In this document: positions 1-32,000 of the stretch, piece by piece | How positions within the stretch are numbered: position 1 is the first letter of the stretch | Layout: every line of letters begins with the position of its first letter | Source: Bacteroides acidifaciens | Lineage (GTDB): Bacteria > Bacteroidota > Bacteroidia > Bacteroidales > Bacteroidaceae | DNA length: 32,000 nt | Direction of reading: 5' to 3' | Assembly (NCBI RefSeq): GCF_024623065.1 | Contig: NZ_JANJZR010000025.1 | Coordinates: 8,028-40,027, forward strand | Position numbers and translations under genes: made by a program | The notes under the pieces: model-generated | Told to the model about the DNA's origin: nothing | What the model saw: only the letters and a program-made list of their open reading frames with translations | Database searches by the model: none

Positions 1-163
1 GTAATATAATATTAAAATAAAATAGGATTGTTTTCGGAAAAAAATCGGTTGGAGGCGGATTTAATAGAAAGAAAGGGATATGACATTTGTACAGTTATAT
101 ATGGCTACTTGCTGTTAATATGTTTGTTTTTTACGTTTATGACAACTTTTTTTATGCATTTCT

Positions 164-193
164 TTTGCAAATTAAAATATGTGTGTATTTTTG
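164..193 (+). promoter_or_regulatory. Candidate Bacteroides sigma-ABfr promoter for the SusC-like gene (-33 TTTG at 164-167, -7 TATTTTTG at 186-193)
   Basis: Matches the published Bacteroides consensus TTTG ... TAnnTTTG with an 18-nt spacer. The -7 box ends 28 nt before the ATG at 222. Sequence match only. Confidence 0.35.
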
Positions 194-221
194 TGGTATT
201 TAAATGTAATTATTATATGTT

Positions 222-3200
222 ATGAATGTAGATAGACCTGTATTGACAAGAGTGAAGTGCTCGCTTTTTCTGTCTTTAGGAAAAAGGGCGAAATACTTCT
301 GCTTGGTTTTCATTTTGTTAGGTAGTGTCGCGACAAATGCTGTTTATGCCCAGCAAACGGTGACAGGAGGGAAAGAAACGGCTCGTTCTCCGCAACGCAC
401 GGTGTATAAAGGTATTGTAATTGATGAAGACGATTTGCCGTTGGCAGGTGTGAATGTGACCTTGAAGGGTGATAAGAGCATAGGGGTTACTACCAACGAG
501 AATGGTCATTTCCAGATAGCTCTTCCCGAAGGAAAGAATGTGCTGGTATTCTCTTACATCGGTATGGCGTCTCAGGAAGTGCGTGTGCACGAAGGAAAAT
601 CGGTGACGGTGCGTATGTTGCCGGACGCGCAGCAGTTGGGCGAGACGGTGGTGACCGGTATTTATACCCGGAAGATGGACAGTTTTACCGGTGCTGCTTC
701 TACTTACAAGGCAGAGGAACTGAAAGCAATAGGCAATCAGAATATCCTTCAGAGTTTGAGTGCCTTGGACCCCTCGTTCGTAATTGCTGAAAACAACTTG
801 GCCGGAGCCGACCCGAATAGTATGCTGGACATCAGTATCAACGGAAAAACAAGTATCAACGGTCTGTCGGACACGTACGGAACCGACCCCGACCGGCCGC
901 TTTTCATTCTGGATGGTTTTGAAACAACGTTGGAGAGGATTTCCGACTTGAGCATGGATAGAGTGGAAAGCATCACCATCCTGAAAGATGCTGCCTCCGC
1001 CGCCATCTACGGTTCGAAAGCTGCCAACGGAGTTGTGGTGGTGGAAACAAAGAAACCCGAAGCGGGAAGATTGCGTTTCACATACAATGGAAACTACCAG
1101 GTGAGTTGGGCGGATTTGAGTGACTACAACTTGATGAACGCTGCTGAAAAACTGGAATTCGAGAAATTGTCAGGACGATACGGAGCGCTTGACGAAAACG
1201 GGGAAATACTGATGGATGCCAATCGCGCACTCTACTATTCGCGCTATCGCAACGTGGTAGGCGGATTGGATTCGTACTGGCTGAGCGAACCTCTGCGTAC
1301 GGCTTTTGTGCACGACCATAGTTTGAATGCCGAAGGCGGTGATGCCGCTTTCCGCTACGGGCTGACGTTGCGTTATAAAAATGCAGAGGGCGTAATGAAG
1401 AATTCCGGCCGGCAGAATATCGACGGAACGGTGAACTTGGGCTATCGCATCGACCGTTTTAACTTTTCGAATCAGACGAATATCTACTATACGAAAACGG
1501 ACAATAACGTTGTGTCATTCTCCGAATTCTCCAGTGCCAATCCTTATTATGCGAAGTACGACGAAAACGGTGAAGTGTACAAAGTGCTCGAAAGCTATCA
1601 GGTATTGGGAGGAACGGAGTATGCTTACAACCCGTTGTGGGATTTCCAGCAGAAAAGTTTTAATAGAGGCGATCAGTTGACGTTGAATAATAATTTCAAT
1701 GTTGAGTTCCGTCCTTTCGACAAGATGCGTATCGTTGGTAAATTCGGATTTACGACCACACGTGGAAAGACGGAAGTGTTCAAATCGCCTTTTGACTCCT
1801 CCTTTACGAGTGTCGAAGAACTGAAAAGAGGTACTTTTTCACGCTCGGACAACAACAGTACGAGCTATGACGGAAGTCTGCTGGCAAGCTACGGAGATGC
1901 TATTGGCGTGCATACGTACAACTTTGTAGGCGGTGCGCAGCTTTCCGAAAACAACACCACGATGGGCGCATATCTGACGCAAGGGTATATCAGTGATAAT
2001 TTCTATAATCCGAATTTCTCCAATTCCTATCCCGACGGCGGTAAGCCGAGCTCTTCGGTTGCCAAAGCACGTTCTGCCAGTTTCTATCTGAATGGTAACT
2101 ATGCATATGATATGCGTTATTTGTTCGATTTTAATGTGCGTTCGGACGGTGCTTCGGTGTTTGGAGTGAATAATCCTTTCTCTACGACCTATTCGTTGGG
2201 TGTGGCATGGAACATTCATAACGAGAAGTTCTTCCGTCAGTCGAAACTGGTAAATACGCTGCGCTTGCGCTATACGTTTGGTAATCCCGGCAATCAGAAT
2301 GTGGATGCCAAACTGGCAAATAACGTATATACCTATTATACCAAATATCCCAATCCGTTCGGACTGGCAGCCATAGCCAGCAAATGGGGAAACAAGAACT
2401 TGAAGTGGAAGCGTACACAGACACATAACATCGGTTTGAATGCTACCTTGTTCGACAGGCGGCTGGCCGTGGCGCTCGACTACACATTGCGCAAATCCGA
2501 CCCTGAACTGATTAATGTGGAGCAGCCGACCTCTACCGGAACCTCTTTTATCCCGATGAATATCGGGGCGACCAAAAACAACAATGTTTCCATGACCCTC
2601 GGGTACGATATTATCCGCCGACGTGAACTGCTGTGGAAAGTGACCGCCAATCTGTTGCATACTACCACTACCTATTATAATATAGGCGACCTATTGGAGA
2701 AACTGAACCAGGAAGGACGTGCGGGACAGACTTTGATACGGTATTACGACGGAGCCAGTGCCACTGCCTTGTGGGCAATCCGTTCGATGGGTATCGACCC
2801 GATGAACGGAAATGAAGTGTTCCAGAAGAAGGACGGAACGTACACTTACAAGTGGGATTCGGCAGAAGAGGTGGAATGCGGCGACTCGACCCCCAAGATT
2901 CAGGGAAACTTGGGAACTACCGTACGCTACAAAGGTTTCTCGCTGGGCGTGAACTTTGCTTATCGCTTGGGTGGACAGACTGTTTTGCAAACGCTGCTGA
3001 ATAAGGTTGAGAATATTAACAATGTTGCCGTACGTTACAATCAGGACAAGCGCGCCTTGCACGACCGTTGGCAGAAACCGGGAGATGTGGCCCAGTTTAA
3101 GCGAATTGATGATACGTCGGAGACGAAAATCTCTTCCCGTTTCATTGCCGACGAAAATACGTTGCAGTGTACGAGTATATCATTGGGATACGAAGATACT

Positions 3201-3353
3201 ACTTCCGATTGGATAAAAAAGGCAGGGCTGTCATCGGTGACATTCCGTATTTATACCAACAATATCTTCCGCCTGTCTACCGTCAAGGAAGAACGAGGAC
3301 TCGATTATCCTTTCTCCAGAAGCGTATCCGCTTCTTTGGGCTTACGTTTTTAA
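222..3353 (+). CDS. SusC-like TonB-dependent outer-membrane transporter
   Basis: 1043-aa ORF with a signal-like N-terminus and a carboxypeptidase-regulatory-like segment (YKGIVIDEDDLPLAGVNVTLKG...GHFQI). Plug-like region (ILKDAASAAIYGSKAANGVVVVETK) and a long barrel ending in ...SLGLRF. A SusD-like gene follows 20 nt downstream. No STN signalling domain seen. Confidence 0.9.
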   Translation: MNVDRPVLTRVKCSLFLSLGKRAKYFCLVFILLGSVATNAVYAQQTVTGGKETARSPQRTVYKGIVIDEDDLPLAGVNVTLKGDKSIGVTTNENGHFQIALPEGKNVLVFSYIGMASQEVRVHEGKSVTVRMLPDAQQLGETVVTGIYTRKMDSFTGAASTYKAEELKAIGNQNILQSLSALDPSFVIAENNLAGADPNSMLDISINGKTSINGLSDTYGTDPDRPLFILDGFETTLERISDLSMDRVESITILKDAASAAIYGSKAANGVVVVETKKPEAGRLRFTYNGNYQVSWADLSDYNLMNAAEKLEFEKLSGRYGALDENGEILMDANRALYYSRYRNVVGGLDSYWLSEPLRTAFVHDHSLNAEGGDAAFRYGLTLRYKNAEGVMKNSGRQNIDGTVNLGYRIDRFNFSNQTNIYYTKTDNNVVSFSEFSSANPYYAKYDENGEVYKVLESYQVLGGTEYAYNPLWDFQQKSFNRGDQLTLNNNFNVEFRPFDKMRIVGKFGFTTTRGKTEVFKSPFDSSFTSVEELKRGTFSRSDNNSTSYDGSLLASYGDAIGVHTYNFVGGAQLSENNTTMGAYLTQGYISDNFYNPNFSNSYPDGGKPSSSVAKARSASFYLNGNYAYDMRYLFDFNVRSDGASVFGVNNPFSTTYSLGVAWNIHNEKFFRQSKLVNTLRLRYTFGNPGNQNVDAKLANNVYTYYTKYPNPFGLAAIASKWGNKNLKWKRTQTHNIGLNATLFDRRLAVALDYTLRKSDPELINVEQPTSTGTSFIPMNIGATKNNNVSMTLGYDIIRRRELLWKVTANLLHTTTTYYNIGDLLEKLNQEGRAGQTLIRYYDGASATALWAIRSMGIDPMNGNEVFQKKDGTYTYKWDSAEEVECGDSTPKIQGNLGTTVRYKGFSLGVNFAYRLGGQTVLQTLLNKVENINNVAVRYNQDKRALHDRWQKPGDVAQFKRIDDTSETKISSRFIADENTLQCTSISLGYEDTTSDWIKKAGLSSVTFRIYTNNIFRLSTVKEERGLDYPFSRSVSASLGLRF

Positions 3354-3373
3354 CCGTTTAAATTAAGAGTTTT

Positions 3374-4924
3374 ATGATAACAAAAGATAAAATAAAGGCA
3401 GGAGCGATGGCGCTAATGTTGGTAACGTCTTTCACGTCGTGTGCCGATTGGCTGTCTGTTGATATGGAAGACTCCATCATGGAAAACAAGTTGTATGAAA
3501 CAAACGAAGGTTTTTTGTCTTCTCTGAACGGGGTTTATGCCAAGATGAACGAGAACTACTCGTCGACGCTGACAATGGGCGCTATCGACGTAATGGCACA
3601 GTATTACGATGTGTCGAAAAACAGTACACATACTTATTATGCTTATGCAAATTATCAGCCGGAACAGTTTAAGAGCACTTCCAATGCGCTTTGGACTACG
3701 CAATATGAATTGATTGCCAATTTGAATACTCTCTTGGAGCATTGTGACGAGGCGGGGTCTGCCTTGAATGCCGTTTACTATCCTTACGTGAAAGGGGAGG
3801 CGCTGGCGTTGCGTGCATTCTTACATTTTGACTTGATGCGGGTGTACGGTCCTATTTATAGAGAGAATACGGCAGAGACCGTCACGATTCCTTATGCGGA
3901 AACTTCATCGAAAGAGATACAGCCTTTGTTGTCGGCAAAGACGGTGATGGAAAAGGTGATACGCGACCTGAGTGCCGCTGCGGATTTGTTGAAAGACGAC
4001 AGGATACGTACGGAAGGTGTATTGAACGGTGCTTCCGACAATCCGAATGAAAATACCAACTTGCGCTACCGGCAATATCGGGTGAATTATTTTGCCGTGC
4101 AGGCCTTGCTGGCAAGGGCGTATCTTTGGATAGGCGACAAGGAGAAGGCTTATCAGACGGCGAAGGGATTGATTGCAGAGAGTGAGGAAAAGGAAATATT
4201 CCCGTGGACGAAAAAGGCGGCGGTTACGACAACACTCAATCCCGACCTTCTTTTCTCGTCGGAAGTGATATTTTCGCTTTACAACACTTCGCGTACGAAC
4301 CTGTTTGACCGGATGTTCAACCGGTCGGTAAACCTGAATTCTATTCTCTGCTTTCAGGGTGAGACATTGGAAGAGGGGAATGCCGAATCCAAGCTGACCT
4401 ATTATTTTGATGACATGGGCGACTTGCGGAGAGAATATATGTGGAAAGTGGAAGAGGTGAACCAGAGCGACGAAGAAGGAGGTACGGTAGGTTCGCACAA
4501 GGTGCTCTGTCTGAACAAGTACGAAGGAGTGACCGCAGCCGCGCATCGCTACATGATTCCGCTTGTACGGATGAGTGAGATATATCTGATTGCCGCTGAA
4601 TGTACGGACGACTTGGAAGAAGCCGTGGGTTATGTGAATGCCATTCGGGCAGTTCGCAACTGTGTGAACCTCACACTGACGGAGAGTGATACGAAAGCGA
4701 GCATACAGGAGTATATCACCAATGAGTTCATGCGCGAAGTGATAGGCGAAGGCCAGTTGTTTTTCTATTATAAACGCCACGCCATGCCTTCCATATTGGC
4801 AGGCAACGGTTTTAAGAAAGATTGGAGTGGAAATGCGGTGAAAAGTACCGTAGCAATAGATATGCAGAATTATGTATGGCCGATGCCGGAAGTGGAAATG
4901 GATAAACGCGTAGTATCTGAATAA
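3374..4924 (+). CDS. SusD/RagB-family outer-membrane lipoprotein
   Basis: 516-aa ORF with lipobox (LVTSFTSC). Size and position directly after SusC fit the family. Helical TPR-like N-terminal half and a C-terminal ...EFMREVIGEGQLFFYYKR region typical of SusD homologs. Confidence 0.88.
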   Translation: MITKDKIKAGAMALMLVTSFTSCADWLSVDMEDSIMENKLYETNEGFLSSLNGVYAKMNENYSSTLTMGAIDVMAQYYDVSKNSTHTYYAYANYQPEQFKSTSNALWTTQYELIANLNTLLEHCDEAGSALNAVYYPYVKGEALALRAFLHFDLMRVYGPIYRENTAETVTIPYAETSSKEIQPLLSAKTVMEKVIRDLSAAADLLKDDRIRTEGVLNGASDNPNENTNLRYRQYRVNYFAVQALLARAYLWIGDKEKAYQTAKGLIAESEEKEIFPWTKKAAVTTTLNPDLLFSSEVIFSLYNTSRTNLFDRMFNRSVNLNSILCFQGETLEEGNAESKLTYYFDDMGDLRREYMWKVEEVNQSDEEGGTVGSHKVLCLNKYEGVTAAAHRYMIPLVRMSEIYLIAAECTDDLEEAVGYVNAIRAVRNCVNLTLTESDTKASIQEYITNEFMREVIGEGQLFFYYKRHAMPSILAGNGFKKDWSGNAVKSTVAIDMQNYVWPMPEVEMDKRVVSE

Positions 4925-4939
4925 TAAAAACGAAATCGT

Positions 4940-5854
4940 ATGAAGAAACATATATTAATAGGTTGCACTTTGATGGGAATATTTTCCCTATTGACGAGTT
5001 GTGAGAAAGAACTAATGGGATACGAAGGAAAAGATTGCCTTTATTTTGATGTACGTAGGGGGGCTACCCATATTCTTCCTTCTTTGTGGGGGCATCAGTT
5101 TTATACGGATATCTCTTTCGGAACAATCGTAGAGGATGACGTTGAACTGTCGTTGAAAGTGATGGCTTCGGGCACGCTGAAGGAGTATGACCGTTCTTTC
5201 CGGTTGTCTGTAAACAATGACAGTACGACGGCTATCAGTGGAGTCGACTTCACAGGACTGCAAGATGAGTATATAATTAAGGCAGGAGAGGCAAGCACGG
5301 AAGTGAAGTTTACAGTACATCGCTCTGAACAGATGAACGAGGATACCTTGCAGTTGCAATTGCAGTTGCTTCCCAACGAACATTTCGATTTGAGATATGA
5401 GAATTATGGAGATTATCCCGGTGTCTACAGCCCGACGGACAATGTGGCTTTTTCGGGCAATCATGATGCGTCTATTCATAATTTATTCTTTTATGATGTG
5501 CTCTCCATGCCTCGTGGTGCAGACGGGCTGACCTCTTCGGGCGGATGGTACGGACAGGATAAAGGTGGAACGGGAACCGGGCTTTTCGGTAACTTCTCGG
5601 CAAAGAAATTCCGTCTGATTATGGAACTGACAAATACGACAGTGGCAGACTACGCTGACAAAACGGTAATGCCTATGCCAAGAGCCGAAGCCATCAGTCA
5701 GACTGTAGCTGCGTACTTGCTGGAGATGGCAGAGTCGCGTGAAACAGTAGTGCTAGACGAAGACGGAACAATGATGTTTGTTAGCAATGTGACAACTTTA
5801 GGGGGTAGTAAAGGCTGGGCGCCTTTTACGAAACCGGAAGATTATTTTAAATAA
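4940..5854 (+). CDS. Surface lipoprotein, DUF4843-like (family assigned from memory of similar loci)
   Basis: 304-aa ORF with lipobox (LLTSC), 15 nt after the SusD-like gene. Third position in SusC/SusD/DUF4843/PKD-like type loci. Confidence 0.7.
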   Translation: MKKHILIGCTLMGIFSLLTSCEKELMGYEGKDCLYFDVRRGATHILPSLWGHQFYTDISFGTIVEDDVELSLKVMASGTLKEYDRSFRLSVNNDSTTAISGVDFTGLQDEYIIKAGEASTEVKFTVHRSEQMNEDTLQLQLQLLPNEHFDLRYENYGDYPGVYSPTDNVAFSGNHDASIHNLFFYDVLSMPRGADGLTSSGGWYGQDKGGTGTGLFGNFSAKKFRLIMELTNTTVADYADKTVMPMPRAEAISQTVAAYLLEMAESRETVVLDEDGTMMFVSNVTTLGGSKGWAPFTKPEDYFK

Positions 5855-5863
5855 ACGAAAATT

Positions 5864-7459
5864 ATGATGGCAATGAGAAAAATACAGATACTGTGCGTTG
5901 GGCTTGCAGCTTTGTGGTTGGCTTCATGTACGGACGACAAGGGAAATGATTCGCTTTCTCCGATTAATGAGTTGGAAATAAGCGGTATTGAGGATGAATA
6001 TTATAACGTCGGTTATAAGGAGACATTGGTTATTCCGGTCACATTGAAAGGGTTACTGTCGGGCAGCGACGAGAATCAGTTCGATTATCAGTGGTATCTT
6101 TGCAACAAGGAAGTGACGGAAAATGCGCATAAGCATACAGTGATTAGCACAGAAAAGGATTTGGAGTATCCGTTGGATATTCCTTCCGGAAACTACCGTC
6201 TCTATTTCCGTGCTACGGACAAGGAAACCGGTATGCAATGGGAGAAGGTGACTTCGCTGACTGTGTTGAGTCCTTTTGTCCGCGGTTTCTATTTGTGGGG
6301 AGATAAAGAAGACGGTACGTGTGGTATGGACTTTGTAAGTATGATTGAAGGACGTGACACTACGATGATGGCAGATTTGTTTGATAACACTGTGGGATTG
6401 AAGAAAGCCGGAAACATCGTTTTCACAGGTACGTATGTTGCTACTCCTCATGTAGTCAACTTATGGGCGACGGCGGAAAACGGGGCGTACTCTTTGGAAC
6501 ATTCGTCTTCGTTGGAGAAGTTCGGAGTATTGGAAAATATATCGCTGGACAAAATGGTATTCCCCACTCTTGAGGTGACGCGTCCGTTGAATTTTGTCGA
6601 TATCGTTCCTCATCCTTATGGTTCGAGCAATATGAACCGGGCACGTAGCTGGCGGGTGTTGCTTACCGAAAGAGATGCTTTCTTTTGCGGCTCGCTACTC
6701 TCTTCCGAAGCATACGGCAATCCGATGAACCGATATGATGCGAATACTTCTGTGCTGTACAAGCCTTCTCCTTATGTGTTTTATCAGGACAACTCGACCT
6801 ATTTGCAGGCTGTGGCTTTTTTTGACGAAACCAATCATTGTTTTACGGTTCAGAATGGGGCAAGTTATGCCGTTACCCATACTGTGAAATGCACTGATTC
6901 CGAATCGCCTTTCTGGTTCGACCAAAATAAATACACCCCAGTCCGTGATTTGGTGTATGGCGAAAACGGATTTAACGGGGGATACTCGTATGCGTTGATG
7001 AACGATGCCAACGGCGACTATTACATCTATAAATTCAAAGTAACCAGATATGGAGCAGCAGGAGTTACCAAGTCACTTGCACGTACGGTCGACAAAGCTG
7101 TGGCTACGGATTTTGATAAAGCCGGCCATTATACCTTCTTCTCCGTGCAACCTGTGATTCTTTATGCGGTAGGAGCCGATTTGTGGGCTTACGATTATGT
7201 GCGCAACATCGCCAAGAAAGTGGCTACGATGGATGGAGAAATCACCTATCTGGCTATGGATGCCCATTCCAGCAATACTCCGACCGATTTTATCGTAGCT
7301 ACCTATAGCGAATCTCAAAAAGGTACGGTTTATAAATATACCATTAAAGACGACCCGAACGACATTGTTGTGGAACCGCACACTTACCATACGGAAAGTT
7401 ATCCGTGGAAAACGAATCTGAAAGTAGCGAAGGTAGAATACCGTAATTCAAGTTTATAA
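5864..7459 (+). CDS. PKD-like family surface lipoprotein (putative)
   Basis: 531-aa ORF with lipobox (WLASC), 9 nt after the previous gene. Beta-rich composition. Position and size match the lipoprotein that usually follows DUF4843 genes. Confidence 0.7.
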   Translation: MMAMRKIQILCVGLAALWLASCTDDKGNDSLSPINELEISGIEDEYYNVGYKETLVIPVTLKGLLSGSDENQFDYQWYLCNKEVTENAHKHTVISTEKDLEYPLDIPSGNYRLYFRATDKETGMQWEKVTSLTVLSPFVRGFYLWGDKEDGTCGMDFVSMIEGRDTTMMADLFDNTVGLKKAGNIVFTGTYVATPHVVNLWATAENGAYSLEHSSSLEKFGVLENISLDKMVFPTLEVTRPLNFVDIVPHPYGSSNMNRARSWRVLLTERDAFFCGSLLSSEAYGNPMNRYDANTSVLYKPSPYVFYQDNSTYLQAVAFFDETNHCFTVQNGASYAVTHTVKCTDSESPFWFDQNKYTPVRDLVYGENGFNGGYSYALMNDANGDYYIYKFKVTRYGAAGVTKSLARTVDKAVATDFDKAGHYTFFSVQPVILYAVGADLWAYDYVRNIAKKVATMDGEITYLAMDAHSSNTPTDFIVATYSESQKGTVYKYTIKDDPNDIVVEPHTYHTESYPWKTNLKVAKVEYRNSSL

Positions 7460-7480
7460 ATTTATTAAAAGCAGAATAGA

Positions 7481-8572
7481 ATGAAAAAATTGTTATTGAT
7501 CGCCGTGGCGATAGGCCTGTCTTTCCCGTTGCTGGCACAAACGAATTTCCGTTCGCTCTCTTTTTCGGAAGTGATGGATGCTGCCCGCCAAGAGAAGAAG
7601 CTAGTGTTTATTGATTTTTATACAGACTGGTGTGGTCCTTGCAAGAAGATGGCACGCGAGACATTCCCGCAGAAGAATGTCGGCAACTTTATGAATCAGA
7701 ACTTCGTCTGTCTTAAGTTGAATGCCGAAAAAGAGGGCAAGGAGCTGGCAGCCCGTTATGCAGTGAAGGCTTATCCCACCTTTATCATCCTCGATTCGGA
7801 CGGAAAAGTTCGTTCGGAACTGAAAGGTGCGATGGACGGCGATGCATTTATAGCGAAGCTGAAGGCGGGACTGGACCCCGAACAGACGCCAGAGCGTATG
7901 GCAGAGCGTTATCAGGCAGGCGAACGTACGCCGGAACTGGTGAATAACTACGCATTGCACATGATGGAGCAGCGAAAAGAGAAGGAGGGCTTTGAGATAG
8001 TGAACAATTATTTCGAATCCTTGTCCGAAGCCGAACGCCTCAAGGCGGTGAATGCCTTCCTCTTCACTCGCTATACGCTCAACATAGACGATGCAAAGGC
8101 ACGTTTTATGGTGGCACATCGCGATGAGTTTGATGCGACGGTGAAGGAAGAGATTGCAGAAAGAGTAGCTCGGTTGTATCGTGCGAAGTTAATCATGTAT
8201 TTCTCCGGCTACCAGCTTCGTTCCAATCTTTATAAAGAAGAAGAGTATCAGACGTTGAAAAACGAGATTTGCAGTCTAGGACTGGACAAGGAGTACAAAT
8301 ACGCCCCGATGTTCCGCTTGATCGAAGGAAGGCTGATTTGCGATGATGAGGCCTATGTGGATATGTGCGTGAAAGAATATGACGGATTGGAAGAGGCCGA
8401 CCGCAGTTTGCTGATAATGAATCTGACACGCCTGATTCAGACGGACGATGTGGCTATTTTGAAGCGGATGTCCGAATTCATACGCAATCATTTGCGCGAA
8501 ATGGTGCCGAGTTGCATATCCGTTGCCAGTCGTGCGTTGGAGGATATCGAGTCGCGGATGAATAAGAAATAA
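7481..8572 (+). CDS. Secreted thioredoxin-fold protein with a long helical C-terminal extension
   Basis: 363-aa ORF with a cleavable signal (…SFPLLAQ) and the thioredoxin active-site context FIDFYTDWCGPCKKM. About 230 aa of C-terminal region has unknown function. Confidence 0.8.
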   Translation: MKKLLLIAVAIGLSFPLLAQTNFRSLSFSEVMDAARQEKKLVFIDFYTDWCGPCKKMARETFPQKNVGNFMNQNFVCLKLNAEKEGKELAARYAVKAYPTFIILDSDGKVRSELKGAMDGDAFIAKLKAGLDPEQTPERMAERYQAGERTPELVNNYALHMMEQRKEKEGFEIVNNYFESLSEAERLKAVNAFLFTRYTLNIDDAKARFMVAHRDEFDATVKEEIAERVARLYRAKLIMYFSGYQLRSNLYKEEEYQTLKNEICSLGLDKEYKYAPMFRLIEGRLICDDEAYVDMCVKEYDGLEEADRSLLIMNLTRLIQTDDVAILKRMSEFIRNHLREMVPSCISVASRALEDIESRMNKK

Positions 8573-8602
8573 GGAACTTACAGGCTAATAACCAACTTGT
8601 TA

Positions 8603-8642
8603 CAGCATCCCTATATCCTGTGTGCAGGACATAGGGATGCTG
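8603..8642. terminator. Strong hairpin between convergent genes (probable bidirectional terminator)
   Basis: CAGCATCCCTAT (8603-8614) pairs with ATAGGGATGCTG (8631-8642), and inner TCCTG/CAGGA pairing extends the stem. Lies between the 3' ends of the thioredoxin-like and ampG-like genes. No clear U-tract. Confidence 0.5.
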
Positions 8643-8731
8643 CGTATTGTACATATAGGTGCTGGAAACAGGACGTATATGTACTGTAAATCAGTGCTAG
8701 GACAAGTGAAAAAATGGTTCGATTCCTCCTT

Positions 8732-9997
8732 TTATCTCTCTATTTGCTTGCGAATCATAAGCGAAGCGGCAATGCCGGGTATGGTACAGATACACACCCA
8801 AATGAAGAAATTGGTGTATCCGAGTTGCTCCTGTATCCAGCCTGCGGGCATTCCCGGAATCATCATGCCCAGTGCCATAAATCCGGTGCCGATGGCATAA
8901 TGTGCCGTCTTGTGCTCGCCTTCCGCAAGATAAATCAGATAAAGCATATAAGCTGTGAAACCAAAACCGTAGCCCAGTTGCTCGATAGCTACGCAGATGG
9001 ATATAAACAGGGGATTATCCGGAGTGGTGGCAGCCATCCATACATATAAAATATCCGGCAGGTTGATAGCTAGTGCCATGGGGAGTATCCATTTTTTGAA
9101 TCCGTCGCGCGAAACAAGGAAGCCACTGATAATCCCTCCGGTCAACAAGGCGATGACGCCTATTGTGCCGTAAATCATCCCGACTGTTGCCGTCGACAAT
9201 CCCAGTCCGCCTTTATCCATAGTATCGAGCAGGAAAGGAGAGGCTATTTTGGCTAACTGTGACTCTCCCAGCCGATAGGTGAGCAGGAAAAAGAACATGA
9301 GTCCCAAATGCTTCTTCTTGAAGAAAGTGACGAAAGTCTGGAGAAAATCTTCTAGTAACTTTCTCGCTGTCAGCCCCGGACGTTTAGTGTCGGAAGCGGG
9401 ATGGGGGAGAATAAAACGGTGGTAGATAGTAAGGGCAAGAAATAATCCCGCCATAAAGTAGAATGTAATGCTCCATGCCAGAGGAATATTGTTTTGCGAT
9501 GTCTCCAACCAACCTGCCAACATCACAAGAATACCTTGCCCGAAGATATTGGCGAGCCGGTAGAATGTGTTTCGGATACCAACAAAGAAAGACTGTGCTT
9601 TGTCGGTAAGCCCGAGCATATAGAAACCGTCCGCTGCAATGTCATGCGTAGCCGAACTGAACGCCAACAGCCAGAAAAAGGCAAGAGTGAACTGCACATA
9701 ATGAGGCGTAGGGATAAAAAAGGCTATCCCTGCAAATCCGGCAGCGATGAGTCCTTGCATGGCGATAACCCAGGCACGCTTTGTTTTCACCAAATCAACG
9801 AAAGGACTCCACAAAGGTTTGATGGTCCAGGGCAGATAAAGCCAGGAGGTATATAAGGCTATTTCTGTATTCGACAATCCCAGGCGCTTGTACATGATGA
9901 CGGCAATAGTCATTACCGCTACATAGGGCAGCCCTTCTGCAAAGTAGAGGGTTGGAATCCAACTCCAAGGATTTTTGTTTATGGTTGGCGTTGTCAT
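8732..9997 (-). CDS. ampG: AmpG-family MFS permease (muropeptide/anhydromuropeptide importer-like)
   Basis: 421-aa polytopic ORF. N-terminal YFAEGLPYV ... LYLPWTIKPLWSPFVD motif region is characteristic of AmpG-type transporters. Starts 15 nt after the upstream gene. Confidence 0.8.
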   Translation of the reverse strand: MTTPTINKNPWSWIPTLYFAEGLPYVAVMTIAVIMYKRLGLSNTEIALYTSWLYLPWTIKPLWSPFVDLVKTKRAWVIAMQGLIAAGFAGIAFFIPTPHYVQFTLAFFWLLAFSSATHDIAADGFYMLGLTDKAQSFFVGIRNTFYRLANIFGQGILVMLAGWLETSQNNIPLAWSITFYFMAGLFLALTIYHRFILPHPASDTKRPGLTARKLLEDFLQTFVTFFKKKHLGLMFFFLLTYRLGESQLAKIASPFLLDTMDKGGLGLSTATVGMIYGTIGVIALLTGGIISGFLVSRDGFKKWILPMALAINLPDILYVWMAATTPDNPLFISICVAIEQLGYGFGFTAYMLYLIYLAEGEHKTAHYAIGTGFMALGMMIPGMPAGWIQEQLGYTNFFIWVCICTIPGIAASLMIRKQIER

Positions 9998-10012
9998 GGC
10001 ATCAGTCTGATT

Positions 10013-11377
10013 TTATTTATATTGTCTCTCAATCGTACTACCGGGGTAGTAGTGAGATAGTATCTCTTCGTATTTATAACCTTGTTCTCCCATTACGGCA
10101 GCACCAATCTGGCAAAGCCCCACTCCATGACCCCATCCGGCACCGGTGAGGATAAAGCGAGAAGGGATTTCTTGCTCTTCTTCTTCTTCTTTGTATTCCT
10201 TATCCACAACAAAGGCTGAACTGTAGAGATGAGAGGTCGATAGCGTGCGGCGTATTTCCAATTCTTTTCCGATGGTGAGCGTGCGTAGCGTACCTACTAT
10301 CTTCAGTCGGACGAGACGACCGGACGTTCCCCTTTCTATGGGAATTAAATCTATAATTTTCCCGAAATCAATATCCGAGCGTTTGTGAATCAGTTCGGAC
10401 AGTTCTTCTTGCGAATAGCTTACCTTCCAACGATAGAAGTCCGCAGTCTCCTGGTCGTAGTTATTTAAAACCTGACTGAGAATCTTCTTGTCCTGTGTGT
10501 TGCAGAATGCGACGGGCGAAGTGCGTATCCACTTGTCAGCTTCAGCTTCTACGGTCAGGTCAGGTAGTTTGTTTTCTGTTTGGCTGTCCCGTTGTCCGAT
10601 AAGATAGGGATGCCTTACATTCTCCCAGCAGTTCTGGAATTCTTCGAAAGCACCGCCGCAGCATTTGGAGAAGCGGGCGTCACAAATCTTTCTTTCATAC
10701 ATAAGCACCTCACCCCGTGTAGCGGAAACAGCCTCAACAGCCTGCGGAGTTGAGGCACGTGTAATCCCTTGATAACGTTGGCAATGGTCGTCGGCACATA
10801 CGTCAAAGTTCTTGTGGGCTTCATGGTCGTACCATTTGATAAGTTGAGAGTGGAGAGTGGAGAGTGGAGAGTGGGCTGCGTTATCCGGCTGCATAGTAAC
10901 TCTCAACTCTCCATTCTCAACTCTCAACTTGTTAACCACTCTCAACTTGTTAAGTAGCCAGCTTCGGGAGATAACCGCATGTGCTTTCAACAGCTCTAAA
11001 GAGGCCGTTGCACTCATTTCTGATGAAATCACACTGGTGAGATAATCTTCGATGGAAATTATATTGATGGCGGTTAGCTTGTCATCTTCAACGATAATCT
11101 TCAGTTCACCTTTGAACCTTTGCACTTCTTTACGTTCCCAATGGAAGTTGATGCCGATGGTTACGTCTTGCAGTTCAAAAAAAGAAGAAGTATTCTGTCG
11201 GGGAATGAAGGACAATTCATCATATTCTTTTTCCTGCCAATAGATTTTCCCTTTCCGATAAACGGCTTGTTGTATTCCGGAGATTGCTATTCCATCAGAA
11301 GAAATGAATTCATCTGGGAAAGAGAATTGAATCTCTTTCCCGGAAAGAATACCAACTACTATTTGAGGCTCTGTCAT
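10013..11377 (-). CDS. SpoIID/LytB-domain protein with no recognisable signal peptide
   Basis: 454-aa ORF. SpoIID-like motifs: [28 protein letters not shown], and C-terminal [15 protein letters not shown]. The N-terminus [18 protein letters not shown] has no hydrophobic signal. ATGA overlap with the upstream gene. Confidence 0.8.
10841..10953 (-). repeat. Hairpin-forming heptamer-repeat element embedded in frame in the SpoIID-domain CDS
   Basis: Left arm 10841-10873 is AAGTT followed by (GAGAGTG)x4. Right arm 10898-10930 is AACTCTC AACTCTC CATTCTC AACTCTC AACTT, the reverse complement with 3 mismatches in 33 nt. The loop is 24 nt. CTCAACTTGTTAA is then duplicated (10923-10935 and 10941-10953). 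The element translates as [37 protein letters not shown]. Confidence 0.8.
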
Positions 11378-13851
11378 AAGGCGGCTTTAATGCGTTCTGC
11401 TATTTCTTGTAGTTTTTCTTTAGACATCGATACTTCCTGATAGATATCATATACCTTTTCGGGAGTCAGTTTCTCCATATCCTCTTCGCGTACTATAGGG
11501 AATATGCCGTTCATTTCAGCAATAGCAGGACTGATGAGAATTTGTTCGTCTCCTTTGGCGTAATAGCAGTCAGGACGGTGTTTGCTGCGTAAGAAGATGC
11601 AGCATTTGTAAGGGTATCTGGTTGCGGCTTCAAGTTCGTCTTCGTAGTTTTCTCCAAAAAAATCATCGGTGCGTTCCAAGCCATACCAGGCAAGAATATT
11701 CATCATGGGTTCCTTGCCGTTGCTATCGGCGGATAAAATGTCGTAAATCAAATGAAAGGTCTTTGACATTGTTTCCTTACTATCCGCTTGAACATTGATT
11801 AAGCTGACCGGTGCGTATACATAATTTATTTGTAACTTGTCGTCATCTATTAAATCCGTACAATAGTTGGAGAGATCGTAAGAAATTCCAGCCATATCTT
11901 CTTCTTTTGTACAGGCTTGAAAATGGGCATGATCGGGAGCGGAAGCACCACATTCCGGCCCGTTATACATGAGGAAGTATTCTCTCATGATGTCGGTGAA
12001 TTCTATCATGTCATCAAAATATCCTGCTATGGATTGTGGGCGGTGCTCTTTGTCCGCAATGGTGAAGTGGTGTTCAAATACGGGGTAGGGGTTGACCAGT
12101 ATCTGATAATTCTTATAGCTGAGGAATTCTTGTTCTTGCGGACGGTTTTTCTGGCAGAGGAAACAAGGTCGTGAGTGAATAGAGGCAGTATCTGTTTGTG
12201 CCATAGTCGAAAGAATACGTTTCGGGTTAAGGAACGCACCTGCTTCTATGAGGGTCTTGCCTATCCATTTGGAGAGATCTCTTTTTTGCTTTTTATATTG
12301 TTCCAATGTCCGATAATTCTCTTTGGCAAGTTCCCATGAAAGGGTCTGCTTTTGGAATAACTGTTCGATTTCCTGCTGAAAGTTCTCTAATGTCGTTTTT
12401 TGTTGCAGGATGCGCTGTTCCAATTCCCATGTACGGAGCCGGTCTTTGTATAGATTATTCCGGTTGACTTTCTCAACAGGCAACGCGGCATCCGAATTAC
12501 CTTCCCAACGGCGACAGAGGTAGACGACATCATATACCCTCCCGATTTGATAGTCGTGTGAGATTCTCAGGCCGAGTGCATAGTCCTCTCCGTAACTTGT
12601 GTTCGGCACATTGATTTCCCGAAGAATAGGAGTATAAAAAGCTCTCGGTGCTCCCAGTCCATTAATGCGCAAAGCGTTATTCCGTCCGTTATCGGGTGTC
12701 CATTCTTTATGATCGATGATGCCGGGAGCTATCTCGTTCATGTTGAAGTCCGTCATCATGTAAGTGCCGATAACCATCGCGCAATTCTGTTCATAGAAAG
12801 CATTAACCATAATTTGCAGCGTATGTTCGTCTTTATACACGTCGTCGCTATCCAGTTGGACGGCAAACTTTCCGCATTTCTCGTGATGGATACCTACATT
12901 CCAACATCCGCCTATACCGAGATCATCTCTTTCGGGAATGACGTGAATCAGCCGCTTGTCCGAACTAAGTTCACGCAGAGCTTCACTGGTTCCGTCTGTC
13001 GAATGGTTGTCGATGACAATGACATTGAACGGGAAGGTTGTTTGCTGGTTTAGTGCCGAGCGTACGGCATCTTTGATGGTGCGAATGCGGTTGCGTACAG
13101 GTATAATGACAGAAGCTTCATATTCAAAAGTATGGGAAGAGAAGTCTACGGGACAGAAGTTGGGATAAAGATATCCGCCAATCTCTTTCAAATGGTTGGT
13201 GCATGCCTGTTCCATTTCAATCTGTATCTGGCGGTTTTTAGGATCTACATAATCGAACTGCTTTTCACCGCTTTTCCGTTTGTCACTTTCAACTTCCGTA
13301 TATAGATATTCGTTGATATGTACCAGTTTGTTCTTTTGGGATGTTTTAAGTCTCAAATCATACAAGCCTGCATATTGATATTCCTCTTCCGTATCTTTTA
13401 TCGCTTCCTTGAATGTGTTGGCATCGAACAGCAATACCGAACCGAAATCGAAATCATCTCGTAGGCTACCGGGTTGATAGTCAATGACCGGAGCAGGTTT
13501 TAGCACACCGTCCATTTGTTGGTAATGGTCTGCATAGACCATGCCAGCTTGGGTCATTTTCATGACTTGAACCATTCTTTCAAGAGCGAACATGCCCAGT
13601 TGCAGCGCAGTACGTTTGGTGTAAACTAAAGTATATGCTTTATCAGAATGTTCTGCAATAGCCCGCATCGCTTGTGTCGATTGCATTTTCTCTACGGAGA
13701 TGAGTTCGCATCCGGGGATGCAGACATTGGTAATCGGTGATGCCAGTAAATAAATCTTGTCTACCAGCGCCGATGTGCGTAACTCCTTAACCGTCTGTGT
13801 CGTTTCTTCCAACCTGCTGAAAGGAAGAAAACAGTTGATTGTTGCTTTCAT
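11374..13851 (-). CDS. Multidomain protein: N-terminal GT-A-like region, family-2 glycosyltransferase, and a C-terminal HIT/GalT-like nucleotidyl-transferase/phosphorylase domain (DUF4922-like)
   Basis: The ORF track starts at 13923. I prefer the ATG at 13851 (MKATINCF...) because it forms a TAATG junction with the upstream stop. GT2 motifs are SVIIPVRNR...[12 protein letters not shown]...QLDSDD. The C-terminal motif APDHAHFQA (11914-11931) resembles the HxHxQ of GalT, Ap4A phosphorylase and GDP-hexose phosphorylase enzymes. Confidence 0.8.
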
Positions 13852-14351
13852 TATTTTATTTCTTGTTTTGTAGTATGAGTTGTGTGAGATGTTTCTTTGT
13901 CTTGTCTTTTGATGAGCAAACAAAGCCCGAGGAATGTGAACAAAGCATTGGTAATCAACAACTCGTAACTGATTTGGTAACCGTTGAACCAGGCTCCCGT
14001 CTTATAGGATGAACATCCGAACCTGTTTTCCAGATATTCGTAAATGGAAACCAGATTCATACGATAAAAGAGAGGAACGAGTACAAACGCTATGATAATC
14101 TGCCCGACTATAAATCTCAGTACCATTTGCAGATAAGAAAAACTGCTTGTCTGAACCATACCCGGAACGGAAACAAAAGTAACTCCGGAAATCGTGGAAC
14201 CAATCATGGCAAAGGCGACGATATACCAAGCCGATTTACGGTTTCCTACAAAGAATCCTTCATTGTCGGCTTTACGTCCTGCTATATAAGAGATAGTGAA
14301 CAGGATTATAAAGTATGCCACAATAGTAATGGATATAACGGCTGGGCTCAT
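13851..14351 (-). pseudogene. Sodium:solute symporter (SSS family) remnant, about 166 codons instead of roughly 450-500
   Basis: The N-terminal ~127 aa (MSPAVISITIVAYFIILFTISYIAGRKADNEGFFVGNRKSAWYIVAFAMIGSTISGVTFVSVPG...YEYLENRFG...KTGAWF) look like the start of an SSS transporter. The ORF then runs into one more hydrophobic helix and stops. There is no room for the remaining ~9 TM helices before the next gene. Confidence 0.6.
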
Positions 14352-14399
14352 ATCTGCTGTTTAAATTCGTTTGGGGATAAAATATCCTGAATTATATAG

Positions 14400-14407
14400 C
14401 AAATATA
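14400..14407 (-). promoter_or_regulatory. Candidate -7 box (TATATTTG on the - strand) for the symporter-remnant operon
   Basis: Matches TAnnTTTG about 48 nt upstream of the ATG at 14351. No good -33 TTTG seen. Confidence 0.25.
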
Positions 14408-14640
14408 GTAGTTTTTAATGATATATTCCAATAAATCGGTGTAATAAAGAGAATTCTTCCTCTATAAGCGGGTTTTGTGCAAAGTCTTCCCTGATTTTCT
14501 CCATCAAAGTTTCAAATTCATCATTTTTATTATCACTTGCCATGATAGGGGCCGATGTGTAGAAAGCTAAATATTGAACGAAAAAACGATACTTCCAGTT
14601 TTGAGTGAATGTAAAGAAATGAACAGTGACTGTGGATGAT

Positions 14641-14681
14641 AAAAAATGCCGGATGTAACTCTTCCATTACAACCGGCATTT
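14641..14681 (-). terminator. Rho-independent terminator of the acyl-CoA synthetase gene
   Basis: On the - strand, AAATGCCGG-T-TGTAA ... TTACA-T-CCGGCATTT forms a stem followed by TTTTTT. It starts about 25 nt after the stop codon (14706-14708). Confidence 0.7.
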
Positions 14682-14705
14682 CATTCTGGATAGAACGTTT
14701 CTTGT

Positions 14706-16361
14706 TTATTTCTTATCATTCTGACGAATCTCCACCCGGCGTATCTTACCGCTGATTGTCTTTGGGAGTTCTTCCACGAACTCGATGACACGCGGATATT
14801 TATAAGGAGCAGTCACTTTCTTCACGTGGTTCTGCAATTCCTTAATCAGTTCTTCTCCGGCGCGATTCTTATAGTCTTTGGATAGAACAATCGTGGCTTT
14901 TACCACCTGTCCGCGAATCTCGTCGGGTACTCCGGTGATGGCACATTCCACAACAGCCGGATGAGTCATCAAGGCACTTTCCACTTCGAATGGACCGATG
15001 CGGTAACCGGAACTCTTGATAACGTCGTCTGCACGGCCTACAAACCAGAGATAGCCGTCTTCGTCTTTCCAGGCAACGTCTCCTGTATAATAGATGCCGT
15101 CGTGCCAGGCTTCATGTGTACGTTCCGCATCGCGATAATACTCTTTGAAAAGTCCGAGAGGTTTTCCTTTATGGGTACGGATTACGATTTGCCCCTGTTC
15201 ACCGGCTTCAACGGAACGACCTTCGTGGTCAATCAAGTCAACATCGTATTGAGGGTTCGGCAGCCCCATGCTTCCCGGTTTCGGTTCCATCCATGGCATG
15301 GTGGCGATGGTCAGGGTAGTTTCCGTCTGTCCGAAACCTTCCATCAGTTTGATACCTGTCAGTTTCTTGAATGTATCAAATACGGCAGGGTTCAATGCTT
15401 CTCCGGCAATGGTGCAGTATTTGAGTGAAGACAAGTCGTACTTTGTCAGGTCTTCGTGAATCAGGAAGCGGAAGATGGTAGGAGGCGCGCAGAGAGAGGT
15501 GACATGATAGTTTTGTATCTTTTCAAGAATGTCTCCCGGCGTAAACTTCTCATGGTCGTAGACGAAGATATTGGCTCCGGCAATCCACTGTCCGTAGAGT
15601 TTTCCCCATACAGCTTTTCCCCAGCCGGTATCGGCAATGGTGAGGTGCAGGCTGTTCTCGTTCAGGTTGTGCCAAAAACTACCGGTAACGATATGACCTA
15701 ACGGATAGGTAAAGTCATGTGCCACCATCTTAGGTTCGCCTGTGGTGCCGGAAGTAAAATACATCAGAGAGATGTCGTCGTTAGTGTTCGCATGGCGCGG
15801 ACGTACGAACGGGGCGGCATTCTCGATGCCCTGATGGAAATCTTCGAAGCCTTCCGGGATTTCCGGTCCGACACTGATTAACTTTTCAACCGTGGGACAT
15901 TCGGGAAGAGCCTCTTTGATATGTTGCAGGATGATTCCTTCGCCGGCAGCTACAATCATTTTGATGTCGGCAGCGTTGCAACGATAGATAATATCCTTCT
16001 TGGTCAGCAGGTGAGTAGCCGGAATAACGGTTGCCCCCAGTTTGTGAAGGGCGATAATGCTAAACCAGAACTCATAGCGGCGTTTCAGAATCAGCATCAC
16101 CATGTCGCCCCGACCGATGCCCAGGCTCTGGAAGTAAGAGGCGGTCATATCCGTATAACGCTTCATGTCGGCAAATGAGAATTGGCGGCTCTCGCCTTTG
16201 TCATTTGTCCAAAGCAAAGCGTTCTTGTCAGGTTGTTCGGCGGCCCAGGCGTCTACTACGTCATAGCCGAAGTTGAAGTTCTCCGGAACGTTTATTTTCA
16301 AGTTTTTGATAAAATCCTCTTGTGAGCTGAAAGAGGTCTGTGATAAAAATCTTTCTACCAT
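14706..16361 (-). CDS. AMP-forming acyl-CoA synthetase (medium-chain/ACSM-like)
   Basis: 551-aa ORF with the AMP-binding signature [14 protein letters not shown], plus [25 protein letters not shown] and C-terminal [10 protein letters not shown]. Confidence 0.88.
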
Positions 16362-16368
16362 GATGTTA

Positions 16369-16923
16369 TTACATAATTACTGCCAGAAAACGTAATGTCT
16401 TGCCATCGAGCGCTTTCATGCCATGTGGAAGTTTGGAATTGAAATAGATGCTGTCGCCTTGGTTGAGGATGATTTCTTTGCCTTCGATGTTGATAAGCAT
16501 CCTGCCTTCGATGACCAGGTTGAACTCTTGTCCGGTGTGTTGGTTGTAGTGGATAGGTTCGTCGTCCCCTTTCGGTTCGACGGTAACGATGAACGGGTCG
16601 GCGGTGCGGTTCATGAAGCCCGATGCCAGTGACTGGTATTTGTAGGCTTTCGTACGTTCGATGCTGACGCCTTTGCCGGCACGGGTCACGAAATAACTGC
16701 TCATCTTAGGTTCTTCGCCGAACATCAGCGTGTCGAGTGAGACATTGTAGGTGCGCGCTATTTTTTGCAGCATGCTGACGGAGATGTCATATTCTCCGGT
16801 CTCTGCACGGCGGTATTCTTCAGCAGAGATGTCGCTTTCGCGGGCAATGTCCTCAGAAGTCAGTTCCAGTACATCACGCAATCCGCGGAGGCGTTCTGCG
16901 ATTTGTTTAATTTGGTCATTCAT
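16369..16923 (-). CDS. XRE-family HTH regulator with C-terminal cupin domain
   Basis: 184-aa ORF. N-terminal HTH_3-like region ([37 protein letters not shown]). C-terminal cupin ([14 protein letters not shown]...[14 protein letters not shown]). Ends 7 nt upstream of the synthetase gene. Confidence 0.85.
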
Positions 16924-16943
16924 ATTATTTGGTGATTAATTGT

Positions 16944-16992
16944 TTAGTGGTTAATTATTTATCAGTGATTTAGTTAGTGGTTAATCATTTAT
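16944..16992. repeat. Two 19-bp direct repeats (TTAGTGGTTAAT[T/C]ATTTAT) with 30-bp phasing upstream of the XRE/cupin regulator gene
   Basis: 16944-16962 and 16974-16992 differ at 1 of 19 positions. The proximal copy ends 20 nt from the regulator ATG, and the distal copy overlaps the proC stop codon. Possible operator. Confidence 0.5.
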
Positions 16993-17762
16993 TTGGAGGC
17001 TTTCATGGCTTGGATAACGGCGGAGGTGAATCCGTTGTGTTCCAGTTCATTGATTCCTTTGATGGTGATTCCTCCCGGAGTGGTTACTTTGTCTATTTCC
17101 ACACTGGGGTGGGTGTCGTTGTTTAGAATCAGTGCGGCTGCTCCTTTCAGTGATTGTGCTACCATGGTCATCGCATCCTTCGGACGGATTCCCATTTCGA
17201 TGCCGGCTTGCATGGCTGCCTGAACGTATTTCAATACGTAAGCAATGCCGCAGGAGGCCAGTGCGGTGGCTGCCGCTATCTTATCTTCGGGAATAAGCAT
17301 CACGGTTCCCATCTCGCTGAACAACCGGAGGATGAATTTGTCTTGTTCATCGTTCGTATTGCGGGCGGCAACAAGTGTCATGCTTTCCAGTTCGCTGATA
17401 GCGGTGTTGGGGATAAGGCGGAACATCGGCATTTCCGGTGATACCACATAATGCGCCAGTTCCTCGAAACTGATGCCGGCAGCTACCGAGATGAGTATCT
17501 GTTTGCTTTTCAGTTTCAATTCGCGCATCACCGGTTCTATAAACCATGGTTTGACAGCAAGGATGACAATATCTGCACCTGTGGCAGCTTCCGCGTTATT
17601 GTGAGTTGTAGAGATACCCGGAAATTCCATTTTCAGTTTCTCTAGTTTTCCGGCACTCGGATTGGACACGATGATATCCGCATCGTCTATCAGGCTTCCT
17701 TTTGCCAGGCCGCGGGCTATTGAACCGCCCATGTTTCCTGCACCGATAATGGCTATTTTCAT
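16989..17762 (-). CDS. proC: Pyrroline-5-carboxylate reductase
   Basis: 257-aa ORF with the Rossmann start MKIAIIGAGNMGGSIARGL and C-terminal VTTPGGITIKGINELE, typical of ProC. Confidence 0.9.
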   Translation of the reverse strand: MKIAIIGAGNMGGSIARGLAKGSLIDDADIIVSNPSAGKLEKLKMEFPGISTTHNNAEAATGADIVILAVKPWFIEPVMRELKLKSKQILISVAAGISFEELAHYVVSPEMPMFRLIPNTAISELESMTLVAARNTNDEQDKFILRLFSEMGTVMLIPEDKIAAATALASCGIAYVLKYVQAAMQAGIEMGIRPKDAMTMVAQSLKGAAALILNNDTHPSVEIDKVTTPGGITIKGINELEHNGFTSAVIQAMKASK

Positions 17763-17811
17763 ATTACGCTTGTTTTTAATGAGTTGTCATAGGCAAAGGT
17801 AACGGTAAATT

Positions 17812-17868
17812 GCGAAAAAACAAAAAGCAGCCTGAATAAGAAATAAAATTCTGATAGAGGCTGCTTTT
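17812..17868 (-). terminator. Rho-independent terminator after argD
   Basis: An 11-bp stem AAAAGCAGCCT (17823-17833) / AGGCTGCTTTT (17858-17868) is followed on the - strand by TTTTTGTTTTTT. Confidence 0.65.
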
Positions 17869-17902
17869 ATCGTTGGCTGTTTATTATTAATCAAATGAGC
17901 GG

Positions 17903-19024
17903 TTAAAGTGCTTTCTTGAACCGTGCGAGGAACTCGTCTGCTTCTTCCATGCTGAGGCAGAGGGGCGGCAGAAGACGCAGTACGTTCGTGCCGCTTGCTC
18001 CCGTGAAGACGTGTTCGTCATAGATGAGACGGCTGCGCAATTCCTTGATGGGTTCTTCGAATTCGAGTCCAATCATAAGCCCGCGTCCGCGCACTTCTTT
18101 GATTTGCGGGAATTTCTTCAACTTTTCCAGCAAGTAGTTGCCCACTTTCGCTGCGTTTTCTACCAGGTTTTCCTGTTCGATAACGTCCATTACGGCGAGG
18201 GCTGCCGAGCATGCCAGATGGTTTCCGCCGAAAGTGGTTCCTAGCTGTCCGTACACAGGCTTGAACATCGGACTGATAAGAACGCCCGCCATCGGGAAAC
18301 CGTTGCCGATGCCTTTGGCTACGGTGATAATGTCCGGTCTGATGTCATTGTACTGATGAGCGAAGAATTTGCCGCTACGTCCGTATCCGCTCTGAATCTC
18401 GTCGAGAATCAGGATCGTTCCTGTTTCGCTGCAAGCTTTGCGGAGCTCCTGCATAAATTCGGTGCCCGGTATCTTGATACCGCCTACCCCTTGTATTCCT
18501 TCAATGATAACGGCGCATGTGTCTCCCTTAGACAGTTCCTGTTTCATCGCTTCCACGTCGTTGAGCGGGAGATAGGTGACATGACCGTTATTGTTGATAG
18601 GGGCGATGATGGAAGGATTGTTGGTCGCTTCTACCGCCAGAGACGTCCGTCCGTGGAATGCCTTATTGAAAGAAACCACTTTGGTACGTCCGTTATAGAA
18701 GGAGGCCAGCTTCAAGGCATTCTCGTTCGCTTCGGCTCCACTGTTAATCAGGAACAGGCTGTAGTCTTCGTAGCCGGAAATCTTTCCCAGCCGTTCGGCT
18801 ACCTGTTGTTGCAGCTTGTTGATGACCGAGTTTGAGTAGAAACCAAGATTGGCTACCTGGTTGCCAATCATCTCTACATAGTGAGGGTGTGCATGTCCGA
18901 TAGAGATAACGGCATGACCTCCGTAGAGGTCCAGATATTCCGTTCCGTTCTCATCCCATACTTTGCAACCGTCGCCCTTGACAATGTTGATGTTATATAA
19001 AGGATATACGTCGAATAATTTCAT
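17903..19024 (-). CDS. argD: Class-III aminotransferase, acetyl/succinyl-ornithine aminotransferase
   Basis: 373-aa ORF. Motifs: LDLYGGHAVISIGH, LILDEIQSGYGRSGKFFA, and the PLP-lysine context ITVAKGIGNGFP. Sits in the arg operon. Confidence 0.85.
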   Translation of the reverse strand: MKLFDVYPLYNINIVKGDGCKVWDENGTEYLDLYGGHAVISIGHAHPHYVEMIGNQVANLGFYSNSVINKLQQQVAERLGKISGYEDYSLFLINSGAEANENALKLASFYNGRTKVVSFNKAFHGRTSLAVEATNNPSIIAPINNNGHVTYLPLNDVEAMKQELSKGDTCAVIIEGIQGVGGIKIPGTEFMQELRKACSETGTILILDEIQSGYGRSGKFFAHQYNDIRPDIITVAKGIGNGFPMAGVLISPMFKPVYGQLGTTFGGNHLACSAALAVMDVIEQENLVENAAKVGNYLLEKLKKFPQIKEVRGRGLMIGLEFEEPIKELRSRLIYDEHVFTGASGTNVLRLLPPLCLSMEEADEFLARFKKAL

Positions 19025-19036
19025 AATTCTTTGTTT

Positions 19037-20005
19037 TTAAAAGGCTGAAGGCTTCAGCCGCAGTCCCACCGTTTCTTCCAGATTGAACATCAGGTTCATG
19101 TTATGAACCGCCTGTCCGCTGGCGCCTTTCAGCAAGTTGTCGATACAGGAGACAATCAATAGCTTCTCACCGTGTTTCTCCAGATGTATCAGGCACTTGT
19201 TGGTGTTGACTACTTGTTTGAGGTCGATATTCTTCTCTACGATGTGTACAAAGGAGTCTTTTGCATAATATTCCTCATACATGCGGACGATTTCTTCCAG
19301 CGCTACTTTGGTTCTGACTACCATCGTGGCAAAGATACCGCGGGCGAAATCGCCACGGTATGGGATGAAGTCTATCTCCGCATCGAAGCTGTTTTGCAGC
19401 TGTTTCAGCGATTGCTTGATTTCCGGCACGTGCTGGTGCTCGAATGCTTTGTACACACTCATGTTGTTGTTTCTCCAACTGAAATGACTGGTGGCACCCG
19501 GTTTCACTCCGGCTCCCGTGCTTCCTGTGATGGCGTTTACCATTACATCGTCCGTCAGCATCAGGTTCTTGGCAAGCGGGAGCAGACCGAGCTGGATGCA
19601 GGTGGCAAAACAGCCGGGGTTGGCTACGTGCTTTGCCGTACAGGTGGCGCGGCGGTTCAGTTCCGGCAGGCCGTAGATGAAGTCGTGGTCGTCACTCTTG
19701 ATGCGGTAGTCCATGGAGAGGTCGATAATCTTCAGCTCTTCCGGTATGTGGTGGCTTTCCATGAATTTCTTCGTATCGCCGTGGGCGGTGCAGAAAAAGA
19801 GGACGTCGATTTCGTCCAGAGGCAACTGGTCGGTGAATCTCAAGTCTGTTTCTCCGTACAAGCCTTCGTGTACGTCGGTGATTCTGTTTCCGGCATTACT
19901 GCTGCTGTTGATAAATACGATTTCAGTCTCCGGATGGTTGAGCAGCAGACGGATTAGTTCGCCTGCCGTATATCCTGCGCCGCCGATGATTCCTGCTTTA
20001 ATCAT
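19037..20005 (-). CDS. argC: N-acyl-gamma-glutamyl-phosphate reductase
   Basis: 322-aa ORF with MIKAGIIGGAGYTAGELIRLL, the catalytic Cys context ANPGCFATC, and C-terminal DNLLKGASGQAVHNMN. ATGA overlap with argG. Confidence 0.9.
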   Translation of the reverse strand: MIKAGIIGGAGYTAGELIRLLLNHPETEIVFINSSSNAGNRITDVHEGLYGETDLRFTDQLPLDEIDVLFFCTAHGDTKKFMESHHIPEELKIIDLSMDYRIKSDDHDFIYGLPELNRRATCTAKHVANPGCFATCIQLGLLPLAKNLMLTDDVMVNAITGSTGAGVKPGATSHFSWRNNNMSVYKAFEHQHVPEIKQSLKQLQNSFDAEIDFIPYRGDFARGIFATMVVRTKVALEEIVRMYEEYYAKDSFVHIVEKNIDLKQVVNTNKCLIHLEKHGEKLLIVSCIDNLLKGASGQAVHNMNLMFNLEETVGLRLKPSAF

Positions 20006-21210
20006 ATCTCTTCGTCTTTGTGGTTGTTATAGTAAACGCGTAGCGGGGTAGAGGTCACTTTGATAAATCCTTTGGCGTCTTCGGCCGTCCATCCTTTCTG
20101 CATTTCGCCGTATTCTCCGAATTTGGTCTTCACGAGGTCGTCTTCCGATTCCACGCCTACGGTAGAGAAGGAGAGCGGGCGGAGCTCGAGGATAGCCGTA
20201 CCGTTCACGTTGCGCTGGCTTTCCTGCAACATGGCTTCGATGTCGCGCATCACCGGTTCGAGGTATTGGCTTTCGTGGAGGAACATACCGTACCAGTTGG
20301 CCACCTGGTCTTTCCAGTATTGCTGCCATTTGCTCAGTGTATATTTCTCGAGGAAGCGATGGGCGCCGATAATCAGCATCGGGGCGGCTGCTTCGAATCC
20401 TACACGGCCTTTGATGCCGATAATGGTGTCCCCCACATGCATGTCACGGCCGATGCCGTAGGCGGCACCGATTTCTTCCACTTTCTGGATGGCTTTAATC
20501 GGGTCGTCAAACTTCTCGTCGTTGACGGCTTTCAGTTCGCCTTTTTCGAAGGTGAGGCGGAGCTGTTCGCTGCCTTCTTTTTCGACGTGTTTGAGGTAGG
20601 CGGTTTCGGGCAGTCCTTGTGCGGAGTCGAGGATTTCGCCGCCGCAGATGGACGTCCCCCACAGACCTACGTTGTACGAGTATTTCAGTTTGGTGAAATC
20701 CGCGCTGAAACCATGCTTGTTCAGATAGTCTATTTCTTCCTGGCGGCTCAATGCCATATCACGGGTCAGCGTGATGATTTCTACATTCGGAGCCAACACA
20801 AGGAAAGTCATGTCGAAACGGATTTGGTCGTTACCTGCTCCGGTAGAACCGTGGGCAATGGCGTCTGCGCCGATTTCGTTCGCATAACGTGCGATAGCCA
20901 GTGCCTGGAAGATACGTTCGGAACTGACCGAAATCGGATAAGTACCGTTGCGCAGCACATTTCCGAAAACCATATATTTCAAGCTTTTCTCGTAGTATTC
21001 CCGGGTAACGTCGAGTGTAACGTATTTTACTGCTCCCAGTTTGTAGGCGTTCTCTTCATTTGTTTTCAGTTGTTCTTCACTGAAACCGCCTGTATTGGCA
21101 CAAGCTGCATATACTTCGTAACCTTTTTCTTTGGCGAGGTACATGACGGTGAACGATGTATCCAGTCCGCCGCTGAATGCCACCACTACTTTTTTCTTCT
21201 TTTCTTCCAT
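20002..21210 (-). CDS. argG: Argininosuccinate synthase
   Basis: 402-aa ORF with the N-terminal ATP-PPase motif VVVAFSGGLDTS and the motif AHGSTGAGNDQIRF. Confidence 0.92.
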   Translation of the reverse strand: MEEKKKKVVVAFSGGLDTSFTVMYLAKEKGYEVYAACANTGGFSEEQLKTNEENAYKLGAVKYVTLDVTREYYEKSLKYMVFGNVLRNGTYPISVSSERIFQALAIARYANEIGADAIAHGSTGAGNDQIRFDMTFLVLAPNVEIITLTRDMALSRQEEIDYLNKHGFSADFTKLKYSYNVGLWGTSICGGEILDSAQGLPETAYLKHVEKEGSEQLRLTFEKGELKAVNDEKFDDPIKAIQKVEEIGAAYGIGRDMHVGDTIIGIKGRVGFEAAAPMLIIGAHRFLEKYTLSKWQQYWKDQVANWYGMFLHESQYLEPVMRDIEAMLQESQRNVNGTAILELRPLSFSTVGVESEDDLVKTKFGEYGEMQKGWTAEDAKGFIKVTSTPLRVYYNNHKDEEI

Positions 21211-21225
21211 AGTGCTGTATATTTT

Positions 21226-21804
21226 TTAAATGTTATTTCTTTCTTGTTCTTTTTTAATGTTCCGCGGTTCTGTCGGGTCGTACAGCATGGCTGTGCAGAT
21301 ACAGAACTTACGGTTCTTGGCAACCAGAATATCATGGTTGATGCATCCTTCGCACCCTTTCCAGAAGGCTTCGTCGTCCGTCAGTTCGTTGAAGGTGACG
21401 GGTACGTATCCCAGTTCCGTATTCATCTTCATCACGGCTGCTCCGGAGGTGAGGCTGAATATTTTCGCTTTCGGCCATCGGAGCCGTGCCAGTTGGAAAG
21501 AAGCCTGTTTGATGCGTTTTGCCAGTCCCAATCCGCGGAAGTCGGGATGAACAATCAGGCCGGAAGTGGCTACATATTGCTTGTTTCCCCATGATTCGAT
21601 ATAGGTGAATCCGGCAAACGTGTCGCCGCAAAGGGCGATGATTGCTTTGCCTTCTTTCATCTTTGTCGCTACGTATTCGTGTGTACGTTCTGCGATTCCT
21701 GTTCCTCGTACGGCGGCAGCATTTCTGATAGTTTCCAAAATAGTGTCAACGTAAACCTCATGCGAGGCGTCGGCTACCATAACATCTATTTGTTGAGTGT
21801 CCAT
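21226..21804 (-). CDS. GNAT-family N-acyltransferase in the arginine operon
   Basis: The track ORF starts at 21900 and would overlap argR. The ATG at 21804 (MDTQQIDV...) avoids the overlap. GNAT core: LIVHPDFRGLGLAKRI. Confidence 0.7.
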   Translation of the reverse strand: MDTQQIDVMVADASHEVYVDTILETIRNAAAVRGTGIAERTHEYVATKMKEGKAIIALCGDTFAGFTYIESWGNKQYVATSGLIVHPDFRGLGLAKRIKQASFQLARLRWPKAKIFSLTSGAAVMKMNTELGYVPVTFNELTDDEAFWKGCEGCINHDILVAKNRKFCICTAMLYDPTEPRNIKKEQERNNI

Positions 21805-21835
21805 TTCTTTATGTATAATATAGGTATAATTATAA

Positions 21836-22309
21836 TTATTCGATATTTGGGATGATGAGTGACAAAAGCTGGCGTATCTTGCTTGCGGCAACTCCTTCAC
21901 GAAGCACTAACATTATCGTATCGTCTCCGGCAATGGTTCCGAGAATTTCGGTGAACTCATTGTTGTCGATGTCATAAGCCATGCTGCTGGCATAACCGGG
22001 ACGGGTACGGATAACAGCTATGTTACCGGAGAACTGCAAAGAGATAAATCCGTTATTGCGTAACATGTCGCCGGCACTTTGGTCGGTAGAACGTTTATAC
22101 ATAATGTTATTCGGCAGTACATATACATACTTTCCGTTCATACTGGCAGCCTTGGCTACTTTCAGTTGTTTCAAGTCTCGTGAGAGGGTGGCCTGCGTCA
22201 GTTCGAAGCCTTCGCGGTTCAGCTCTTGCAGTAGTTCTTCCTGCGAGCCTACCTCTTTGCTTGAGATAATCATTTTGATGGCGTCTAACCGATTTGCTTT
22301 CTTCTTCAT
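21836..22309 (-). CDS. argR: Arginine repressor
   Basis: 157-aa ORF. N-terminal winged-helix (QEELLQELNREGFELTQATLSRDLKQLKV) and C-terminal oligomerisation/arginine-binding region (GTIAGDDTIMLV). First gene of the arg operon. Confidence 0.88.
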   Translation of the reverse strand: MKKKANRLDAIKMIISSKEVGSQEELLQELNREGFELTQATLSRDLKQLKVAKAASMNGKYVYVLPNNIMYKRSTDQSAGDMLRNNGFISLQFSGNIAVIRTRPGYASSMAYDIDNNEFTEILGTIAGDDTIMLVLREGVAASKIRQLLSLIIPNIE

Positions 22310-22333
22310 TGTATAATTATTCTAATGATGACG

Positions 22334-22395
22334 CAAAAATATGCATTATTTCGGAGAAGAGATGCATAATATCCTGTTTTTTTGCATAAAATAGA
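22334..22395. promoter_or_regulatory. argR upstream region: -7-like box plus three phased TGCAT(A/T)A motifs (candidate ArgR operators)
   Basis: TATTTTTG on the - strand (22334-22341) lies 25 nt upstream of the argR ATG. TGCAT occurs at 22342-22346, 22363-22367 and 22383-22387, giving 21- and 20-bp spacing (about two helical turns) in A/T-rich contexts. Confidence 0.3.
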
Positions 22396-22410
22396 AAAAA
22401 ACAGGATATT
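22368..22410. repeat. Perfect 16-bp inverted repeat (AATATCCTGTTTTTTT / AAAAAAACAGGATATT) with an 11-nt loop
   Basis: Arms are 22368-22383 and 22395-22410. It sits between the end of the AT-rich island and the argR promoter. It could act as a terminator/insulator or a protein-binding site. Confidence 0.6.
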
Positions 22411-22469
22411 GTTATTAGAAAGATAGCTTGGATGCCAATATCGTTATTTGAATTATGCGATGTTGAAGG

Positions 22470-23643
22470 TTAGTCTATAGGCAAGCTGTTAACAAAATAT
22501 TGTTCGCCATCTCTCAAGAAAAATACCTCTTCCTCTTTTCCCCGGGTTTCATTATGAAGGAAAAGTAGTGCGTTCCGGGGAACATCTTTGTATTGTAAAT
22601 TATTGCTGTCCGGTAAAACTTTGACATGATAGGAAATGGACTATTTTTATCTCATACAGCATGAAACAGACTCGTATAGATGTCTTTTAAGGGCTTTTTG
22701 ATGCTTAATGCTACCAATTTCACATCGCCTCAAATGACAAGCCCTTTTTCGTAAAACAGGTGTAACTTATTATATTTGTAGAGAATATATGATTTTGTCG
22801 TTTTTTACCGGACAGCAATAATTGTAAATAAACACCTTTTGCCTTTTGTTTACCTAACGAAATCCACTTTTTATCTTTTCCCCAATAAAAGAGTTCATAG
22901 GTATCTCCCGGACGGATAAAATTGTCGTCGTTGCGTGGAATACATAAAATCTTATTAATTAAAACTTCTGAACCAAAGTCAAAAATAAGTTCCTGTCCTT
23001 CTTTCTTAGACAGAAAATAGGTGAGCGGGGCATAATCGAAGCAATTCGCTAGTTTAAATTCATCGTCATTAGCATTATATGGTTCGCATGCGACTATATT
23101 TACAGGTTTCACTTCTTGTCGGTCTTGATAAAAGTGTAGTTCTGCTAATTCGAGAAAAGCATTTTCCCTGACTTTGTATCGTACATAGCGGTATTTTTGT
23201 TTATTCTGCACCATCAATTCATTATAGCAAACTTTAGACGTATCACATATATGGTATAGCATTTCAGGATGGCTGAAATCAATCGTATTACTTTCCTCAA
23301 ACTTAGAATCTACAATTTTGTACATTCTATCCTTATTCCATGCAAAGAACGGGAACTTTCGGTAAATCTTAATATCTTCCGATTTGCTTCCTTTATTATC
23401 TGTTGAAAAATAATTGAACTGTTTCCCATCAAATATAAATGGATCGGTGAAAGGGATGTATTTTTTCCCCACTTTTGATAAAATGATATAGATGCAATTA
23501 TCTTCTACATAGCCGAATGACACATTATTTCCATTAAATGACAAAGGTTGATCGCCTTCGTCTATTATACGAACTGAAATTTGTGCTAATACCGATAATG
23601 TTGATAATACATTGATCATGAATTAACTGAAAAATATCTTCAT
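22470..23643 (-). pseudogene. Discoidin (F5/8 type C)-like secreted protein gene, inactivated
   Basis: The track ORF 22720-23619 is paralogous to 31202->32000 (shared motifs LELAELHF, CFD..PLTYFLSK, IFDFG, PRNDDNFIRPGD.YELFY). Its true C-terminal coding part (VPRNALLFLHNETRGKEEEVFFLRDGEQYFVNSLPID*) lies at 22470-22592, separated by a 222-bp insertion. Upstream, ATG 23643 gives MKIFFS, then an in-frame TAA (23623-23625), then FMINVLSTLSVLAQ, which is an interrupted signal peptide. Confidence 0.8.
22600..22821. mobile_element. 222-bp non-autonomous MITE-like insertion
   Basis: Perfect 19-bp terminal inverted repeats: TTATTGCTGTCCGGTAAAA (22600-22618) and its reverse complement (22803-22821). 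It is flanked by the 7-bp direct repeat TTGTAAA (22593-22599 and 22822-22828). There is no internal ORF. Removing the element and one repeat copy restores the frame ...GVYLQYKDVPRNALL..., which aligns with the paralog. Confidence 0.85.
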
Positions 23644-23687
23644 AGCTTATATTTTTACATTTAATAATCGACTTGAATACCATGTTG

Positions 23688-23701
23688 CAAATTTAAATTT
23701 G
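23688..23701. promoter_or_regulatory. 14-bp perfect palindrome CAAATTTAAATTTG containing TAnnTTTG on both strands
   Basis: On the - strand the TAAATTTG box lies 44 nt upstream of the ancestral ATG (23643) of the discoidin-like pseudogene. Sequence match only. Confidence 0.25.
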
Positions 23702-23953
23702 TAAACATGATTTTCATCATAATCATTAATATTTAGTTCCCTACTCCCAGCCCTGCATTCGTATGTCAACCTTCAGCCTTTCTTTTTTAAAGTCTTCTTT
23801 CGCCTTTGTGTTAATAGTGTCGATGGTTTTAGTACGGGTGCCGTTGTAGATTGTGTCGAAGCATACCATTAGCAATGCGGCTTTTTCCGTTTGGGAAGGT
23901 TAAAAGCAGAGTGAAGCAACTAACTCCCATAAAGTATTCAGATTCGATTATTT

Positions 23954-25951
23954 TTAGTATTCAAACTCTACCCCGTACCATTTATAAAATTTCGTCTTAT
24001 AAACCATATCAAGCAATAGTTGGTTTGTTATTTCTGGCTCTTTAATGACATCGGTTGAAAATATGTCTTTTTTTAAAGCTCCAAATTTTAATAACCGATA
24101 TTTCTTTTCTTCTCCCAGCAAACGCCAGGATGTTGTTAGACTTGGCAAAGCTTCTACCGCTTTTCTTAAAGCCTTTGTTGCTGATGCATAATCTCCAAAC
24201 CAATGCATTATATATCCATATCGTGCCAAATCTGATGGACTTTGTAAGTGTTGAGTAGAATATCTGTAGATTTCTTTTTTTAACTCATGATAAAATGCTG
24301 AATCATTATTTTTCCATTCCTTAACTTGCTGCATTGTTAATAAACGAGGATTATTAAAAATTGCTTTTACAAGAGGATTAATAGATTTCTTTAATAACCC
24401 TTTTTGGTAACATACATTTCCAAATGCCCAAGAGTAAAGAGAATTATTGGGATAATCGTATGCTAGGTTTTCTAAAAGGCAATATCCTTGATCCATTTTA
24501 TCTGTTTGCAAATACAACTGAGACAATAAATAAGTGAGTTGAACATCTCTCGGGCTATATTTTTGAGCTTTTTTCAAAAAAGATATTGCTTTCTCTGCAT
24601 AAATATCCTGTTTTATCTCTTGGTAGTTTTTAGCACATTCCATTCCCTGATTCACTAAATAAGGAATTCTATTTCCTGGAATATTATATCGTTGCGAGTC
24701 GAGGTTGACGAATAAGATTCCACCTCCATAAACGGTTAATAACAACCCTGGTATTAAGTATGATTTTCTATCTTTTGCCGGCTCACAAATTTCTGGTTCG
24801 GGCGCTTGTCTTTGTAGAAAAGCTAACAATATAAAAAACATAAGCCATACAAAAGGAATGTCGAACATTGTTGATTGTGCCATTTCTTTGGTCGACAATG
24901 CGATTAAAGTAGCAATGATTATCCAAGTATTTTCGTCTTTTCTACGGCTTAATGCAATTCCGATTATCTCTACTAGCAACAGTAGATAAGGTATTATTCC
25001 AATGATGCCCTTTTCAATTAGTAATTTGATAATAATGTTTGGTGCAAAAGTTGTAAAAGGAACAGTACTGTCTTGATTTAGTGATTCATCTATAACAAGG
25101 GTATAGCTTCCGTTTCCATATCCGAGAATGGGATGCTTCTCAAAAATCTCCCAAGCGGCATAAGTCGAATTTATTCTCCATTCGCTACTCCGTTGTTGTG
25201 AAACAGTGGCATTCATGCGCAGGGTAGTTTTCATTTCGGTAGGGAAAAGTATAGCGATTATAGCAATGGCTGCAAAAACGGCGAGCAGCGGTTTCCAGTG
25301 CTTGGCACTTTTAGTTGCAGCGATCCATATCACCAAGTAAATGCCTAGTGCAACATAAGCCCCTCTGGAGAAAGAGAGCAAAATCGTTACTATTGTTAGA
25401 AATATGAATATACTGGAATAGCGGCGTATAAAACAAATCCACCCTAAAAGTACTAATAGTATTTCTGCCCATACATTGGTTACATATCCTAATGGGCGGA
25501 ATAAAAAACGAAAATGATAGGTGTCTGTGAAGCCTGCCTCTAATACGGAATTGCGGAATATAATAAACGAACAGACAGTCAGTATCAGAGCTGCCCCAAT
25601 AGGTAAATAACTTCCTACCTGAAATAGATTCAGAGATTTGCCGGTAGCCAAAAGCTTCCTCACAATCAAATAAACGGTGAATCCATAGAATGAAAATATC
25701 ATGTTGTATACAGCTGGTACAGCACAACTGGCATAAAAGCATAATACTAAATCATAGGCTACTATGATACTCAACGTCCAGTCTATAAATGTCCATTGTT
25801 GGATAGGAAGCGGGCGGACAAATGCTAGAGCTACAATTGACAATAGCATTCCAATCCGGTAATGGTCTTTGAATTGGAATATCTCTATTGTCAACACTGC
25901 CAGTAGCAATATTGTAGCCACATAAAAACTGGTATTAAGCTTGTTCTCCAT
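23954..25951 (-). CDS. Polytopic Wzy_C (O-antigen ligase/polymerase-like) membrane protein with C-terminal TPR-like domain
   Basis: 665-aa ORF. About 400 aa form multi-TM helices, including the LSFSRGAYVALGIYLV segment typical of the O-antigen-ligase family. A soluble helical-repeat tail follows (…AISFLKKAQKYSPRDVQLTYLLSQLYLQTDKMDQG…ALRKAVEALP). Overlaps the upstream gene by 17 nt. Confidence 0.75.
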   Translation of the reverse strand: MENKLNTSFYVATILLLAVLTIEIFQFKDHYRIGMLLSIVALAFVRPLPIQQWTFIDWTLSIIVAYDLVLCFYASCAVPAVYNMIFSFYGFTVYLIVRKLLATGKSLNLFQVGSYLPIGAALILTVCSFIIFRNSVLEAGFTDTYHFRFLFRPLGYVTNVWAEILLVLLGWICFIRRYSSIFIFLTIVTILLSFSRGAYVALGIYLVIWIAATKSAKHWKPLLAVFAAIAIIAILFPTEMKTTLRMNATVSQQRSSEWRINSTYAAWEIFEKHPILGYGNGSYTLVIDESLNQDSTVPFTTFAPNIIIKLLIEKGIIGIIPYLLLLVEIIGIALSRRKDENTWIIIATLIALSTKEMAQSTMFDIPFVWLMFFILLAFLQRQAPEPEICEPAKDRKSYLIPGLLLTVYGGGILFVNLDSQRYNIPGNRIPYLVNQGMECAKNYQEIKQDIYAEKAISFLKKAQKYSPRDVQLTYLLSQLYLQTDKMDQGYCLLENLAYDYPNNSLYSWAFGNVCYQKGLLKKSINPLVKAIFNNPRLLTMQQVKEWKNNDSAFYHELKKEIYRYSTQHLQSPSDLARYGYIMHWFGDYASATKALRKAVEALPSLTTSWRLLGEEKKYRLLKFGALKKDIFSTDVIKEPEITNQLLLDMVYKTKFYKWYGVEFEY

Positions 25952-27137
25952 TCTTGCTATTCTGTTTTTTCAGACTACGAATCATTTTCGTAAATAGGTA
26001 TCCCAATAGTGCGAGGAACAACAGTTGTATTCCGATGTTGCGCATTAAAGCAAAAGGAGGTGTTAGGTTATTAGACAAATAGAGAATGAGTTCCTGCATC
26101 TCTCTTGGAAATGAAAGCAGAAAATTATATAGGAAACGTGGAATAATGTATATGAAATAGTATCCCATGAAGAAATTCACTATCACCGCGTATATCGCCA
26201 GTCCCCATCTCTCCGCGAGACCTATCCGCAATAAATAGGGCATTTGTTGGATGCGGCGTCTCATAATTCGATACCAGTAATATTTGATTATTTCAATAGA
26301 ACGTTTACGTAAACTTGGCACTCCTAGGAGGTCAGATACAATCCAGTAACCATCGAATTTAAAGAATGGATTGAGAGTCATCAAAAAGCCTAAATTGAGA
26401 ATTAATATCATATATCGCAGCATATCGTCACCGGTCATCCAGAAACCGACCAGTAAAACTATAAGAAAGAAACATTGGAAATAGACCCCTGCGATATTTA
26501 CCATAAATCGTTGCTTTCTATTTAATTTCCATATTTCCGTTACATCTGTATATAGGACGGGAAAATTTAAGTAGATCCCAAAACCGATACTTCCGTGTTT
26601 TACCCCACAATATTTACAAGCTGAGGCATGTCCTAATTCGTGAAAGAATGAAGATACTAACATAAATATCAGCAGTCCTGCCATACCAAAAGCATTTGCT
26701 CTGTTATTGAAAACTAATAAGTCGGGAACATTGATAAAAAAGAATATGTCCATAATTGTTGCTATAGATAGCAAGCTCCACATAAATTTCCTATTGAATA
26801 GAAAAGAAAATCTTTTTGAAAAACGCTCAACAGTGGCGGCTGTTAGAAGTTCCTTTTCGTAAAGGAATGTACATTCTTTCTCTTTGGGAATTGTAAGAAG
26901 AGGGTCAATATGCTTTTTAATGAGACTTTCTGTCTGTTCAAAGGTATATTTTCCCTCTTTCTTATTAATATAAGTTTGTATAGCTGCTTCTTGAGTCTCA
27001 TTCTGTTGTAGGTCAGTTAATAATTCTGCTAAGGGCTGGTTAACCTCAAAATATCTCCCGTTGCAAGAAAGTAGATAATGCTCCTTTTCTGTGGAAGAAG
27101 AGAACGGAGAAATGCTGATAGTGTTGTATTTATTCAT
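25935..27137 (-). CDS. M50/site-2-protease-like intramembrane zinc metalloprotease with N-terminal PqqD/RRE-like domain
   Basis: 400-aa ORF. HELGH lies in a TM segment (26628-26642) and a second S2P-like motif LNPFFKFDGYW follows. The N-terminal ~85 aa (EKEHYLLSCNGRYFEVNQPLAELLTDLQQNETQEAAIQTYINKKEGKYTFEQTESLIKKHIDPLL) are soluble and resemble PqqD-like peptide-binding domains. Starts 3 nt after the OM barrel gene. Confidence 0.75.
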   Translation of the reverse strand: MNKYNTISISPFSSSTEKEHYLLSCNGRYFEVNQPLAELLTDLQQNETQEAAIQTYINKKEGKYTFEQTESLIKKHIDPLLTIPKEKECTFLYEKELLTAATVERFSKRFSFLFNRKFMWSLLSIATIMDIFFFINVPDLLVFNNRANAFGMAGLLIFMLVSSFFHELGHASACKYCGVKHGSIGFGIYLNFPVLYTDVTEIWKLNRKQRFMVNIAGVYFQCFFLIVLLVGFWMTGDDMLRYMILILNLGFLMTLNPFFKFDGYWIVSDLLGVPSLRKRSIEIIKYYWYRIMRRRIQQMPYLLRIGLAERWGLAIYAVIVNFFMGYYFIYIIPRFLYNFLLSFPREMQELILYLSNNLTPPFALMRNIGIQLLFLALLGYLFTKMIRSLKKQNSKNGEQA

Positions 27138-27140
27138 CTT

Positions 27141-29438
27141 TTAATAAGCTTTTAGGATGGCACTGTTAATATGTCTGTTCGTGTTATTGTCGTCTCGTGC
27201 GGTTTTCTTTCCGAAATTATGTGTATAAATCACTTTTAGAAAGCCTGTCTGTTGATATATGCGCCCTGTCACATAATTTGTGTAATTGTAAGCATCTAAT
27301 GTCACTGATTGTTTCCACTGGCGGTGTTTGGTAAAAGGGCTTTCCGCTCCTGCTTCCACCAACCAGTTTCCACAACTCCAGCGTGCCGTTAATCCGTATT
27401 TAGCCGGTTCATATTTATGGATCAAATCTGCACTAAAACTTTTCGAACTTGTTTTGCCATAAAGACTACATGATAAATCTTTCCAGTAATAGTCCATTTG
27501 AATCAATCCGGAAAGACTGCTCGATTTGTCGGAAATCCCTTTAAAGAGAGAAGTAATTGACCAATATCCGTCCATTTTTAAACGAAAATTTTCCGACACT
27601 TTCCATGTGGCGGATAGCATGCCTTCATGATGATGGGCACTTACATCACTACGAAAGGTGTTTATGAGTCTACCGTCTTTAATAAAAAACTCATCAGTAT
27701 TAACATGTTCAACTCTTTCGTAATGAAGTGCCGCATATAGATTGAGGTTTTTAAACTGGCCGCTATAGTTGAAATTGACATCTCCAAAAATAGTATTATC
27801 CAAGTTAGGATTTCCTCTTTTAATGATTAATGAATCAATTTCTTGTACAGCATTACTTAATTGGGAAATTTGAGGTTGTGTGTTGCCTAAAACTCCATTG
27901 AAAACGATTTGATGTAGGCTGGAGATTCGATAAGTTAAATTTGTTTTCAAGCGTGGTGAGATTTGGCTAATACGCTTCTCGTTATGTAAGCGATATTGCA
28001 GTGACGATAATCCGGGGGATACACTGAATGTTAGATTCTTTTTAAACATTCGATTGTATTCTGCATAAAACAAGGTTTGGCCTGTCCATAAATGCTGCCA
28101 AGATGAATTGTTTCCATCATAATGGGAAGAACTAATGGTATGATAGTGCCCTATTCGGAGAGATAAAGCATTGCGTTCTTTCCATCGTATTCCATACTTT
28201 ATATCTGCTCGAACTGTATAGATATCTTCTTTTGTATGAGTTAAAGTGGTATATTTATCTTCCAGGTAATTGTAAGAATAAGAATTATTAGCATAGGTAC
28301 CTGCCAATGACGACTCAATATACTGATTGTTTTTCAAGTTAAAATATCCATATAAATCTATAGTAGGCATATTGCCGGACTGATTAGTTGTTTTGCTCGA
28401 CTCTTTATTCATTGTGTGTCCGCCGCCATACTCAAGTAATTCCCGGCTAAAGTTGTCTGGTGCATCATTACGCACGAATGATATTTTCGCCAATAAATTA
28501 CGTTTTTTATTCTGGTTAGCTATGTTTAACTGTACATATTGGTTGTCGCTCTTAACCTTATTATCCAGTGTATTAGTTTTTCTATCTATAGCATATTTAG
28601 GAAAGATAAAATATTCGTGATTATCATTTATATCCCCCTTGTATTTGTTCATGCTATATCCCGCAAAAAGCGTATAATTCATGTTGCCATGTGACAGTTT
28701 GCTCACTATGTTATAGTCTCCATTGAGGTATCCCATAGCTTGCCGTCCATCAATTGCCACGTATCCCCCTGACTTGTACTGACGGGTAACATAGTTGATT
28801 GCAGCAACATCGTCGGCGTACCTCCCTGATGGTGTGTCGAAATACTCTACTTTCTCTATATCTCGTGGTCTTAAACTCTGCACTTCTCGATAATCAGCTT
28901 TCCTCCCATCAATATATAAAGTGGCTTCCCCACCAAATGTTTTTACTTTTCCCTTTATCCTGTCCACTTCCATTCCAGGAATCATCAAATTATATAATAA
29001 ATCATACCCTGTACCTGCTTGTTTTACCTGTTGCTTGTCAGGCAAAATGAGTAGCCTATCCTTTTGCCGGATAACAGAAGCTCCTTTTACCACCACTTCG
29101 TTCAACTCTATGTTATCTGTTTCCATTATCACTGGTGGTAGTTCGTTTTTCTTCTCTGTTGTATTGGCGTTAACTATTTGCTTTTTATATCCTATTGAGG
29201 AAAAAACTATAAAATAAGGTGAAGGGGAAACCTTTGTAAATTGATAATAGCCTAATGTGTCAGTGGTTGTACCAGTCACAAAGCTTGAATCGACACGGAA
29301 TAGTTGTACTGAAACATATGATAATGATTGGCCTTCCAAATCTGTTACTTTACCAGCAATGCTGCATTGGGCATAAAGAATTTGTGGAAATAGAAAAATG
29401 GTCAATAAATAAACAAAAAAAACGACGGTATATTTCAT
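27141..29438 (-). CDS. Outer-membrane beta-barrel family protein (TonB-dependent-receptor-like; CarboxypepD_reg domain + OMP_b-brl_3-like barrel)
   Basis: The track start at 29447 is a TTG; I prefer the ATG at 29438 (MKYTVVFFVYLLTIFLFPQILYAQ signal). N-terminal CSIAGKVTDLEGQSLSYVSVQL...GYYQF is carboxypeptidase-regulatory-like. A plug-like segment and a long beta-rich region ending in ...AILKAY follow. Confidence 0.75.
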   Translation of the reverse strand: MKYTVVFFVYLLTIFLFPQILYAQCSIAGKVTDLEGQSLSYVSVQLFRVDSSFVTGTTTDTLGYYQFTKVSPSPYFIVFSSIGYKKQIVNANTTEKKNELPPVIMETDNIELNEVVVKGASVIRQKDRLLILPDKQQVKQAGTGYDLLYNLMIPGMEVDRIKGKVKTFGGEATLYIDGRKADYREVQSLRPRDIEKVEYFDTPSGRYADDVAAINYVTRQYKSGGYVAIDGRQAMGYLNGDYNIVSKLSHGNMNYTLFAGYSMNKYKGDINDNHEYFIFPKYAIDRKTNTLDNKVKSDNQYVQLNIANQNKKRNLLAKISFVRNDAPDNFSRELLEYGGGHTMNKESSKTTNQSGNMPTIDLYGYFNLKNNQYIESSLAGTYANNSYSYNYLEDKYTTLTHTKEDIYTVRADIKYGIRWKERNALSLRIGHYHTISSSHYDGNNSSWQHLWTGQTLFYAEYNRMFKKNLTFSVSPGLSSLQYRLHNEKRISQISPRLKTNLTYRISSLHQIVFNGVLGNTQPQISQLSNAVQEIDSLIIKRGNPNLDNTIFGDVNFNYSGQFKNLNLYAALHYERVEHVNTDEFFIKDGRLINTFRSDVSAHHHEGMLSATWKVSENFRLKMDGYWSITSLFKGISDKSSSLSGLIQMDYYWKDLSCSLYGKTSSKSFSADLIHKYEPAKYGLTARWSCGNWLVEAGAESPFTKHRQWKQSVTLDAYNYTNYVTGRIYQQTGFLKVIYTHNFGKKTARDDNNTNRHINSAILKAY

Positions 29439-29478
29439 ATATCTCAATTTATTGTATCATAGGAATCAAATTAACTGT

Positions 29479-29551
29479 AAAATAGAGAATTCTCCATTGA
29501 GGAGCATTCTCTATCGTCTTGGATGAATGTATCTTTTTAAGATATATTCAT
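29479..29551 (-). terminator. Two hairpins directly downstream of the peptide gene (candidate partial terminator/attenuator)
   Basis: Hairpin A is 29523-29534 / 29540-29551 (12-bp stem, 1 mismatch). Hairpin B is 29483-29513 (TAGAGAAT-T-CTCC ... GGAG-C-ATTCTCTA), followed on the - strand by TTTT (29479-29482). Confidence 0.5.
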
Positions 29552-29561
29552 TTCCAATAGC

Positions 29562-29777
29562 CTAGCCCCAATTGGTGGATTCGGAATCACATTTCCAACA
29601 AAGGAGGTCAACATCTCCTGACGAAGCATCCATTGTTGTGACCAAGTCTAATAATCCATTAGCTAATAATGGATCAGTTTCCAAACGTTTTTCCAGTTCA
29701 TGAACGAACATCTCGTCGCACAGTTCTTCGTTAACAGGCTGAATGCCAGCCACTGCATTTTTCTTTAATTCTTTCAT
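29562..29777 (-). CDS. 71-aa acidic peptide, candidate RiPP precursor
   Basis: The ATG overlaps the rSAM stop codon (ATGA at 29774-29777). The sequence has a leader-like N-terminus (MKELKKNAVAGIQPVNEEL...HELEKRLETDPLL) and a Cys/Trp-containing C-terminus, LLCWKCDSESTNWG. Confidence 0.65.
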   Translation of the reverse strand: MKELKKNAVAGIQPVNEELCDEMFVHELEKRLETDPLLANGLLDLVTTMDASSGDVDLLCWKCDSESTNWG

Positions 29778-31174
29778 TTGATTTTTGAATTAGTGGTTAA
29801 TAATAGTGATTGTTTATATGTTGAATATGCTCTGTTTACAGACAGAGGATATACAGATTTAAATTTGAAACAAGCAGATGCCTTAAAACCATCTTTTGTA
29901 TGAACAGAACGAGCTAAACATCCTCCTCCACATAATAGTGCATATTTACAAGATTGACAATTAAGAGCATTTCCGGTATTTCTTTCAAACCAATGCTTAC
30001 GTACTTCTGTCCATTCAGGTTCTTCGTTTGTGTAATGCCCAATAACTTGGTCTGGTTTTCCGACTGTTTCAAGGCATGTAAATATATCTCCTACGGGATC
30101 TAGAAGATAGCTTCCATATTGAGCAGAACAACTAGCAGAATATAAACGGCAACGAGAACCATTTTCTAAATATGATAGATAATGTCTATAAATGCCAAAG
30201 TCTTGATAATATATTTCTCCATTGTATGTCTTTTGATGTTGCTTATTAAATGTATCCATTGATAAATAATTGATATCAACATCGCAGTTATCATTCTCAT
30301 TATATTTTCTTAATATGGAAGAGTATGTTTTGAAATGAGGATTTGATGTGAATCCTAGTTTTTTAAATAATTCATTTAGCGATTTGAAATCTTGAAAATT
30401 GTTACTATCTGTATTAACTCTTACCGATACATCAATATTTTTTCTTAATAAGATACCAATGTTATTAACTATTTTATCAAAACTGGCTCCTTCTTCATAA
30501 TGAAATCTACGAGAATTATGATTTTCTTTATCCCCATCAAGTGTAATTTGAAAGAAACTAAAATATTCCGGAGATAAGATGTTCTCAAAATAGTCAATGT
30601 CATATCCATTGCTGATTACTTTGAATGTATATCCTAATTGATGACCTTTCAGAACAATATATTCTATTACTTCTTTGTTTTGGCGCAAGAAAGGTTCACC
30701 CCCATAAAGAAGTATATTTTTATAATGTAATTCTTTTCTAGGCTCAATTTTCATCATGGTTTTATAGGCTTTATCTACCATCTCTTTTGTAAATGTCCAT
30801 TTAGACCATTGATTCCCATGATTAGATATTCCATTCTCAAAGCAATAAGAACATCTGAAGTTACAGTCATAGCTAATAATGAATCCAAATGTTTTGTACA
30901 ATTTACTTTGAGTTTTATGTAGAAGTTGTGCTAATTTCTTTACATACTCAATTTCCTCTTCTTGAGTATGTGTTGTTAGATATCCTCTTTTCTGTAAATA
31001 TGCTATAGTTTGTTCTGGTAATGAACTTGTTTTGGAAAAATCTTCTATTTCCTTCCAAATGTCTTTATCTAAAATATCAATAGCACCAGTATAGCCATGA
31101 GTTAACAGATATTTATCATCTTCAATTTCTAACTTGACTGGAATTGTGTAATATGATAATCTCAGCTTTTCCAT
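29774..31174 (-). CDS. Radical SAM / SPASM-domain peptide-modifying enzyme
   Basis: 466-aa ORF. CX3CX2C motif CNFRCSYC (30842-30865) and GGEPF. SPASM signature GDIFTC followed by CQSCKYALLCGGGC (CX2CX5CX3C, 29918-29959). An N-terminal extension of about 95 aa precedes the rSAM core, as in RRE-containing maturases. Confidence 0.88.
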   Translation of the reverse strand: MEKLRLSYYTIPVKLEIEDDKYLLTHGYTGAIDILDKDIWKEIEDFSKTSSLPEQTIAYLQKRGYLTTHTQEEEIEYVKKLAQLLHKTQSKLYKTFGFIISYDCNFRCSYCFENGISNHGNQWSKWTFTKEMVDKAYKTMMKIEPRKELHYKNILLYGGEPFLRQNKEVIEYIVLKGHQLGYTFKVISNGYDIDYFENILSPEYFSFFQITLDGDKENHNSRRFHYEEGASFDKIVNNIGILLRKNIDVSVRVNTDSNNFQDFKSLNELFKKLGFTSNPHFKTYSSILRKYNENDNCDVDINYLSMDTFNKQHQKTYNGEIYYQDFGIYRHYLSYLENGSRCRLYSASCSAQYGSYLLDPVGDIFTCLETVGKPDQVIGHYTNEEPEWTEVRKHWFERNTGNALNCQSCKYALLCGGGCLARSVHTKDGFKASACFKFKSVYPLSVNRAYSTYKQSLLLTTNSKIK

Positions 31175-31201
31175 TTTTTTTTATTCTAATAAGTTTTACA
31201 T

Positions 31202-32000
31202 TTAAATATTACAGATATACATCTGTTTATGGTTAGAAAAAAAGAATACTTGTTCTTCTTTGCCTCGTGTCCAGTCTCTTAGCATCAAAAGAGCATTATC
31301 AGGTACTTTGCATTCTATCGTATTTTTATTCGCTACTTTTCTTAATAAAGAAATCCATCCTTTTCTTTTATCAAAATAGAATAACTCATATTCATCTCCT
31401 ATGCGGATAAAGTTATCGTCATTTCGCGGTACGCAGATCGCATATGTGATATTAACCTCTTTGCCGAAATCGAAAATTATTGAATCGCCTTTGTTCTTTG
31501 ATAAAAAGTATGTAAGTGGATCATTATCAAAGCAATTTTTCAATTGCATTTCTGGGTCTTTGTTATTATATGATTCTCCTGAAATAATGTTTTGTGGTAT
31601 TAATTCTTCCCGATCATTAAAAAAATGTAACTCTGCTAATTCAAGTAAAACATCATTTCGAGCTATATATTTAAGATACCTGTTCTTTTGGTATAAGGTA
31701 TCCATAGGATATGTATTAAAGCATACATAAGGCGTGTCACATACTTCATATAATTTCTTGTTAATCCTATTCCGATGATTTCCTCCATAGAATTGTGCTT
31801 TAATAATTCGATACATTCGTTCCTGATTCCATCTAAAAAGAGGAAATTTGCGGTAAAGTGTTTCAGTCTTTATTTTGCTTAAATCTGCTTTAAGATAATG
31901 GAGTTGGCCATCAATGAAAACAAAAGGTTCAGACTCTAATTCTAACTTTTCGGATATTCCAGATAGTAGTAGATAAATGTTACGATCCTCAACTGCTCCA
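31202..32000 (-). CDS. Discoidin (F5/8 type C)-like protein, 5'-truncated by the window edge
   Basis: The track ORF begins at the Met at 31816, but the frame stays open to position 32000. The upstream translation (…AVEDRNIYLLLSGISEKLELESEPFVFIDGQLHYLKADLSKIKTETLYRKFPLFRWNQER-MYRII…) aligns with the paralog at 22470-23643. The gene ends 27 nt upstream of the rSAM gene. Confidence 0.8.
   Translation of the reverse strand, partial: GAVEDRNIYLLLSGISEKLELESEPFVFIDGQLHYLKADLSKIKTETLYRKFPLFRWNQERMYRIIKAQFYGGNHRNRINKKLYEVCDTPYVCFNTYPMDTLYQKNRYLKYIARNDVLLELAELHFFNDREELIPQNIISGESYNNKDPEMQLKNCFDNDPLTYFLSKNKGDSIIFDFGKEVNITYAICVPRNDDNFIRIGDEYELFYFDKRKGWISLLRKVANKNTIECKVPDNALLMLRDWTRGKEEQVFFFSNHKQMYICNI

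What the first reader, a model, noticed from the sequence alone, without database searches (positions are those of the whole stretch)
23954..32000. Uncharacterised radical-SAM/SPASM peptide system with OM barrel, RRE-fused M50 protease and Wzy_C/TPR protein
Seen in sequence: six same-strand ORFs with tiny or negative spacers. The order is discoidin-like gene, 27 nt, rSAM/SPASM, ATGA overlap, 71-aa peptide, two hairpins, OM beta-barrel, 3 nt, M50-like protease, 17-nt overlap, Wzy_C/TPR protein. The rSAM carries CNFRCSYC, GGEPF and a textbook SPASM motif (GDIFTC ... CQSCKYALLCGGGC). Established knowledge: SPASM rSAM enzymes adjacent to short ORFs are RiPP maturases (sactipeptides, ranthipeptides, streptide, darobactin, PQQ). 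Peptide + rSAM + M50 membrane protease also mirrors B. subtilis yydF/yydG/yydH. Inference: three features do not fit any named RiPP class I know. These are an outer-membrane barrel in place of an ABC/C39 exporter, a recognition-element-like domain on the protease, and an O-antigen-ligase-like protein. The cluster is therefore a candidate new Bacteroidales modified-peptide system for antagonism, signalling or surface decoration. It lies on an AT-rich accessory island and may continue past the window end.
Basis: partly seen in the sequence, partly recalled or inferred. Interest (0 to 1): 0.88.

Follow-up and report, generated by a model that had tools for sequence, protein, structure and literature searches.

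The report
Uncharacterised Bacteroidales radical-SAM modified-peptide gene cluster
This stretch of a Bacteroides acidifaciens genome encodes a widespread, apparently undescribed pathway that makes a small cysteine-containing modified peptide, using a known kind of cross-linking enzyme together with an unusual set of membrane and cell-surface helper proteins.

Summary
All ORFs, spacers, overlaps, motifs and both hairpins are as described. The cluster sits in a roughly 14-kb low-GC island that runs past the window end.

Across 85 related loci the gene order is conserved: [TPR/TM regulator-like protein], transglutaminase-like lipoprotein, rSAM/SPASM, 1-6 precursor genes, [CarboxypepD_reg barrel], M50 protease, Wzy_C/TPR. 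The precursors share a strongly conserved leader (SLNxxLxxEFxxxELExRLE, plus TDPLxxGGLxDL in Bacteroidales). Their cores are hypervariable and Cys-rich. This is the hallmark of a RiPP.

The rSAM is closest to Cys-rich-peptide and thioether maturases (CefB, PapB, CteB), not to sulfatase maturases, but it falls far below every named family's cutoff. The M50 protein keeps HExxH and NPxxxxDG. Its N-terminal beta3-alpha3 domain matches RiPP recognition elements by fold.

- The "discoidin-like" gene is a truncated view of a 638-aa lipoprotein with a transglutaminase/papain-like Cys-His core and a CBM-like C-terminus.
- The Wzy_C protein lacks the catalytic His of WaaL/PglL in 30 of 30 homologs.
- The barrel is TonB-dependent-receptor-like, so it is not demonstrably an exporter.

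No matching family model or paper was found. Verdict: a real, widespread, new variant of rSAM-RiPP systems. The chemistry and the accessory roles are inferred.

The parts
31202..32000 (-). C-terminal 266 codons of 'U', a 638-aa lipoprotein cut by the window end. It has a lipobox Cys18, an N-terminal helical domain, a transglutaminase/papain-like core (C226, H259), a beta-sandwich, and a CBM/discoidin-like C-terminal domain.
   Evidence: The reading frame is open to the window end. The full gene is seen in L001 at 8057-9973. C226 and H259 are invariant. The AF2 model has pLDDT 91. Foldseek matches transglutaminases and the 3isr cysteine protease at probability 1.0. The C-terminus matches 2yb7, deposited as 'carbohydrate binding family 6', at 1e-28. 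Of 27 family members, 19 hit Transglut_core and 16 hit F5/8 type C.
29774..31174 (-). Radical SAM/SPASM peptide maturase, 466 aa. It has an N-terminal ~95-aa extension, CX3CX2C at 104-111, and a 7-Cys SPASM domain (C349, 367, 406, 409, 415, 419, 435).
   Evidence: Pfam Radical_SAM and Fer4_12. SPASM TIGR04085 at 8e-13, with best family CefB at 127 bits, far below its cutoff of 600. The Cys residues are invariant in 22 homologs. CteB is the closest solved structure. It is 100% identical to a B. acidifaciens protein.
29562..29777 (-). Precursor peptide gene, 71 aa. The leader is MKELKKNAVAGIQPVNEELCDEMFVHELEKRLE, followed by TDPLLANGLLDL, a linker, and the core ...DVDLLCWKCDSESTNWG. Its start overlaps the rSAM stop (ATGA).
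   Evidence: Homologous small ORFs lie directly after the rSAM in 74 of 85 loci. Mean pairwise identity is 44% in the leader, 52% in the TDPL segment and 9-16% in the core. Of 92 tails, 91 have at least 2 Cys.
29481..29557 (-). Two stem-loops after the precursor gene, at 29557-29519 and 29515-29481. The second is followed by a U-run. Candidate attenuator or partial terminator that would raise the ratio of precursor to enzyme transcripts.
   Evidence: MFE -31.1 kcal/mol, z = -3.69, and 0 of 200 shuffles fold as well. The function is inferred. The simple terminator scan did not list it.
27141..29447 (-). 'O', an outer-membrane protein of 765-768 aa. It has a signal peptide, a CarboxypepD_reg domain, a plug-like segment and a large beta-barrel, so it resembles a TonB-dependent receptor.
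   Evidence: CarboxypepD_reg 1.6e-12. A profile of the family matches the N-terminal domains of SusC and TonB-dependent receptors, and 9gbc 'TonB-linked outer membrane receptor' at 1e-8 over positions 5-636. Of 28 family members, 8 hit PF14905 and 2 hit Plug. The plug-like segment in the window protein is judged by eye only. A barrel protein is present in 55 of 85 loci.
25935..27137 (-). 'M', an intramembrane M50-type zinc metalloprotease of 400 aa with an N-terminal cytoplasmic RRE-like domain (residues ~8-77, beta3-alpha3).
   Evidence: H166-E167-x-x-H170 and N256-P257...D262-G263 are invariant in 34 homologs. NCBIfam daptide_HExxH 1e-24 and YydH/LiaK 8e-16, both below cutoff. The AF2 model has pLDDT 69. 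Foldseek gives SpoIVFB for the membrane part, and TbiB1, ThcOx, McbBCD, TruD/LynD and CteB recognition elements for the N-terminal domain.
23954..25951 (-). 'W', a polytopic Wzy_C-family membrane protein with a ~230-aa C-terminal TPR domain (665 aa). It keeps two invariant Arg residues (R196, R259) but lacks the WaaL/PglL catalytic His.
   Evidence: Wzy_C 1.5e-18 and TPR_19. A family profile matches the 9rmk oligosaccharyltransferase at 2e-11 and WaaL 7tpg at 9e-6. The His position is Pro in 23 of 30 homologs and His in none. W is present in 45 of 85 loci, always after M.
22720..23619 (-). 299-aa truncated paralog of U. It aligns to U residues 369-636 at 45% identity and lacks the lipoprotein signal and the transglutaminase-like core. 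It is probably a remnant of the second U copy that sits after W in many sister clusters. It marks the end of the low-GC island.
   Evidence: BLASTP 4e-71. Full-length U follows W in, for example, L022, L026, L030, L033, L043, L047 and L060. The GC boundary is at about 22.3 kb.

Best explanation
A RiPP (ribosomally synthesised, post-translationally modified peptide) pathway.

Shown:
- A 71-aa precursor is translationally coupled to a SPASM radical-SAM enzyme.
- The precursor family has a conserved leader and a hypervariable Cys-rich core.
- The rSAM, the precursor and an M50 protease form a core trio conserved from Bacteroidales to Ignavibacteria, Balneolaceae, Saprospiraceae and Elizabethkingia.
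- Bacteroidales add a transglutaminase-like lipoprotein (U), a Wzy_C/TPR membrane protein (W) and a CarboxypepD_reg barrel (O).

Inferred mechanism:
1. The rSAM binds the ELExRLE leader and installs cross-links from core cysteines. These are most likely thioethers of the sacti- or ranthipeptide type. The window peptide has only two core Cys, in a CWKCD context.
2. The M50 protease captures the same leader with its cytoplasmic RRE-like domain and cleaves it at the inner membrane. It may release the product outward, as proposed for EpeP.
3. In Bacteroidales the extra conserved segment TDPLxxGGLxDL and the acidic, Ser/Thr-rich linker are handled on the periplasmic side. U is a Cys-His enzyme of the same fold as lasso-peptide leader proteases and is a candidate second trimming enzyme. 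W is a candidate peptide-binding (TPR) and polyprenyl-phosphate-binding partner.
4. The TonB-receptor-like barrel mediates passage across the outer membrane, in a direction that is not known.

The hypervariable cores and multi-copy precursors point to antagonism or strain-level recognition. An upstream TPR/TM/HTH-like protein (outside the window) may regulate the island.

The confidence given applies to the core claim: an rSAM-modified, leader-guided peptide that is processed by the M50 protease. The roles assigned to U, W and O are much less certain.
For: Anatomy and coupling.

Domain assignments.

rSAM affinities:
- The best family models are all maturases of Cys-rich peptides (CefB, TIGR04463, PapB, SCIFF, CcpM).
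- CteB is the closest solved structure.
- The 7-Cys SPASM is invariant.

Neighbourhood conservation in 85 loci, with fixed gene order.

Precursor family:
- Leader identity is 44% against 9-16% in the core, and L, E, R and E of the ELExRLE motif are 99-100% conserved.
- Cores are 17% Cys, with gaps between Cys peaking at 1, 3 and 5 residues.

M50 protease:
- The catalytic motifs are invariant.
- The N-terminal domain has an RRE-like fold.
- M50 proteases are established RiPP proteases (EpeP, TglG), and EpeP is thought to cleave and export (PMC10885120).

U: the Cys-His core is invariant and the model is confident. Lasso leader proteases are transglutaminase-like.

The TDPL segment co-occurs with W: 37/4/1/9, Fisher p = 2e-6.
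Against: - No chemistry was measured, so the cross-link type is a guess from family resemblance, and all rSAM family scores are far below cutoffs.
- The window core has only two Cys.
- No inner-membrane exporter is encoded in this island. A Butyricimonas homolog cluster has MacB-type ABC, MFP and OEP genes instead of O.
- W lacks the catalytic His of its best-studied relatives, so its activity is unknown.
- The barrel resembles importers.
- The association of TDPL with W is confounded by phylogeny, and L075 is an exception.
- The RRE matches have weak Foldseek E-values (0.4-2), and the model has only pLDDT 69.
- Some Prevotella variants lack M and W within 10 kb.
Confidence: 0.72

Rival explanations
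1. Same biosynthetic core, but the product is a self-signalling (autoinducer-like) peptide rather than an antagonistic one. The matured peptide would be sensed in the periplasm by the upstream TPR/single-TM/HTH-like protein. It would be taken back up, or gated, by the TonB-receptor-like barrel.
For: - A TPR/TM protein lies on the same strand upstream of U in 32 of 85 loci. It has a periplasmic TPR region, one TM segment and a C-terminal HTH-like tail (the HTH is judged from the sequence only).
- The barrel resembles TonB-dependent importers.
- A stem-loop after the precursor gene fits tight control of expression.
Against: - Extreme hypervariability of the core, and up to 6 divergent precursor copies per locus, are more typical of antagonism or diversifying selection.
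- The regulator domain is not confirmed by any profile.
- The regulator and the barrel are absent from many loci.
Confidence: 0.2
2. The rSAM performs a different reaction, such as a C-C or C-O cyclophane cross-link, epimerisation, or another side-chain modification. The cysteines would then form periplasmic disulfides or bind metal rather than forming thioethers.
For: - All named-family scores are far below cutoff, so function cannot be transferred.
- Cyclophane formers (YhhB, FxsB), the dynobactin enzyme DynA and other classes also appear among the hits.
- The cores contain W, Y and F, and Y is enriched threefold at position +3 from Cys.
- The product crosses the periplasm, where disulfides form.
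Against: - The top six models by score include the thioether formers PapB (107 bits) and SCIFF (81 bits) and other maturases of Cys-rich peptides.
- CteB, a thioether former, is the closest solved structure.
- Cys is the only residue type universally enriched in the cores, at 17%, and 91 of 92 precursors have at least 2.
Confidence: 0.2
3. The peptide is conjugated rather than freely secreted. The Wzy_C/TPR protein would transfer a polyprenyl-linked glycan or lipid onto the peptide, or the peptide onto a surface glycan. The CBM-bearing transglutaminase-like lipoprotein would recognise or process that conjugate. The product would be a glyco-, lipo- or surface-anchored RiPP.
For: - W's closest solved relative is an O-oligosaccharyltransferase (9rmk, 2e-11), and both Arg residues aligned with conserved Arg in WaaL and the 9rmk OTase are invariant. 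That these Arg residues bind the polyprenyl-pyrophosphate group in those enzymes is from my own knowledge.
- Dedicated O-OTases are often encoded next to their substrates (PMC12645811).
- U carries a carbohydrate-binding-module-like domain.
- Non-Bacteroidales versions carry a prenyltransferase/squalene-cyclase-toroid protein at the equivalent place. This is another link to polyprenyl chemistry.
- The linker is rich in D, T and S.
Against: - The catalytic His of WaaL/PglL is absent in 30 of 30 W proteins.
- By visual inspection, the linkers show no consistent Bacteroidota D-(S/T)-(A/I/L/V/M/T) glycosylation motif.
- No glycosyltransferase genes lie in the island.
- W and U are missing from many functional-looking loci.
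Confidence: 0.2
4. This is not a peptide pathway. The rSAM would be a protein maturase (anSME-like or a cofactor maturase), and the Wzy_C, barrel and lipoprotein genes an unrelated surface-polysaccharide cassette that merely lies adjacent.
For: - anSME appears among the hits, at 64 bits and PDB 3e-17.
- Wzy_C proteins usually belong to glycan pathways.
Against: - The anSME score is far below its cutoff of 349 and below the scores of peptide maturases.
- There is no sulfatase, glycosyltransferase or Wzx gene in the island.
- The small ORF with a conserved leader is retained next to the rSAM in 74 of 85 loci across several phyla, and the gene order is fixed.
Confidence: 0.03

Closest known systems
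Thioether-forming SPASM rSAM RiPPs: ranthipeptides and sactipeptides (CteB/SCIFF, PapB/freyrasin), and Haft's Cys-rich peptide systems (CefB, TIGR04463, CcpM)
   Same: - A SPASM rSAM with CX3CX2C and a 7-Cys auxiliary-cluster domain.
- An N-terminal extension before the rSAM core.
- A short Cys-rich precursor encoded immediately beside the enzyme.
- A conserved leader with a variable core.
- These are the best sequence and structure matches.
   Different: - Scores are 4-5 times below every family cutoff.
- The leader motif ELExRLE(TDPL) matches no model.
- The producers are Gram-negative FCB-group bacteria.
- There is no C39/ABC exporter.
- The accessory set (RRE-M50, transglutaminase-like lipoprotein, Wzy_C/TPR, CarboxypepD_reg barrel) is not part of those systems.
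Epipeptide system YydFGHIJ / EpeXEPAB (B. subtilis), and daptide MpaP-type M50 proteases
   Same: - The combination of peptide, rSAM and intramembrane M50 metalloprotease.
- The M50 protein is most similar to the daptide and YydH/LiaK RiPP proteases.
- EpeP is proposed to both cleave and export.
   Different: - Both M50 models are well below cutoff: 87 bits against 300, and 58 against 225.
- The rSAM is closest to SPASM maturases of Cys-rich peptides rather than to any epimerase model.
- There is no ABC transporter.
- The protease carries a fused RRE-like domain.
Lasso-peptide B proteins (B1 RRE plus B2 transglutaminase-like C96 cysteine protease)
   Same: - A PqqD-like recognition element and a transglutaminase-fold Cys-His enzyme both occur in one RiPP cluster.
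   Different: - Here the RRE is fused to a metalloprotease.
- The transglutaminase-like protein is a secreted lipoprotein with a CBM-like domain.
- There is no lasso cyclase.
- Cross-linking is by an rSAM.
WaaL O-antigen ligases and PglL/TfpO-type O-oligosaccharyltransferases (Wzy_C family)
   Same: - The Pfam Wzy_C domain.
- Two conserved Arg residues, aligned with conserved Arg in 9rmk and WaaL 7tpg.
- A GxGxG loop.
- The closest solved relatives are 9rmk (OTase) and 7tpg (WaaL).
- Dedicated OTases sit next to their substrates.
   Different: - The catalytic His is replaced, mostly by Pro, in all 30 homologs.
- No PglL_A or Wzy_C_2 domain is detected.
- There is a C-terminal TPR domain.
- The protein is embedded in a peptide-maturation cluster.
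GG-motif/PCAT rSAM clusters of Bacteroidales (TIGR04148-04150; BGC1-9 of PMC10352776; the Bacteroides sp. 3_1_19 cluster of PMC3132745)
   Same: - The same bacterial order.
- An rSAM/SPASM enzyme with a small Cys-containing precursor.
   Different: - Those systems use double-glycine leaders, C39-ABC (PCAT) export, and often a pseudo-rSAM, YcaO or LanC.
- None of these is present here.
- None of those papers mentions an M50, a Wzy_C or a transglutaminase-like partner.

Membership tests
Radical SAM / SPASM peptide maturase (superfamily level) | CX3CX2C SAM-cluster motif and a Radical_SAM domain | tested here: met
   PF04055 at 45 bits against a cutoff of 29.5. C104, C108 and C111 are invariant.
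Radical SAM / SPASM peptide maturase (superfamily level) | C-terminal SPASM domain with the auxiliary-cluster cysteines | tested here: met
   TIGR04085 at 48.6 bits against a cutoff of 27. Seven Cys are invariant.
Sactipeptide / ranthipeptide class | Membership of a named maturase family (SCIFF TIGR03974, PapB NF047865, CefB NF038107, TIGR04463, StsB) | tested here: not met
   Scores of 81, 107, 127 and 111 bits against cutoffs of 425, 340, 600 and 525.
Sactipeptide / ranthipeptide class | Cys-containing precursor with a leader, encoded beside the maturase | tested here: met
Sactipeptide / ranthipeptide class | Cys-S to C-alpha, C-beta or C-gamma thioether bonds in the product | not testable with these tools
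   Needs MS/MS and NMR of the modified peptide.
Epipeptide (YydF/EpeX) system | YydH/LiaK-family M50 protease | tested here: not met
   NF058609 at 58.5 bits against a cutoff of 225.
Epipeptide (YydF/EpeX) system | Dedicated ABC transporter (YydIJ) in the operon | tested here: not met
   There is no ABC gene in the 14-kb island.
Daptide system | Daptide intramembrane metalloprotease equivalog | tested here: not met
   NF041824 at 87.4 bits against a cutoff of 300. The island holds none of the other daptide enzymes. That those enzymes include an aminotransferase and a dehydrogenase is from my own knowledge.
M50 / site-2 protease family | HExxH and NxxPxxxxDG motifs in transmembrane segments | tested here: met
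   Both motifs are invariant in 34 homologs. SpoIVFB is the top fold match. Pfam gives 24.2 bits, just under the cutoff of 27.2.
RiPP recognition element (PqqD-like wHTH) | beta3-alpha3 winged-helix fold that binds the leader | tested here: inconclusive
   The topology is predicted for residues 8-77 at pLDDT 71-89. Foldseek hits are dominated by RRE-bearing RiPP proteins (TbiB1, TM-score 0.56 normalised to the target, rmsd 3.1 A over 78 columns), but with E-values of 0.4-2. There is no PqqD Pfam hit. Binding was not tested.
O-antigen ligase / O-oligosaccharyltransferase (Wzy_C) | Wzy_C domain with the conserved Arg residues | tested here: met
   PF04932 at 67 bits. R196 and R259 are invariant and align to Arg residues of 9rmk and 7tpg.
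O-antigen ligase / O-oligosaccharyltransferase (Wzy_C) | Catalytic His in the (A/S)HN motif of the periplasmic loop | tested here: not met
   His in 0 of 30 homologs and Pro in 23 of 30. That this His is catalytic in WaaL and PglL is from my own knowledge. Its conservation in both solved relatives is seen.
Anaerobic sulfatase-maturating enzyme | TIGR03942 membership and a sulfatase partner | tested here: not met
   64 bits against a cutoff of 349. There is no sulfatase in the neighbourhood.
Transglutaminase-like cysteine protease superfamily | Papain/transglutaminase core with a Cys-His(-Asp) triad | tested here: met
   C226 and H259 are invariant, and D247 and D266 nearly so. PF01841 hits 19 of 27 homologs. 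The window copy itself hits PF01841 only at E = 0.08.
TonB-dependent transporter | Plug domain, 22-strand barrel and TonB box | tested here: inconclusive
   A family profile matches a TonB-linked receptor structure at 1e-8. Plug is detected in only 2 of 28 homologs and not in the window protein. The TonB box was not examined.

The most novel reading that the evidence does not exclude
A Bacteroidales-wide RiPP class in which an rSAM-cross-linked Cys-rich peptide is not simply secreted. Instead it is passed to envelope machinery: a His-less Wzy_C/TPR protein, a CBM-bearing transglutaminase-like lipoprotein and a TonB-receptor-like barrel. In other phyla a prenyltransferase-toroid protein takes their place. 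This machinery would conjugate the peptide to a polyprenyl-linked glycan or lipid, or anchor it on the cell surface or OMVs. I know of no described glycan- or lipid-conjugated or surface-displayed radical-SAM peptide, and it would be made by abundant gut commensals (Bacteroides, Phocaeicola, Segatella copri) and by Tannerella forsythia.
Probability: 0.2. Interest if true: 0.9.

Novelty: new variant of a known kind. Interest (0 to 1): 0.72.

Why it matters
Modified-peptide chemistry in Bacteroidales, the dominant Gram-negative order of the gut, is almost unexplored. Published mining has focused on double-glycine/PCAT clusters.

This family is large:
- 593 rSAM clusters at 90% identity with E <= 1e-10.
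- 1283 M50 clusters.
- 212 species-level genome hits.
- Single variants seen in hundreds of metagenome assemblies.

It occurs in Bacteroides, Phocaeicola, Segatella copri, Parabacteroides, Alistipes, Muribaculaceae and the periodontal pathogen Tannerella forsythia.

Its hypervariable, often multi-copy cores suggest strain-level antagonism or recognition, and so a role in colonisation resistance and community structure.

It is also a compact, testable case for open questions:
- How do Gram-negative RiPPs cross two membranes without a PCAT?
- What does an RRE-fused site-2-type protease do?
- What can a Wzy_C protein without its catalytic His do?

Tried and rejected
- Literature. None described this cluster. 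The two Bacteroidales rSAM clusters found in papers are different systems: a YcaO/PCAT BGC8 and a GG/ABC thuricin-like cluster.
- Whole-library search with the 71-aa peptide. It gave only 34 representatives. Two long repeat proteins (P0363 and P0380) are spurious low-complexity matches.
- PDB search with the N-terminal 440 aa of W as a single sequence. It found nothing, and a family profile was needed.
- Pfam on the isolated N-terminal domains of the protease and the rSAM. There was no PqqD hit, so the RRE claim rests on fold only.
- PF14905 on the window's barrel protein. It was not detected, even at E <= 10.
- The sigma-70 promoter and terminator scan is uninformative. Counts equal shuffled expectation, and Bacteroides promoters are not of this type.
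- Bacteroidota O-glycosylation motif. I looked by eye for D-(S/T)-(A/I/L/V/M/T) in the precursor linkers, and it is not consistent.
- anSME and surface-polysaccharide-cassette readings. Both were considered and rejected, as set out under the rival explanations.

Full report
**1. Observation**

- A discoidin-like ORF ends at 31202. It is followed by a 27-nt spacer.
- The rSAM/SPASM gene runs 31174..29774 (466 aa).
- Its stop overlaps the start of a 71-aa ORF (29777..29562) in ATGA.
- Next comes a 114-123-nt spacer.
- A 765-768-aa outer-membrane protein ends at 27141. It is followed by a 3-nt spacer.
- An M50-like protein runs 27137..25935.
- A 17-nt overlap leads into a Wzy_C/TPR protein (25951..23954).

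The quoted rSAM motifs are present.

The spacer after the small ORF folds into two stem-loops. The MFE is -31.1 kcal/mol, z = -3.7, and 0 of 200 shuffles fold as well. The second stem-loop precedes a U-run.

GC is 30-39% from about 22.3 kb to the window end, against 43-52% for most 1-kb windows elsewhere in the window (two dip to 40-41%).

The rSAM is 100% identical to a Bacteroides acidifaciens protein.

**2. What lies beyond the window**

The first ORF is open to base 32000. On full contigs (L001-L003) it is a 638-aa protein.
- It is preceded on the same strand by a DUF3244 protein (126 aa) and a 636-aa TPR protein.
- Before those come rhamnose-utilisation genes.
- On the other side the island ends at a 299-aa ORF (window 23619..22720), then argR.
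- The low-GC block spans about 14 kb.
- No integrase or tRNA was noted among the called genes.

The rest of the window is ordinary: a SusC/SusD-type locus, an MFS transporter, SpoIID, a GT2 protein, an acyl-CoA ligase and the arg genes.

**3. Is the gene set a unit?**

An alignment of rSAM homologs (A1) retrieved 212 relatives in species-representative genomes, and 80 loci were kept. Iterated HMM searches of all ORFs in 85 loci were run with each window protein. They gave these counts:

| Protein | Loci with a homolog (of 85) |
|---|---|
| Precursor | 74 |
| M50 (M) | 77 |
| Barrel (O) | 55 |
| Wzy_C/TPR (W) | 45 |
| Upstream lipoprotein (U) | 47 |
| TPR protein (T) | 32 |

Many loci are cut by contig ends. 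The gene order is fixed: [T]-U-R-p(x1-6)-[O]-M-W-[U].

Carriers include Bacteroides, Phocaeicola, Segatella/Prevotella, Parabacteroides, Paraprevotella, Alistipes, Rikenellaceae, Muribaculaceae, Odoribacter, Butyricimonas, Dysgonomonas and Tannerella forsythia.

Outside Bacteroidales only R-p-M persists. This applies to Elizabethkingia, Saprospiraceae, Balneolaceae, Ignavibacteria and Ferruginibacter; Latescibacterota loci show R and M but no detected precursor. In these loci the trio is joined by a ~278-aa CarboxypepD_reg protein. A 650-690-aa protein with a squalene-cyclase/prenyltransferase toroid domain is also present.

A Butyricimonas cluster replaces O with MacB-type ABC, MFP and OEP genes.

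Precomputed annotations on metagenome contigs show the same architecture and also tandem duplicated systems.

**4. The small ORF is a RiPP-type precursor**

Ninety-five distinct homologs align through a leader, SLNxxLxxEFxxxELExRLE. L, E, R and E of the ELExRLE motif are 99-100% conserved.
- In Bacteroidales the leader continues with TDPLxxGGLxDL.
- An acidic, Ser/Thr-rich linker follows, so that a median of 18 residues lie between the RLE motif and the core.
- The core is hypervariable.
- Mean pairwise identity is 44% in the leader, 52% in the TDPL segment and 9-16% in the core.
- Cores are 17% Cys, and 91 of 92 tails have at least 2 Cys (median 4, maximum 11).
- Gaps between Cys peak at 1, 3 and 5 residues.

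The window peptide has the minimal two core Cys (LLCWKCDSESTNWG).

No Pfam or NCBIfam model matches any precursor tested.

**5. The enzymes**

*rSAM.* Radical_SAM and SPASM domains are detected, with the CX3CX2C motif and seven SPASM Cys invariant.
- The best models are maturases of Cys-rich peptides: CefB 127 bits, TIGR04463 111, PapB 107, FlmE/OhkG 101, SCIFF 81. All are far below their cutoffs.
- anSME scores 64 bits.
- The closest solved structure is the thioether-forming CteB (5e-24). anSME follows at 3e-17.

*M50.* HExxH and NPFxxFDG are invariant in 34 homologs.
- NCBIfam places it nearest the daptide and YydH/LiaK RiPP proteases, below cutoff.
- An AF2 model (pLDDT 69) predicts an N-terminal beta3-alpha3 domain.
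- Foldseek gives SpoIVFB for the membrane part.
- For the N-terminal domain it gives a run of RRE-bearing RiPP proteins: ThcOx, TbiB1 with leader bound, McbBCD, TruD/LynD and CteB. The E-values are weak.
- I rate the RRE fusion as likely, not proven.

*U.* C18 (lipobox) is invariant in the 27 locus-derived homologs and nearly invariant in the second set; C226 and H259 are invariant in both.
- The model is confident: pLDDT 91 and pTM 0.86.
- The core matches transglutaminases and the 3isr putative cysteine protease at probability 1.0.
- The C-terminus matches a carbohydrate-binding module (2yb7, 1e-28) and CBM32/discoidin domains.
- Of 27 homologs, 19 hit Transglut_core.
- The window's 299-aa ORF is a truncated paralog of U residues 369-636 (45% identity).

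*W.* It has a Wzy_C domain plus TPR repeats.
- A family profile finds an oligosaccharyltransferase structure (9rmk, 2e-11) and WaaL (7tpg, 9e-6).
- Two Arg residues are invariant.
- The position aligned to the (A/S)HN His of both solved relatives is never His in 30 homologs, and is Pro in 23.

*O.* It has a CarboxypepD_reg domain followed by a barrel.
- The family profile resembles TonB-linked receptors.
- Eight of 28 collected family members hit PF14905 and two hit Plug. The window copy hits neither.

**6. Mechanism**

The best-supported reading is a RiPP pathway.
1. The rSAM cross-links core cysteines under the guidance of the leader.
2. The RRE-M50 protease removes the leader at the inner membrane.
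3. Lineage-specific envelope proteins finish the job.

Review literature supports M50 enzymes as RiPP proteases. EpeP is thought to both cleave and export. Transglutaminase-like enzymes are established as leader proteases in lasso peptides (PMC10885120).

The Bacteroidales-specific leader extension co-occurs with W: 37/4/1/9, Fisher p = 2e-6. This test is not corrected for phylogeny, and L075 is an exception. It hints at a second, periplasmic recognition step.

What W does without its His is unknown. Also unknown are whether O exports or imports, and how the peptide crosses the inner membrane in this island. A conjugation model (glycan or lipid) is not excluded. Three observations make it attractive:
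- W's nearest solved relative is an OTase.
- U carries a CBM-like domain.
- A prenyltransferase-toroid protein occupies the equivalent place in other phyla.

**7. Comparison and novelty**

The system works like a sacti- or ranthipeptide pathway with an epipeptide-style membrane protease. It fails every equivalog-level membership test.

It differs from the published Bacteroidales rSAM clusters, which use GG leaders and PCAT export, often with a pseudo-rSAM, YcaO or LanC. Ten literature searches found no description.

I classify it as a new variant of a known kind. The pathway is real, widespread and uncharacterised. The chemistry and the accessory functions remain inferences.

Noticed in passing
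window 22720-23619 (-): A 299-aa ORF that is a truncated paralog (45% identity) of the C-terminal half of the upstream transglutaminase-like lipoprotein. It lacks the signal peptide and the catalytic core. Many sister clusters carry a full-length second copy at this position, so this looks like a decaying duplicate.
   Followed up: partly
L032 13107-15904; L080 13208-16041; L081 13341-16326; L083 3199-5268; L078 4515-6470: Outside Bacteroidales the rSAM-precursor-M50 trio is accompanied by two other proteins instead of O, W and U. One is a ~278-aa CarboxypepD_reg protein. The other is a 650-690-aa protein with a squalene-hopene-cyclase/prenyltransferase alpha-alpha toroid domain. One of the latter has a weak polyprenyl-synthetase hit. 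This may be a second, unrelated link to polyprenyl chemistry.
   Followed up: partly
L041, L042, L049, L050, L052, L053 (Prevotella-type loci): A variant with a 1094-aa CarboxypepD_reg outer-membrane protein upstream of the rSAM. It has one to four tandem 52-56-aa precursors per locus (some ORFs were called longer) with an ERIE-TAPV leader end and a near-identical FCSPICDFTCLVY core. No M50 or Wzy_C gene lies within 10 kb.
   Followed up: no
L001 5453-7877 (beyond the window end): Two genes upstream of the cluster lie on the same strand and in the same low-GC block. One is a 636-aa protein with a lipoprotein-like signal, TPR_12 repeats, one TM segment, a coiled coil and an HTH-like C-terminal tail (weak match to the NCBIfam BT3442 family). 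It is a candidate membrane-bound regulator. The other is a DUF3244 protein of 126 aa.
   Followed up: partly
L017 11452-13075; L038 11502-13149; L088 1-13975: Up to six divergent precursor genes in tandem (Rikenella), and whole systems duplicated in tandem. Some genomes carry two separate loci: an Odoribacter MAG (L028 and L068), a Phocaeicola MAG (L039 and L046) and a Latescibacterota genome (L067 and L069).
   Followed up: no
L006, L012, L042, L052, L058: Contigs carrying this Bacteroidales-type cluster are filed under MAGs labelled Clostridia, Lachnospiraceae or Roseburia. L006 is 100% identical to B. acidifaciens. These are probably mis-binned contigs.
   Followed up: no
window 29718-29720 (codon 20 of the precursor): The leader of the B. 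acidifaciens precursor has a Cys (EELCDEMF) where the family consensus has Tyr or Phe. The nearest homolog, P0361, shares it (DALCDEMF). Whether this leader Cys matters is unknown.
   Followed up: no
window 222-8572 (+): A SusC-like protein (CarboxypepD_reg plus Plug), then SusD-like, DUF4843, PKD-like and thioredoxin-domain proteins in a row. This is a common Bacteroides outer-membrane locus type of unknown substrate. It has normal GC and no evident link to the island.
   Followed up: partly
P0363 (664 aa, from the representative library): A Bacteroidota-like secreted protein with about nine tandem ~35-aa repeats that each contain YTETDPVYSNS. It was pulled in by the ETDP segment of the leader. 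I judged it a low-complexity coincidence.
   Followed up: partly

What the first reader, a model, noticed from the sequence alone, without database searches (positions are those of the whole stretch)
29562..29777. Candidate precursor peptide: acidic leader plus C-terminal CWKCDSESTNWG core, translationally coupled to the maturase
Seen: the peptide ATG and the rSAM TGA overlap (ATGA). The peptide is very acidic. Its N-terminus (MKELKKNAVAGIQPVNEEL) resembles the Lys-rich/helical leaders of Bacteroidota natural-product precursors. All potentially reactive residues cluster in the last 12 aa (29565-29600): C60-W-K-C63-D64-S-E66-S-T-N-W70-G. Established: ranthipeptide maturases make Cys-S to beta/gamma-carbon thioethers (freyrasin uses CX3D motifs), and DarE/StrB-type SPASM enzymes crosslink Trp with Lys or Trp. 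Inference: C60-x3-D64 fits a CX3D thioether site, while W61/K62/W70 offer the alternative of Trp-Lys or Trp-based crosslinks. No double-Gly cleavage site is present, consistent with processing by the adjacent M50-like protease rather than a C39 transporter.
Basis: partly seen in the sequence, partly recalled or inferred. Interest (0 to 1): 0.72.

Follow-up and report, generated by a model that had tools for sequence, protein, structure and literature searches.

The report
Cys-rich precursor peptide of Bacteroidales rSAM cluster
The 71-codon gene is a real, conserved precursor of a ribosomally made, enzyme-modified peptide in the mouse-gut bacterium Bacteroides acidifaciens, and it belongs to a large family, widespread in gut and oral Bacteroidales, that databases still call "hypothetical protein".

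Summary
ORF 29562-29777(-) encodes a 71-aa acidic peptide (pI 4.2) whose ATG overlaps the TGA of a radical SAM/SPASM gene.

Homologues sit directly 3' of the orthologous rSAM gene in 63 of 76 informative genome loci, always on its strand and often in 2-6 tandem copies. A profile finds 207 peptide clusters in 1.84 billion proteins. All share the leader SLNxxLxxEFxxxELExRLETDPLxxGGLxDL, which is under purifying selection (pN/pS 0.11-0.20). Their C-termini are hypervariable and Cys-rich (18% Cys against 0.3% in the leader).

In the window's subfamily only C60, C63 and N/D64 are fixed. W61, K62 and W70 are not, so Trp/Lys crosslinks are disfavoured. The rSAM has an RRE-like N-terminal domain, seven invariant SPASM cysteines and CteB as its only sequence match in PDB. 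The neighbouring M50-like protease also carries an RRE-like domain, and the cluster has no C39/ABC transporter.

Best reading: a precursor that receives Cys-derived thioether crosslinks and is then cleaved by the M50-like protease. The chemistry is inferred, not shown. No Pfam or NCBIfam model and no paper found covers the family. Its accessory genes are unusual: a TonB-receptor-like barrel, a Wzy_C-TPR protein and transglutaminase-like lipoproteins.

The parts
29562..29777 (-). Precursor peptide gene (71 aa, stop included). The start ATG overlaps the rSAM stop codon (ATGA).
29643..29714 (-). Conserved leader block, residues 22-45 (EMFVHELEKRLETDPLLANGLLDL). This is the family signature and the presumed RRE-binding motif.
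   Evidence: Majority-residue fraction is 0.95 among 12 close relatives. E27-L37, G41-L43 and L45 are invariant. The motif is present in all family members listed. pN/pS is 0.11-0.20.
29565..29600 (-). Core region, residues 60-71 (CWKCDSESTNWG). C60 and C63 are invariant, position 64 is N or D, and the rest is hypervariable.
   Evidence: Family-wide Cys enrichment.
29481..29557 (-). Two stable RNA hairpins in the 114-nt spacer after the peptide stop codon. The second is followed by a U-run. They are a probable attenuator or transcript-stabilising element.
   Evidence: MFE -30.4 kcal/mol, z = -4.27, 0 of 200 shuffles as stable. 47% of 99 equivalent regions in relatives have z < -2. The GC-based terminator scan did not flag them.
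29774..31174 (-). Radical SAM/SPASM peptide maturase (466 aa). The RRE-like domain spans residues 1-92 (30899-31174). The CX3CX2C motif is C104/C108/C111 (30842-30865). The seven invariant SPASM Cys run from C349 to C435 (29870-30130).
27141..29447 (-). Outer-membrane protein with a signal peptide, a CarboxypepD_reg domain and a barrel-like remainder. PGAP calls it 'TonB-dependent receptor' (765 aa from 29438). It is a conserved cluster member in Bacteroidales.
25935..27137 (-). M50/site-2-protease-like membrane metalloprotease (400 aa). It has an RRE-like N-terminal domain (about residues 1-85, 26883-27137), an HELGH motif (26628-26642) and NPFFKFDG. It is the presumed leader peptidase.
23954..25951 (-). 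Wzy_C (O-antigen-ligase family) membrane protein fused to C-terminal TPR repeats (665 aa). It is a conserved cluster member in Bacteroidales. Its role is unknown.
31202..32000 (-). C-terminal 266 aa of a 638-663-aa lipoprotein with a transglutaminase-like core motif and a discoidin-like C-terminus. The gene runs off the window end. It is a conserved cluster member.
22720..23619 (-). Truncated copy (about 300 aa) of a second, 626-aa discoidin/transglutaminase-type paralogue. It marks the 3' end of the cluster.

Best explanation
The 71-aa ORF is the precursor (A) peptide of a ribosomally synthesised, post-translationally modified peptide (RiPP) pathway in Bacteroides acidifaciens.

Shown here:
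- It is translated from the same transcript as the upstream radical SAM/SPASM enzyme, and the two genes overlap (ATGA).
- It belongs to a large peptide family with a conserved acidic leader (..SLN..L..EF...ELExRLETDPL..GGLxDL) and a hypervariable, Cys-rich C-terminal core.
- These peptides are almost always encoded immediately 3' of the orthologous rSAM gene.
- Both the rSAM and the neighbouring M50-like protease models have an N-terminal three-strand/three-helix domain of the RiPP-recognition-element (RRE) type.

Inferred mechanism:
- The leader block (residues about 22-45) docks on the RRE of the rSAM enzyme.
- The enzyme, with its SAM cluster and two auxiliary clusters held by seven SPASM Cys as in CteB, abstracts an H atom from an acceptor residue. 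It then joins the sulfur of C60 and/or C63 to that carbon, giving one or two intramolecular thioether rings in CWKCDSESTNWG.
- Candidate acceptors are N/D64 (C60-x3-D, as in PapB) and S67/T68 (C63-x4-T, as in CteB).
- The RRE-bearing membrane metalloprotease then removes the leader at the cytoplasmic membrane.
- The Bacteroidales-specific partners most likely handle the product in the envelope (export, uptake or attachment). These are the TonB-receptor-like barrel, the Wzy_C-TPR protein and the transglutaminase-like lipoproteins. How they act is not known.

My probabilities: genuine rSAM substrate about 0.9; modification is a Cys thioether about 0.6; the M50-like enzyme is the leader peptidase about 0.65. 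The overall confidence given (0.75) is for the statement as a whole, weighted towards the precursor assignment.
For: The ORF and its overlap with the rSAM gene are confirmed.

Peptide family:
- There are 16 close homologues with an invariant ELExRLETDPL..G-LL-L block and invariant C60.
- The gene order rSAM-peptide-OMP-M50-Wzy_C/TPR is seen on metagenomic contigs and in 80 genome loci.
- 66 of 76 informative loci have a profile hit downstream of the rSAM gene, 63 of them within 600 nt. All 96 hits are on the rSAM strand. 16 loci have 2-6 tandem copies.
- A profile search finds 207 clusters of short proteins among 1.84 billion representatives.
- Cys makes up 10% of residues after the leader anchor and 18% from the first Cys onward, against 0.3% in the leader. 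The commonest number of Cys per core is 3, an odd number that argues against simple disulfide pairing.
- Peptides more than 90% identical overall have near-identical leaders but different cores, for example CWKCDSESTNWG against CTMCDSACYGVNG.
- Leader pN/pS is 0.11-0.20.

The rSAM enzyme:
- CX3CX2C plus seven invariant SPASM Cys. PMC10352776 notes that the thioether enzymes CteB, Tte1186 and QhpD also have seven.
- Its best NCBIfam neighbours mostly act on Cys-rich peptides or form thioethers: CefB, TIGR04463, PapB, SCIFF maturase, CcpM.
- CteB (5WGG) is the only sequence match in PDB.
- The AF2 model has pLDDT 91.8 with a beta3-alpha3 N-terminal domain. Full-length Foldseek matches go to the RRE-bearing maturases TigE and CteB.

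The protease:
- It hits the daptide HExxH protease and YydH/LiaK RiPP protease models and has intact HELGH and NPxxxxDG motifs.
- The AF2 model has a beta3-alpha3 N-terminal domain. Local Foldseek hits go to TbiB1, ThcOx, TruD and McbB (all RRE proteins), and to S2P, SpoIVFB and RseP for the membrane part.
- It co-occurs with the rSAM gene even in distant phyla that lack the other accessory genes.
- The full cluster has no ABC or C39 gene.
Against: There is no chemical evidence. Structure comparison cannot separate thioether synthases (CteB) from cyclopropyl (TigE) or Lys-Trp (SuiB) enzymes, all of which match the model.

The rSAM scores far below the trusted cut-off of every curated maturase family: 127 against 600 for CefB, 107 against 340 for PapB, 81 against 425 for the SCIFF maturase.

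No acceptor residue sits at a fixed offset from Cys across the whole family.

The RRE assignments rest on predicted topology. Sequence profiles of both N-terminal domains found no PqqD or RRE hit. The Foldseek E-values for the protease domain are weak (1-2.5).

The leader cleavage site and the route of export are unknown. The transglutaminase-like (Cys-protease-fold) lipoprotein is an alternative or second peptidase.
Confidence: 0.75

Rival explanations
1. It is a genuine rSAM substrate, but the enzyme installs a modification other than a thioether. Examples are epimerisation as in the YydG/EpeE epipeptides, C-C or C-O crosslinks, or side-chain chemistry as in TigE. The conserved cysteines would then serve as disulfides or metal ligands in the mature product.
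For: The structural neighbours include non-thioether enzymes: TigE, SuiB, anSME and EpeE. The protease resembles YydH/LiaK of the epipeptide pathway. The rSAM belongs to no curated thioether family. No acceptor lies at a fixed offset from Cys family-wide.
Against: Cys is the only residue class universally enriched in the cores, 18% against 0.3% in the leader. The commonest Cys count is odd (3). The closest HMM families and the only sequence match in PDB act on Cys-rich peptides or form thioethers. The enzyme has seven SPASM Cys, like CteB.
Confidence: 0.2
2. The rSAM makes Trp-Lys or Trp-centred C-C/C-O crosslinks (StrB/SuiB or DarE type) using W61, K62 and W70.
For: The window peptide has W61, K62 and W70. 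SuiB is among the structural matches, and DynA is a weak HMM neighbour at 76 bits.
Against: W61, K62 and W70 are the majority residue in only 25%, 25% and 33% of 12 close relatives, while C60 and C63 are at 100%. Trp is 1.1% of family cores, and most cores have none (113 of 160 representatives).
Confidence: 0.04
3. The ORF is an unmodified accessory protein (a stand-alone leader-binding or chaperone protein), or it is a spurious ORF, and another peptide is the substrate.
For: No other candidate was excluded experimentally. A 42-aa ORF lies further downstream in the cluster.
Against: The C-terminus is hypervariable while the N-terminus is strictly conserved. Tandem arrays of 2-6 copies occur. 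An RRE-like domain is already part of both enzymes. Selection acts at the protein level. No other conserved small ORF accompanies the rSAM gene.
Confidence: 0.03

Closest known systems
Ranthipeptides: SCIFF/thermocellin with CteB, and freyrasin with PapB
   Same: Both have a short precursor with a conserved leader and a Cys-containing core beside an RRE-bearing rSAM/SPASM enzyme. CteB is the only sequence match in PDB and a top structural match. PapB and the SCIFF maturase are among the best HMM neighbours. The window core contains one C-x3-D (as in PapB) and one C-x4-T (as in CteB) arrangement.
   Different: The leader is a separate, uncurated family. The rSAM scores far below the PapB, SCIFF and CefB cut-offs. 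There is no repeated CX3D motif, and Asn, not Asp, is the usual residue at position 64 in relatives. The accessory genes differ: an RRE-M50 protease, a TonB-receptor-like barrel, Wzy_C-TPR and transglutaminase-like lipoproteins. There is no ABC or C39 exporter.
Sactipeptides (subtilosin A/AlbA, thurincin H/ThnB, ruminococcin C)
   Same: These are Cys-rich cores with C-x2-C spacing, modified by rSAM/SPASM enzymes that link Cys sulfur to a carbon of another residue.
   Different: Sactipeptides have S-to-C-alpha links, are mostly from Firmicutes, and are usually exported by ABC transporters. An alpha-carbon link cannot be told from a beta- or gamma-carbon link by computation.
Epipeptides (YydF/YydG/YydH; LiaK) and daptides (HExxH intramembrane protease)
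   Same: These pathways use a membrane-embedded HExxH/M50-like protease dedicated to RiPP maturation. The window protease hits both models (E 1e-24 and 8e-16).
   Different: The scores are below both cut-offs (87 against 300, and 58 against 225). The window protease has an added RRE-like N-terminal domain. The modifying enzymes and cores are unrelated.
Known Bacteroidetes SPASM-associated precursors (TIGR04149 GG-Bacteroidales, TIGR04139, PF14406), found with PCAT transporters and often ATP-grasp enzymes
   Same: They occur in the same phylum and are small precursors next to SPASM maturases (PMC10352776; PMC8939145).
   Different: There is no HMM match. This cluster has no C39/ABC transporter and no ATP-grasp enzyme. 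The leader motif is different.

Membership tests
RiPP precursor of an rSAM/SPASM maturase (generic) | A small ORF adjacent to the maturase gene and on the same strand, conserved across taxa | tested here: met
   63 of 76 informative loci have a hit within 600 nt 3' of the rSAM gene, and all 96 hits are on its strand. The same arrangement appears on metagenomic contigs.
RiPP precursor of an rSAM/SPASM maturase (generic) | A conserved leader and a variable core | tested here: met
   The majority-residue fraction is 0.95 in the leader block against 0.56 in the core. Cores are hypervariable family-wide. Leader pN/pS is 0.11-0.20.
RiPP precursor of an rSAM/SPASM maturase (generic) | A leader-recognition (RRE) domain in the modifying enzyme | tested here: met
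   The AF2 model (pLDDT 91.8) has a beta3-alpha3 N-terminal domain. Full-length Foldseek matches go to the RRE-bearing enzymes CteB and TigE. Sequence profiles alone found nothing.
RiPP precursor of an rSAM/SPASM maturase (generic) | Demonstrated post-translational modification of the core | not testable with these tools
   This needs co-expression and MS/NMR.
Ranthipeptide/sactipeptide (Cys thioether RiPPs) | A SPASM domain with auxiliary-cluster cysteines | tested here: met
   C349, C367, C406, C409, C415, C419 and C435 are invariant in 68 sequences. Seven Cys is the same number as in CteB, Tte1186 and QhpD.
Ranthipeptide/sactipeptide (Cys thioether RiPPs) | Conserved Cys donors in the core | tested here: met
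   C60 and C63 are invariant in the subfamily. Cores are 18% Cys family-wide.
Ranthipeptide/sactipeptide (Cys thioether RiPPs) | An S-C thioether bond, to an alpha carbon (sactipeptide) or a beta/gamma carbon (ranthipeptide) | not testable with these tools
   No chemical data are available.
Curated maturase families (CefB NF038107, TIGR04463, PapB NF047865, SCIFF TIGR03974) | A score above the NCBIfam trusted cut-off | tested here: not met
   The scores against cut-offs are 126.8/600, 111.4/525, 107/340 and 80.8/425.
Freyrasin-type (PapA/PapB) | Repeated CX3D motifs in the core | tested here: not met
   There is a single C60-x3-D64. Position 64 is N in 75% of close relatives, and no repeat is present.
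Streptide/darobactin-type Trp crosslinked RiPPs | Conserved Trp (and Lys) in the core | tested here: not met
   W61, K62 and W70 are conserved at 25%, 25% and 33%. Trp is 1.1% of cores.
GG-Bacteroidales / other known Bacteroidetes precursors (TIGR04149, TIGR04139, PF14406) | An HMM match, a GG cleavage motif and a C39-ABC transporter | tested here: not met
   There is no hit even at E <= 1. The cluster has no ABC or C39 gene.
RiPP HExxH/M50 leader proteases (daptide NF041824; YydH/LiaK NF058609) | A score above the cut-off, plus an HExxH motif and a second zinc-ligand motif | tested here: inconclusive
   The scores are 87.4/300 and 58.5/225. The HELGH and NPFFKFDG motifs are present. The membrane domain matches S2P and SpoIVFB with weak E-values.

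The most novel reading that the evidence does not exclude
In Bacteroidales the modified peptide is not simply secreted as a free bacteriocin through an ABC exporter. Instead it enters an envelope pathway not seen in any characterised RiPP system. The RRE-M50 protease would cleave it at the inner membrane. The invariably linked Wzy_C (O-antigen-ligase/PglL-type)-TPR protein would couple it to a glycan or lipid carrier, or pass it outward. The TonB-receptor-like barrel and the transglutaminase-like surface lipoproteins would then display it, take it up or sense it. The product would be a glycosylated or surface-anchored thioether peptide, or a self-signalling loop. Three observations do not exclude this reading. 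The cluster has no transporter. The accessory genes keep strict gene order across Bacteroides, Phocaeicola, Prevotella, Tannerella and Parabacteroides. In Prevotellaceae the protease and the barrel are fused in one ORF.
Probability: 0.12. Interest if true: 0.8.

Novelty: new variant of a known kind. Interest (0 to 1): 0.55.

Why it matters
The family is common in medically and ecologically important Bacteroidales. Members occur in Bacteroides acidifaciens, Phocaeicola, Segatella copri and other Prevotella, Parabacteroides and the periodontal pathogen Tannerella forsythia. At least 240 loci were found in one-genome-per-species GTDB data.

Its precursors are still annotated 'hypothetical protein'. 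Neither they nor the maturase have a curated model.

Recognising the leader signature gives genome miners a direct handle on hundreds of hypervariable Cys-rich cores. These are candidates for antagonism or signalling molecules in the gut.

The accessory genes are unusual: two RRE-bearing enzymes, no ABC exporter, an outer-membrane receptor and a Wzy_C-TPR protein. They offer a testable entry into how Gram-negative anaerobes process and move RiPPs across two membranes.

Tried and rejected
- **RRE detection by sequence.** Pfam at E <= 10, hhalign of the rSAM N-terminus against the M50 N-terminus, and profile searches of both N-terminal domains against PDB sequences all found nothing. Only the structure predictions were informative.
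- **Literature.** Searches for the leader motif, for OhkG/FlmE/CefB, for ranthipeptide plus Bacteroid* or acidifaciens, and for precursor peptide plus TonB receptor plus Bacteroides found no description of this system. The DUF3244 hit was an unrelated iron-stimulon table. The Bacteroidales RiPP mining paper and the graspetide survey describe other Bacteroidetes precursor families.
- **PDB sequence searches** for the barrel protein and the lipoprotein gave nothing. For Wzy_C-TPR they gave only generic TPR matches.
- **The consensus terminator scan** missed the AT-rich hairpins after the peptide gene.
- **A fixed Cys-to-acceptor offset across the family.** I rejected this because no position stands out. 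A C-x(1,2)-C-[NDH]-x-x-S-[ST] module shared by the window subfamily and some Prevotella/Segatella cores was seen by eye only and was not tested.

Full report
**Observation.** ORF 29562-29777 on the minus strand encodes the 71-aa peptide MKELKKNAVAGIQPVNEELCDEMFVHELEKRLETDPLLANGLLDLVTTMDASSGDVDLLCWKCDSESTNWG. Its ATG overlaps the TGA of the upstream 466-aa gene as ATGA. One point needs correcting: there is also a Cys at position 20. It is Tyr or Phe in relatives, so it is not a conserved reactive site.

**Source.** The exact peptide, rSAM, M50 and Wzy_C proteins are in NCBI records of Bacteroides acidifaciens (and B. faecium for near-identical copies). They are named 'hypothetical protein', 'radical SAM/SPASM domain-containing protein', 'M50 family metallopeptidase' and 'O-antigen ligase family protein'. 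The peptide was seen on at least 1000 contigs. The rSAM is listed in 1886 blocks of the assembly collection.

**Is it a real, conserved gene?** Yes.
- A protein search gave 16 homologues of 49-82 aa with an invariant E27-L-E-x-R-L-E-T-D-P-L37, G41-L-L, L45 and C60.
- Contigs that carry divergent homologues show the same gene order: rSAM, peptide, CarboxypepD_reg outer-membrane protein, M50-like protein, Wzy_C/TPR protein.
- A scan of one genome per GTDB species with an rSAM alignment found 240 related stretches, and I kept 80 loci. They come from Bacteroides, Phocaeicola, Prevotella/Segatella, Paraprevotella, Parabacteroides, Tannerella forsythia, Muribaculaceae, Rikenellaceae, Alistipes, Dysgonomonas and Elizabethkingia. 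More distant ones come from Ignavibacteria, Latescibacterota, Balneolaceae and others.
- An HMM of the 17 peptides, run on all ORFs of 25 aa or more in these loci, hit only ORFs on the rSAM strand (96 of 96 at E < 0.01).
- Of 76 loci with sequence after the rSAM gene, 66 have a hit downstream and 63 have one within 600 nt. Sixteen loci have 2-6 tandem copies.
- The same profile found 207 clusters at 50% identity, all of 40-141 aa, among 1.84 billion representative proteins.
- In the leader block, synonymous differences from four relatives are near saturation (pS 0.58-1.0), while pN is 0.10-0.14. The ORF is therefore translated and under purifying selection.

**Anatomy of the family.**
- All members share an N-terminal ..S-L-N-x-x-L-x-x-E-F-x-x-x-E-L-E-x-R-L-E-T-D-P-L-x-x-G-G-L-x-D-L.. 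leader, followed by a variable spacer and a hypervariable C-terminus.
- After the leader anchor, Cys is 10% of residues, and 18% from the first Cys onward. In the leader it is 0.3%. Trp is about 1%.
- The commonest Cys count is three (range 0-10; peptides with 0-1 Cys look truncated). This holds in both the genome set and the metagenome set. An odd modal number argues against simple disulfide pairing.
- Among the 12 closest relatives of the window peptide, the majority-residue fraction is 0.95 for residues 22-46 and 0.56 for residues 60-71.
- C60 and C63 are invariant. Position 64 is N (75%) or D. S67 and N69 are at 67%. W61, K62 and W70 are at 25-33%.
- Peptides in the same 90% cluster have almost identical leaders but cores such as CWKCDSESTNWG, CWKCDVESTNWG and CTMCDSACYGVNG.
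- This is the classic signature of a RiPP precursor. It favours Cys chemistry over Trp/Lys chemistry.

**The maturase.** The 466-aa protein has CX3CX2C (C104/C108/C111) and seven invariant SPASM cysteines (C349, C367, C406, C409, C415, C419, C435).
- It belongs to no curated NCBIfam equivalog. Its best partial matches are CefB (Cys-every-fifth), TIGR04463 (Cys-rich target), PapB, FlmE/OhkG, geopeptide, Clo7bot and the SCIFF thioether maturase. All score far below their cut-offs.
- CteB (5WGG) is the only PDB chain found by sequence (E 4.7e-11).
- An AlphaFold2 model built on 68 homologues is confident (pLDDT 91.8, pTM 0.89). It starts with three strands (10-14, 21-26, 32-36) and three helices (37-44, 54-63, 71-91), which is the RRE topology.
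- Foldseek aligns the whole model to TigE (8VPO) and CteB (E about 8e-16), then to anSME, SuiB, ChlB and SkfB.
- The fold establishes an RRE-bearing SPASM peptide maturase. It does not fix the chemistry.

**The protease.** The 400-aa downstream protein has HELGH and NPFFKFDG motifs.
- It gives partial hits to the daptide HExxH intramembrane protease (1e-24) and to the YydH/LiaK epipeptide protease (8e-16).
- It accompanies the rSAM gene in 66 loci. These include the distant phyla, where the barrel, Wzy_C and lipoprotein genes are absent.
- Its AF2 model (pLDDT 75) begins with strands 8-12, 20-25 and 28-33 and helices 34-45, 49-59 and 66-82.
- Foldseek's local matches to that domain are RRE proteins: TbiB1 (5V1V, TM-score normalised to the target 0.58, rmsd 3.0 Å over 78 columns), ThcOx, TruD and McbB. 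The membrane part matches the site-2 proteases mjS2P, SpoIVFB and RseP.
- The E-values are weak (0.3-2.5), so I count this as suggestive.
- The minimal conserved module is therefore rSAM + precursor + RRE-M50 protease.

**The rest of the cluster.** The full B. acidifaciens locus reads as follows:
- TPR protein (636 aa)
- DUF3244 protein (126 aa)
- transglutaminase-domain/discoidin lipoprotein (638-663 aa; only its last 266 aa lie in the window)
- rSAM
- precursor peptide
- 'TonB-dependent receptor' (765 aa)
- RRE-M50 protease
- Wzy_C-TPR protein
- a truncated second discoidin paralogue

It lies between a rhamnose operon and the arginine operon. There is no ABC transporter and no C39 peptidase.

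After the peptide stop codon, the 114-nt spacer forms two stable hairpins (MFE -30.4 kcal/mol, z = -4.3). Such structure recurs after the peptide genes of relatives: 47% have z < -2. This is what one expects if precursor transcripts are stabilised or partly terminated.

**Comparison with what is known.** The system works like a ranthipeptide or sactipeptide pathway, but it fails the membership tests for every curated family.
- The peptide matches none of the known Bacteroidetes precursor models (TIGR04149, TIGR04139, PF14406) discussed in PMC10352776 and PMC8939145.
- Full-text searches found no paper that describes the leader motif or this gene set.
- The searchable library omits many subscription papers. 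Large rSAM-RiPP surveys may already list these clusters generically.

**Verdict.**
- Cys-derived thioether crosslinking is the best-supported chemistry (about 0.6), but it is unproven.
- The Trp/Lys option is disfavoured.
- This is a new, uncurated variant of a known kind of system. It is widespread in gut and oral Bacteroidales and has an unusual, unexplained set of envelope partners.

Noticed in passing
L038:3142-6426; also L040, L047, L048, L049 and L051 (Prevotellaceae): The M50-like protease (residues 6-387) and the outer-membrane barrel (residues 433-1094) form one continuous ORF of about 1094 aa, placed upstream of the rSAM gene. The barrel part lacks the CarboxypepD_reg domain and is preceded by an internal signal-peptide-like stretch, MAAAVMILAVVTDAGAQ. 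A fusion of an inner-membrane protease with an outer-membrane barrel is odd and unexplained.
   Followed up: partly
window 29481-29557 (-): Two strong AT-rich hairpins lie directly after the precursor stop codon (z = -4.27). The consensus terminator scan missed them. Similar structures follow about half of the homologous peptide genes.
   Followed up: partly
window 31202-32000 (-): the ORF listing reports a 204-aa ORF from an internal ATG, but the reading frame is open to the window end. The real gene is a 638-663-aa lipoprotein with a transglutaminase-like motif (GGCTEESNF...LRSLGIPV...HSW). It could be a second peptidase.
   Followed up: partly
window 22720-23619 (-): This is a truncated (about 300 aa) copy of a 626-aa discoidin-type protein. 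Other strains in the same 90% cluster carry the full-length version, so the copy is likely a decaying paralogue in this strain.
   Followed up: partly
L005 (CAQZSK010000035.1) and HBV82587-HBV82590: Contigs whose rSAM and precursor-peptide genes are 100% identical to those of this B. acidifaciens cluster are deposited as 'uncultured Clostridia bacterium' and 'Lachnospiraceae bacterium' MAGs. They are probably mis-binned contigs.
   Followed up: no
L032:13107-15904 (Elizabethkingia) and L073:13208-16041 (Balneolaceae): Outside Bacteroidales the rSAM-peptide-M50 module is followed by a 278-aa CarboxypepD_reg protein and a roughly 660-aa protein with a squalene-hopene-cyclase/prenyltransferase alpha-alpha toroid domain. 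These replace the barrel and Wzy_C-TPR.
   Followed up: partly
L033:11472-11649 (Bacteroides pyogenes LC-305-2021): The precursor gene is split into two overlapping frames. The leader start is in one frame, and RLETDPL...FCSPICTEFSCLIY is in the other. This is an apparent frameshift or pseudogene.
   Followed up: no
L030, L033, L038, L040, L047-L049, L051; P0060, P0143: One core type, (D/G)FCSPIC(D/E/S)(F/L)xC(L/I)(V/I/L)Y, recurs behind clearly different leader subfamilies: the Prevotellaceae 'DLEERIETAPV' type and the Bacteroides 'RLETDPLLLNGFFG' type. It also recurs in tandem copies. This hints at a conserved, functionally constrained product among otherwise hypervariable cores.
   Followed up: no
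window 17903-22309 (-): An arginine biosynthesis operon (argR, a GNAT protein, argG, argC, argD-like aminotransferase) directly flanks the cluster and marks its 3' boundary.
   Followed up: yes
L037 and L044 (same Phocaeicola MAG); L063 and L067 (same Latescibacterota genome); L055 and L072 (same Ignavibacteriales MAG): Some genomes carry two separate copies of the rSAM system.
   Followed up: no
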